The notes under the pieces were generated by a model. That model searched no databases and was not told the origin of the DNA. It saw only the letters and a list, made by a program, of their open reading frames with translations. A stretch of 62,128 nucleotides of DNA, the filler included, from Pirum gemmata (lineage: Eukaryota): assembly GCA_002812295.1 (NCBI GenBank). It is 15 parts of 15 records of this genome, joined end to end, with 100 filler letters (N's around TTAATTAATTAA, not from the genome) between each part and the next. Parts side by side here need not be neighbours in the genome. Positions count along the whole stretch, not along the records: positions 8,202 to 12,182 come from PDIN01001626.1; 14 more parts are not named here. One strand, 5' to 3'. Shown piece after piece: positions 1-62,128 of this stretch. Numbering within the stretch: position 1 is the stretch's first letter; the number at the start of each line of letters is the position of its first letter. Made by a program: the position numbers and the translations under genes.

Positions 1-33
<33 letters not shown>

Positions 34-454
34 TTAAAAAAAGAAAAGAGAAAGAAAAACAGAAAACGTATTATTTTATTTTTGAAGATTTGTAAACTAA
101 CTTTTACTGTTGTTGGAAAAAAAGAAGATTTTTATATTCTGTATTAGATCAACAATTTATCTCCATTTATACTTTTTTTTTGGGGATTTTTGATAAAAAC
201 GTTGAATAGACTCTAGCTAGCTAGCTAGCTAGACCTACGTAACGTAGATACTGCAGCTGCCTGAGTGTCTATGTCTGAGTGTCTCCTGGCTGCCTGGAGG
301 CTAGATCTGCCTGGTATGATTATTTTATAGACTAGCTAGACTCTAGTAGCTAGCTAGTAGTAGCTAGATAGTGAGAAATTTTTCAGATAGCTAGAGCTAG
401 CCAGTCTACCTAGAGTTTTTTCTTTCTGCCTTTTTATATATTTTTTAGAAAAAA

Positions 455-675
455 CAGACAAGCCAGATAAACCCACCGTATGAGCTCAAAATCTGAAAAA
501 TATCAAAATAGCTCAATTTTAATAAAAGTACTACCAAAATCTGAGGAATCTTCTAACTAAGAAAATTCTATTATGAACCAATGGCCAGTTTTTAATAATT
601 ATTTGGCCTAATAACATTAGACTGTAACATTAGAAAAGAAGTCTAAAAAAAATTGATTTCAACAGTTTTGGTTGT
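455..675 (+). mobile_element. MITE family E copy (CAC...GTG-ended, ~240 bp); others at 4218-4452, 5265-5430 (partial), 29355-29606, 46385-46610 (-), 51225-51400 (diverged)
   Basis: Shared core ATGAGCTCAAA...CTCTATTATGAACCAATGG...AGAAAAGAAGTCTAAAA; imperfect TIR CACAGCCARGCCGGATAAAA best seen at 29355/29606. Confidence 0.75.
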
Positions 676-1224
676 TAAAAAGTATTTCAAACTGAGCAGC
701 AGCGAGCAGGCAGGCCCGCTCGATGAGCAGCTGCACACATTACACAATGCACATTGAGTAGATCAAGTGAGTATCACTCAAGTATGATAATATTATGATA
801 GCAGCCAGCCCAATTCACTCAAACCATTGAAGGATGGCCTGGATGGCAGAAATAGCTGCAGAAATGCCAAAAAATAGTCAAAAAATCCACTGAAAAAATC
901 TAGTCTACAGAACTAAGTCTACAGAGAGTCTATCCTATCACACTTCTACTAGTAGCTAGCTAGCTAGCTAGCTATCATAGCACTTCTATCTGATCACTGA
1001 AAAATGAAAATCTGACTCTGAAGCCTATTCATAATCTGTATTCTGAATCTGTATTCATACTACATGCTAGCTACTAGCTAGCTAGCTAGCTAGAGACCAG
1101 CTACTATAGTAGTCCAAACTATGATAAAAAAGTCACTTTTAGTTAGCGAACTTAGCGTAGCTAGCTAGCTAGCTAGTAGTAGCTAGCTAGACTACTAAAC
1201 TGACCAGCTATGTATCATAGCTAC

Positions 1225-1625
1225 TGCTTTTCATTTATGTTGTCACTCTGAGTATTTATTTGGTTGTTTATAACGGTTAAATTGACATTTTTAAATGAAC
1301 AATTAGATAATAAAATATACAAAATTAAAAGTGAAGTGGATTATACTGTATTAATTTGGTAATTTTTATTGTATATTTTATGATGACAGAACAACCGAAA
1401 AGCACTATAGTATTCATAGAAAGGAGTTAGTCTAGAGAACACTACAGAACAACACTTATCAATAGCTCAATATGATATCGATAATAGTGCTTTTCATTTA
1501 TTTTGTCACTCTGAATATTTATTTGGCTGGTTATAATATACCAAATTAAATGAAATGTATTTATATGGTATTAATTTGGAACTCTTTATTGTATATTTTA
1601 TGATGACAAAACAACTAAAAAGCAC
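1225..1625 (+). mobile_element. Two adjacent MITE family A copies (1225-1405, 1487-1625)
   Basis: Ends GTGCTTTTCA...GAAAAGCAC; shared core ATACCAAATTAA...ATTAATTTGGTA. Confidence 0.8.
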
Positions 1626-1927
1626 GATAATAATTATATATTATGAGTAGTCTTATGAATTTTATAGGTATAAATGTTGATAATAATTTATCCACAGATA
1701 TCCTAAAAATCCTTGAATTATTATTATCGAAAACATGCTATCAAGTGCAGAACTATGATAGCTTAGTAACTAGCTAGAAGTTAGCTAGAACTAACAAAAT
1801 TTGAGCGCTTTTCGAAATGAATTTTCATTTATGGAATAAAAATATTACTATTAGGGTATTTTATTATCTTTTTTTAGTATCAAGTCATGATACTGAGAAG
1901 TTGAGAAAGTGTTGAGTTGAGAACTAC

Positions 1928-1955
1928 CAAGGACTTCAAATTTTTGAAGTCCTTG
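1928..1955. mobile_element. 28-bp CAAGG...CCTTG hairpin mini-element; relatives at 23515-23587, 33627-33661, 49823-49859
   Basis: Near-perfect palindrome flanked by GAACTAC/GAACTAT. Confidence 0.55.
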
Positions 1956-3453
1956 GAACTATGTATTATTATACCTTTTTTCATCTCATTTTTTTTTCTT
2001 TTTTTTTTTTCCCTAACTCTAGTTTTTTTTCTTCTACGTAGCTAGCTAGCTAGCTAGTAGTAGACTAGCTATGATATCAATTCTTCTCCTTTGTCACCGG
2101 TAGGCGGGTCTAATTTAAAAAATAATAATAATAACAATAAAATAAGAAAGACTCGAGAAAAAATTATTGTAAAATATGTTACTTTTCTAGCTAGGTTACT
2201 TATCTGGGTTACTTATCCGATAACTAAAAAGCTAGCAATATAATACAGTAGCCATTTATCACATTTAACCGTTATCACGTTTATTAATCGATCCTATTTG
2301 ATTACAATCACACATATTTTTAATTTAATCTTTAAAATACAGCTGGCAACAACTAGTAGCACTGCTACAAGAACAACAACAACAACTAATACCAATACCA
2401 TTACTAATACTACTAATACGATAGCTAATACTATGATACAACTATCATACTTACTACTACTACTGAGTAGGTTGTCTATAAGCTGAGATATTTCTAAAGT
2501 GGTTTGGAACCAAGTATAGTAGGTAGTATAGTAAGAGTATCTGATAGTCTACCGGTATTTATTTATAAATTGTAAAAAAAGAAAATTGAACAAACTTTTT
2601 TTGGCACGTATTATTAAAATGTAGGAGGTTAAAAATTAAAATACCCAGCTGGTTACCCCCGGCAGACCCCCAGGTCTACTTACTTTTATTGATTTTTTTT
2701 TATATTATAATATAGCTTATAATATGTACTTTTATCGATTTTTTTTATATTTATAAATATTAAAGAGCGTTAACAAAGAGGCATTTTAAAATTAACTACT
2801 ATAATATCATACTAGTGATGTTTATGCATGCATCATGTGACTCTCCGGATTTTAAAAAAATTAAAAAGCTAACCTAGAAGTAACCTAGAGCTTTTTTTAA
2901 AAAAAAACAAGCAAACTTCGTTATTGAATTTTCTTCATAACATCATTATTACCCATTCTATAAACATTTATATTTTGTTACCAGGATGTCACTTTATAGC
3001 TCACAAAAGCCAAAATAAAGTGAAAAAAAAGTAAATCTACACTATCTAGATTTTTTTACTAATTATTTCCCTGAAAAAAAATTGCCAAAAAAAGGCTTTT
3101 TTTTATTCCAAATTAAGATTTGTTTTTTTAGCTCGATGCAGTTTTTTTTCATTTTCGAATACAAATCAACATAAATGGTACGTCATCATAAAAAAAAAGC
3201 ACCCATCCTTCATCTTTCATTGTCTACAAAAAAAAATTGGGAGAGATTTCACCAATGAAAATTGATAATTTAAACATCTACTAGCCTAATTTCATCCAAA
3301 ATTCGAAACTTTCAAATTTTGCTTTGTTTAATTCAATTAAAAGTCATTATTAAATATTTAAATTTTATTGAATATATTTAATTAGCTCAACAAGAGATAT
3401 CAGGAACTATTGGACAAAAAACCGGAAACCTTTGTAATAGACCTAAAAAACTC

Positions 3454-3493
<40 letters not shown>

Positions 3494-3690
3494 AAATATA
3501 TAAGCTTTCTAGTAAAGAAATAAACTAAACCACAAAACCACAAAACCACAAAACTACAAAACTACAAACTACGAAACTACAAAACCACAAAACCTCACAA
3601 ACCTAAAAAACCACAAACATTATAAAACATTACAAAAACTCACAAATCAAAACAACAGTGCACAACTAACTTCAACCCTCCCTCTCACAG

Positions 3691-3795
3691 GTACAGTTAC
3701 AGCGTTAGTTGGGCAATCTGGAGGCGGAAAAAGCACTATTGTAAGTTTAATAGAACGATTTTACGATCCTGATCATGGTTATATTGCAGTTGATG
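3691..3795 (+). CDS. Internal exon of an ABCB-type ABC transporter (nucleotide-binding domain, Walker A)
   Basis: CTAAC branch (3666), CAG acceptor, GTAAGT donor; translates (G)[34 protein letters not shown](G); too short for the ORF track. Confidence 0.92.
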
Positions 3796-3960
3796 GTAAG
3801 TTACTACTGCTACTACTGCTACTATTACTTCTACTACTACTAACACTACTTACAACAACAACAACTACTACTACAACTACTAGTTACAACTGCAACAACA
3901 ACAACAACAACAACAACAACTACTACTACTAATACTAATACTACTACTACTACTACTACT

Positions 3961-4060
3961 NNNNNNNNNNNNNNNNNNNNNNNNNNNNNNNNNNNNNNNN
4001 NNNNTTAATTAATTAANNNNNNNNNNNNNNNNNNNNNNNNNNNNNNNNNNNNNNNNNNNN
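3961..4060. other. Artificial contig linker (N-run, TTAATTAATTAA, N-run); also at 8102, 12183, 16317, 20405, 24521, 28455, 32517, 36586, 40722, 44834, 49008, 53119, 58069
   Basis: Identical 100-bp block with a six-frame stop core recurring every ~4 kb. Confidence 0.97.
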
Positions 4061-6845
4061 AAAAAAAAAAAAAAAAAAAATCGATCTCTATTATTCCAAT
4101 TAATATTTGTGTGCAGAATTTTGTATTTATAAAATCGATTATCGAGCTGTCATTTATGTGAAATGTTTGGCATAATTTCTTCGCCTACTTACTAGTATTA
4201 TTATTATTTTTTTTTTAACTACCAAGCCGGATAAAAATGGCGACATCCTCCATATGAGCTCAAATCCAAAAATCTCAAAATGATCCAATTTTAAAAAAAT
4301 TGCTACCAAAATTTTGAGAAATCTTTTAACAAAAAAACTCTATTATAAACCAATGACTTATTTTATAAAATAATTTGGCTAGTTAGTATTAAAGGTTTTT
4401 AGAAAAGAAGTCTAATAAAAATGATTTCTACAGTTTTATCCGGTTTGGCTGTTAAAAAAAAAACTAATTTATAATTTATTGTGTTATTTATTTATTTATA
4501 TTATTTATTTATTTATATTATTTATTTATTTATTTGTTTATTTAATTCCAACTTAATTCAAGTATTTATTTTATTTTATTTTATTTATTCATTACCAATG
4601 ATCTGTACATCCAGTGTTTCAAAAGCAACTAGGTAGGTCGCACTTCTTAAAATTAAGGACCGAACTGAAACGCATTGGCTGTTCAGAAAATCATCTCCAT
4701 TATGATAAAGAAGCTTGTAAAGGGAAATCAAATGTACTAATTGACAAGGGGATCGAGAAAACTTCGAGAAACCTGCTCACCTTAAGCTTCATGTTCTAAC
4801 ATCCAAGTCGCCAAAGAACAAAGCCAAATTTGAGCACAAGAAGAAAAAATATATATCTTAGCTTGTATCAAACTTACCTGAATCAGCCCATCACAAAGAG
4901 GTACTGGTTAACTCGTGGGTGTGGGTGTGGATGGGTGGTGTGGATGTATTACAGCAGAAGTAAATAAAGCCCTACAAGCCGTCGTAGCACTTACAGTCAA
5001 GCTAGACGCTCTACTATGTAAAGGAGATCAAATGCTGAACAACGTTAACAACCACAATCATCAATCAGTCCAGCACGACCTGGCAGAATGGACCGCCTAG
5101 AACAAGAAATCACTCTCCTTATTAATTAATGGGTATCATCAAACAAAAAGAAAACATGACCATCAATTGACTTAGGGCTAGGGTTACAATGTCATGCATT
5201 TCTTGTAAGTTGGCTATTGTTAAACTTTATTTACTTATTATTATTATTTTATTGTTATTTTTAAAAATCCAAAAATCTTAAAATGATCCAATTTTAATTT
5301 ATAGTACTACCAAATTCTGAGAATTATTTAACTAATAAAACTCTATTATGAACCAATGGCTAGTTTTTAAAAATAATTTAACTGGATATTTAGAAAAGAA
5401 GTCTAAAAAAAAAAAATGATTTCTACACTATTTCAGCTACTATTTCTACAATTTTTTATACTCTAGATTTTATTCTATTTGACTGAAAAAAGAAAAAAAA
5501 TTAAAAATATTAATATATATTTTTTTTATATGATAATAATAATATAATTAATTTTTATAATAACATCGATATTTTTGTCGATACAATATTTTAATTAAAA
5601 CAATAAATTAAAACAATAACAATATATAACAATAACAATAAAAATAACAATAACAATAACAATAACAATATATAACAATAACAATAACAATAACAATAAC
5701 AATAACAATAACAACAATATTTTAAATAACGTTAACACATGCACTCATCAACAATATTGTTCTTATAATAAATTAATATAGCAATATTAATAACAATAAA
5801 AATAAAAATAAAAATAAAAAATACCCCGAACAAAAATAACAAAAACAAAAATATTATAATAACGTTATACATATTATATCGATAATATATTAATTATAAT
5901 TATTAAATTTAACTAAATAATATTATAATTACTATTTTATTAATATAACGTTTTAACATTATTAATAATAAAATGTATTATACAACAACGTAATATTAAT
6001 ATCAATAGCTATATATATTATAACAATATTTAGCAATAACAGTAATCATGAACGTTAACAATAACAATATTTATTAATACAATATCAATTGCAATAATAT
6101 TAGCAATAAAAATACCAGTACGTATACGTACTAGTATCAATAATATATATAACAATAACAATAGCAATGACAATTTATATATATATAACATGCTCAATAA
6201 ATATATAACTATAGCTATATATATAATTACATATTATATTAATAACTATACATAATATAACTTTAACTATATATAGCTACAACTATTAAATAACATATAA
6301 TACGCATGTGTATTAATACAATATTAATATAATTAGCAATAACAATAACGTTACTGTTAAAATACAACGTTCATATATATTATATATAACAATAGCAATT
6401 AATATATATATATAGCACCAAGAATCAGAATACGAATACGAATACAGATTAATAAGAATAACTATTATTAATATAAAATCAACCCTAGCCCAACCCTAAT
6501 AACCCTAACCTAACCCTAAACCCTAACCCTAACCGTAACCATAATCACTTTACAAACTACTTAAATTTAGCATGCATATTAATATGCATATGGGTGTCAG
6601 TTATTAAGCTTTCCCTCTCTGACGTCACGACCAACGCTAACAAATAAAAATAATGAATAAAAAGTAAAATAACAGTATTAATATTGGTATTATTCTAGTA
6701 AAAGTTATTAAAAGTATTCATATTAATTAATAATTAGTATATATGATATTAGTAATTAAGTATTCTGAAGTGTATTATTATCGATAGTATTCGACTATTA
6801 ATTAATATTATTAGTAATATTGATATTGGTATTTATAAATAAATA

Positions 6846-7000
6846 GTGCTTTTCAGTTTTGGCATCATAAAATATACAATAAAAAGTACAAAATTAATAT
6901 AAAATAAATCAATTTTATTTAATTTGGTATATTTTACTAGCTATTTATTCATTTAAAAAATGTCAATTAAAGGTTATAATCTACCAAATAAATATTCAGA
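6846..7000 (-). mobile_element. MITE family A copy
   Basis: GTGCTTTTCAGTT end and family core in reverse orientation. Confidence 0.7.
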
Positions 7001-7222
7001 GGGAGATGCAGGAAATATAATCAAATCAAACAGCTCGATCTTAATTATTAAATAGTAAATTTTGAAGTGAGATTCTTATTTTTTTCGAGTTACAAGTTTC
7101 CTATGAAGTTTCTTATAATCTTTTAGAATTAAATTTTTCTAAGAATCGAAAAGTAAGTCAATACTTAAAATTAGATCGAAAATTTAGAAAATTTCGAATT
7201 AGACTCGATTCGATGGTTTTCT
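6998..7222 (+). mobile_element. MITE family F copy; others at 8660-8860 (-) and 40822-41030
   Basis: Shared AATCAAACAGCTCGATC...AAAATTAGATCGAAAA...CTCGATTCGATGGTTTT; CACCGTAC terminus at 8860 (-). Confidence 0.7.
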
Positions 7223-7228
7223 AGCATT

Positions 7229-7500
7229 AGACCCTAACCCTCTAACCCTAACCCTAACCCTAACCCTAACCCTAACCCTAACCCTAACCCTAACCCTAAC
7301 CCTAACCCTAACCCTAACCCTAACCCTAACCCTAACCCNNNNNNNNNNNNNNNNNNNNNNNNNNNNNCTAACCCTAACCCTAACCCTAACCCTAACCCTA
7401 ACCCTAACCCTAACCCTAACCCTAACCCAGACCCTCAGAGCCCAGACTCTAACCCTAACCCTAACCCTAACCCTAACCCAGACCCTAACCCTAACCCCTA
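7229..7500 (+). repeat. Interstitial telomeric (CCCTAA)n array with internal gap
   Basis: Direct reading; shorter degenerate array at 6480-6545. Confidence 0.95.
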
Positions 7501-8048
7501 CTAGCTATCTGATACTAGCTAGCTAGATAGATAGTAGGGTCTAGCTACTAGCTAGCTACTAGTGTTAAAGGTGTAGATGATCATAATAAAAAAAAGATCT
7601 TTCTTTTATTACCCTTTTTTTTATCTTATCTTTTCTTTTTTCTTATACATAAATAATTATAAAAAAGATCCATTTTTTTATAATCGAAACTTTCAAACCT
7701 ATTCATTATCTATTCATTACTTTTGTTCGAAAATTAAAAATTTTAGTGAAGCCCAAAAGTTGGGCGTTTTTAAAAATTGTTTGCACAATATATAAATAAA
7801 AAAAAAAAAAAGAATTTTTTTTCTTTTAGACAACGAGAGAAAAAAGTGAGAAAAAACTGCAATGAAAAATGTAAATCAAACATCAAAATTGTTATTATTT
7901 GATACAACGTAATAAAAGGGGTACTTTTTTATATTTGTTTTCTTTTTAAAAAATATCAGCTATTAAATAAATGCTACCAAATAAAAATTGAAGGAACACG
8001 AGATATTTATATTTGGTACCTGACTAACTATTATAAGTCTATTATATT

Positions 8049-8082
<34 letters not shown>

Positions 8083-8974
8083 GTATTATATAAAAGAATA
8101 ANNNNNNNNNNNNNNNNNNNNNNNNNNNNNNNNNNNNNNNNNNNNTTAATTAATTAANNNNNNNNNNNNNNNNNNNNNNNNNNNNNNNNNNNNNNNNNNN
8201 NATAATAATAATAATAATATCAAAAAATGACCAAAAATGGCTATAAAATAACCAAAAATGGCTATAAAATCAACAAAATTATCAAAAAATCAACAAAACA
8301 GTAAGCAAAATTAGCAAAAAATGACCAAAAAATCAACAAAATTATCAAAAAAATCAACAAAAAAGTAAGCAAAATAGCCAAAAAAAATAAGTAAAAACGT
8401 CCAAAACATAAGCCTAAAAATGATAAAAAGTACCAAAAAAAAAAAAAAAAATCAAAAAATAAAAAAAAAAAAATAANNNNNNNNNNNNNNNNNNNNNNNN
8501 NNNNNNNNNNNNNNNNNNNNNNNNNNNNNNNNNNNNNNNNNNNNNNNNNNNNNNNNNNNNNNNNNNNNNNNNNNNNNNNNNNNNNNNNNAAAAAAAAAAT
8601 TAACGAAACTGAAATTACCCCTCTATTTTTTTTCATTTATTATTATAATCAAACTGGGATATTGGTTTGAAATTTTCGAAATTTTTCGATCTAATTTTAA
8701 GTATTGACTCATTTTTGATTTCATTAAAAAATTCTTAGAAATTTCATAGAAAAAACTTAAAGCTCGAAAAAAAAAATCAATCATTTCAAAATTGTCACTC
8801 TTTAAAAATTAAGAACGAGCTGTTTGATTTGATTATGTTTTCCCGTATCTCTGTACGGTGAGAGGGGCTAAATAACTGCTAAATAGGTCGTACCTGGCCG
8901 GGTAAATTTTTTTTTTTTGCCCAGTCCCTTGGCTTGCCTAATATACATATATACATACAAACACTTTTAAAAAA

Positions 8975-9122
8975 AACATCCTACTTTTTTTTACTAATTA
9001 AAAGTCCAACCTTTTTTTTTATTATGTTCGAAAATTTCAAATCTATTAAATATTTATATTTGAAAACTAAATGAAAAATTGTGAATCTCAAAAGTTAGAC
9101 GTTTTTTTAAATTGTTTGCATC
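8975..9122 (+). mobile_element. MITE family G copy; others at 7690-7790, 35513-35682, 36288-36462, 57480-57677
   Basis: Shared TGTTCGAAAATT...GTGAA.CCCAAAAGTTGG.CGTTTTT...TTGTTTGC; inverted AAACAAT...AAAAACGTCC at the other end. Confidence 0.7.
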
Positions 9123-9404
9123 TTTATGACGTAATGTCACCTTTTCTTATATTTATGTCACTCCTCCGGCTTGGTGACTGTGCCAAAGCAATATCTAAAA
9201 CAAGAAAAAAAAGTATTAATAAATATTTCTACGGTTTTATATTACGTCATCATATTTTTTTTAAGAGTGATTATTATTTATTTTCGCAATTTTGCCGCGT
9301 TTTTTAAAGTAATATAATTAAAAGATTTTCGTTATATTCGCATTAGTTTCGTATTTTTTTCCTCTCTCTTTTTTTTGAACACCTTTTCAGGTTGTTTTTT
9401 TATC

Positions 9405-9414
9405 CGACGTGGCA
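9405..9414 (+). promoter_or_regulatory. UPRE/XBP1-like ACGT site CGACGTGGCA ~300 bp upstream of the bZIP ATG; CRE-like ATGACGTAAT (9126-9135) and its inverse (9241-9250)
   Basis: 9/10 match to TGACGTGGCA; function is inference. Confidence 0.3.
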
Positions 9415-9714
9415 TTCCCGATTTTTTTTTTTTTTTTTTTACAAAAATAGCAAAAAAAAAAAGGAAAAAAAAATAATAAAAAAAAAAAAAAAAAAAAGAA
9501 AAACTTGAAAAAAGAGTAAAAATAAAAAAATGAAAAAAATTGAAAAAATAAATTTATTTGAAATTTGAAGAAAATGAATTTTTTTGAAATTGTTAAATGT
9601 CGGAAATAATAAATAATAATAAATAATAATAAGTAATAAATAATAATAATAATAAATAATTAAAATAATAAATATTAATAATTAACAATAATTAATCATA
9701 AATAATAAACAATA

Positions 9715-10149
9715 ATGTCTATAAAAGCTGAAACTGCGTTTAAGCAGGGTCCACTATTTAATAAAAAAAAAACAATAACAAAAAAGAAAAAACCTTTAAC
9801 TTTAGAAGAAAAGCATGAAAAAAGGAAAGCCCAAAATCGAAGATCAGCACAGAGAGTTCGAGACTTAAAGAAGAATGTGGTTGAAAATAGAGAATTGCTT
9901 TTAGAAAAAAATATCGAATACACTAAAGAAAAGCGCTCACAACTTCGTGTTTTGGAAAATAAAAACAAACAATTAAAAGCAGAGTTGAGTAAACTGATAT
10001 TTTTGTTTGAAGATGCTATTGAACAATGCAATGACACAGAGAAAAGAACGAATTTGGAAAGAAAACTTGAAAATATGAAAGGACAGTTGAATGTTATGAA
10101 TGAAAATAAATCAGTAACAAAGGCGGATATACAAGAACAACAACAGCAA

Positions 10150-10181
<32 letters not shown>

Positions 10182-10225
10182 ACAACAACAGCAGCAGCAA
10201 AAACAGCAACAACAGCAACAACAGC

Positions 10226-10276
<51 letters not shown>

Positions 10277-10980
10277 CACAAGTACAAGACGACTATGAAA
10301 TTATTCATTCTTGTGGTTCTTCTTTTTCTATTGAAAGCCCTGTTGCTTATTTTGAAAATTCATATTCGCCTATTGATTCTGGAGATGAAGCTCCTACAAT
10401 TCAATTCAACTATTTTCAAAATACTATTTCCGACGCTGATGTATTTCCTCCTGTCTCGAAATGTTATACACAAACCGATAACATGATGGTAGATAACAAT
10501 AGTGTTGATTTTGAAAATTTTAGTTTTAACGATATTTATGTTCCTGATGGCAAGGATTTGTTCAATCTTGTACCTATGGCAATAGAAGACTATGATGCAA
10601 ATAGGAATGAAATGTTTAAGTTGTTCAGTTTTTCAACTACAAAAGAAGAAGATACTAAATCAGCGAACAGTATTATTGATAATAATACTACCGATTCAAT
10701 GGAAATGGACGAATTATTGACTGGTGCTGATTTCAGTGTTGTACCGGGAACTCCTCCTTTGATTAACAATCTTCTATTCAAAAATGACAAAAATAATGGT
10801 AATTCTGAAATAATAACACCCGACAGCTCTGACGATAATGTTTTGGTTTTAGACGAAGCTAATATCAAAATTACTCCACCTTCGTCTCTTAGCTCTCTTG
10901 ATATGAATGACTATACTATACCTGTAGAGAATGGTAGTAACAACAATACTAAAAATGACTTTGTTAACTCACCACCTCTT

Positions 10981-11013
<33 letters not shown>

Positions 11014-12066
11014 CCTGTGTTTGTTCCATCACCTGTCTTAGGTGATAGTAACTCAATTTCCGACATGATTTTGACTTTGAATGGAATCGTTCGCGAAAGC
11101 GAAAGTACGAACAGCACAGCTTACTTGAATTTTACGGAAATGAATTTGGATAATGGGAATAATGAAAATAACGGCAATAGCCAAATTGATGTGGAACTTA
11201 TCACGACGCCATCAACTGAAAACTTTGGAGTAATGAACAATACAATCAATGCTAACGAATTGACTAATACCACTGACAACAACAACCTCAATAACACTAA
11301 AGAGACTTGCGAGTCTGCAGCACTCGCATCTACTATACCTCTGCAGCAGGGCTCTTTGGAGACGTTGTACCAGTCTTTGGTGGCCTTCGTACAAGTAATG
11401 ATATCAGTTTGTTCACAGAAACAAACTTCAGTTTCCTCAGTTGTGATGAAAGTACTATCGAATTGGATAATGCCATTTTCAACAACCCAAACAACAACAA
11501 CAACAACAACAACACCAACAACACCAACACCCCCAACACCCCCACCATCAACAACTCCGCCTCCATCACCACCCCCACCATCCCCAGTAACTACTATACC
11601 GACAACAACAACAACATCAACACCTGTGTCAACCCCAACCCAACCAACCCGACCAACCCCACCAACCCCACCAACCCCACCAACATCAACCCCACCAACA
11701 TCAACCCCACCAACAACACCACCTCCACTAACATCAACAACAATAATACCACCAACAAAAACAATACCAACTTCACCACCAACAACACCAACACCACCAA
11801 CACCACCAACACAATCAACACCAACATCAACACCAACATCAACACCAACATCAACACCAACATCAACGCCATCGACACCACCACCACCACCACCAACAGT
11901 GGAATATTTCGAACACCCACCAACCACAATTACAACAACTCTGACGACTACAACAGCAAAACTGAAACCGATTTTGAACAATATCCACACGTTGTTCACA
12001 TATGTGACCGAGAAAGGGAAAGAAGAGAAAATAGTGTACCATTCTTTTTGTAACGAAATTTATTAA
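9715..12066 (+). CDS. XBP1: XBP1/HAC1-like bZIP transcription factor, unspliced form (783 aa)
   Basis: LTLEEKHEKRKAQNRRSAQRVRDLKK resembles XBP1 LSPEEK..RRKLKNRVAAQTARDRKK; ESAALASTIPLQQ resembles XBP1u ESAALRLRAPLQQ; IRE1-type intron present; polyQ and Thr/Pro tracts. Confidence 0.9.
11318..11343 (+). other. 26-nt IRE1-type unconventional intron
   Basis: Two CTG^CAGC loops (11315-11321, 11341-11347); stems TGCGAGT/ACTCGCA and CCT/AGG; basal stem CTAAAGAG/CTCTTTGG. Confidence 0.9.
11344..12053 (+). CDS. XBP1: Spliced-form C-terminal frame; predicted CDS join(9715..11317,11344..12053), 770 aa
   Basis: Excision gives ESAAGLFGDVVP... (human XBP1s ESAAG); same frame as ORF-track 11307..12053; acidic/aromatic patches such as DESTIELDNAIF and TETDFEQYP. 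Confidence 0.85.
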
Positions 12067-13453
12067 CAAAAAGAAAAAAAAAAATATTAATATTTGGATT
12101 TGTAATCTATATAATAAAATTGTTTTTCCGATTAATTTTTTTAAAATTTACTTTATTAACAAGGTATAATTATTATTATTATNNNNNNNNNNNNNNNNNN
12201 NNNNNNNNNNNNNNNNNNNNNNNNNNTTAATTAATTAANNNNNNNNNNNNNNNNNNNNNNNNNNNNNNNNNNNNNNNNNNNNAATAATAATAATTTATTG
12301 TATTATACCAAAAATTTTTTTTTACCTATTTTAAACTTACGAGCAATTCTTAAAAGCTGCTTTCTCCCCTGACTAGAAGTTCCTTGGAGTATATTTTGAA
12401 TATAATGTTATATATAGCTAATTTATTATATTAGTGCATATTAATATATCATAGTAAAGAAAACAAAAATATAAATGAATATCACATAAAATAATATTAA
12501 TAATAGTAATTAAATATTTCCAATAACACTCTTTCTTTTTGATTACTCGAGCTCATACCAAAGTGCTGTAAAGCTATCAATGAAATTTTATTTTTATTTC
12601 AAATTTTTCTTGTCAATATTTATTTATTTTTATATCTACATATCATTATTTTTACTATTTGCTGTGGATAGAGCTTGCAGTAATCTATTATTAGAGTTTA
12701 GAGAAGTTTGCATGATGGGTGAATCAAAATTACTATATCATGCTGTGAAGTATCCTCACTCCTAATATTCAGGTTTTTTTTTATTTTTGAATTTGGACCT
12801 TGTTTGTCCGTTGATTGTTTTCTTTTATTTGTCATTTTATATTTATTTCAATAGTTTATTGTGTTTATTATTTTTTTCTTTGTGTTTTTTTTTCTTTAGA
12901 AAGTCTGACTGGCAGCTGGCTGGAGCCTGGGTTTTTTCATGAGATTACCCTAACTGGTTTTTTGGTGTAGTTCAAAAAAGTTGTCAAAACGACTCCAAAA
13001 TGACTGTTCATGTTTCTTTTTTTTTACAATGGGTTTTTATGTTACGATGTTGAAATAAAAATCGAAGTTGCAACTTAAGACTATATCTACAAATCCTAAG
13101 TAACAAGTATTGATAACAAACTAATATATACATATATATACCCATTTATTAAACATTACTGTTAAAATTAACTAATGAACCATTTAAAAAGACAAAAAAA
13201 AGAATTATTATATATCGAGTAAAAAGTCATATGTTTGTAACTTTTGAGCTTTTCATATATATAGTGCAAAGGATGTTTAGTTTGCATTAACCTAAATCGA
13301 ACCCGTAGAATCCGAAAATGATATCATTATATTTATCGCAAATCATTATTTTTGGTATCAAAATTTATTTATATCATAATAATGCGATTTATAAATAAAA
13401 CGAACAAAAAGTAAAAAAAAAACATCGGCTCGAAACAATAATCTATGGACTAT

Positions 13454-13487
<34 letters not shown>

Positions 13488-14631
13488 CGGGTCTACTAGC
13501 TACGTATAGTAGCTAGTTAGTCCCATGGGAATCGATGATGGGACCCCATCCTGGGAAGTTGTGACACTAAAATAATTTATTATAATAATAATAAAAGAGA
13601 AATAAATTGCTGGAAAACTGAAAAAAAAATGAGAAAAGTCAATTTTTGGCTCCTGTGACTATTTCTATCCTAAATAAGTGGGGGTGCTTCCAATATACTA
13701 TTCTATAATCTACTAACATTTATAATTTATGGTTAAAGTGCGAGTCAGAGTAACTCCTATTGTCAGGTTCGTTTTTTTGCGTCTCAAGGCAAACTTCGTC
13801 CTTATAAAACTTCCGGCACATTATTATTCAACAAAGCTAGTATTAATACTACAGTTTTTGATAACAATTGGAACAGGATAATTTTGTAAGGAATGGTAAT
13901 ACTAGTGCACAAATGCTTCTTGATGGATGGTGTAGTAGATGGTTCAAACTTCGATTATATTTATGATAATTGTAATAGATTTATTAATGAGGGTGCAGTT
14001 GCTTTTTATGTTATAAATATTTTTTCTGTAAACAGGAATATGTTTTTACTCATGGTTATATGGGTACTATCTTACTGCTATAATAGATTTTTCTATTGTT
14101 GGAAGTTATGAGAAGAAATAATAGCACTACCTTACCTAAAAAACCACTTCAACAAAATATGATTGGAAGTAGGTTAAAGGATACCTACTATAATAGTACT
14201 AAGTTTTTTAATATCTTTTACTTGCTGTATATGAAAAAAAAAGTTTTGGTTCGGAAATTTTTTTGGAGGGGTAGATTTGGTTTGGAAAAAAAATCATATT
14301 TTTTTTTATGGTTTGGATTTTTTTTATACCCAACTGTTTTTGGTTCGGATTTTTTTTATACACAACTGTTTTTGGTTTGGATTTTTTTTGAAAATTTTGA
14401 TTTTTGGTTCGGATTTTTTTTTCGATTTTATTTTTTTGGTTTGGATTTTTTTCTGTAAAACGATTTTTTGGTTTGGCTAATAAAAAAACACACAGGATTT
14501 TGGTTTGGATTTTCTTGAAGAGCGGTTTTTTTAGTTTGGCTGATTTTTTCTTTTTTTTTTTTGGTTTGGCTAATTTTTCCACTTTTTCTTTTAGGTTCGG
14601 AGAGGAAACGTCATAATGACGTCACTTTATA

Positions 14632-14785
14632 GACCCTAACCCTTATTTTGTTATTTTTGGTGCCTATTAGTAGGATAGAGTAACTACTAGAAGCCCATCT
14701 GGGGTCTCTTTTGTTAGTTTAGAGGCTTAAAACTAACAAGTAACAACTGACAAGTCTAGAACTAACAGGGTATCAATTAGTGGTC
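14632..14785 (+). mobile_element. GACC...GGTC-ended MITE with TA flanks; 5'-truncated second copy at 15100-15242
   Basis: TA|GACCCTAA...TTAGTGGTC|TA; direct repeat of ~145 bp. Confidence 0.65.
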
Positions 14786-14808
14786 TATATATTATTATTA
14801 TTATTATC

Positions 14809-14945
14809 GTGCTTTTCATTTATTTTGTCACTCTGAATATTTATATAGATAATAAAATATACCAAATTAAATTAATGGATTTATATTATATCAATTTGGT
14901 ACTATTTATTGTATATTTTATGATGACAAACCAACTGAAAAGCAC
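14809..14945 (+). mobile_element. MITE family A copy (internally deleted)
   Basis: GTGCTTTTCA...TGAAAAGCAC TIR. Confidence 0.8.
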
Positions 14946-14970
14946 TAGACTATATATTATTATATTACTC

Positions 14971-15071
14971 AGGGTTAGGGTTAGGGTTAGGGTTAGGGTT
15001 AGGGTTAGGGTTAGGGTTAGGGTTAGGGTTAGGGTTAGGGTTAGGGTTAGGGTTAGGGTTAGGGTTAGGGT
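14971..15071 (+). repeat. Interstitial (TTAGGG)n array
   Basis: Direct reading. Confidence 0.95.
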
Positions 15072-16452
15072 CTAAATAGGGTAGTTTAGGTTCTCTATAG
15101 CTTATTTTGTTAGTTTTGGTGCCTATTAGTAGGATAGACTAACTACTAGCTAGAAGCCCATCCGGAGGTCTGTTTTGTTAGTTTAGAGGCTTAAAACTAA
15201 CAACTAACAAGTCTAGAACTAACGGGGTATCAATTAGTGGTCTATATATTATTATTATTATTATTATTATATTATTATTACTCAGTTGTTATGATACTAA
15301 CAGTCTTATAGTTGCAGTCTTTCACTATGAAAATAATAGAATATAGTCTATAATATGCTTTTGATCCCCATATAAGAGGCCCATATTACAGCCCTAAAAA
15401 AATCTAAAAAGACTTGGTTTTAAAAAAATTGAAATCTAGACTAGATTTCTAGCTAGACTATTCTAGACAAGTTCTAGACACATTTTATCTCAATCTAATT
15501 GGAAAAATTAGTATGCCTTTAAACCCTAAAATAGTGGTCAAAATTGAAATCTAGGGGCCCCAGATCACCCCTAAAAAAACATTCCGAACGTTAAATCGTT
15601 TTCTGAAAAATTAGCCAAACCAAAAATCAACTTCTAAAAAAATAGCCAAACTCAAACAAAAAATAAAAATAAAATTTCCAAACTAAAACAAAAAAAAAAA
15701 ANCCGAACCAAAACAAAATTTTAGTGGGTATTTTCCAAACTCAAACAAAAAAAAAAAAACAAAATAGCCGAACCAAAATTTTTTTTTTTTGAAAACTGTT
15801 TCCGAACCAAAACTTTTTTTTCATATGATATAATATCAGCGTCTTTGTTTTGTAATGTTGTGACTGCTGTTCTTATGGTTATTGCTGCGTTTGTTATTTT
15901 TGCTGTTGTTGTTGTTATAATTTTATTAATCTTGTCCTTGCTTTAGATTAGTCGGTATGACCTATGTTAATAAAAGGTTTTTGTTGTTACTAGTAAATCT
16001 AGAAAATTGTAGTTTTGGTATTCTATAATAAAAATGATAACAATAATAATGAAAATAATAATAAAAATGATAAAAATAAAAAAAACAAAATATCTAAGTC
16101 AAATATATAAATAAAAAAAGATAATAAAACAAATATATTATAAAACAAAATTTAATAACTACATAACTATAATAATAACAAAAAAACTATCGCAATAATA
16201 ACAAAAAAGATTTATAGTTTAAAACTATGTTTATATTATTTATAATATTAAAGAAATATAAAAAATATATATTCAATAAAATGAAATATAATTTTTAAAA
16301 TTCATTTTTTTTTTTTNNNNNNNNNNNNNNNNNNNNNNNNNNNNNNNNNNNNNNNNNNNNTTAATTAATTAANNNNNNNNNNNNNNNNNNNNNNNNNNNN
16401 NNNNNNNNNNNNNNNNAATAATAATAATAATAATAATAATAATAATTCATAC

Positions 16453-17319
16453 CTGATAACTTGGAGAAAGTGCAAAATCTGGACTAGGAGTATTTAAACC
16501 TCTATTTACACCCACACTTAACGGACTATTACTACTACCACCAAAACTCAAACTTTTATTACGACCTAATAAATGTTTGTTTATTGGCGTTTTCACTATT
16601 GGGGAATTAAAAAAGCTCAGGTTGTTGTTTTCATTATTATTATTATTATTATTACTATTATTATTATTATTATTAGTTTGTGTGTTGATATCATTTTCAT
16701 TAGAAGAGTGCAACGCTTTTTTTATTCGAGCAGCGCGTAGTTGATGTAAAAAATGAGTACCTTTCCCGACACTACCACTTTTACTACTACTATTACTACT
16801 ATTATTATTATTATTGTCATTATTACTATGATTATTACTAATACTACTACTAATACTACTACTACTGCTACTGCTACTATTACTACTATTACTACTACTA
16901 TTATTGCTGCTGTTGCTGCTGCTCTTATTATTACTACAATTATTATTATTACTACTATTACTCTCAACATTATTATTATTACTACTACTACTACTACTAC
17001 TACTACTGCTGCTACTACTACTACTACTACTAATGTTACTATTTTTACTTCTCCTTCGACTCCTGCTACTAATACTGTTAGCACTTTTATGCGGACTGTT
17101 ATTATTACTATCCTTGGTACTCTGCTTTGCACAAGTATTCTGATTATTATCATTACTACTATCATTAATAGCGTTATCGTTATTAATTTCATTTTTGTTG
17201 TCGTTGTCGTTGCCGTTGTTCTCGTTGCTGCTGTTGCTGTTGTTATTGCTTTTGTTGCTGTTGTTATCGGTGTTGTTGTTGTTGTTGTTGTTGTTACAGT
17301 TGTTGTTGTTGCTGCTGTT

Positions 17320-17350
<31 letters not shown>

Positions 17351-17351
17351 C

Positions 17352-17408
<57 letters not shown>

Positions 17409-18134
17409 CATTGGCATCAAATACATCAGTACTCGCGTTTATTCCATCATTTACGAGCACATTTATTTCTATAGTTTCCTTACTAATAACATCCTTTTTA
17501 CTTGTTTCGCTTTCAACAATAGAATTACTAACAATATTACATTCAATTACATTGCTTGTATTATTAGTTTGTATTATCTTTTCAATGTTTTCATCGTTGA
17601 TTTTACTATTGTCATTATCATCACCATTGGCATTGTTATTCCCATTGTTGTTTTTCTGGGGGAAAACGTTAACATCCACAACATCAAAACTATTACAGTT
17701 ATAATTAATGTAACTATCAGTACATAAGCTGACGCTATTTTTGTTATTCTTAGTATTGGTATTATTACTGTTATTATTATTTTCGTTATCATTATCATTA
17801 TCGTTATCGTTATCAGGTTTGTTATTAGCAGGATTCTTATTTGTACCAATGCTAAAGGTAACATTATTATTATCACAGTTAATGTCATTGCTAGAATCAT
17901 CATTAGAAGCACTGTTCTCATTATCATTATCATTATTATTATCATTGTTATTATTATTACTATTATTGTTATTATTCTCGAGGTCCATGTTATCTTTATT
18001 GTTGCTATTTTTATTGATGCAAGTTTTATCAACATTAACATCTCTAACTTTACCTACAGTTTCATTACTTTCGTCAATAGAATTGGTATTGACGGTTGTA
18101 GTAGTTGTGTTATTGTTATTATTGTAACTTTTGC

Positions 18135-18168
<34 letters not shown>

Positions 18169-18956
18169 GCTGTTGTGCGTATTACTTTTGCTTTGGGTGA
18201 CGATATTAGAAATTCCATTGATACTGTTATCAATACTTCTATTTACACTATTTACATTATTATCATTGATATTACTACTGCTATTAACACTAATTTTATT
18301 TTGTTCTTCATTATAGCCATTTTTTTCACCATTGGTATTGTTATTGTTATTAACATTGTCATAGTTGTTGGTGGTGGTGTTGTTGATGTTATTAATGTTT
18401 TTAATGCCATTGTTATTGTTATTGTTATTGTTATTATTTTTGTTATTGTTGTTATTGCTATCGTTATCTTTATTGTTATTGGTATTATTGTTATTGTTAT
18501 CGTTATCGTGATTGTCATTGTTACTGCTATTTTTATTGTTATTGTGGGTGGTGTTGAGGAAGGGTTTGTTGCTATTGTTGTTAAAATTTCTATTCATAAA
18601 ATTATTATTACCAATGTTGTTCAAATTGTTGTTGTTGTTGTTATATAAAGCATTGCTATTGTGTAGCTTACTGTTGTTGCTAGTTATTAAATTCAAACCA
18701 GGTAATACCGAAGATGGTAAAGGAGTTTTTTGTATTAACGAATCAAAATTTCTTACTGGTTTTGGACGTTTCAATATAGGTCTTCCAGTTCCCATTGTTT
18801 TCATTGGTTTTCTAAATACTGATTCAGCATCGAATACAGGCATGCTCAAGTTGTTGATATTATGACCACCACTACTATAATTATCTTTACAACTATTGTT
18901 ATTTACGGTGTTGTGGTTGTTTTTACCAATATTGTCGCCATTACTATTACTATTAC

Positions 18957-19011
<55 letters not shown>

Positions 19012-19051
19012 ATAGTAATTATTATTATTATTGCCAATTCGTTTATTGTAT
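16453..19051 (-). CDS. Large Asn/Ser-rich low-complexity internal exon, unknown protein
   Basis: Long open frame with unique patches (MPVFDAESVFRKPMK, HFLHQLRAARIKKAL); ends at CAG|GTATGA donor (16453); probable AATAG acceptor at 19052. Confidence 0.7.
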
Positions 19052-20621
19052 CTATTGTTAATCATCAAAATACCCAATATTAATAATAATAATGTCATTA
19101 TTGTAATATTACTAGTACTAGTAGTACTATTACTAGTAGTACTATTACTATTACTACTACTACTACTACTATTATTAGTATTAGTATTAGTATTATTATT
19201 ATAACTACTACTATTATTATTAGTATTAGTATTATTATTGTTTTTATTTATTATCATTATTATCATTATTAATATTATTATTACTTATAAAATATTATCA
19301 TAATTATTAATTTCTGTAATATCACTGTTACTGATTATGTGGCTGATTATGATATTACTATTTTATCACTAGTTCTAGGTTTATTGCAGAGGTTTATTGA
19401 TATATTATATCCTAATAGATTAGTAAATAAAGAAACTATCAAAATCAGCTATGTGCTTGTAGAACATAATATAGATGATTGATAGTATTATCGATAATCA
19501 TAAATTCATAATAATATTTTTATAATATATCATAATATAGTCTCTAGAAGTGTTTCTAAATAATAAAAAAATAAAATAAAATAGTCTAAATAAAATAAAT
19601 AAGAACAAAACTAATTATAAGAACAATAAGATAGGTCCGTGAGATAAGAGACAGTTTAATTTTAAAAATATTGGGATATAAAATATTGATATTGATATGT
19701 GTGTGTGTTTTTTTTTTGCTTCCGAAAAAGAAAAGCCTGTTTTCTTTATTATAATTATAAAGGAGCAGTGTAAGTTCCAGTTATTGATATATCTATAGTT
19801 GATAATAGTTGTATTTTAAATAATGTGTTTTCATAATACTTTGATATAAATTAATAATTTGATTGTCGTTCGGTTTTAGCCTATTGTACTTTTATATAAT
19901 AGCAATAGCTTACGATTAGCAATAATTGTATTGTGCTATTGATGGTCTAGCTAAACTTTATATTATGTTATTATTATTATTTTCCAGGAGAAATTGAATG
20001 TCTAAACAATAGATTCTATCCGATAACTAAAGACTACTCTGACCATGTTCGATAATATTATTTTTACTTTATTATCGTGTGGTATTATCTGGATATCATT
20101 TATATATCTTTATTAGTTTTACTTTATTCTATCAATATTATCATACTTGTAAAAGTCTTGTAAACTACCTTCATGGATGGATATATAAAAAAAGTGATGT
20201 CAATAAGAATAATTATCATATAGGTGATATCGATATCATAGGTATGCTATCTGATATTATAATATATATGATAATTATTGGGTCTGAGATTATTAGGTAG
20301 TGCAAAGTATATATAGACTACCAACTACGGAGTGGACAGTATTACTTAAAGTAGATTGGGGGGGTTAGGGTTAGGGTTAGGGTTAGGGGGTAGTCTAATA
20401 GGGGNNNNNNNNNNNNNNNNNNNNNNNNNNNNNNNNNNNNNNNNNNNNTTAATTAATTAANNNNNNNNNNNNNNNNNNNNNNNNNNNNNNNNNNNNNNNN
20501 NNNNATAATAATAATATATAAAAAAGTATTAATACATTTTATTAGCTAATTTTCAAATCTGATTTTTATTTATAATGATATACATAATTTAAAATTGCGT
20601 TTTATTCAAAACACAAAACTA

Positions 20622-21590
20622 TCAAACAGGACTGCTAGACGACCATTTGTTAGTCTTGATATTATATACTTCTAAGGTGTCTAATAAATTATTGTTTTCA
20701 TCTATACCCCCTAAAACAACAACATTTCCATTTTTTAAAGAAGTAGCCGCAGAACCATATCTTTTGCTATTCATAGTGCTGATCAACGTCCAAGAATCTG
20801 TAACAATGTTATAAATTTCAACTGTGTCTAGCAAATTATCATTTTCATCAACACCACCCATTACAATTACATTACCATTTTCTAAAGTATTGGCTGAACA
20901 ACCGTACCTTTTTTTATTCATTTTGCTAATTATTTTCCAAGAATCAGTCGCAACATGGTATGTCTCAGCCGTGTCTAATTTACCTAACCGGTCATTCCAA
21001 CCTCCAACCACTATAACATCACCATTCAATAACGTAGTCGCTGCACAACCTCCTCGCTTATAATTCATTTTACTAACTTTTTTCCATGAATTTGTTTTAA
21101 CATTATATATTTCGGCAGAGTTCAAATCAGCCCAACTTTCATCTTCACCACCTACAACAATGACATTTCCATCGATCAAAGGAGATGACGCAAAGCCGTC
21201 TCTTTTGCTATTCATGTTACTTATTTCTTTCCAACTATTTTCCTTCACATCCAAAATTTCAGCGGTATTCAATCTATCCTTATTACCATCCTCACCGCCC
21301 ATTACAATTACATTGCCATTGTTCAAAATTGAGGCAGAGCAACGCCCTCTTTTAGAATTCATTTTTCTAATCAACGTCCAGGTGTTGGTGTCTGCATTAT
21401 ACATTTCAGCCACATCTAAGTTAGCCCAGTTTTCATCCCAACCACCAAAAATTACGACAGAGTGGTTTTTTAAGGTGACAGCAGAAAAGTAATACTTTTT
21501 GCTGTTCATTTTAATGATTCTCGTCTCAGTACATAAGTTGGATTTTAACCATAAGCATAGAAATAACACAATACCTCTTAAATTCATCAT
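20622..21590 (-). CDS. Six-bladed kelch-repeat beta-propeller, possible signal peptide
   Basis: Six ~49-aa repeats MNxKR...VIVxGG...E.YN...W. Confidence 0.93.
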   Translation of the reverse strand: MMNLRGIVLFLCLWLKSNLCTETRIIKMNSKKYYFSAVTLKNHSVVIFGGWDENWANLDVAEMYNADTNTWTLIRKMNSKRGRCSASILNNGNVIVMGGEDGNKDRLNTAEILDVKENSWKEISNMNSKRDGFASSPLIDGNVIVVGGEDESWADLNSAEIYNVKTNSWKKVSKMNYKRGGCAATTLLNGDVIVVGGWNDRLGKLDTAETYHVATDSWKIISKMNKKRYGCSANTLENGNVIVMGGVDENDNLLDTVEIYNIVTDSWTLISTMNSKRYGSAATSLKNGNVVVLGGIDENNNLLDTLEVYNIKTNKWSSSSPV

Positions 21591-22101
21591 CAGAAAACCA
21601 ACGCATTTTGAAAACCTTGCAGTTCAAAATACTAACGTGTTGCTGCAGTAATAGTACTGAATGCAAAGGTTATGAAAAAGCAATGTAGTAGTGTAAGTAA
21701 CTGTAGTAGTAGTAGTAGTAGAAGTATTAGAATAACATAACAGTGAAATGAATGTTTGTACAAGCTTGTTTAATAGCTAATATCGTCATCGTAGAACTTT
21801 ATTTATTTGTAAATGATAGACGCAGAACGTGAACGTGATGGATGATAGTATGATCCCCTATTTATCATAAATAATTATTATCGATATTTATCACTGATAT
21901 TGTTATCAATGTTATCATAGACTATCAGATATAAAAACTCAAAAAAGCCTTGTGTTTATTATCCACTGAACAAAGACCTAGCTAGGCAAAAGTCTTTGGT
22001 TTTTAAAAAAAAACCAAGAGGGGTAGCTACTACTAGCTAGACAGGCAACAAGAGAACAAACAGACTATGATACCAAGACTCTACCAAGGTCTTTTTTGTG
22101 T

Positions 22102-22272
22102 AAGGGTTAGGGTTAGCTATCGATAGTTAGGGTTAGGGTTAGGGTTAGGGTTAGGGTTAGGGTTAGGGTTAGGGTTTAGGGTTTAGGGTTAGGGTTTTTA
22201 GGGTTTAGAGTTAGGGTTAGGGTTTAGGGTTAGAGTTAGGGTTAGGGTTAGGGTTAGGGTTAGGGTTAGGGT
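22102..22272 (+). repeat. Interstitial (TTAGGG)n array flanked by a ~68-bp direct repeat (22038-22106, 22272-22338)
   Basis: Direct reading. Confidence 0.9.
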
Positions 22273-22531
22273 AGATAGGCAACAAGAGAACAAACAGACT
22301 ATCAAGACTCTACCAAAACGTCTTTTTTTGTGTAAGGGATCCGGAGCATAAGGGAGCGTTCAAATACTACATGTAACGCCAATTTTCAGTCAAATACAGC
22401 TAACCTACCTACCCCTCGACGTTAATTTCCGGTCAAATACCACCTACCTGCCTACCCCTTGACGTGACGTATTTTTTGAACAAAAAAAATGAAAAAAAAA
22501 AAAAAAATGAAAAAAAAATGAAGAACTGTGG

Positions 22532-22746
22532 CACTATGGTCTATTCGTCAAAGGGTCATCAATTGATGACCTTTTTATCTCAAATCCAACGTGGTTTTTT
22601 TTCACAATTGAGACGAAAAGTATACCAAATGAAAGGAAATTACGTCAATATTAATTAAGTGGTGAAAGTATCGTGTCATTCATTCCCATTTCCCGAAAAG
22701 TTTGTCAAAGTAAAACCATCAATCGTCATCAATTGATGACATAGTG
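22532..22746. mobile_element. Transib-like MITE (CACTATG...CATAGTG) with two internal GTCATCAATTGATGAC palindromes
   Basis: Terminal heptamer inverted repeat; palindromes at 22554-22571 and 22725-22740; flanks do not match as a TSD. Confidence 0.5.
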
Positions 22747-23159
22747 CGCTGACGGATAGACGCTATCTATATATAATATACATATTGATAATATATTCAC
22801 ATTATTCAACCAAAACTAACGACACACAAACTATTGATAGCTCGGGCATATAGACTATATATAGTATTAGTCGCCCCCAACTGCCGTCAAATGTCTCATT
22901 CGAGACCGAGCTAGTGACGTCATAAAAATCTGGTGATGTCATATACGGTGTCCTAAGTGACGTCACACGTGGGTTCGGCTCTCATTGAAAGTGACAAAAC
23001 AAGAAAAAAAAACACCTCTATTTCTATCAATCAACGATCTGAAAAGTATGACGTCATTATTATGGTCTTGTTGCAACTATTTTTTTAAAAAATAATAATT
23101 TCGATAGTCTAATAATTTTTACAATGGTCTTCAGCAGGGTAGGGTCTCCAGCAGTTAGA

Positions 23160-24005
23160 AATTTTGTCACTCTGAATATTTATTTGGTTGGTTATAATAT
23201 TTAAGCTGACATTTTTAAATGAATAAATAGATAATAAAATGTACCAAATTAACTGAAATGGATTTATATTATATTAATTCGGTATGATGAACTGAAAAGC
23301 ACGATATTACTAGACCTACGCTTTTCATTTATTTTGTTACTCCAAATATTTATTTGGTTGGTTATGATATTTAAATTGATGCTTTTAAATAAATATATAT
23401 ATAATAAAACATACCAAATTAAATTAAATGGATTGATATTTTATTAATTTGGTACTATTTATTGTATATTTTATGATGAATGAAAAAATAACTGAAAACT
23501 TTGTGAAAAAAAGCCAAGGAGTTCAAAAAAATGTTAGACTAGTCTAGACTACAAAAAAAGTTTTTTTTTTTTTTTTTGAACTCCTTGGAAAAAGCACATA
23601 GACTAACTCTAGCTAGCTAGCTAGCTATCGTGCTTTTCATTGGTTTTGTCATCATTAAATATATAATAAAAAGTACCAAATTAATATAATATAAATTCAT
23701 TTCATTTAATTTGGTATATTTTATTATTTATTTATTCATTTAAAAATGTCAGCTTAAATATTATAACCCACCAAATAACTATTTAGATTGACAAAATAAA
23801 TAAAAAGCACTGTGCTTTTCATTTATCTGTAAAACACGATAGACTACTATTCTATTATTGTGTATATTCGTTTGGTAGGTTATAATCTTTAAATTGGTAT
23901 TTTTAAAAATGAATAAATAGATAATAAACTATAGCAAATTAAATTGAATGGATTTATATTGTATTAATTTGGTAGTCTTTATTGTAATTTTTATGATGAC
24001 AAATA
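23160..24005. mobile_element. Cluster of ~4 nested or adjacent family A MITEs; another truncated copy at 24368-24520
   Basis: Repeated family A cores and TGAAAAGCAC ends in both orientations. Confidence 0.75.
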
Positions 24006-24651
24006 AAAATTACTGTTACTAGTCTATTACTAATTTACTATTTATTACTACTATGACATTGCAGTAGAGTACTAGTACAGTAGAGGTGAGATATCTACTG
24101 GAACTTTTTTCGAACAGATACTTATCGAACCAACCTTAGTTCCGTGTTCCTTACTAATAATAGCTGTTAAATAGCTTAAAATAGTAAATCTAATTATAGT
24201 AGGTACTAATTAAAGTAATAATATTAACATTAATAGTAATAAAAACAATAAAATCGGAAAAGTTTCGGCAGCTATTCGGTAATAATAAAATGACGTCATC
24301 TCACCCCTACTACTACGGGTCCTACACTTAAGACGACGACAATGGCGACTAAAACATTATTTATTGTGTGCTTTTCATTTATTTTGTCACTCCAAATATT
24401 TATTTGGTTGGTTATGATATTTAAATTGACTCTTTTAAATGAATAAATAAATAATAAAATATACCAAATTAAATGAAATGGACTTATATTGTATTAATTT
24501 GGTACTCTTTTTTGTATATTNNNNNNNNNNNNNNNNNNNNNNNNNNNNNNNNNNNNNNNNNNNNTTAATTAATTAANNNNNNNNNNNNNNNNNNNNNNNN
24601 NNNNNNNNNNNNNNNNNNNNAAACAAAAACAAAAACAAAAACAAAAACAAA

Positions 24652-24707
24652 ACCCTAACCCTAACCCTAACCCTAACCCTAACCCTAACCCTAACCCTAA
24701 CCCTAAC
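24652..24707 (+). repeat. (CCCTAA)n array followed by gapped (TTG/TTTG)n microsatellite to ~25245
   Basis: Direct reading. Confidence 0.9.
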
Positions 24708-25597
24708 TCACACATTGCCTTGAACCAGCTCTTGAACCCCTTTTTGTAAACAAACGAAAATTAGAAATGTGGTTGCTTTTTATTGAAAAGTTTGGTATTG
24801 TTTGTGGATTCTATTATTTTAAAAGTTTTGTTGTTTGTTTGTTTTTGTTTGTTGTTTGTTTGTTTGTTTTGTTTGTTTGTTTGTTGTTTGTTGTTTGTTG
24901 TTTGTTGTTTGTTGTTTGTTGTTTGTTGTTGTTGTTTGTTGTTNNNNNNNNNNNNNNNNNNNNNNNNNNNNNNNNNNNNNNNNNNNNNNNNNNNNNNNNN
25001 NNNNNNNNNNNNNNNNNNNNNNNNNNNNNNNNNNNNNNNNNNNNNNNNNNNNNNNNNNNNNNNNNNNNNNNNNNNNNNNNNNNNNNNNNNNNNNNNNNNN
25101 NNNNNNNNNNNNNNNNNNNNNNNNNNNNNNNNNNNNNNNTGTTGTTTGTTGTTTGTTGTTTGTTGTTTGTTGTTTGTTGTTTGCTGTTTGTTGTTTGTTG
25201 TTTGTTGTTTGTTGTTTGTTGTTTGTTGTTGTTGTTTGTTGCTGTTGTGATACTCGGTATCATACCTATGGACTCCTTTGGTAACTACTATCTAGTAACT
25301 ACTATATATAGACTTTAGAAATTACTTACTACAGCAGCTAGCTAGACTACAGTAGCTACTAGTTAGCTAGCTAGAGGACCTTTAGAAAGACCTATAGCGT
25401 GCACTGCACAGTGCAGACTTGGTGCAGAGAGACAGTCAGAGACTGGTCTACCTCAAAAAGTCTGGCTTAGTAGTATCATACGAATCTGTACGATAACGAT
25501 AATATTTATTATAAATAGTAGAAATTAACCATTTTTACATTCATAAATACGATTTTTACAGTCTATATTAGAATATAAGCCAAAATGACGTCATCGA

Positions 25598-26130
25598 AAT
25601 TCTTAAATTTGCGGCCAATATTCTTAAATTTACGGGTGATATTCTTAAATTTGCGGCCAATATTCTTAAATTTGCGGCTGATATTCTTAAATTTGCCATC
25701 AATAGTCTTAAATTTGACCTTTTTTGGTATGTTTTTATCCATATTTGGTTATTTTGTACAATTTTTAGACTATTTTGGTTATTTATAGGTTATTTACAAC
25801 CATTCAACATACCAAATTAAGCGGTTTTTTAGGACAAATTAGGGTTGTGTTTTGTACCAGTCACTTGGATTAACATCATTCAAGGTTGCAATTAACCTTT
25901 CGGTGATTTTGATTGGCTAATAGTTAAAAAAATCACAATACCTTGTTGCAGATTAGTGACTTTAGGGTATAAGTGTCGTTATTATTTAAGAATATTAATA
26001 TTGAATTTAAGAATATTGAATATTGAAAATATTGAATTTAAGAATATTGAATATAATTAAGAATATTGAATATTGATAATATTGAAATTAAGAATATTGA
26101 ATATTGATAATGTTGAAATTAAGAATATTA
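25598..26130. repeat. Inverted arrays of AATATTCTTAAATT (21-bp period, 25598-25716) and AATTTAAGAATATT (25984-26130) around a unique core
   Basis: Direct reading. Confidence 0.75.
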
Positions 26131-26262
26131 AATTATTATTGTATTAATACTAATTACTACTAATTACTAATACTGATACTGATACTAATACTAATACTGA
26201 TACTGATACTAATACTAATACTAATACTAATACTAATACTAATACTAATACTGATACTAATA

Positions 26263-26510
26263 CTAATTACTACATGGTACGCATAATAAATAATAATAAT
26301 CAATACTAATATACTAATTACTAATACTAATTACTACATGGTACGCATAATAAATAATAATAATCAATACTAATACTAATTACTAATACTAATTACTACA
26401 TGGTACGCATAATAAATAATAATAATCAATACTAATACTAATTACTAATACTAATTACTACATGGTACGCAAAACAATACTACATGGCACGCATAATAAA
26501 TAATAATAAT
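26263..26510 (+). repeat. ~62-bp minisatellite with TACATGGTACGC core (5 cores)
   Basis: Cores at 26271, 26335, 26397, 26459, 26481. Confidence 0.85.
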
Positions 26511-26514
26511 AACA

Positions 26515-26697
26515 AAAAAGTCCGGGACTAATAATAATAATAATAATAATAAAAATAATAATAAAAAATATACTAAATCAAGTCTGTGATTTTTTTTATT
26601 ATTGTTAAAGTATTATCACTAAATCAAGTCTGTGATTTTTTTTTATTATTGTTAATAGTATTATCACTAAATCAAGTCCGGGACTTTTTTATATTAT

Positions 26698-26732
<35 letters not shown>

Positions 26733-26768
26733 TATACTAAATCAAGTCTGTGATTTTTTTTTATTAAT

Positions 26769-26815
<47 letters not shown>

Positions 26816-26850
26816 TATACTAAATCAAGTCCGGGACTTTTTTGTATTAT

Positions 26851-26885
<35 letters not shown>

Positions 26886-27428
26886 TATACTAAATCAAGT
26901 CCGGGACTTTTTTTATTAATGTAATAATAGTCTGTGATTTTTTTTTATTATTGTTAATAGTATTATCACTAAATCAAGTCCGGGACTTTTTTTTATTATG
27001 GATTAATAATATAATGATAATAATAAAAAATAAAAAATATAGCTTTTAAAAATTTATTTTTCGTTTGTGATTTGAAAATTATTAAAAACTGCACTTATAT
27101 TTTTAATATTTTATATCATAACACATATTTAACAACAATTATAATAATATTAATAACACCGATTAATACTAACAAAGCAAGTCAGTACTATATCAAATCC
27201 GGGACTTTTTTTTATTATGGATTAATAATATAATGATAATAATAAAAAATAAAAAATATAGCTTGTAAAAATTTATTTTTCGTTTGTGATTTGAAAATTA
27301 TTAAAAACTGCACTTATATTTTTAATATTTTATATCATAACACATATTTAACAACAATTATAATAATATTAACAACACCGATTAATAGTATTAATTCAAG
27401 TCAGTACTATATCAAATCCGGGACTTTT
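26515..27428 (+). repeat. Array of AAGTCCGGGACTT near-palindromes including a ~220-bp tandem duplication
   Basis: ~7 TCCGGGAC cores plus GTCTGTGATT variants. Confidence 0.85.
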
Positions 27429-27445
27429 AATAGCAATTCTTGTTT

Positions 27446-28300
27446 TCATTCTTTGACTTCAATATTATTAGTATCAATACTATAAACAATTTTTTCTTTA
27501 ATGTTTTTACTAGTGGTAACATTTAAATGATTGCATACAGATCGGATAAATTTTTGATAATGTTTATTGAAGTTTTTGATATAATCAAATAGGAAAACTT
27601 TTTGCGATTTCTGCGATGCCAATTTATCCTTCATGTATTGCAAAATTTTAATTAATTCATCTTTAAATTTTCTATCGTTCTTTTTGTTATCAATTACTTC
27701 ATTGAAATACTTAAAGTATACTGTTTTCTTTCTTTGATTGATAACAACAAACGCTTGTAAAAAGTCCGTATCACCCCTCTCATATGTATTAACGATTCGC
27801 CAGATAGTTAGTTCCGTACCAGATCTACAGAAATGATTTACTAGATGCGTAAACTTTTCAATATATTTGGTATTGTCTTCGATATTACTTAATTGTATAG
27901 TAATCGGTCTTGTATTTTTTAAATATGTTTGAACCGTATTCTTACATTGAAGTTCACATTTAAAAACGCTGACCGGTTGTGTGTTGTAGTTGGTAATATC
28001 GTTAGTAATAGTATTATTAATTACTATTTTGTCAGTATTTTCATTGATCATTTTTACCTCATATTTCAATTTAGTATTTTCTTCTGTCAGTTTTACCTGA
28101 TGTTTCAACATATTAATTTCTTCATCTTTTTTTTCAATTTCTTTATCTTTTTTTTCAATTTCTTTATCTTTTTTTTCAATTTCTTCATGGTGTTCTTCCT
28201 TCAATTTTTCAAATGCACATCTTGTCATTGTTGACAAATGTTTCCCTAAGTTTTGTTTATTGAAATCTTTCTTACAGTATTCACAAATAAATCTATTCAT
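27446..28300 (-). CDS. Zn-finger + coiled-coil + Asn-linker protein, giant-virus-like (probable ATG at 28300)
   Basis: MNRFICEYCKKDF...LGKH...C, EIEKKDK x3, KIVINNTITNDITN; intronless; viral affinity is inference. Confidence 0.6.
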   Translation of the reverse strand: MNRFICEYCKKDFNKQNLGKHLSTMTRCAFEKLKEEHHEEIEKKDKEIEKKDKEIEKKDEEINMLKHQVKLTEENTKLKYEVKMINENTDKIVINNTITNDITNYNTQPVSVFKCELQCKNTVQTYLKNTRPITIQLSNIEDNTKYIEKFTHLVNHFCRSGTELTIWRIVNTYERGDTDFLQAFVVINQRKKTVYFKYFNEVIDNKKNDRKFKDELIKILQYMKDKLASQKSQKVFLFDYIKNFNKHYQKFIRSVCNHLNVTTSKNIKEKIVYSIDTNNIEVKE

Positions 28301-28394
28301 TTTTATTTGTGAAGTAAGAAAGATTTCAATAAACAAAACTTATTTTTTTTTTTACTTAACTAAACTTATTTTTTTTTTTACTTTTTAACTAAAC

Positions 28395-28429
<35 letters not shown>

Positions 28430-28573
28430 TAAACTTTCTTTTTTTTTTTTTTTTNNNNNNNNNNNNNNNNNNNNNNNNNNNNNNNNNNNNNNNNNNNNTT
28501 AATTAATTAANNNNNNNNNNNNNNNNNNNNNNNNNNNNNNNNNNNNNNNNNNNNTAATAATAATAATAATAAT

Positions 28574-28878
28574 AAGATCGGAATTTAAACTGTACGTGGT
28601 ATGTTGTGTTGGTCACATTACAAGTTTAGACAACGCTTGGTAACCAAAAGCGAATTGTTTAGTGATTGTAAAGTGATTGAATGTGATAAGTCTTTTAAAC
28701 TTCAAAATGCTGTGGATATTGTGGTGTCATTAATAATAGACTTGGTGGTAGTAAAGTATTTATGTGTAAACAAAAGTTTAATGCCCGTGGCCGTGATATT
28801 CACGCTGCTCGAAATATTTTTTTACGTTATTTAACACGTAATAAAATAGTATTTCGAAATTCGGCTCGAATTCCCTAA
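28574..28878 (+). pseudogene. Fanzor/TnpB RNA-guided nuclease C-terminal relic
   Basis: KIGI*TVRGMLCWSHYKFRQRL...VIECDKSF / frameshift at 28697-28698 / TSKCCGYCG...LGGSKVFMC...RDIHAARNIFLR. Confidence 0.88.
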
Positions 28879-29010
28879 TGGTTCGAGTTTGCTACTTGGA
28901 GCCTGCAGAGATGACGATGTGCGTCCCTCTGTTGCAAATAACTTGTTATACTTGTACAAAATTTCTTATTGAAAATACAAGTTTTGATAGGGAATGCAAG
29001 TTTTAATCCA
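28864..29010 (+). ncRNA. Putative omega-RNA scaffold overlapping and following the Fanzor stop codon
   Basis: Three hairpins: 28864-28888, 28906-28931, 28950-28982; position typical of TnpB/Fanzor guide RNAs. Confidence 0.45.
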
Positions 29011-29659
29011 AGCGTAGAAAATAGTAGTAGGGGTGAGATGACGTCATTTTATTATTACCGAACAGCTGCCGGAACTTTTCTGATTTTTATGGTTTTTATT
29101 ACTATTAATGTTCATAATATTACTTTAATTGGTATCTACTATAATTAGATTTACTATTTAAGCTATTTAACTGCTATTATTAGTAAGGAACACGGAACTA
29201 AGGTTGGCTCGATAAGCATCTGTTCGAAACTAAAATAGTAGAAAGCAGACACACACTTTTTTTTTTTTTCTATGAATAAATGAGATCTCAGTACTTAGAC
29301 CTCATGATGCATAATAATATGATAAAGAGAAATTTTATTATATTTTATTTTTTTCACTATCATCCTGGATAGAAACGGCGAATCCCTCATATGAGCTCAA
29401 AAATCCAAAAAATCTCAAAATAATCCGATTTTAATGAAAGTACTAAACTAAGTACTAAAATTTTGAGAAATCTTCTAACTAAGAAAACTCTATTATGAAC
29501 CAAGGGTCAATTTTTAAAAAAATAAGTTGGCTAGTTAACATTAAAGATTTTTAGAAAAGAAGTCTAAAAAAAAATGATTGCTACAGTTTTATCCGGCCTG
29601 GCTGTGAAAAAAAAAAGTTCTGTTTTCTTTTATAAAAAAAAGGAAAAGCATTAAGTTAC

Positions 29660-29810
29660 AGTTATATAGTTAAATTAAAGTTGTAATTTGTTGATTTGTT
29701 TCATAATACTTTGGTATAAGTCAATGATTTGATTATCAGTTGGTTGTGAATTGTTGTACTTTTCATAATAAGACCATAATATATATAGTGTATTGTTCTT
29801 TTGTTGTAGT
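29660..29810 (+). repeat. Dispersed repeat family, also at ~19790-19930 and ~59590-59720
   Basis: Shared AGTTGTA...TTTCATAATACTTTG...ATTTGATT.TC. Confidence 0.55.
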
Positions 29811-29943
29811 ATCGATATTAGCTAGCTATCAATACTAGATTCTTTGCAAAATAACCATTTCTTACTTTTAATTTTAATAGTTCCTTCTGGTTCTATAACT
29901 TTTATTTCAACCAAAATATTTCAACTGATTTTGTTTATACTTA

Positions 29944-30088
29944 GGGAGCGTTCAAATAATACGTCACGTCAAGAGATAGGTAGGTGGGTGGTATTTGACC
30001 GGAAATTAACGTCGAGGGGTAGGTAGGTAGGGGTATTTGAAGCTGTATTTGAATGGAAATTGGCGTTACGTAGTATTTGAACACTCCC
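29944..30088 (+). mobile_element. PIF/Harbinger-type MITE (family D) with TTA TSD; others at 22352-22481, 30877-31027, 31459-31587, 35993-36108, 44580-44695
   Basis: TTA|GGGAGCGTTCAAATAATACGT...ACGTAGTATTTGAACACTCCC|TTA. Confidence 0.85.
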
Positions 30089-32217
30089 TTATAACATTTT
30101 CAACCGAGTTCCTAGCTAGCTATTAGCTAGAGGACTGACTAGCTTTTTTGCAAAGGTACAATTTTTTTTACTCGGTTCTGGGAGGAGGGATGAGATGACG
30201 TCATTTTACTAATGGAAGGCTCTGGTACCAAAAGTTCGCCAAAATGAAATTTTTGTGATTAAAATTACTTTAAATAGTATAATAGTTACTATTAATAGAA
30301 GCTTCTAAAAATAGTAGCTACTATTTATAGCTATATAAATACTATTTATGGTAACTGCGAAGTGGCGAATAGCCTTCCACTTCACCCCTCGCCCTTNNNN
30401 NNNNNNNNNNNNNNNNNNNNNNNNNNNNNNNNNNNNNNNNNNNNNNNNNNNNNNNNNNNNNNNNNNNNNNNNNNNTTTTCATTTATTTTGTCACTCCGAA
30501 TATTTATTTGGTTGTTTATAATATTTAAATTGATATTTTTAAATAAATAAATAAATAATAAAATATACCAAATTAAATGCAATGGATATATATTGTATTA
30601 ATTTGGTACTATTTATTGTATATTTTATGACGACAAAATAACTGAAAAGCACGATAATGGCCAAGGAATTATTACACATTCGGATGTAGAACTGCAACCT
30701 CGTTTTTTTGCTTTTTTTTTTTGTTGTCCTCGGGCGTACGCATGGTCAAGAAAGTGTAAAAAAAAAGGAAATTATTTTGATAAAAATAGTAGCTAGCTCT
30801 CGCTTTCTACGATATGATAAAAACTACTCTTGAAAGAGTCCCTTGAAAAGCCTTGAAAAGTTCTACTATATTAATTGGGAGCGTTCAAGTAATACGTCAC
30901 GTCAAGGGGTAGGTAGGTAGGTAGGCGGTATTTGAAGGGGAAATTAACGTCAAGGAGAAGGTAGGTAGGGGGTATTTGAAGCTGTATTTGACCACAAATT
31001 GGCGTTACATAGAATTTGATTGCTCCTGACTCCTGAGTCCCTATAACCCTTTCTACAACCAACCCACCGCCTGGTTTCAAGTTTTTTTTTTTTTTTCATA
31101 TCGAAGTGATAGTATAATATCATAGCATTTCAAGAAAATTAGGGTACGGCAAAAATTGAAAATTTGACTTAAATTACTATAAAAAGTTAACTTATAACCA
31201 TTAATAGTAATACTTAATATAGTAAACTACTATTTTAAGGTTATAAATATCTATTTTAAGTAATAATTTTTTGCCATCTCAATTCCTTTTGTAACCTATC
31301 TCCAAATTTCTGCCAAAGGGGATGTCATCCCTCCTGCCTCAATAGTGCCTCAATGTGAAAATGTACTGAAAATGTTTTCTTGAATTTCTAAAAGGGCTGT
31401 CTCTCTCTAGCTAGCTATCGATAGTCTAGCTAGCTAGAGCTACTAGCTAGCTAGCTAGAGAGCGTTCAAATACAGTTGAAACCAGTCAAATACAGCTTCA
31501 AATAGTCTTCAAATACCCCTACCTAGACGTTAATTTCTGGTCAAATACCACCTACCTACCTACCCCTTGACGTGACGTATGCTCCCCTAACTGCTCCCCA
31601 ATAAATTTATCATAATTATTATAGTAAATTTATGATATGATAATGTGATAGCTCCTAGCTACTAGCTAGCTAGCTATGATAGAGTTATGAACTTATGATA
31701 GCTAGCTAGCTGAGCTGGTATCATAATAATATCATACCTCCTTCACTGCAGCACTAGCTAACTAGCTAGTGTCTATTTGTCAGTGCGTCCTCAATTTGAG
31801 GCCGAGGGCCATTTTTATAACAATTATTTTTATTATTATTATTATTGAAATAAAAAGTATATCAATAATATATCAAAATAATAGGAAATTGCAGTGAAAT
31901 TGCACTGAAATTGCTATAGTATTGCTATGTGTCTGCCATACCATACTTGTGTCATATTAATTAAACATTGATGCTCACTTTTTAACTTACGAAATAAATT
32001 TTGCTGTATGATAGTGTCTTGTAGACTTCTTCTTGTAGGATCTACGATAAAACTTTTTTTTTTTTATGGTTAGAGGCCTCATGAAATACTAACAAATAGA
32101 CACTAGCTAGCTACTTGAGAAGCACTTGAGATTTGCTCCTCCAGACTCTATCTCGAATTGAAAAGAATTATAGATATGAGAACAAAAAAAGAACAATGGA
32201 CTAAAATAAAAGAATTA

Positions 32218-32429
32218 TCATGTAAGTCCTTCTGGAATTGGTATATCATATCTTTTACTTAATTCTTTTATTTTAGTCCACTGCTCTTTTTTTGTTCTCA
32301 TATCTATAATTCTTTTCAATTCTATATTATAAAGATAATCCATATGTGTAATAGGTGGCAAGGCCAATACTATCATTGCAGGTCTCTCTTTATCAATGTT
32401 GGCCTTTCCTTGGGAAAAATTCAAATGAC
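32218..32429 (-). CDS. Probable terminal exon of an unknown protein, partly duplicated in inverted orientation
   Basis: AATAG acceptor after (TAA)n; open frame GHLNFSQGKANIDKERPAMIVLALPP...PEGLT*. Confidence 0.5.
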
Positions 32430-34832
32430 CTATTATTGTTATCATTATTACTATTATTACTATTATTATTATTATTATTATTAATTATTATTATTATTAT
32501 TATTACTATTATTATTNNNNNNNNNNNNNNNNNNNNNNNNNNNNNNNNNNNNNNNNNNNNTTAATTAATTAANNNNNNNNNNNNNNNNNNNNNNNNNNNN
32601 NNNNNNNNNNNNNNNNACAAAGAAGGGGGCAGATACTGTTATGTATAAGTTGCGTCCACCATATCATATCATAATAAAAAAAAAACTTCAAGATAAGAAC
32701 AAGAACCCACTTCTACCTAGCTACTAGCTAGTAGTAGACTGCTAGCCACTACTACTAGCTAGCTAGCTAGTTGAGTAGTAGGTCTAGGCCGTCTAGCTAG
32801 CTCTAGCTAGCAGTGAGAGAACACTGAGAGAACCCCAGCCAGGGTTCTAGCCAGGGTTCTTGAAATATGATATATAAATAAGGAAAACATCTTCTGTAGC
32901 TAGCTAGAGGGAAATAACTACTAGCTAGTAGTAGCTACCAGGAAAATAATTTTTTTTTATTAAAATATGATATTATGATAATATGATAAGAAAAAAAAAG
33001 TTAGCACTACTGTAGCTACTACTGTGCCTACCTAGCCTAGCTAGCTAGCTAGCTCTAGCTAGTAGCAGTTGTCTACTCTGGTTTTCTACTACTAGCTAGA
33101 GTCTATCATAGTATCATAGCTAGGTAGTCTAGCTAGCCCCTACTTTGTTTAGCAGACTCAGGCTGGTATTATATTTCCATATTAAGTGTTTTTATTCCCC
33201 AATATGGGGTGATATCAACATTACCTGCCATATATCATACCAAAAAAAAAAAAATGGATTCATCTCTTCTTGATACGTCTATACTACTGATATATGGAAC
33301 CAGATTTGGGTCTTTCCAAACTTTTTCATAGGGTTTTTCAAGTGTTTTAAAAAAAAAATTTTCATCAGTGTTTTTCATTATTTCATAGTCTATATCGATT
33401 TAGAAAAAAAAAAAGTGCTAGTATAGTTACTATAGTAGTATAGTAGTATATTATTTTTTAAAAAAATTATGATATTATACTATAGTATAGTATCATGTTT
33501 TATTAGTATTTTATTGTAGATATTTTATAATGGCATTAAATTTTTATATAGTATAAAATTTAATATTATATATATGATACATACATCATAATAACTATCA
33601 TAATGATGTATTATTGACCAATATTCCAAGGAGTTCTTGTGAACAATTTTTGAACTGCTTGGCACTCAGCTGCCAGGCAGACCTTATCCCAAGTTATCCA
33701 GGGCAGATAGATAAGTTTATCGATACTACTGACTACCCAGTAGGCTAATATTAGGGAGGTCAGAAGTGTCTAATAAAGCTCTACTACTACTAGCTACTAG
33801 CTAGTATCGATTGTATTGTGCTTTTCATTTATTTTGTCACTCCGAATATTTATTTGGCAGTTTATAATATATAAATTGATACTTTTAAATTAATAAATAT
33901 ATAATAAAATATACCGAATTAAATGCAATGACGACAAAATAACTGAAAAGCACGATAAAGCTCTAATATTAAAGCTACTAGAGAGCAGAATAATTAGCAG
34001 AATAATTATGATATCAGCAGAATTGCAATTTACAAGGAGTTCAAGACCCAGAAATCCCAGAATTGTCCCTGAGGAGTGAGGAATTGTCATCTATATCTTG
34101 AGATAATCTACTATAGAATAGCTAGCTAGCTACACTGCTACTAGGCTAGCTAGTATTGATACTAGCTAGCTAGACATTTGGAACATTCATTCATTCATAT
34201 TCATTCATTCATTAATAACGTCATCATAAAACATTGCAGACCCTCCCCACTTTCTGACCACATCTGATGAAATTACTAGGCTTTCAGATTGCAATCTAAG
34301 CCATTAAAATGGAAATCTCGAAAAAGGATATTTCGAAAAGTGACGTCATTAATTAATGTTCCCAGACTGGATTCTCTGGATTCTGGACTAGCTAGCTAGC
34401 TAGAGAGTACTGAGTAGGGGTGAGATGACGTCATTTTATTATTACCGAACAGCTGTCGGAACTTTTCCGATTTTATGTTTTATTACTATTAATGTTAATT
34501 TTATTACTTTAATTGGTAACTATTATAATTATATTTACTATTTTAAGATATTTAACTGCTATTATTAGTAAGAAACAGGGACAAAGGTTGGCTCGATAAG
34601 CATATATTCGAAAAAAGTTCCAGTAGATATCTGTATCTCACCCTTACTGAGTACTGTTATATACTACTAGGTAGCTAGCTAGATGTAGCTAGCTAGCTAT
34701 CGATAACTCTCAAGCTCTAGTAGCTAGCTATCTAGTAGAGAGCTAACTGTAGTCTAGCTAACTAGCTACTAGCTATCGATAACTAGCAGCTACTAGTATA
34801 GTAGAGCCACTGTAGAAATCGATAGTAAACTG

Positions 34833-34990
34833 TTGTGTTTTTCAATAGTGTTTGTTGTCCAGTTCAAAAACTGAAATAAACATATCAAATTACCATTATG
34901 GTTAAACTATCAGGCATGTTTTAATCAAGTTCAAGCTACAGTACCTGGTAGCTGCATTCGTTCATAGTAGAGTTTTATTAGTAAGTTATT
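34833..34990 (+). mobile_element. MITE family related to A (GTGTTTTTC ends); also ~50878-51090 and ~52170-52331 (-)
   Basis: Shared AGTTCAAAAACTGAAATA and CAAGTTCAA cores. Confidence 0.55.
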
Positions 34991-35725
34991 AAACGGTTAT
35001 TCAAAATTTGGCATGATAGTACGGTAGACTTATGGTAGTTTGTTTAGAGGTAAGGTATAGTCTTTGATATTTTTTGGATAATATGAGTATAATATGGTGG
35101 GTGTAGCATTTTTTATCTGGCTTGGTAGTCATACCAGGGAACAGACCAGGCCCCAGTGGAGACCAGTGGGGTACCAGTGTACTTTTAGTTTAACAATATC
35201 ATAATTATTATGACAGAAGTTTTATAGTGCTTTTTTTCAGTTGTTTTGTCATCATAAAATATATAATAAATAGTACCAAATTACTACAATATAAATCCAT
35301 TTGATTTAATTTGGTATATTTTATTATCTATGTATTGATTTAAAAATGCCAATTAAAATATTATAACCCTCCAAATAAATAATAGGAGTGACAAACTAAA
35401 TGAAAAGCACGATAATTAATTAAAAGTCAAAAAATATATTATTATATCTGATGATAAATGTAGTTTTTTTATCCGAGTACTATCAATACTATGATAGCTA
35501 GTAGCTAGCTATGGGACAAACAATCTAAAAACGTTCTTCTAATAATTAATTAAAAACGAACTTCAAATCTATTACTTTTATTTATTACATCACAGAATTT
35601 TACAGTGCATTACTTATGTTCAAAAACTGAAAATTCTAGTGAAACCCAAAAGTTGGGCGTTTCTAAATAATTATTTGCGCCTAGTATGATAGGTATTTCT
35701 AGTGGCAGTCTCTAGCTAGAGTAGA

Positions 35726-35958
35726 CAGTAGGGGTGAGATGACGTTATTTTATTATTACCGAACAGTTGCCGGAACTTTTCCGATTTTTATGGTTTTATT
35801 AATATTGATGTAAATATTATTACTTTAATTGGTATCTACTATATTAGATTTACTATTTTAAGCTATTTAACTACTATTTTTAGTAAGAAACACGGAACTA
35901 AGGTTGGCTCGATAAGCATCTGTTCGAAAAAGTTCCAGTAGATATCTCACCCCTACTG
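35726..35958 (+). mobile_element. Tc1/mariner/pogo-like MITE family B (~230 bp); others at 24078-24312 (-), 29026-29230, 34413-34649, 40586-40721 (-), 44095-44338, 55792-56020
   Basis: TIR CAGTAGGGGTGAGAT...ATCTCACCCCTACTG, TA flank on intact ends; copies highly similar. Confidence 0.88.
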
Positions 35959-36685
35959 TAGACTCTCTACTAACAAACATAGGGGAATATAGGGGAGCGT
36001 TCAAATACTACATCCCGTCAAATACAGCTTCAAATACCCCTACCTACCTACCCCTCGACGTTAATTTCCGGTCTACCTACCCCTCGACGTGACGTATTAT
36101 TTGAACACGAGGGTCTTCTAAGCTGTCTTCTAGCTATCGATAGTAGCTAGCTATGATAGTATCGATATTTTTAAAAAATGTTTTTTAACATCCTAGCTAG
36201 TACTAGCTAGCTAGATAACTGTCAGATAGTAGCTACTAGCTACTAGTAGCTAGCTAGCTAGCCTACTACTGTAGCTCTAGCTAGTATGGTGTAAACAATC
36301 AAAAAACGTCCTACTTTTTTTACTAGTTAAAAATATCACATTTTTTTATATAATATGTTCGAATATTTCAAATCTGTTTAATAACTCTTACATTACTTCT
36401 GTTCGAAAATTAAAACTATAGTGAAATCAACAAAAGTCTGACGTTTTTAGCTTGTTTGTACTATAAAAGACTTATAGAAGACTGCCTCTTGGCTTTTGGG
36501 TGTCTTTGGTTTTTTTTTGGTTTTTTTATTTTATTATTTTTTTTTTTTGTTTTTTTTTAAATTTCTATCCTGATTAGTTCTTTTTNNNNNNNNNNNNNNN
36601 NNNNNNNNNNNNNNNNNNNNNNNNNNNNNTTAATTAATTAANNNNNNNNNNNNNNNNNNNNNNNNNNNNNNNNNNNNNNNNNNNN

Positions 36686-36686
36686 G

Positions 36687-36724
<38 letters not shown>

Positions 36725-37133
36725 AGTAATATTTTGAGTCTACTAGCTTGTCATCATAACTCGTATAATTCAGATAATGTTGTTGATCATGTATTGCTGG
36801 ATATTCATGATCATTATATGGGTGATTATATTGTTCTTGGTATTTATTAAAATTGTACTCATAATCATGTATACTTTTTTGTTGTTGGTATTCCTCGTAA
36901 TAATCTATTTGTTGCTGTTCATAATGTTGTTCATAATATCGTAGTTGTTGCTGCTCATATTCTTTACGTCGATATCGATTAATATTGTACTGTAGTGAAT
37001 TAGGCACGTTTTGATGTCTGTAAATTGTCGTTGGTCTATATGATTCATTTTGACAATACTGATACTTGCTATTGGCATTTTTGGGAAAATTATCGACGTG
37101 TATGTTATTGTTGTGCATGGTACAAGAGCACAT
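36686..37133 (-). CDS. 5' part of a Gln/Tyr/His-rich protein truncated by the contig end
   Basis: ATG-started open frame running into polyQ; TATAAAAAG on the minus strand near 37450. Confidence 0.5.
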
Positions 37134-37789
37134 TGTTTATTAGTTGTTTCAGTATTTTTTTATTTTTTTATAAAAAATATATTATTTGTATTGTAATATT
37201 AATATTATTCAATGATAATTTTTGAATTTAATTTAGTTTTATTTACAATTTAAAAATCTTCTTCTTTTTTTTTAAAAAAGTGGGTTTTAGTGTGTTTTTT
37301 TAGTGTGTTTTCATTATTTTTTTTATTTTTATTTTTTTTCAAATTTTTTATTTTATTTATATCAAATTATGTGCGTGTGATGAAAGTTTCTTTTTTATTT
37401 GTATGCTTTTGCAACTTCTCTCACAGTCTCACAGAGTCTCACTCCCTTTTTATAAATCTGAGAGAGACCTTATAAATTATTATATGTCGCGTTCTTACTA
37501 AATAAGAAAGAGAAAATAAACGAAAACACCTTTTAATATTTAAATATTTCCCATTAAACCATAATTTGGCTACCTTAATTAAATACAGAGCCCAAATCTA
37601 CCACTTATATTGAGTCAAGCAACGATCGATTTTTTTGTACCCAGTAGTCTAGTCTACTCATCCCTTTGCGCTGAATCCGCCGCCTACTAGCTAGAATCCG
37701 CCGCTGATCTAAACTCGAGTTTTCTAGTAGCTACTACTACTAGCTAGCTAGCTAGACTATTTATTTCAGGCAGGGGTTAGTTAGTTAGG

Positions 37790-38580
37790 AAAGGGTTAGG
37801 GAACTGTTAGGGACTGTTAGGGTTAGGGTTAGGATTTATTAGGATTATTAGGGTTACGGTTACGGTCACGGTTACGATTACCGTTACGGTTACGGTTACG
37901 GTTACGGTTACGGTTACGGTTAGTGTTAGGGTTAGGGTTAGGGTTAGGGTTACAGTTAGGGTTACAGTTAGGGTTACAGTTAGGGTTACAGTTAGGAAGG
38001 TTAGGGTTAGGGTTAGGGTTAGGGTTAGGGTTAGGTATTNTTAAGGTTATGATAGAGCTAGCTGTTTAGGGTTAATACAGAATTTACGGTTTACGGTTTA
38101 CGGTTAAGGGTTTATGGTTTACGGTGTACAGTTTAGGGTTTAGGGTTTAGGGGGGGTTAGGGTTTAGGATTCATGGTTTAGTAGTAAATAACTATAGGTT
38201 TAGGGTTTGGGGTTTGGGGTTTAGGGTTTAGGGTTTGGGGTTTAGGGTTTGGGGTTTGGGGTTTAGGGTTTGGGGTTTGGAATTTTGGGTTTAATTAAAA
38301 GGTTTAGGTTTTAGGTTTTAGGTTTAGAATTTAATACTGTTTAATTAATAGCGGTATGTCATTGAGGCAACGTGAGGGTTAGGGTAACGGGGATAAGGTA
38401 GTCTAAGGTTAGGGTTAGGGTTAGGGTTAGGGTTCGCGTTCACGTTCGCACCAAAGGGTTAGGGTTAGGGACAAAGGGTTAGCTTAATTAAGGTTAGGAT
38501 TAGCTGCTTAGGGCCGGGTTTAGAGTTTAGAGACTTTTAGAGTATACAGGGTTCAGGTTCAAGGGTTCAGGGTTCAGGGT
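37790..38580 (+). repeat. Degenerate telomere-like array mixing TTAGGG, TTACGG, TTACAG, TTTAGGG, TTTGGGG, TTCAGGG
   Basis: Direct reading. Confidence 0.85.
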
Positions 38581-39359
38581 TTATGCAACATGTGGAATTA
38601 TCAAGGGGGTTGGAATATTATTATTTTTTATTCCATTTTATTTTTCTTTTTGTTTGTTTGGGGCTTATTTGGGGCAGAAAAAGGAATCGGATAAAATTCA
38701 AGAAAATGAAAATCAATTTTGAATAATTGAAATAATGGAGTGTAACTGACAACTAATACTTATTATTTTTATTAGTTTTAAAATTAAAATAGAAATAAGA
38801 ATAGTTACAAGAGCTACAGTTTCACAAGCTACTACGACACAAGATACTGCTAGTCACGAGCGAATGAAGAAGTCTCACAAGCTAGTAAACGGGTCTAACC
38901 CTAACCCTAACCCTAACCCTAACCTTAATCGAGCAAAATTTACTAGCCACGAGCTAGCAATATCAACTAATGCAATAATAGTATAAATTATATTAGAATA
39001 TTATTGATAATAATTTTATAACAAAAAAGTTTTGGAATATTATCTGTAACGACTTAAACTAATCCAATGTCAATACATGTTATTTTAATTAAGATATTAT
39101 ATATATTATATAGAAGCACAAGATTGAGAGAATAAAAGAAAAGACAGGATAAAATCCTGAATAACAGGAACAATTAATTAACAATTTAGGAATATAATGC
39201 TACCGTACCATTGGATTATAAAATATAGATGAATAAATCATAAAATTCATTTCACACTTTGTATGTTTTTTTACTTTTATTTATATTTATTTCACAGAAA
39301 CTTTCTTTCTTATAATAAGAAAATTATCATATAATTGATTTAAAAGAGGGTTATAGCCA

Positions 39360-40007
39360 TCAGCAGTTACCTACAGTATAAAAATCATAAGTTTTCCCGC
39401 TTGCCAGTTCGGTTTCTTGGTGGCCATTTTGATATAAAGTACATCTCGCTGCAGTCCCCCATATGAACCCAACACAAGGATCGTTGAATTTACACTGTTC
39501 AAAGCAGTCGTCCACACTATTAACAAATCTTAAATCAACAAGTTTATTAGCTTGGTAGTATTGAAATCCACTCATATCACCTTGGTGAGAGATTCTCCAG
39601 GAATATTCGTTAGCGTATTTAGTTTTACATTTTTGGTTAACGTGAGGGGGTGGAGTTGAACATGATGTCATAGTGTAGACGTCATAAGTTTTACCACTTG
39701 CAATTTTTTCATTGTTTCCTTGTTGAAATAATTCACAGCGACCAGGAGTGCCCCATAAGTAAGCCACGCAAGGTGCGTTGAATTTACATTGTTCAAAACA
39801 ATCGTTTTCTGATTTAACATTAGCATTACTGATGACTGCTAACTTATTAACAGACAAGTAGTTGAAACCGGCCATACTTCCTCGATGATCAAGTTGCCAT
39901 TTGTATTCATTAGGGTACAATTGTTTGCATCGGTTGTCTACGGCTGCACCATAAACGGTAGTAGAAGCGAAAGCCAAAAAGCCAACGGTAGAAAATACTT
40001 GCATCAT
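39360..40007 (-). CDS. Secreted protein with two Cys-rich PAN/apple-like repeats
   Basis: Signal peptide; duplicated C..Y.NEY.W...DCFEQCKFN.PCV...WGT..RC.L module. Confidence 0.85.
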   Translation of the reverse strand: MMQVFSTVGFLAFASTTVYGAAVDNRCKQLYPNEYKWQLDHRGSMAGFNYLSVNKLAVISNANVKSENDCFEQCKFNAPCVAYLWGTPGRCELFQQGNNEKIASGKTYDVYTMTSCSTPPPHVNQKCKTKYANEYSWRISHQGDMSGFQYYQANKLVDLRFVNSVDDCFEQCKFNDPCVGFIWGTAARCTLYQNGHQETELASGKTYDFYTVGNC

Positions 40008-41322
40008 CTTGTTTAAATTTGTGCTTTTTTTTTTTTTTGCGATTAAAAAATATTATTTTGTAAATTATATTACTATTATATTTTTTCAGTTATTATTGTG
40101 ATTATTATGTTTTTATTTTTATTTTATTTTTAATTATTTTTGTTTTTCACTCTAGTTTATATACTATTATTTTTTTAAAAAAAATTATAATATTGGGATG
40201 AAAGCCTCTGTAAGACCCTATAATAAGTCAATTATTATATAATATTATTATGATTATATTTAGAGTTATGATAGTATTTACAGTGTATTAGTCTTTATGT
40301 GCTTTTCTTTTATTTAGGTCACCCTGAACATTTGTTTGGTAGGGTATAATATTTAAATTGGTATTTGGTATATTTAAATAAATAAATAGATAATCAAGTG
40401 TAGCAAATTAAATTAAATGGATTTATATTGTATTAATTTGGTAGTTTTTAGTAGTATATTTTATGATGACCAAAACAACTTAAAAGCACCAGTCTCATTT
40501 GTCTATATAGTCTAAATCTTTATTGTGATAAGAAAAAACTTGGCATTGGTCAAGTATTTCAAAAGAAAACTTTAGCTAGCTTAGTAGTAGGGGTGAGATA
40601 TCTACTGGAACTTTATTCGAACATATGCTTATCAAGCCAACCTTGGTTCCGTGTTTCTTACTAATAATAGCAGTTAAATGGCTTAAAATAGTAAATCTAA
40701 TTATAATAGATACCAATTAAANNNNNNNNNNNNNNNNNNNNNNNNNNNNNNNNNNNNNNNNNNNNTTAATTAATTAANNNNNNNNNNNNNNNNNNNNNNN
40801 NNNNNNNNNNNNNNNNNNNNNCTTACAGGGAGATATGGGAAAACATAATCGAATCAAACAACTCGATCCTAATTATTAAACAGTGACAATTTTGAATTGA
40901 TTTTCTTTTTTTTTCGAGTTTCAAGTTCTGTCTATGAATTTCTAACATGAAATCAAAAGTGAGTCAATATTTAAAATTAGATCGAAAAATTTCGAAAGTT
41001 TCGATCTAGTCTCGATTCGATGGTTTTTCCCTCATTTCCTAGTTTCGATTTCAAAATGAAAAAATGATAAAAAAAGTAATAAATACCTCTTTAAAACTGA
41101 TTTTTGTATTTAGGTGCTAAATAGTTATAGGGGTTAGGAGTAGGGTTAGTATTGTTCAGTGTGTATTAATATAATATTATGTTTTAAATATTATTTTTTA
41201 ATAACAATATTAGGGAAACCAGTTAGGAAGGAAGTATTTTAGTATTTGCTCAATTTTTTTTTAAAAAAAAACATTTATTAAAAATAAAATGTATTAATAT
41301 TAGAAAATAAGTTATCAAAATT

Positions 41323-43455
41323 CTAATATACTGTAAAAGTAATTTTTACTGAAAACATATTATATATTAAGTCTATAATTAGCCCAATAGCAAAGCAAAA
41401 AAAGAAAAATAATGATGGATGGTATTGCTCGAAAAAAAGATTGACAACCCCATATTGTGATTTTTCTTTTTCTCTTACTAACTTGGTTATATTATTATTT
41501 ACTTCGAATTCTTTATCATTTCCTTCTCGTTCTTGCTCATACCCACTATCATTATCATTATCATTGTTATTATCATTATTATTATCATTATCATAATCAT
41601 AATCATAATTTATACATATACCCGAATCACGTTTACCCCCAGTTATAAAGCTTTGATTCGTTTTTTTAAATTCATTTATAAGTTCAGAAATTTGCATTTT
41701 GCATTCCTCTCGTAAAACAATGGTTCCACTCTGCTCTTTTTTTGTTTGCAATAGCTTTTTTTTGACTAAACATTCTTCTTCTGAAGCCTTATTATTATTA
41801 ATATTGTAGTTACCATATTTTTGTTTTAAAGTATTGTATTTGTTGTTAATTATTTCAGTTTTTAATTCTGCTGTTTCCTTTTCTTTTCTTAATAAATTAA
41901 TTTCTGCCTGCATTTTTTCAGTTTTTAATTCTACTGTTTCCTTTTCTTTTCGTAATAATTTAATTATAACTTTGTTATTATTAGTAGTAGTGTTATGAAT
42001 TTCTTTTAAATCCTTATACCTTTGAAGTAACATATCGATTTTTTTCTCGTGGTTCGTTTCTTTTGATTTTAAAATTATTTCAACTATGTCTTTATGACCT
42101 TTATCTGACGCGATAGAAAGTGGCGTCTCTCCATTCTTGTTAGCCTTATTAACATCAGCGTAACCATCAACAATCAAAGTTTTTACAATTTCTATGTGAC
42201 CATGACCTGAAGCATTTAAAAGTGGTGTCCATCCATTACAGTCAGCCTCATTAACATCAGCTTCACTGTCAAAAATCAAACTTTTTACAATTTCTACATA
42301 ACCAAAATACGAAGCTGCATTAAGTGGTGTGCATCCATCATTGGTTGCTTTATTAACATCTGCTTCACCATTTAAAATTAAGGTTTCTAAAATTTCTATA
42401 TGACCTTCCTGTGAAGCTATATAAAGTGGTGTACATCCATCATTGTCTGCTTTATTAACATCTGCGTTACCATCAAAAATTAAAGTTTTTACAATTTCTA
42501 CATGACCTTCTTCTGAAGCAATATGAAGTGGTGTCCAACCATCATTGTTTGTCTTATTAACATCTTCTTGGTCATCAAAAATTAAAATTTTTATAATTTC
42601 TATATGACCATTAATTGAAGCTTTAAAAAGTGGTGTGCATCCATAGTTATCTGCGTTATGGACATCTGCTTTACCATCAAAAATTAAACACTTTACAATT
42701 TCTAAATGACCATCCTGTGAAGCTATATTAAGTGGTGTATACCCATCATTGTCTGCCTTATTAACGTCTGCTTTCCCGTCAAAAATCAAAGTTTTTACAA
42801 TTTCTACATGACCTTCTTCTGAAGCTACATGAAGTGGTGTCCATCCATCATTGTTTGTCTTATTAACATTAGCTTGGCCATTAACAATTAAACTTTTTAC
42901 AATTTCTATATGACCTTTTTGTGAAGCTATATAAAGTGGTGTAAATCCATCATTGTCTTCCTTATTAACATCCACTTGCCCATCAGAAATTAAACTTTTT
43001 ACAATTTCTATATGACCATTATATGAAGCTACAAGAAGTGGTGACCATCCATTTCGGTTTGCCTTATTAACATCTGCTTGACCATCAACAATCAAACTTT
43101 TAACAATTTCTATATGACCATTACGTGAAGCAGTATAAAGTGGTGTGCATCCATTACAATTTACCTGATTCACATCAGCTAGACCTTCAAAAATCAAACT
43201 TTTTACAATTTCTATATGACCAAAAGTTGAAGCTATTATAAGTGGTGTATTTCCGTTATTGTTTTCCTTATTAGAATCTACTTGACCATTAAAAATTAAA
43301 CATTTGACAATTTCGGTATGACCTTCTTGTGAAGCTATAGAAAGTAGTGTATATCCATCCTTGTCTGCTTTATTAACATTAGCTTGCCCATCAAAAATTG
43401 CACTTTTTACAATTTCTATTTGACCATTTCTTGCAGCATTAAAAAGAAAAGTCAT
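41323..43455 (-). CDS. Ankyrin-repeat protein (14 repeats) with coiled coil and C-terminal transmembrane anchor
   Basis: G.TPL..AS..GH.EIVK.LI repeats at 34-aa period; hydrophobic tail LFFFFCFAIGLIIDLIY. Confidence 0.95.
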   Translation of the reverse strand: MTFLFNAARNGQIEIVKSAIFDGQANVNKADKDGYTLLSIASQEGHTEIVKCLIFNGQVDSNKENNNGNTPLIIASTFGHIEIVKSLIFEGLADVNQVNCNGCTPLYTASRNGHIEIVKSLIVDGQADVNKANRNGWSPLLVASYNGHIEIVKSLISDGQVDVNKEDNDGFTPLYIASQKGHIEIVKSLIVNGQANVNKTNNDGWTPLHVASEEGHVEIVKTLIFDGKADVNKADNDGYTPLNIASQDGHLEIVKCLIFDGKADVHNADNYGCTPLFKASINGHIEIIKILIFDDQEDVNKTNNDGWTPLHIASEEGHVEIVKTLIFDGNADVNKADNDGCTPLYIASQEGHIEILETLILNGEADVNKATNDGCTPLNAASYFGYVEIVKSLIFDSEADVNEADCNGWTPLLNASGHGHIEIVKTLIVDGYADVNKANKNGETPLSIASDKGHKDIVEIILKSKETNHEKKIDMLLQRYKDLKEIHNTTTNNNKVIIKLLRKEKETVELKTEKMQAEINLLRKEKETAELKTEIINNKYNTLKQKYGNYNINNNKASEEECLVKKKLLQTKKEQSGTIVLREECKMQISELINEFKKTNQSFITGGKRDSGICINYDYDYDNDNNNDNNNDNDNDSGYEQEREGNDKEFEVNNNITKLVREKEKSQYGVVNLFFEQYHPSLFFFFCFAIGLIIDLIYNMFSVKITFTVY

Positions 43456-45969
43456 TTTTTAATTAAAAAAATATTTTATTTTTATATCTTTTCAAAAATA
43501 ATGTATAATAATAATTATAAATGAATGAATTATATTATATACAAGTATATTACAAAAGTGCCAGTATTCGTACAATTTTACGCTTTTGTCGCATAAAGTA
43601 AAGATAAATTAATGGTATTAATTAATTAATGAATTAATATTAATAATGATAATGGTAATGGTAATGGTAATGGTAATGGTATACGTAATGGTAATGATAA
43701 TGGTAATGGTAACGGTAATGGTATTGGTAATGATAATGATAATGGTAATGGTAATGGTAATGATAATGGTAATGGTAATGGTACCGGTGATGGTGATGGT
43801 AATTTTAGTAATTGGAAATGATAACAGTAAGTTTAATTTTTTAAAAAATATATAAAATTACATTCACAGTAAAAAAAAAAGAAAAGTAAAAATATGAATA
43901 GAATTAAAAAAATATATATCATATACATAAAACAATTAAAAGCAAAATTTTGTGTTGATTTTTTCTGTGCTTGTTTTTATTTTGATTTTTTATTTTTTAT
44001 TTTTTATTTTTATATTATTATCATAGTATTATGATAATTATTACGGTAACAAAACAATCTATCACTATTATTTTTAAAAAAAATACCTAAAATTCAGTAG
44101 GGGTGAGATGACGTCATTTTATTATTACCGAACAGCTGCCGGAACTTTTCCGATTTTTATGATTCTATTACTATTAATGTTAATATTATAACTTTAATTG
44201 GTATCTACTATAATTAGATTTACTAATTTAAGCTATTTAACTGCTATTATTAGTAAGAAACACGGAACTAAGGTTGGCTCGATAAGAATATGTTCGAAAA
44301 AAGTTCCAGTAGATATCAGCTTAGATATCTCACCCCTAGCCCAAATTCCAGGATGGATGTTTTTAAAAAATACACTAAAAATACTTTAGGAGGAGTTTAG
44401 GAGGCCTAAATCTAGTCTAAATTCGAGCCTAAATTATAGGTCGAATAGTGGTCGAATCTAGCAGATCGAATTTTTACTGGTTCAAAGCACCACTGAGCTT
44501 TTTACTGAGCTTTTTACTGGCTCAAAACACAAAAGCTAACAAAGCAAACTCGAAGTAAACTCGAGCAAACTCGAGCAAAGGGAGTGTTCAAATAATACGT
44601 CACGTCAAGGGGAAGGTAGGTAGGTGGTGTTTGACTGGAAATCAAACGTCGAGGGGTAGGTAGGTAGGGGTATTTGAAGCTGTATTTATCGTTCCTAGAC
44701 TATAGTCTAGTGTCTACTAGACTCTGGACCCCCGCACCTCTACACTATCATGATAAATCCCGCCGGCACCATATATGGTAAAACATGTTACAAGTTTCTT
44801 TTTTTGGTTATAATACTTACATAAATAGGTATANNNNNNNNNNNNNNNNNNNNNNNNNNNNNNNNNNNNNNNNNNNNTTAATTAATTAANNNNNNNNNNN
44901 NNNNNNNNNNNNNNNNNNNNNNNNNNNNNNNNNTAATAATAAATCAATAACGATGGCTACCAGCAGAAGATAATTTAGACCTATCTCTAGCTAGCTAGTA
45001 TAATTTATGAAGCATAGAAAAATTATAGAAAAGAATTTTTTTTTTAATTTTTTATACTTTTTTATCATAATAGTCTCTACCGAAACAGAAAAAAAATATC
45101 ATAAAAATAAATATGAGGCTATAGTAAGCAAAGTACTCAAAGTAATTATATTATTGTGGATTAATTTTTAAAAATATACTGTATATATAATATATATAGT
45201 AATGTATAATTATATATCTGATACCGGTATTTATCGTTCATTTTTTATGTTGTAGTAAAATAAGAATAGTAATTATAAATTATAAATTATTATTCGTCTA
45301 AATGGATATATGATAGTAATTATTTATAAAAATTAATTGCAATAGTAATATTATTAATTATATATATAATTAATTATTATAATTTAAATTTATACATTAT
45401 AATTAATTATAATTTTTTATAAAATTTAATAGTATTAATAATTAATTGTACATGTGCATACATGTGTTAGTAACCATAATGGTAATAATAATAATAATAA
45501 TATTAATACTATAACATTGGAATAATAGTAGTACTAGTACTAGTACTATCATAGTATAATTTGTAATAGTATTACAGTAACTTAATTTATATATAATTAT
45601 ATTTATCGCACGAAGTGTCAATATAATATTTTAAAAGTAAAACAAATAAAAAATAAAATTATTTTTGTTCAAATAAATATTTTATAAATTAAATTTTATA
45701 TCTTCAATTTTATTTTTATTTTTTAGTAGAGGAACTTCTGTATCATAGTAGCCTATACACTACTAATACTAGCTTGCTAGCTAGCTAGAGGACCAGAGGT
45801 AGACTAACTGGTAGACTCTATTTTTATTATGGTAAACATTCTAGCTATTATGTCAGTACTAATAATGATAGATTAGCTACAGCAGCTACTAGCTAGCTAG
45901 AGGTCCAGTTATTACAGATAAATAGGACAAATACCAAGACAAAGGGGTCAAATCCCAAGAAGAGGGCAA

Positions 45970-46311
45970 ATGCAAAGATTGAGAGGACATATAAGAGGAT
46001 TACATAATACTGTTGATAATTCTACTAGTACTAGTGATAATACTAGTACTAGTGATAATACTAGTTATACTGATATTGATAATAGTAATGATAGTGATTT
46101 TATAATTGCCATTGGTAATGATGATAGTGATGATAGTGATGATAATGTGGTTGCTAATAGAACTAGATTTAGAAATAATAATAATAATAATAATAATATT
46201 GATCTAGATAAATTGATAATGACTCACGTTTTAATTTTAACAAATCAGAACAAATCAGATTATGTTAAAATATTTTTGAAAAATTATAGACCAATTACAA
46301 TTAGCGTGTAA
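45970..46311 (+). CDS. Possible short acidic low-complexity ORF
   Basis: ATG-started 113-aa frame; no recognisable domain. Confidence 0.3.
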   Translation: MQRLRGHIRGLHNTVDNSTSTSDNTSTSDNTSYTDIDNSNDSDFIIAIGNDDSDDSDDNVVANRTRFRNNNNNNNNIDLDKLIMTHVLILTNQNKSDYVKIFLKNYRPITISV

Positions 46312-46719
46312 TTTTCTTTCTTTTATCGTACAAGTATGAATTTACTATGAAATATAATATTATTTTGTTTTTTTTTTAGCTTTAGAAACAGTAGAAAAAT
46401 ATAATATGACGTCTTTTGACTCTTTTCTAAAAACCCTTAATTAATGGTAACTAGCCAAATTATTTTTAAAACTTGTCATTGGCTCGTAATAGAGTTTTAA
46501 CAAAAAAAATGTTTTCTCAAAATTTGGTAGCACTTTGATTAAAATTGGATCATTTAGAGATTTTTAGGATTTTTGAGCTCGTATGGAGGATGTCGCCATT
46601 TTTATCCGACTTTAAAAAAAAAAAAAAATTGTAAATAAGAAAAGTTATTTTTTGTGTTGTTTATGTAGTCAAAACACCCGAGGTCAAAACACAACAGAAA
46701 CACTTATACATAATATATA

Positions 46720-46782
46720 GTAGTAGTAGTATCATAATAATAATAATAATAATAGTAATAGTAGTAGCTGTAGTATTATATA

Positions 46783-46818
<36 letters not shown>

Positions 46819-46882
46819 TGGTAGTAGTGGTAGTGGTAGTAGTGGTAGTGTTAGTATAAGTATTAATATTAATTAGCAGCTA

Positions 46883-46952
<70 letters not shown>

Positions 46953-47060
46953 NNNNNNNNNNNNNNNNNNNNNNNNNNNNNNNNNNNNNNNNNNNNNNNN
47001 NNNNNNNNNNNNNNNNNNNNNNNNNNNNNNNNNNNNNNNNNNNNNNNNNNNNNNNNNNNN

Positions 47061-47123
<63 letters not shown>

Positions 47124-47216
47124 TAGTAGTAGTAGTAGTAGTAGTATTAATAGTAGTTATAGTAGTAGTAGTAGTGTAGTAGTAGTGGTAGTAGTAGTAG
47201 TAGTAGTAGTATAAAA

Positions 47217-47254
<38 letters not shown>

Positions 47255-47360
47255 TGTGTATTAGTAGTAGTGGTAGTAGTAGTATAGTGGTAGTATTGGT
47301 AGTGGTAGTAGTGGTAGTGGTAGTAGTGGTAGTAGTGGCAGTGGTAGTAGTGGTAGAAGT
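46720..47360. repeat. (TAG/TGG)n microsatellite block with gap
   Basis: Direct reading. Confidence 0.9.
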
Positions 47361-47884
47361 AATAGCAATATAATATCGATGTAATGTATACACATATATA
47401 TCATTGTCATTGGATTGTAATTAAAAGCAGCTGTACAATTGTTCATGTATTATAATATAAATATGCCTAAAAAACAATAATAAATTAACATGCCAAATTG
47501 AATAGAAAGCTTTAATCCCAGATAAGAAGGAGGTTATAAACGTCCCCTTAATTTTAGCCATAAATCCTAACCGTAACATTCGAACTCCTAATTGTAACTA
47601 ACTCCAAGTCCTAACCCTAAATCTGACCCGATTCTCGATTCAGAAAGAGCTGAATGACACTTTCTATAGTCTTCGAAACATAACCATCGATATGCAATCC
47701 ATACCTTACCGTAATCCTAACTTTAATCCCAATCCTACCTTAATTATAACTAACCCCGACCCCAACTTCTTATTCGAACTCCTAACTGTAACTAACTTCA
47801 GGTCCTAACCCTAAGTCTGACCCAATTCTCGATTTAGAAAAAACTGAACAACATTTTCCATAGATTCCTCAAAACTTGTACTAA

Positions 47885-48030
47885 CATCATAACCAGTTCC
47901 TTTATAAGCCCAAGTAAGCATAAGGTTATCAACATCCCCAAATTGTTCAACTTTTAGGCCGTTATAATCAAGGGTATCATTCAGGTTTTTGGTATAGTTG
48001 TATTTGTGGCAACGCTCAGCATAAGTGTCT
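47885..48030 (-). CDS. Possible internal exon of an unknown protein
   Basis: Coding-like island TYAERCHKYNY...LMLTWAYKGTGYD with possible AAG acceptor and GTTAGT donor. Confidence 0.35.
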
Positions 48031-51000
48031 TGTTTAAAAATCGACAAATTATTATTATTATTAATTAATTTTATTATTATTGATTATTTTTATTATTAGT
48101 AATTATTTATATTATTAATTATTTTTATTATTATTAATTATTTTTATTATTATTAATTATTTTCATTATTATTAATTATTTTTATTTTTATTAATTATTT
48201 TTATTTTAGTTTAATTGTTATTAATCGATTATTAAATTATTATTATTGATTGATTATTGGGTTTGAGTCTGAGTTTCGGTTTTAGTTTTGGTTTTTAGTT
48301 TTTAGTTTTAGTTTGGGTTTGGGTTTGGGTTTTGGTTTTGGTTTTGGTTTTGGTTTTGGTTGTGGTTTTGGTTTTGGTTGTGGTTTTGGTTGTGATTGTG
48401 GTTTTGGTTTTGGTTTTGGTTTTGGCTTTGGTTTTGGTTTTGGTTTTGGTTTTGGTTTTGGTTATTAATAAAGGATAATACTGGTATGCAAAATATAACG
48501 ATATTAATGATAATGTTATTGATATTAATAATGATGTTGATATTGATAACTATATAGATATTGACACAAGGATAATGATACTATCCAAAACATAACGGTA
48601 TTAATAATGATAATGCTATTGATATTAAAAATGATGTTGACATTGGTATTGATATTGATATTGATATTGATATTGATATGGATATGGATATTGATGATAT
48701 TGATATTGATATTGATATGGATATTGACAAAGATGATAATACAAAATTTGGTTTTGGTTGCTTTGGTTGGTTAGGCTGTTTAAGTTGTTTTGTGCTTATA
48801 TATTACCAATCTCTTCTTTTTTTTCATATAAGAAAGTAGTATCGTAATAAGCAAAAATAGGTTTAGATTTTGCTAACATATAACCCATCTCAAAACTAGC
48901 ACCTACATCCATACTGGGACCTGGTTTCCGATAGAAAAACATTGTTAATTATAAAGAATAATAGGAATTTGAACATAATTATATTGTACGTATTATTTGG
49001 TCTATTANNNNNNNNNNNNNNNNNNNNNNNNNNNNNNNNNNNNNNNNNNNNTTAATTAATTAANNNNNNNNNNNNNNNNNNNNNNNNNNNNNNNNNNNNN
49101 NNNNNNNTGTTGTTGAGGCAAACTCGCGCAAACCAAGAAGCAAGAGGGAAACATTCTTCGCAAATGGTGGCTCGTTTGACTGCCAAAAAAAAGTCAATCG
49201 TAAAACAAAAAAAAAAAAAAAAAATGGGAACAAGGGGGTCAAATACCCCCCATTAGACCCCAATTTAAACCCGATCAAATGTAAAATACCCTTTTAAAAT
49301 TATACCCCCGAATTCCCCTTTTTGAAGGAAAGATAACACTGAGAGCGTTGGTTAAGTGTTGGCTACTATTCTAGCTAGCAAGGAGTATTAATAGGAAGTA
49401 GTGGTATTAGGGTTTAAAAATTATGGCCAGGGTTCTGTGACCCTGTTAGGGTTAGAGTAATGATTTTGGATAGAGTTAATTAAGGGTTAGGGTTAGGGTT
49501 AGGGCATGAAGCATGGTTAGAGTTGGGGTTAGAGAGCTGGTTAGAGTTAGAGTTAGAGTTTTAGAGTTAAGGTCAGAGTTAAGGCTAGGGTAGATCTGTT
49601 AGGGTTAGGGTTAGGGCTAGGGTTAGGGTTAGGATTTTAAGGTCAGGGTTAGGGTGCTGTTTCGTGTGTTCAATATTTATCCATTAATTTATTCATTAAA
49701 ATTTATTCATTAAAATTCTTTCATTAATTAAGATTTATTCACTATTTATTCATTAATTTATAAAATGTTATTCGTTAAATTTTTATTAAAAAATTTTTGT
49801 TTATTTATTTATATATGATAACCAAGGACTTCAAAAAAAAAACTTTTTTAAAGTCCTTGTGATATTATTGATATTATTAAAAAAATAGCTGAAAAAAGTT
49901 CTGAACAAAGTGAACTAAATGGAGAAAAAGCTATGATTGCTGGAGGGAGAAAAAGTAGTGAAAAAGCAGCTGAAAATTTAAAAGTAGTGAAAAAGTATTG
50001 AAAAGGTGCAGGAAAATAGCTAGGAAAATAGCCAGGAAAAAGTTAGGAAAATCAGTAAAATAAACAAATAAAGATATATGAGGCCTAAATAAGGCCACTT
50101 TGGCCGTGAAAAAAATGCTTCTTCCTGAAGTTCCAACTTCCGCTTCTAACTTTCAACCGGGGGAAAAAAACACTTTCAGCCAGACCAACTCCTGCTTCAA
50201 ACAACAGTCCAACTCCTCTTTCTAACTATATACAAGACTCTTGTTATTTATAATATTATGATAGCTAGCTAGTAGATATCTGCTGCCTACACCTTACGCG
50301 TATAAGTGTAAATATCTACTATTGTAGTTAATAATTTTAAACGGATACAATTTGAACATGATTATAATTTTATTAAAATGCCATATTAAAATCGAAGGGA
50401 TACAGACATGAGTCCTACCACGGTCACAAAGTAGTATCGTGATTTTCAGTTGTATAAATCCATTTCATTCAATTTTGTATATTTTATTAGAAAAATGTCG
50501 ACTTATTATTATAACCAACCAAATAAATATTCAGAGTGACAAAATAAATGAAAAGCACAATAGTAGTCTTGGATGAGCTATAGACCCCCCCCCCTCCCCC
50601 TCCTCTGGATATTATAATGACACCCTATGATACTACTATCTGATACTGCTAGTCCCGGGTCTAACTAGCTAGGGTTGGTCTAGCTAGATCTATGAGCCCT
50701 ACAAAATATGTAGTTAAACTATCTACCCCTAACCCTAACCCTAACCCTAACCCTAACCCTAACCCTAACCTAGTGTTATTAATTAACTATTATGATATTA
50801 ATTATAATGGTAGAAGAGTGTAGAAGTCTTATTTTTCAGAATTTAGCAGGGCTGCTACAGTGCTGCTACTAGCTAGATCGTGTTTTTCGATAGTGTTGTA
50901 CAGTTCAAAAACTGAAATAATATTATACCAAATATTAATTATTATTATGGTTGAACTATATCAGACATAGTTTAATTAATTTGGCATTTTATAATTAAAA

Positions 51001-52366
51001 TGTTGTATTTTATAAACAAGTTCAATTATACATCAATTATACTTATTAAACAGTGCCAAATTAAAGATTGAGAGGACAACTGTAACAATGAAATATATAG
51101 ACTGTAGTCTTACAAAACAACAGAAACTACAGATGGCCCCCTTGTAATAAACTAGCTATCTCTGTAATTAGTCTCCCGGAGACAATTGATGATTGATCTC
51201 ACTAATTGCGACAAAGGCCATAACTGCAAAATCTGCCATGAGCTCAAAATCTGACGAAATCTTAAAATCCTCCAATTTTAATGAAAGAAAGTACCTAAGA
51301 AAGTACTATCAAAATTTCAGGAACGGTCTAAATACTGGGTCTAAATAACTCTATTATGAACCAATGGCCAATTTTTAAAAACAATTTGGCTAGTAGTTGT
51401 CATAGTAGCTGGGCAGCCGATTTTTAAGAGTCTAAACGGGAACTAAAAAAATGACAAATTCCCACGGTCCCACCCTCTCATAGACCTAGTCTATTTATAT
51501 AGTCTGTGTTTTAGAGTGTGTGGATTTTATATTCATATGACATAGTAGCAAAATTTTGCATCTTTTCAAGTCAATAATAAGGAAAATGTTTGAATAATAT
51601 TATTTTCCATAGCTATTTCCATAGCTATTTCCAGCTCTATTTCCATAGTATTTCCATCGACTTTCCATCGCCTCTTTCAAATTCAATACGGTGACAATAC
51701 CACAAAGAAAATTTGATTTGTGGCACCAAACGGGGGTTTATAACTTTATATAATAACTATCATAATAAGTCTTTTTGCAGGTCATATATCTAAGTAAAAT
51801 TTCAGAAAATTTTTAAAAATATAGTAAATACCATTTTTAATAATAAAGTTACTATAAAACACTATATTAAGTAATACTCTTACTATAAAAAGAGCTTTTA
51901 TTTTGAATATAGTAAATACCATTTTAATAATAAAGTTACTATGAAATACTATATTAAGTAACACTCTTACTATAAAAAGAACTTTTATTTTGAAGTTTAT
52001 TATAATAAACCTTAGTTTGGAAATCTTTTCTAACTAACTATGATACCGCTGTCACTGGCTAGCTAGCTAGTAGTAGCTAGTTAGACTATCGACTCATTTA
52101 TCTTTATATATAATAAGACCTAACAGTCATAGCCTCGTAGGAGTTTCTCGTTAGGTCTCATGGTTTATTTCATTATCTTTAATTTGGTAGCGTTTAAGTG
52201 TATAATTGAACTTGTATATAAAATACAACATTAAGTATAAAATACCAAATTAATTAAAACATACCTGATAGCTTTTAACAACTACCCGTATAATGTATTT
52301 CAGTTTTTGAACTAGACAGGACAAAAACACGCTAATAAAAAGTAGTCTCATATTAAGAGCCCCATA

Positions 52367-52679
52367 TCGTGCTTTTCAGTTGTTTTGTCATCAAAAAACA
52401 TACAATAAAGAGTACCAAATTAATACAACACAAATCCATTTCATTTAATTTGGTATATTTTACTATCTATATATTCATTTAAGAATGTCAATTTTAATAT
52501 TATAACCAACCAAATAAATATTTACAATAAATAGTACCAAATTAATACAAAATAAATCCATTAAACTTAATTTGGTATATTTTATTATCTAAGTATTGAT
52601 TTTAAAATGTCAATGTAAAGAGTATAACCCTCCCAATAAATATTAAATTTTAGAGGAACAAAATAAATGAAAATCACGA
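52367..52679 (-). mobile_element. Family A MITE with both TA flanks and an internal duplication; further copies at 30476-30654, 33817-33954, 35227-35412, 40298-40489, 50437-50560, 52715-52865, 57019-57141, 57838-58039
   Basis: TA|TCGTGCTTTTCA...TGAAAATCACGA|TA; TA duplication suggests the Tc1/mariner superfamily. Confidence 0.82.
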
Positions 52680-53325
52680 TATTATTAATATTATATTATC
52701 AGATATTATCATGATGCTTTTCAGTTGTTTTGTCATTATAAAATATTCAATAAAGAGTACCAAATTAATATCATATAAATCCATTTTATTTAATTTGGTA
52801 TATTTTATAATCTAATTATTAATTTAAAAATATCAATTTAAATATTATAACCAACCAAATAAATATATATTGGTAGTAATAGACCCAGGGCCTACTAGCT
52901 AGTAGTAGCTAGCTAGCTAGCTAGTCTAGTAGTATTGATAGACTAGACTAGTATACGTAGTGCAGGATAGTAGTGTAAAGAGCTGTAAAGTGCAGGTGTA
53001 GTAGTACCTGGTGTACCCTGAGATAGTCTACCGATAGTCTACTCTAGACTAGGACTTAAGGAGTTCTTGAAAGAAAAAAAAAAAGTTGAAATCATACTGA
53101 TTATTATTATTATTATTANNNNNNNNNNNNNNNNNNNNNNNNNNNNNNNNNNNNNNNNNNNNTTAATTAATTAANNNNNNNNNNNNNNNNNNNNNNNNNN
53201 NNNNNNNNNNNNNNNNNNATAATAATAATAATAATAATAATAACACTTAACAAAGCAATAGCAAAAACCACACGGTATTATTAATACCAATACAATAACA
53301 ACAACAAACAAAAAAAGTAATAACA

Positions 53326-53779
53326 ATGTCAGTAATGGATTTATTAGAAAAGCGTCGTTTACGACAGTTGAGTTTAAATAACACTTCCACTTACAAGCAA
53401 ACTTACAGTTCGTTGTTCTTTTTTGTAATTATGGGACAACTTATGTATTATTGTGTGTTCGTGAACCCTCCTGGCCAAACTGCTTTAAATAGTCCCGAAG
53501 ACAACCCTTTAATCAATCCTCACTTTTACGAAAGTGAATTGAAATATCAACAATTACATAACAACAATAACAACGACTTTAATAATATACAAGACAATAA
53601 TGATAATGACCTTAATCTTAATGATGATTTAGTTGATGAAGGTATAGAGGAGTTTGGTATTGCTAAGCCTAAATATATATTATACCGTGCAATTGGTAAT
53701 GATTTACCTCCTAGGCACGCCGTAGGACAATGTTATGATAATGTTAAATTTATTCTGGAGAACGAAAAACCTTTAGAAG
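53326..53779 (+). CDS. First exon of a type II membrane, possibly glycosyltransferase-like protein
   Basis: N-terminal TM, stem, then YILYRAIGNDLPPRH..GQ...NV.FILENE block; GAAG|GTATTG donor. Confidence 0.7.
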
Positions 53780-53784
53780 GTATT

Positions 53785-54140
53785 GACCCTAACCCTAACC
53801 CTAACCCTAACCCTAACCGTAGCCGTAACCGTAACCCTCACCCTAACCTTAACCCTGGCCTTGGCGCTAACCCTCACCCTAACCTTAACCCTGACCTTGA
53901 CCCTAACCTTGACCCTGACCTTGACCCTAACCTTGTCCCTGACCTTGTCCCTAACCTTGCCCCTAACCTTGACTTTAACCTTAACCTTANCTAACCCTAA
54001 CCCTAACCCTAACCCTAACCCTAACCCTAACCCTAACCCTAACCCTAACCCTAACCCTAACCCTAACCCTAACCCTAACCCTAACCCTATTCCTAACTAG
54101 AACTATAACTATAACCCTAACACTAACTATAACCCTAAAC
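53785..54140 (+). repeat. (CCCTAA)n and variant hexamers at the start of the intron; other short arrays at 20361-20390, 38897-38925, 49483-49635, 50727-50772
   Basis: Direct reading. Confidence 0.9.
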
Positions 54141-54188
54141 TATAACGATAACCACGACAAGTTTGTAATTGAACGAAATAGAGTTTAA

Positions 54189-55110
54189 TGTGTGAACGAA
54201 AAAATTTTTAATAATAAGTTTGATGGATTTTGTACTTATTGGTCAGCGTTGATGGTTTTAGCTCGAATACTAAACCCAAACCTTTTAATAACTCAAGTTC
54301 AATATAAGCTAAAGGAATACTTACAAGATTATAGAACTGAAAAATTATTAGAATTATTTAAAAAAATAGGTTACATTGTTTCTTTAAGACTAAAAAATTC
54401 ATCGACATATAAAAAAAGTCAAAATATTTTGTTTTGTGAATCACAAGAAGAAAAAATTATAAAAAAAATGAAAAATATTTTAAAAAAATATGATAGTACC
54501 AATAATAAAAAAAATGTTAAAATTAAGTGTGAAAAATACTTATCAGGTGTTGGAACATTTCAAATGAAAAATTAAAATAAAATTTTATTAAGATATCTGG
54601 AAAAATATAATAAATTTACAATATCACAATTAAATAATCGTTGTCTTTTTAAATTTTTCACTTCAATTATTATAAATAGTAAAGACGATAAATTTTATTT
54701 TGTATCAAAATCAAAATCAAAATCAAAATCAAAATCAATATTTTATTTAACTTTTAATAATAATTATGATATACCAATTGAATTTTTTGAAAATATTCAA
54801 AGAATAAAATGGTATAATAATACAATTACCTGTTTTGGAAAAAAGACCTTCAACAGCATCATCTTCAACAACAGCATCATCTTCAACAACAGCATCATCT
54901 TCAACAACAGCATCATCTTCAACAACAGCAGAATCACCACCTTTAATAACAACAACACCAGAAACAACAGCAACAACAATAGAAAAAAAGGCAGAAAAGA
55001 AAGAAGAAAAAAAGGCAGAAAAGAAAGAATTTAATGATTTATTCTTTTGGCATTATCTGAGAAATAATATACAAGAACCAAGATATAGTTATCGTTTTCT
55101 TTATATGTAA
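54189..55110 (+). pseudogene. Disrupted virus-like ORF with a GFC..WS motif (putative cysteine-protease fragment)
   Basis: DGFCTYWSALMVLARILNP; same frame reopens after TAA 54573-54575 to 55034; 18-bp x4 repeat at ~54850-54930. Confidence 0.4.
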
Positions 55111-55141
55111 GTTCGAATAGTAATATTAAATAAATAATAAA

Positions 55142-55600
55142 TTATGCCAAAAATGGTTCAAATTGCAATGCTAATGGAGTACGAACAGGTGCCGCAATAC
55201 CAAACAAACGTACAATTCCATCACCAGCACACACAGTGGAGTCTAATTCAGAATCAGTACCTTGGAAACAAATTTTAGCTTTGTTCCAATTATCAGCCCC
55301 ATACACACTACCACTCATGTCAATATTAATGTCGGTTAGTTTTTGTATACCGGGAACTTGATACGGTTTACCGATAAAGGCACCCGTTCTTCGTTTTCCC
55401 GCTGGGCAATATTGGACATTTGTACCACACAACTGATGTATGGAAGAGCCACTGAAATCAGCAACCCAAACCATATCATTTCCATCTACAGCAATACCCC
55501 AAGGACCGTCCATATTTTTATGATGAAATTGATTAAGAAAAGTTCCATTTGGTGCATACAAAAAGACACTTCTACCTCCGAAAGAAGCCACCCAAGCATA
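55142..55600 (-). CDS. C-terminal part of a bacterial-like NHL-repeat beta-propeller (last exon or truncated gene)
   Basis: AWVASFG...GPWGIAVDGNDMVWVADF...LCG...CP.G...IDMSGSVYGADNW...STVCAGDG...FGIAAPVRTP. Confidence 0.75.
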   Translation of the reverse strand, partial: YAWVASFGGRSVFLYAPNGTFLNQFHHKNMDGPWGIAVDGNDMVWVADFSGSSIHQLCGTNVQYCPAGKRRTGAFIGKPYQVPGIQKLTDINIDMSGSVYGADNWNKAKICFQGTDSELDSTVCAGDGIVRLFGIAAPVRTPLALQFEPFLA

Positions 55601-56167
55601 TTATATTACATATATAACACAATTAAATTTTATTATGTATACGTAGTATTATAATTATTATTAGTCCTAACTCTGATTCTTATTAAAATACGAAATATAG
55701 GGACCCGAAAGCAAAGTTTTTTCGGGGCCCGACTTTTTATTTATCGGACCGGAGTCTGACTGTTTACAAATAGCATCGTATATCAGATAAAAGTAGGGGT
55801 GAGATGACGTCATTTTATTATTATCGAACAGCTGCCGGAACTTTTTCGATTTTATGTTTTATTACTATTAATGTTAATATTATTAATTTAATTAGTATCT
55901 ATTATAATTAAATTTACTATTTTAAGTTATTTAACTGCTATAATTAGTAAGAACAAGGAACTAAGGTTGGCTCGATAAGCATCTGTTCGAAAAAAGTTCC
56001 AGTAGATATCTCACCCCTACCCAGTTTTTAAAAAATAATTTTATTTACAAGGGTCAACAATATGTTGTACTAAAAATTACATATTCTAGTACTATATTAT
56101 TATTATTATAATAATCGTGTGAATTTTAATAGGGGATTTTTTCCCTAGGCCCTAACCCTAACCCTAA

Positions 56168-56527
56168 GGGAGCGTTCAATAATTACGTAACGCTGGGGGG
56201 TTGGTAGGAGGGGGTCGGATTTTTGTGACAGGCCGTGACGCAGTAGGGGGGGTAGGTTTTCGTAATATGACATAACGCAAAAAAAATATATATATCCCTA
56301 TATATATATATAACATGAGGGGTAATTTAGGGTACTATTTTTTCAAAATCGTTACGAGGCATCTCCTCTCTGCTTGTAATAATATCATAAATAATAATAA
56401 CCAACTTTAGTCTACAAGAGGCAAATCTCATTTTTATTTCTTTTTTTTGCACACCACACCAGGTCAAACGCAGTAGTAGGGTAGGTTTTCGTCCCAAATC
56501 GGCGTTACGTAATTATTGAACGATCCC
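56168..56527 (+). mobile_element. 360-bp Harbinger-type MITE with 26-bp TIR and TAA TSD, inserted in CCCTAA repeats
   Basis: TAA|GGGAGCGTTCAATAATTACGTAACGC...GCGTTACGTAATTATTGAACGATCCC|TAA (25/26 match). Confidence 0.88.
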
Positions 56528-56630
56528 TAACCCTAAAACTTGGACAAGTTAATTAGTAAGCATTTTTGGATTTTTGTCTGAGAAAAATTTCGGGCCCGAC
56601 CGACCAAATGCCCAGAACTTGGGCCAGAAG

Positions 56631-56870
56631 AGGAGGGATGAGATGACGTCATCTTACTAATTGGATGCTCGGACCGGCGAACTTCCAGAAATTTGCATAA
56701 AGTTACTATAAATAGTATAATAAACTCTTTTTAAAGTAACTNACTACTTAAATAAGTAGCTACTAAATAAATAATTATAAATACTAAATATGGTAAAGCG
56801 AAACAGGCGAACAACATTTACTTTGTGCCTCGGTCAAAAAAGTTCGCCATAAGAGTTCTCACCCCTCCTG
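56631..56870 (+). mobile_element. MITE family C, related to B; others at 30183-30396, 57275-57462 (-), diverged ~31140-31336
   Basis: AGGAGGGATGAGATGACGTCAT...TCTCACCCCTCCT. Confidence 0.75.
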
Positions 56871-58168
56871 CCAGAAGTATGTATCTTATTACAAACAAAA
56901 TAATGGAGTATTTATACTTTTTATAGTATTTATGGTGCCTTTCTCTGCATTATACGATGACGTAGAACATTACGTACGTCATAACTACTACTACTGCTTC
57001 TGCTATAGTATCATTATTGTGCTTTTCATTTATTTTGTCACTCTGAATATTTATTTGGTTGTTTATAATATTTGAATTGATACTTTTAAATAAATAAATA
57101 TATAATAAAATATACCAAATTAAATGAAATGGATTTATATTNNNNNNNNNNNNNNNNNNNNNNNNNNNNNNNNNNNNNNNNNNNNNNNNNNNNNNNNNNN
57201 NNNNNNNNNNNNNNNNNNNNNNNNNNNNNNNNNNNNNNNNNNNNNNNNNNNNNNNNNNNNNNNNNNNNNNNNNNAGTAAATGTTGTTCGCCTGTTTCGCC
57301 TTACCATATTTAGTATTTGTAATTATTTATTTAGTAACTACCTATTTAAGTAGTTACTTTAAAAAGAGTTTATTATACTATTTATAATAACTTTAGGAAA
57401 ATTTCTGGAAGTTCGCCGGTCCGAGCATCCAATTGATAAGATGACGTCATCTCATCCCTCCTATATAAAAATATCATTTCACACAAAAAAAATCTAAAAA
57501 CATCCTAGCTAGCTAGAACCTCCCATCTTTTTTATTCTAATAATTAAAAGTTCCACCATTTTTTTTACGTTCGGAAATTACAAATCTATTAAATAATTAT
57601 TACATTGTTTATGTTCGAAAATTGAAAATTCTAGTGAAACCCAAAAAGTTGGACGTTTTTAAAAATTGTTTGCGCAATAGAAAATTTTGTTTGTTGCTAG
57701 GCTAGGGCCCATTTTTGGGAATATTTGGGAAACTTGAATAAAAAATTGCGCATGTTCCTTTTCCGCCCGCACATTCGCATTTTATTGATCTTTAGTTAGT
57801 CCTTTTTCCGCCCGCACATTCGCATTTTATTGATCTTTAGTTGTTTTGTCATCATTAAATTTTTATGATATAAACATTAAATGCACAATAAAAATTACCA
57901 AATTTAATTAATACAATATAAATCCATTTTATTTAATTTGGTACACTTTATTATATATTTATTAATTTAAAATTATCAATTTAAATATTATAACCAACAA
58001 AATAAATATTCAGAGTGACAAAATAAATGAAAAGCACAATAATAATTATTATCGATAACTTGCAATTGNNNNNNNNNNNNNNNNNNNNNNNNNNNNNNNN
58101 NNNNNNNNNNNNTTAATTAATTAANNNNNNNNNNNNNNNNNNNNNNNNNNNNNNNNNNNNNNNNNNNN

Positions 58169-58387
58169 CGATTTTTTCAATATCGAATCTATATCGATTG
58201 GCGTTTTTGATAATATCGATAGACTATCGATGTTTTCTTATAGTAAGTTTTGCAGGTATAAGTGACGGATTAGTGAAAGTCAGAAAAATGGGTTTTTAAT
58301 CGAAAAAATATCGATCTGATTTTTTGAGATTCGATATATATCGAAAAAATATCGATAGCCGAATTTGGTCATCGATACCAAACACTA
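58169..58387 (-). mobile_element. End of a hAT-like element with ATCGA(T)-rich subterminal repeats
   Basis: TAGTGTTTG terminus on the minus strand; dense ATCGA motifs; other end lost at the contig edge. Confidence 0.4.
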
Positions 58388-58890
58388 AGCACACTAGCCA
58401 GCTAGCTAGTAGAGACCTACATACTAGAGAGTAGTACATACTAGTAGTAGCTAGCTAGTAGAGGCCGGCTAGCTAGAGTAGATATGAATAAGGATGGAGT
58501 GGAGTGGACGGAGCCTGGAGGCTCTGACTTTTTAAAAAAACACCAATAGGCTCTAAACGAAAGTGATAAAATATTGATACCACTATTCATTGGTCAAACT
58601 TTTAAAATTAGGTTGCAAATATGCATAGCTTCACAAAAAGCACAAAAAGCACTTTTTTTATTTTTTGTACTAGACTAGTCTAGATTTTTTGTAAACTAAA
58701 ACGATGTATTTCCTCAAAATGTCAACCTTATCTTATTAGAAGAAAACGACATTTTACAAAATAACCAATATATACAATTAGATAATTTAGCCATTTCGGC
58801 ATTAATTGGTATGATATGTGTTGGATGTGTGTTTTTATACAAGAAACTACATGCAACAAGTAGTTTAGTATTATATATAATCTAGAAACA

Positions 58891-59330
58891 ATGGAAAATC
58901 TAGGGGTGTTTAAAACTCGAGCTTCCCAGCAAGTCAAGAAGAAAACTACAACAGGCTAGAAAGAAAAATAATGAATATAATGGAAACACCCAAAAAATCG
59001 AGAGCTTTATATTTATTAGAAAGAATGAATCTAGCAAACGCTTTAATGTTAGCAAAATCTCAATATTCCATGAACATCACCTTTATACCAGATAAGCTAC
59101 TTCAACGCCAACAAAAAATCACAATCTTTTTTACCACCAACAACCAATTTACACAAGACAATATCAAAACTCCCAAAAACAGGCAACAATATGATCAATC
59201 TCATAACAAGGAGAAATTTACAACCTTATCAAAAAATTTCAACACATTTTCACCTTCAATACAACAAACAATATTAATCACAGCAACTCTTGCTGGTCAA
59301 CTTGCTTCCTCAACAACTACAGCTTGCTTT
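58891..59330 (+). pseudogene. Degenerate L1/Tx1-clade non-LTR retrotransposon ORF2 fragment (post-RT region)
   Basis: NLGV / frameshift / ENYNRLERKI...KSRALYLLERMNLANALMLAKSQY...IP resembles the YLGV...WK...LS..GR..L.N...LSK..Y pattern. Confidence 0.6.
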
Positions 59331-60139
59331 AATACAAACAAAAAATAAAATTTCTTTTTCTATCATAAAAAAAAAAATCTACTAGCCAGCTGAGGCTATC
59401 GTGATGGACAAAAATGGTCTATCGTGAAGATTCGTGATGGACTAAACCTACGTGGACTATCATATAAACTAGTAGCATAACTGGTCTACTTGAAAAATAG
59501 CCCTGTTTTCCTGTCTACGATATCATAGGTTATAAAAAAGGAGGAGCAGCTTGCCAGCATCACAATATTTTATATATTTATGTTATAATATTATCTATAC
59601 TTGGTAAAGTTGTATTTTGTCGATTTAAATTCGTTTCACAATATTTTGGTATGGGTTAATAATTTGATTGTCGTTAGGTTCTAATTTGACTTGTCTTTTC
59701 GTAGAAATACCATAATATAGCCTATCGATATATTATATTTAATATCATATAGACACTTTATGCCACAAAAGTGCAAAATTGTGCGAATACCGGCACTTTT
59801 GATAAAAAGTGCCAGCTTTGGAATAGTTTCAACAGACAAAAACAGAGATGTAAAGCTAAAGCTGTGGTCCCAGATCAAGACGGGAGCGAGATACAAAAAC
59901 AAACGAGATATTAATACAAATAACAGGTAAAGTAAAGAACACCACCCCCAAGAGAATTATTTCCTTAGCGATAAAGCTGTAGAGGTTGCTTTAATTATTG
60001 ACTGTAAGTATGTACCAAGCAGAAAAGGGATTTAGATGGGTCTATTTATTTGCTAAGGCTAGCTGCTAGCTGCTAGCTAGAGTAGTTCAACTTTACCGGG
60101 TAGAGTTCAATTAATATTTTAATACTCACGTTAATTCTA

Positions 60140-60970
60140 ATTCTAATATAATAATAGTAATAGTAATAGTAATGATAATATTAATACTAATACTAATAGT
60201 AATATATTAATAGAAATAGAAATAGAAATAGAAGTAGTAATATTAATATTAATTCTAATAGTAATAGTAATAGTAATAGTAATGATAATACTAATACTAA
60301 TAGTAATATATTAATAGAAATAGAAATAGAAGTAGAAGTAGTAATATTAATATTAATAGTAATTGTAATAGTAATATTAATACTAATAGTAATATTATTA
60401 GTAATACTAATACTACGAATACTAACACTAATTAATACTAATAGTAATACCAATACCAATACTAATACCAATACCAATACTGATACTAATATTAATACTA
60501 ATAATAATACTAATACTAATACCAATACTAATACTAATACTAATACCGGTACAAATACTAATACTAATATTAATTAATACTAATACTAATAATACCAATA
60601 CTAATAAATACTATAACTAATTAATATACTAATACTAATTAATGCTAATACCAATAATAATACTGATACTAATACTAATACTAATACTAATAATACCAAT
60701 ATTTAATACTAATAAATACTATAACTAGTTAATATACTAATACTAATTATGCTAATACCAATAATAATACTGATACTAATACTAATACTAATTTCGATAC
60801 TAATACCAATTACAAGGCTATTATAATTACTAATGCCAATGCTAATAATGATAATAATACTAATACTAATATTAAAATACTAATACTAAGACTAAGTAAG
60901 ACTAAGACTTAGACTAAGACTAAGACTAAGGCTGAGACTAAGACTAAGGCTGAGACTAAGACTAATACTA
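60140..60970. repeat. AT-rich hexamer microsatellites (AATAGT, AATACT, GACTAA)
   Basis: Direct reading. Confidence 0.85.
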
Positions 60971-61169
60971 CATCTTCGGAACTCGCACAAATAGTCTTTA
61001 CTATACAGCAAACATCAAAGTTCCCGGGACTGGGAATTCAAATAAAAGAAAGGCGGGCTCATCAACCATAACACAGTACATGTCTTCTAAAAGGCCTAAG
61101 AATACTCTAAGAATACTAATAGTCTAGTGTTAATGCTTTAAAAGTATGCTACAAACCAATCAATCCGTT

Positions 61170-61715
61170 ATTTGTGGCAAAAGTGTAGGATTTAATTTTT
61201 GTAAAATATGTGATGAAAAGTCCATTCATATAGTATTCTTATTTTAATTAATACAATCAAAACAAAATTTTGATTTTTAAATGTTACGTGACGTCCATTT
61301 AATCTTTTTCTCTGACGCCGTTAATAACGACTCATGTTTCATAAAATCTTCTTTTCCTTCCTTTATAATATCCGCTCCATCGATCATATACGGAAAATAT
61401 CAAAATTGAAAATATTATATCCAATAACAATTGCAACGTTTGGTCTTAATTTGTTTAATATTTCAACATAGCCGTAAAGTAACGACAATTCATCATCAAA
61501 CGCAATTAATTCAATAGCGTCATCTCCGCGTAAAGATTTTTCATTTACGTTACCAAGACTTATTAACAGTAATATTACGATAGTATTACGATACTCGTCA
61601 GTGTTAAAAATCTTGAAACGTTAGACTAATTTGAAATATTTCATTTATAGGTATGTCTAGACAGGAGGTGTGTCAGTCCTCCAAAAGGTACAAAGAGTTA
61701 TTACTGGCAAGAACA
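61170..61715 (-). pseudogene. polB: Decayed family-B DNA polymerase exonuclease domain, giant-virus (NCLDV)-like
   Basis: Across frameshifts: NEIFQISLTF / ISLGN...ELIAFDDELSLLYGYVEILNKLRPNVAIVIGYNIFNFD (ExoII motif at 61399-61422) / EKKIKWTS / FKNQNF...YKIKSY. Confidence 0.8.
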
Positions 61716-62128
61716 AAATTATGTTACACAGTCTACTACTAGCTGAGAATAGCTCTAGCTATGATAGTAGTAGCTAGCTAGCTAGCTACCTCTATCGGTG
61801 TAGTCTATCGGTAGAGTGGATCGACCAGGCAGGCGTGACCAGCGTCACCTTTCTTGATGAGCAAATGGGTCTAGCTAGCTCTAGTAGTAGCAGACTCTAG
61901 CTAGTAGACTCTAGCTAGCTAGCTAGCTATGATAGCTAGACACCTTAAGCTTGGTCCTTGCAGTTGGTCCTTGATTAGAGCGAATATATACACAATTACA
62001 CATATCAATATAATATATCTGATATATATACATAGACGTTAATTAATACATCGGAGGTACTTAACTGAGAACGATGTGCGAAAACTATATAAATAAAAAT
62101 ATGACTATTTAATAATAATAATAATAAT

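Follow-up and report, generated by a model that had tools for sequence, protein, structure and literature searches.

IRE1-dependent splicing has been established for animals, fungi, plants, and green algae, and finding this well-known mechanism in an opisthokont is to be expected. The locus described here raises the more specific question of whether an XBP1-like bZIP gene from a unicellular lineage carries an intron of this type with an animal-type signature outside animals, and how such a switch would operate in a protein of altered architecture. The preliminary description had proposed exactly such an intron, and the sequence tests reported below support it and narrow the lineage to the Ichthyosporea. 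Judged from these tests, IRE1-type splicing of the Pirum gemmata bZIP mRNA is highly probable. As the best explanation of the whole we consider it probable that a likely IRE1 cut under ER stress swaps a predicted anchor tail for a soluble tail; towards the anchor-removal detail of this switch, as it would follow from the predicted protein, we lean slightly.

The predicted bifurcated stem-loop lies at 11297..11359 on the plus strand (as do all features of this gene) of the window, by which we mean the whole stretch of DNA that was analyzed, with a length of 62,128 nt. As described before, two 7-nt loops with the cut pattern CUG^CAGC are positioned 26 nt apart (CTGCAG starts at 11315 and 11341), and the stems originally noted do pair: 7 bp in hairpin 1 (11308-11328; 11308-11314/11322-11328), 3 bp in hairpin 2 (11338-11350; 11338-11340/11348-11350), and 8 bp, one of them G-U, in the basal stem (11297-11304/11352-11359). 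The CxGxxG 7-nt loop motif, named for the loops of IRE1-spliced bZIP mRNAs in the accessible part of PMC11077094, is present twice, both loops reading CUGCAGC. With the cut site placed after loop base 3 by analogy with XBP1, a 26-nt non-spliceosomal intron is predicted at 11318..11343, and because of a 9-nt direct repeat at both intron ends, neighboring cut registers would yield one and the same product. A spliceosomal reading was considered and rejected: among 25 frame-shifting GT/GC-AG candidates nearby none is 26 nt long, and the sole GT donor next to the hairpins departs from the consensus.

A scan of the whole metagenome collection with the two-loop motif of the window identified 16 loci, in 13 of which an XBP1-type bZIP is encoded in the same frame; the remaining three are an intron-split XBP1 gene (L015), a truncated L001-type copy (L013), and a locus without assignment (L007). 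Since their basic regions match XBP1-labelled rows in PMC4736632, we read these comparison loci as presumable animal XBP1. Their introns measure 20–29 nt, and the geometry of the window element equals that of the vertebrate-like L015 (26 nt, 3-bp second stem), which resembles the human row of the PMC4736632 table.

Two hairpins and a closing basal stem, a feature of the IRE1-spliced class, are present here, with a weak hairpin 2. Calculated in 160- and 350-nt contexts, pair probabilities amount to 0.84–0.95 for the basal stem, 0.70–0.88 for hairpin 1, and 0.04–0.05 for hairpin 2, whose 7-nt-loop form lies about 2 kcal/mol above the minimum-energy fold; among the comparison loci, the pair probability of hairpin 2 ranges from 0.01 to 0.92. 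In its folding energy, the 76-nt stretch is ordinary (z -0.99; 35 of 200 shuffles fold equally well). In the Rfam comparison that had been proposed as a check, RF04247 matches 11298-11358 with 34.8 bits (E 2.4e-4) and is the sole Rfam match with E <=1 in 10500-12500 (2001 bases), but the score stays below the gathering cut-off of 41. On 12 of the 16 comparison loci (four near-copies of L002 were omitted), RF04247 scores 32.7–59.5 bits, 6 of the 12 likewise falling short of 41, and the score of the Pirum gemmata element falls inside this range of XBP1-type loci. In 11 comparison loci, with the window excluded, all 9 of 9 basal-stem pairs are changed on both sides, i.e., the stem covaries. Little weight is attached to two further counts that are partly circular, namely the single match of the two-loop motif in the window versus none in 100 shuffles, the motif having been derived from the window, and the 35.4 bits of model R1 on the window (runner-up 8.0), the motif having chosen the loci of R1.

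Excision of 11318-11343 does lead into a second frame open to 12053, as had been claimed, and converts the 783-aa product of the unspliced reading frame (9715..12066) into one of 770 aa. The first 536 residues are common to both products, followed in the spliced form by an N/T-rich tail of 234 new residues (11344..12053) that overlaps the unspliced tail. A frame change behind an upstream bZIP upon removal of the intron, another feature of the IRE1-spliced class, is hence found here as well, with the bZIP itself being weak. The second frame contains 70 stops in 9715-11300, the last of them inside the basal stem, and none in 11301-12050, i.e., its stop-free part of 250 codons begins exactly with the basal stem; in the third frame, the tail region contains 13 stops. 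Together with the RF04247 match, this speaks against a mere chance arrangement. When the unspliced tail was shuffled synonymously according to whole-frame codon usage (5000 trials), the second frame was open in 0.14% of cases, and in the reciprocal shuffle test the value was 0.42%; if codon usage is taken from the tail alone, 13% of shuffles leave the second frame open, which falls short of significance (P 0.13). The spliced product would escape gene predictors, and the unspliced protein is absent as an exact sequence from a collection of 15 billion proteins.

Four sequencing runs contain words of 10300-11500. Two contigs of run X1, which we guess to be RNA, cover 10300-10968 and 11022-11500 of the unspliced frame without differences, and one of them spans the intron in unspliced form at a depth of 680. 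No spliced joint was found in the assembled contigs, where X1 spans the site unspliced; contigs drop and can miss minor forms, and the runs include no stress sample. Run X2 provides 184 identical bases away from the intron site at a depth of 3.8, whereas X3, with a small share of the words, and X4 yielded no contig here; X2 and X3 give no evidence of a relative. The exclusively unspliced contig sequence, together with the weak second hairpin, a degenerate proximal zipper, and an unusual Val48 (see below), could also be accommodated by assuming that the hairpins are a relic, either disused or cut by IRE1 for decay of the mRNA (RIDD), and that the divergent bZIP is not a UPR activator. We consider this improbable, as both loops are intact and spaced at 3n+2, the basal stem is intact too, and two open frames overlap for about 235 codons in an AT-rich genome.

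The bZIP domain itself (aa 27-98, 9793..10008) is divergent; evidence for it comes from Pfam bZIP_1, the Atlas, an alignment, and a profile. Pfam bZIP_1 matches the N-terminal 132 aa with E 0.038, below cut-off, and Pfam on the whole protein returns a poly-Q artefact alone; the Atlas matches listed for the bZIP region are mostly bZIP clusters (0.86–0.92). A profile built from 10 distinct comparison loci assigns 15.7 bits to the window bZIP, and the lone match among 1.84 billion representatives, P0001 (E 8.9e-4), scores 60.5 bits on this XBP1 profile. Solved-structure searches gave insignificant matches only (CREB, E 0.5 and 1.2), and the AlphaFold model, one long helix with pLDDT 93, is uninformative on family. 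The basic region (N41-R49) is of the XBP1-type AQxxRDxKK, with an unusual Val48 before the conserved Arg. In the zipper, the d positions R59, N66, K73, L80, L87, and L94 (register read from sequence) begin with three polar residues, so that the proximal zipper appears degenerate. Further downstream, a poly-glutamine tract (aa 142-187, 10138..10275) is followed by an acidic N/T/S-rich middle region (10285..11310; 54 D+E versus 12 K+R in 342 aa), which is contained in both forms of the protein and may serve as an activation domain. Upstream of the gene, the only GACGTGG of the window occurs at 9406..9412 (+), 309 nt before the start codon, and two of the three TGACGTAA copies in the window lie at 9127-9134 and 9242-9249, within 600 nt before the bZIP start; we take all of these to be possible bZIP-binding sites, and GACGTGG, very tentatively, to be a possible autoregulatory site.

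The extended signature NRx[SA]AQxxRDxKK, which is present in the basic region of the window, was found in 16 of 23 XBP1-labelled rows and, by eye, in none of the 84 other rows in the available part of the PMC4736632 table; the latter include all 24 Capsaspora and all 13 Monosiga rows of that part, and four of the misses among the XBP1-labelled rows are Ciona rows that are apparently mislabelled. Where the text of this bZIP survey is accessible, XBP1 is scored absent in Monosiga, Capsaspora, and yeast, and no ichthyosporean is sampled. XBP1-like bZIPs outside animals have been claimed earlier, as two Vitrella bZIPs were placed in the XBP1 clade according to the portion of PMC6213907 at hand, and an excerpt of PMC6025073 states the Dictyostelium IRE1 substrate as unidentified. 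Among the titles and abstracts that our literature searches listed, no IRE1 substrate is reported for an ichthyosporean or any other unicellular holozoan, and the available sections of PMC4891664 and PMC4739763 do not mention the point.

An animal-like gene in such a lineage immediately raises the issue of its origin. The window was put together from 15 pieces, each about 4 kb long, with an invariant spacer in between, the bZIP piece being 8202-12182; synteny arguments from window neighbors were rejected for the reason that the window is concatenated from separate pieces. For the same reason, the bZIP gene has no physical link to the Pirum-labelled gene of the window that encodes a secreted-looking protein with two PAN domains (39363-40007, minus strand), which leaves room for the suspicion that the bZIP piece is a contamination from an animal. 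We regard this as very improbable: the bZIP gene is contiguous, with no N between, with dispersed repeats common to 4 of the 14 other pieces (best match 84% over 183 nt, E 2e-52), each of these four pieces in turn shares repeats with the PAN piece, and the 4-mer correlation of the bZIP piece with the other pieces is 0.82 versus <=0.54 for the 16 comparison loci. Altogether, 14 of the 15 pieces form one connected set by repeat sharing, and 4-mer correlations among pieces are 0.80–0.96. The only relatives found for the PAN protein are named Pirum gemmata proteins; over 211 residues, its frame is identical to EukProt P0005, a protein that clusters with two named Pirum gemmata proteins, and the label Pgem denotes Pirum gemmata, Ichthyosporea, in the accessible part of the PMC5560861 supplement. 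Since shared repeats link the gene to the PAN piece and its 4-mer profile and GC3 are host-like, it very likely belongs to the ichthyosporean Pirum gemmata, a strong inference from sequence.

Exact look-up of ten further window frames retrieved a single one on record, as an unnamed EukProt protein. Other pieces contain a degraded TnpB/Fanzor-like zinc-finger fragment (28699-28875, plus strand; Pfam Cas12f1-like_TNB, E 1.5e-4) that is closely preceded by stops, and a fragment of the exonuclease domain of a family B DNA polymerase (61387-61620, minus strand; E 8.6e-7), possibly, at a guess, from a mobile element or virus-like insertion. A Nucleoside 2-deoxyribosyltransferase fragment (E 2.3e-6), from a family that is mostly bacterial, resides at 48799-48948 (minus strand), with a possible later exon at 47814-48083 (minus strand), and an NHL-repeat frame at 55145-55600 (minus strand) gives the impression of a bacterial secreted protein. 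Telomere-type (CCCTAA)n tracts of 4–16 units occur internally at 15 places, e.g., 7246-7335, 14975-15070, and 53995-54084.

Even as a genuine Pirum gemmata gene, the switch might have been acquired long ago by horizontal transfer from an invertebrate host instead of holozoan inheritance. This idea draws on the animal-like splice-site sequence and basic-region signature, on the scoring of XBP1 as absent in Capsaspora and Monosiga cited above, on the description of Pirum gemmata from invertebrate guts (a reference title in the available part of PMC11286789), and on bZIP-region orthologue searches that identified no unicellular orthologue among 635 and 231 candidates. The basic region, however, is just 44–56% identical to the comparison loci, which average 80% among themselves, its NRR start is common with fungal HAC1 rows, as an outgroup would show, and GC3 (0.26–0.28) lies inside the 0.16–0.33 of other window frames. 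We therefore judge transfer to be unlikely, inheritance of the switch from a holozoan ancestor being most likely.

The fate of the two tails is central to what the switch may accomplish. In the unspliced frame only, a hydrophobic stretch (aa 548-566, 11356..11412) with a 19-residue hydropathy of 1.45, the protein maximum, is a predicted membrane anchor resembling HR2 of XBP1, to which it was matched by position and hydropathy only; at the equivalent position, hydropathy reaches 1.24–1.93 in 10 of 10 comparison loci. Poly-proline runs follow at aa 609-622 (11539..11580), a candidate pause site, with no PPP in the first 545 aa. No arrest motif of the WWGP..W type was found in the unspliced tail, which stops 217 aa past the hydrophobic stretch. 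Such an end is present in 8 of 10 comparison loci; the XBP1-type loci L003 and L016 have unspliced tails devoid of it, and the motif is thus not universal among the comparison loci. A profile comparison of the post-intron frames with animal XBP1 tails detected no similarity beyond the splice-site motif, nor did the Atlas return a usable match for the post-intron stretch. An acidic activation domain gained through splicing, as is typical of animal XBP1, was looked for in the spliced tail and is absent. As the search for an arrest motif and for an acidic tail in the spliced form found neither, we do not file the gene as a standard XBP1; by its sequence, the protein is XBP1-like.

One might nonetheless assume a real IRE1 switch of the animal kind, in which activation depends on the newly gained N/T-rich tail. 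In favor of this assumption, the spliced frame is open for all 234 new residues, the non-repetitive end of the tail is open more than expected (P 0.013), suggesting selection on the tail itself, and acidic and aromatic residues are found in its first and last parts. Against it, the tail contains 8% D+E compared with 13–20% in 10 of 10 comparison tails, a profile match is absent, and the acidic region is located before the intron, all of which makes this version rather doubtful. In our best reading, the anatomy would instead fit the anchor-removal logic of bZIP60, executed with animal-type letters.

We infer every step of the following mechanism beyond the anatomy. At rest, the unspliced mRNA would be translated and the hydrophobic stretch would bring the protein with its ribosome-bound mRNA to the ER; even without an animal arrest peptide, translation of the 217 codons and the poly-proline runs behind the stretch would leave enough time for this. 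Then IRE1 would cut both loops and an RNA ligase, either RtcB or Trl1, would join the exons, in line with what the available parts of PMC13149111 and PMC13247085 describe for IRE1, namely cleavage of two stem-loops and exon joining by a ligase. The 770-aa product, now lacking the anchor, would move to the nucleus, where, in the manner of plant bZIP60, the acidic region upstream of the intron and not the new tail would probably provide the activation, and ER chaperone genes would finally be induced. Extending this to evolution, we tentatively propose, at somewhat less than even confidence, that the XBP1 switch of the animal type, with its 26-nt intron, HR2-like anchor, and XBP1-type basic region, is pre-animal, stems from a holozoan ancestor, and has been kept here as a hybrid in which splicing frees a complete activator from the ER and a long poly-proline tail replaces the arrest peptide. 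If true, XBP1 and the way in which it is targeted to the membrane would have originated before multicellularity, and a culturable organism would be at hand for experiments on an animal-flavored IRE1 substrate.

Among known systems, metazoan XBP1 (IRE1alpha/RTCB; RF04247) shares with the Pirum gemmata gene the 26-nt intron, the twin 7-nt CNGCAGC loops with the same stem letters, the same frames with SAAL..LQQ in the unspliced one, the hydrophobic stretch just past the intron, and the AQxxRDxKK basic region. The two differ in that the Pirum gemmata intron lies 492 residues past the basic-region Asn (73–134 in 13 comparison loci), the unspliced tail comprises 251 aa (80–107) and does not end in WWGP..W fashion, the spliced tail is non-acidic, the proximal zipper appears degenerate, and the protein has poly-Q, poly-T, and poly-N expansions. 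For XBP1u, the accessible part of PMC11077094 describes delivery of the mRNA to the ER by HR2 together with an arrest peptide located about 50 aa further on, and an activation domain gained through splicing, whereas bZIP60 has an N-terminal activation domain and loses its anchor upon splicing. The same source proposes that tails of at least 100 residues make stalling dispensable, and reports a Pro-Pro end that causes stalling in Selaginella. Resemblance to plant bZIP60 and green-algal bZIP1, which is by description, concerns the (here predicted) removal of a hydrophobic anchor by splicing and, for bZIP60, an activation domain upstream of the intron (here a candidate one) as well as some orthologues with long tails and no stalling (as far as PMC11077094 is available). 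Unlike the Pirum gemmata gene with its animal-type splice-site and basic-region letters, Arabidopsis bZIP60 has a 23-nt intron. Fungal HAC1/HacA has the IRE1-type twin loops in a bZIP mRNA in common with our gene, and in two HAC1 rows also the NRR start of the basic region, but these rows read SREKKR in place of RDxKK; moreover, the yeast mRNA is targeted before translation (accessible part of PMC11077094), whereas the Pirum gemmata product carries a hydrophobic stretch.

What the first reader, a model, noticed from the sequence alone, without database searches (positions are those of the whole stretch)
28574..28878. Fanzor (eukaryotic TnpB) relic hidden by a frameshift
The ORF track shows only half. 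Joining frames gives MLCWSHYKFRQRL, the RuvC-II position (E appears as K in DKSF), the TSKCCGYCG zinc ribbon, LGGSKVF and RuvC-III RDIHAARNI. An in-frame stop, a frameshift and a lost Cys show this copy is dead. It suggests the lineage hosted an RNA-guided nuclease family that may have intact copies elsewhere.
Basis: partly seen in the sequence, partly recalled or inferred. Interest (0 to 1): 0.7.

Follow-up and report, generated by a model that had tools for sequence, protein, structure and literature searches.

The report
Dead Fanzor2 transposon copy in ichthyosporean
This is the broken tail of a gene for a Fanzor2 enzyme (the RNA-guided DNA cutter of some jumping genes), followed by its likely guide-RNA scaffold; this copy is dead, but pieces of related copies without these defects occur in DNA filed under the same organism, likely a single-celled relative of animals in which I found no published Fanzor.

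Summary
Confirmed and extended. 28574-28878 is the last ~100 codons of a Fanzor2-type TnpB gene in two frames (clade profile: 53 and 74 bits apart, 149 joined with X; best of 200 shuffles 1.9). It carries four lesions: a stop (28586), catalytic Glu to Lys (28688), a +2 frameshift (28694-28698) and a five-codon deletion that removes the fourth zinc Cys (after 28773). The 5' ~80% is missing; the contig starts 19 nt upstream, behind an assembly linker. The clade matches mimivirus Fanzor2 (9B0L) end to end, not Fanzor1, and sits apart from cyanobacterial pro-Fanzors. It aligns with the 3' end of an intact IS607/Fanzor2 element, with a 6-bp closing helix showing two compensatory changes (two sequences), and read depth drops at 29015. 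Runs of the same organism hold many related copies; separate pieces lack each lesion, but no intact gene was seen. The host is likely an ichthyosporean. New member of a known kind; modest interest.

The parts
28455..28554 (.). Artificial contig linker (N44-TTAATTAATTAA-N44); the relic's contig is 28555-32516
   Evidence: 14 identical linkers join ~4-kb pieces
28555..28575 (+). (TAA)n microsatellite at the contig start, abutting the relic; true truncation or contig end cannot be told apart
   Evidence: sequence
28574..28696 (+). Relic piece A: end of RuvC/bridge region through RuvC-II; corresponds to about residues 503-545 of the closest full-length relative P0161 (606 aa), 70% identical
   Evidence: 53 bits
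28586..28588 (+). In-frame TAA; paralog contigs in three runs have a Lys codon here
   Evidence: loose ends, translated by hand
28688..28690 (+). Lys at the rearranged RuvC-II catalytic position (six residues before the first CxxC); Glu in 115 of 120 relatives that match the C4 pattern
   Evidence: PMC10711439 passages
28694..28698 (+). Frameshift: five bases where relatives have one codon (net +2)
   Evidence: paralog with an unbroken frame in run X2
28699..28878 (+). Relic piece B: TS motif, zinc ribbon (three of four Cys), RuvC-III Arg-Asp at 28792-28797, stop at 28876
   Evidence: 74 bits
28773..28774 (+). In-frame loss of five codons, including the fourth zinc-ribbon Cys (exact breakpoints approximate)
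   Evidence: X1 loose end behind 28773; X3 contig spans the site without those bases
28879..29014 (+). Likely omegaRNA scaffold: closing helix around two hairpins; colinear with the 3' end of element L018 (66 of 134 columns identical, one internal 3-nt gap)
28895..29012 (+). 6-bp long-range helix, 28895-28900 with 29007-29012; all 6 pairs kept in L018, 2 by changes on both sides, 1 by a one-sided change
   Evidence: two sequences only
29014..29015 (+). Likely right end of the element; bases beyond it would supply the guide
   Evidence: X1 summed depth 60,254 in 29000-29015 against 813 in 29016-29020; similarity to L018 ends here
29026..29229 (+). Unrelated host high-copy ~204-nt repeat starting about 11 nt past the right end; five more full copies and one half copy in the window

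Best explanation
This is a dead 3' fragment of a Fanzor2 nuclease gene with its likely omegaRNA scaffold and likely right end, one decayed copy of a multi-copy family of probably IS607-type transposons in the genome of a likely ichthyosporean. Shown: the homology, the four lesions, the clade, the presence of related copies in runs of the same organism. Inferred from characterised relatives: in an intact element a serine recombinase (TnpA) would excise the element as a double-stranded circle and reseal the donor site without a scar. Fanzor2 would load an RNA made from the element's last ~150-200 nt plus ~15-20 nt of flank, cut the emptied site next to a short motif, and repair would copy the element back. 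This copy cannot do that: it has no RuvC-I half on the contig, a stop, no catalytic Glu, a frameshift and a broken zinc ribbon.
For: Profile scores 53 + 74 bits, 149 joined with X, best of 200 shuffles 1.9. Of 151 proteins examined, 120 match the C4 pattern and 115 of these have Glu six residues before CxxC; all 49 of 350 aa or more have it, and 48 of the 49 have DPG upstream. A profile of the 10 closest relatives hits ApmFz2 (9B0L) over its whole length at E 4.8e-35, ISDra2 TnpB entries at 4e-7, and no Fanzor1 entry among 18 hits at E<=10. In a 78-row tree the relic lies in a 7-row clade (99/98), within 22- and 32-row clades (99/95, 99/98) that exclude six cyanobacterial pro-Fanzor rows. Two members of the 32-row clade with DNA in hand carry an overlapping serine recombinase: L018 and L005/P0030, the latter beside a gene that reads as a giant-virus major capsid. 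The only metagenome locus found with frame A also has an IS607 TnpA. 31 of 47 distinct DPG+Glu loci have a TnpA within the fetched flank. omegaRNA: and the depth step at 29015. Multi-copy: two X1 contigs identical to this locus have depth 327 and 273, while family variants reach 20,275 over 2 contigs and 90,428 over 20. Host: a gene on contig 53219-58068 has its best relatives in ichthyosporean gene sets (Sphaeroforma arctica named), and that contig shares the 204-nt repeat with the relic's contig.
Against: No TnpA, DPG motif or left end is present in the window, so IS607 membership rests on relatives. Nearly all relatives are unnamed, and L018 is a 2.1-kb contig filed in a Hydrogenophaga bin, so the clade is not shown to be eukaryotic throughout. 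DPG plus shifted Glu also occurs in prokaryote and phage contigs (L009, L019, L021). The non-coding 137 nt alone fold at z -2.2, and 8 of 70 GC-matched window stretches fold lower. L018's alignment z (3.7, 0 of 150 shuffles) is only joint second among 71 loci, behind a short AT-rich match; under a laxer scoring two other loci scored higher. Covariation rests on two sequences, and the relic's first inner hairpin is not kept pair for pair in L018 (58% paired). Depth is not a copy count by the tool's own warning, and X1 may be the assembly's source. The tree's bootstrap had not settled (0.947) and the relic fills 46% of columns.
Confidence: 0.86

Rival explanations
1. The copy is a remnant of an endogenised giant virus that carried a Fanzor2 element, not a transposon that spread in host DNA. 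As a route of entry for the family this is compatible with the best explanation.
For: Close relatives sit in giant-virus contigs (L005). The neighbouring contig has an intronless zinc-finger ORF whose nearest Atlas clusters are 99-100% viral, commonest Nucleocytoviricota, score 0.95 but recognition below the tool's bar. Giant-virus endogenisation is reported for the ichthyosporean Amoebidium (PMC11244446 passages).
Against: That ORF is on another contig. The relic's own 3.96-kb contig has no ORF of 100 aa or more with a start codon and holds host repeats. Several diverged subfamilies at high depth point to spread in the host. The same paper found no reliable giant-virus insertions in six other ichthyosporean assemblies.
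Confidence: 0.1
2. The protein part is dead but the RNA part still works: the copy is a non-autonomous element whose omegaRNA is loaded in trans by intact Fanzor2 from elsewhere.
For: The closing helix is intact, and no variant is listed at 28895-28900 or 28969-29015 in any of 4 runs (differences near contig ends are filtered). Family depth over the RNA part is similar to that over the coding part. Extra fRNA-like copies are reported in Chlamydomonas (PMC10530073 passage).
Against: The stretch 28850-28878, where an upstream hairpin could lie, departs from the abundant family (X1 depth ~3,200 against 39,000-92,000 on either side). The would-be guide now runs into an inserted host repeat. No promoter or transcript is shown.
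Confidence: 0.12
3. It is a prokaryotic TnpB or cyanobacterial pro-Fanzor on a contaminant contig.
For: Cyanobacterial pro-Fanzors share DPG and the shifted Glu and are the nearest Atlas clusters for P0161. One clade member is filed in a bacterial bin.
Against: The tree separates the relic's clade from the cyanobacterial rows. A pattern scan of 185,579 prokaryote genomes gave 4 loci, all on MAG contigs of 0.6-11 kb. The contig carries a host repeat shared with five other contigs of the window and a microsatellite.
Confidence: 0.03
4. The frameshift is an assembly error at a contig edge, and the copy is less damaged than it looks.
For: No listed contig identical to the window bridges 28695 with 31 or more bases on both sides. 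The site is 140 nt from a contig end.
Against: A marine-metagenome contig (X3, depth 4) runs 28682-28871 with no gap at the shift, though with only about 13 nt on the short side. The stop, the Lys and the deletion would leave the copy dead anyway.
Confidence: 0.05

Closest known systems
ApmFz2 / ApmFNuc, Acanthamoeba polyphaga mimivirus L79 (Fanzor2, PDB 9B0L; PMC11832414 passages)
   Same: Best solved match for the relic's clade over the whole length (E 4.8e-35). Same rearranged triad register (Asp324, Glu467, Asp501; Glu just before the zinc finger). omegaRNA between the ORF's 3' end and the right end, with pairing that reaches the last bases of the scaffold.
   Different: This copy is a broken 100-codon fragment in a cellular genome. 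Its closest relatives have a C-x4-C second zinc knuckle (invariant Cys568 and Cys573 in alignment A2). The ApmFz2 pseudoknot could not be tested; the predicted helix here is a nested closing stem.
Fanzor2 of IS607-like elements (Bao and Jurka 2013, PMC3627910 passages; Yoon et al. 2023, PMC10711439 passages and supplement search), e.g. Naegleria lovaniensis and Mercenaria Fanzor2
   Same: TS-x-x-zinc finger-RD motif; Glu six residues before CxxC; relatives with DPG and a serine recombinase; multiple decaying copies. A Naegleria row in the Yoon supplement shows the same run of motifs by eye.
   Different: No ichthyosporean name was found in that supplement (control names were found). No TnpA or left end was seen for this family.
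Cyanobacterial pro-Fanzors (Gloeotrichia, Aetokthonos, Rhizonema proteins)
   Same: DPG and shifted Glu.
   Different: Separate, fully supported branch in the tree; prokaryotic hosts.
Fanzor1 (e.g. SpuFz1, PDB 8GKH as named in PMC11832414)
   Same: Shifted RuvC-II Glu and RNA-guided RuvC nuclease ancestry.
   Different: No Fanzor1 entry among 18 PDB hits at E<=10. Relatives travel with serine recombinases, not DDE or Helitron transposases.

Membership tests
Fanzor2 lineage (membership by descent) | C-terminal TS motif, zinc ribbon and RuvC-III RD in TnpB/Fanzor order | tested here: met
   decayed, three of four Cys left
Fanzor2 lineage (membership by descent) | RuvC-II Glu register six residues before the first CxxC | tested here: met
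   The aligned position is occupied by Lys in this copy, by Glu in 115 of 120 relatives and in a paralog piece of run X8
Fanzor2 lineage (membership by descent) | Groups with Fanzor2, apart from Fanzor1 and cyanobacterial pro-Fanzors | tested here: met
   no named Fanzor1 or Fanzor2 reference sequence was in the tree itself
Fanzor2 lineage (membership by descent) | Resides in a eukaryote or its virus | tested here: met
   Host repeat shared with other contigs, one of which has a gene with ichthyosporean best relatives; indirect
Fanzor2 lineage (membership by descent) | RuvC-I DPG motif | tested here: inconclusive
   Region absent from the contig; present in 48 of 49 long relatives and in P0160 and P0161
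Fanzor2 lineage (membership by descent) | Structured omegaRNA between the ORF's 3' end and the right end | tested here: inconclusive
   Colinear with L018, closing helix with two compensatory changes, depth step at 29015; fold alone modest; no RNA data
IS607-type element | Serine recombinase TnpA upstream of or overlapping the nuclease | tested here: inconclusive
   None in the window, but the upstream part is beyond the contig end; present in L003, L005, L018 and in 31 of 47 DPG+Glu loci
IS607-type element | No terminal inverted repeats or target duplication; two-base core at the junction | not testable with these tools
   Left end and empty sites unavailable; no genome held
Active Fanzor2 nuclease (function of this copy) | Intact ORF with D-E-D triad and C4 zinc ribbon | tested here: not met
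   Stop, Glu to Lys, frameshift, five-codon deletion, 5' part absent; not filed as an active nuclease
Fanzor1 | Profile similarity to solved Fanzor1 proteins | tested here: not met
   no Fanzor1 entry listed
Cyanobacterial pro-Fanzor / prokaryotic TnpB | Groups with prokaryotic sequences and lies in prokaryotic DNA | tested here: not met

The most novel reading that the evidence does not exclude
An ichthyosporean, a single-celled relative of animals, carries in its own chromosomes a large Fanzor2/IS607 family of several subfamilies with intact, active members, from an undescribed clade with a C-x4-C zinc knuckle, probably delivered by giant viruses. That would give a native eukaryotic host in which to test whether Fanzor2 keeps its transposon in place by cutting emptied sites.
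Probability: 0.35. Interest if true: 0.55.

Novelty: new member of a known kind. Interest (0 to 1): 0.33.

Why it matters
The locus is an ordinary dead transposon copy of a described class; Fanzor notes number 2,142 in this scan alone. Its value is as a pointer. It likely extends Fanzor2 to Ichthyosporea, for which my searches found no report. It marks a family that appears abundant in the host's own DNA. It gives a predicted omegaRNA boundary and right end that an experimenter could use with an intact paralog. If intact members exist, the role of Fanzor2 in its own eukaryotic host could be tested there; the passages I read describe activity only in reconstituted or heterologous systems.

Tried and rejected
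No whole genome is held, so the assembly could not be searched for intact copies. The upstream zinc-finger ORF (27446-28339) was considered as cargo or viral context and rejected as unlinked. Piece B against viral contigs gave 2 chance loci, one read as phage structural genes. An exact 19-nt omegaRNA motif found 0 viral loci. A four-way alignment of 3' ends with L005 and L006 was uninformative. Raw alignment scores did not single out L018 among 71 loci; 16 of the 99 loci lacked my motif and 12 were duplicates, dropped before that count. Rfam gave 5 sub-threshold matches, none over the relic. Expression: no RNA holder listed; X8 is only guessed to be RNA and also holds the host repeat, so it is not used for or against expression. 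Piece A alone hit nothing in PDB, NCBIfam or PHROGs. Earlier-findings look-ups by place, sequence and relatives were empty. No structure or complex was predicted: a 100-residue broken fragment would add nothing. Literature negatives are limited: the supplement search of PMC10530073 is weak because control names were mostly absent, one file of PMC10432273 could not be read and no control was run, and subscription papers are not searched.

Full report
Context. The window is a pseudo-scaffold of 15 pieces of about 4 kb joined by 14 identical N44-TTAATTAATTAA-N44 linkers. It is AT-rich and eukaryotic in content: ankyrin, Kelch and PAN proteins and Asn/Gln-run ORFs. The relic's contig is 28555-32516. 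It begins with a (TAA)n run and the relic starts 19 nt in. Nothing left of 28555 is physically linked. No whole genome is held.

Observation. Piece B gives 665 hits at E<=1e-3 among 1.84 billion representatives, PF07282 at E 1.5e-4, below the cut-off, and NCBIfam IS607_TnpB at E 0.0013. Piece A, not used to find those proteins, matches the best of them at 50-62% identity. A profile of 18 relatives scores the pieces at 53 and 74 bits in a six-frame scan, finds nothing else in the window above 3 bits, and gives 149 bits for the pieces joined with X, against a best of 1.9 in 200 shuffles. No TnpA was found in the window.

Lesions. (1) TAA at 28586. (2) Lys at 28688, the position six residues before the first CxxC, where Yoon et al. 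place the rearranged catalytic Glu (PMC10711439 passages). 115 of 120 relatives matching the C4 pattern, of 151 examined, have Glu there. (3) Five bases at 28694-28698 where relatives have one codon. (4) A five-residue gap after 28773 against the closest relatives, which removes the fourth Cys. The relic covers about residues 503-605 of P0161, a 606-aa intact protein 70% and 62% identical to the two pieces; RuvC-I is not on the contig. This copy cannot be a nuclease.

Which Fanzor. All 49 long relatives have the shifted Glu and 48 have DPG. A profile of the ten closest hits ApmFz2 (9B0L) over its length at E 4.8e-35, ISDra2 TnpB entries at 4e-7, and no Fanzor1 entry among 18 hits. In a tree of 78 rows (a chosen subset of the proteins and loci in hand; 212 columns; bootstrap not fully settled) the relic lies in a 7-row clade (99/98), nested in clades of 22 and 32 rows that exclude six cyanobacterial pro-Fanzor rows. 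The 'close' label was chosen by similarity, so only branch support counts. Relatives with DNA show the IS607 layout: L005 has a serine recombinase overlapping the Fanzor2 P0030, next to an ORF that I read as a giant-virus major capsid gene from recalled motifs. L018 and the broken L003 have TnpA too, and so do 31 of 47 distinct DPG+Glu loci. P0161 aligns with P0030 from its N-terminus, the part that overlaps TnpA in L005.

28800-29022 folds at z -4.78 (no genomic background run for that length). The non-coding 28879-29015 alone gives z -2.2, exceeded by 8 of 70 GC-matched stretches, so folding alone is weak evidence. It does align with the 3' end of L018 with one internal 3-nt gap and 66 of 134 columns identical. 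Both sequences fold independently into a closing helix around two hairpins. All six closing pairs hold in both, two through changes on both sides and one through a one-sided change (two sequences, structure derived from the relic). L018's alignment z is 3.7, joint second among 71 loci, and the only one of the four alignments printed that includes both strands of the closing helix. P0003 and P0006 read the same downstream bases as peptide in another frame, a sign of conservation at the DNA level. Family depth in run X1 falls from 60,254 to 813 across 29015/29016, and an X2 contig also ends at 29015. In ApmFz2 the guide RNA lies between the ORF's 3' end and the right end (PMC10530073 and PMC11832414 passages). 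I read 28879-29014 as the likely omegaRNA scaffold and 29014-29015 as the right end. A different, very abundant 204-nt repeat starts about 11 nt further on.

The family in the host. Three runs labelled organism A and one marine metagenome were laid (contigs only). In X1, 111 contigs were laid: 10 at 99% or more, 26 at 95-99%, 61 at 90-95%, 14 below. Two are identical to this locus, at depth 327 and 273; family variants reach about 10,000 per contig. The tool warns that depth is no copy number and that X1 may be the assembly's source; I infer at least tens of copies. Loose ends, translated by hand, show Lys in place of the stop in three different upstream variants (X1, X2, X8), Asp-Glu-Ser-Tyr-Thr at the catalytic site (X8), an unbroken frame across the shift (X2) and the fourth Cys (X1). 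X2 contigs extend about 250-410 nt upstream of 28587. These are separate pieces; no intact gene was seen. The X3 contig (depth 4) spans the deletion site without the missing bases and shows no gap at the frameshift, with only about 13 nt on the short side.

Host. A 49-residue piece on contig 53219-58068 gave 9 hits: the window's own protein, 3 unnamed, Sphaeroforma arctica by name, and four eukaryote gene-set entries, two with prefixes that I recall as ichthyosporean. That contig shares the 204-nt repeat with the relic's contig. The host is likely an ichthyosporean; I did not narrow it further.

Mechanism. For IS607 elements, TnpA moves a double-stranded circle and leaves a scarless donor joint (10.1101/2023.11.20.567912 passages). 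TnpB cutting of vacant sites drives transposon maintenance in bacteria (abstract start). Transfer of this to the present family is inference. This copy is a leftover; whether its RNA still works in trans is open (rival 2).

Prior art. No paper in the library holds 'Fanzor' or 'TnpB' together with 'ichthyospor'. None of the 25 listed of 84 papers matched by genus names mentions Fanzor. Six ichthyosporean name terms are absent from the text-held supplements of PMC10711439, PMC10530073 and PMC10432273; the control worked for the first, was weak for the second and was not run for the third, one file of which was unreadable. PMC3627910 and PMC11244446 were read as passages. Supplements and subscription papers that I could not see may list such hosts.

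Verdict. A real, dead Fanzor2 relic with a likely omegaRNA and right end, marking a multi-copy family in a lineage with no report that I could find. New member of a known kind; interest 0.33.

Noticed in passing
window 27446-28339 (- strand), contig 24621-28454: Intronless ORF of about 280 aa with an N-terminal C2H2-like finger and a coiled repeat; nearest Atlas clusters are 99-100% viral, commonest Nucleocytoviricota (0.95, recognition below the bar). Followed by a nest of short repeats at 26500-27430 and a 219-nt tandem pair. Possible giant-virus-derived gene in the host.
   Followed up: partly
run X2, laid on window 28587-28694: A 307-nt contig at depth 88 goes back from 28694 to 28587 with 169 other letters between, which fits a tandem repeat or circle of a 277-nt internal piece of the Fanzor2 ORF. 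A loose end in X8 appears to show the same junction. Possibly an amplified subfamily or a Fanzor-derived satellite.
   Followed up: no
window 29026-29229; also 24108-24315, 34413-34613, 35727-35929, 44096-44299, 55792-55992, 40616-40721: Very abundant ~204-nt host repeat, 91-95% identical copies, summed depth in the millions in X1. Most copies continue past 29229 into a shared tail that this copy lacks. Unclassified.
   Followed up: partly
window 29959-30017, 30880-31000 and 31485-31580: Related ~60-120-nt repeats in both orientations on the relic's contig, possibly ends of another DNA transposon.
   Followed up: no
window 32150-32327: 68-nt inverted repeat, 94% complementary, 42-nt spacer; sub-threshold Rfam miRNA-hairpin match.
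   Followed up: no
window 7232-7489, 24651-24707, 38899-38922, 50727-50768, 53787-54138: Arrays of the CCCTAA/TTAGGG telomere-type hexamer, several of them inside contigs.
   Followed up: no
window 53326-53994 (+): 5' piece of a gene whose relatives carry an alginate lyase domain; used here only to place the host.
   Followed up: partly
window 55145-55600 (-): NHL-repeat ORF piece that looks bacterial in style by eye; possible horizontal transfer.
   Followed up: no
L018 (2,116-nt contig filed in a Hydrogenophaga bin): Nearly complete GC-rich IS607/Fanzor2 element with intact 608-codon frame, TnpA and strongly folding 3' RNA (z -5.5); nests in the relic's wider clade and may be mis-binned.
   Followed up: partly
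L009, L019, L021: IS607-type elements in prokaryote or phage-like contigs with DPG and shifted Glu but no zinc-ribbon cysteines.
   Followed up: no
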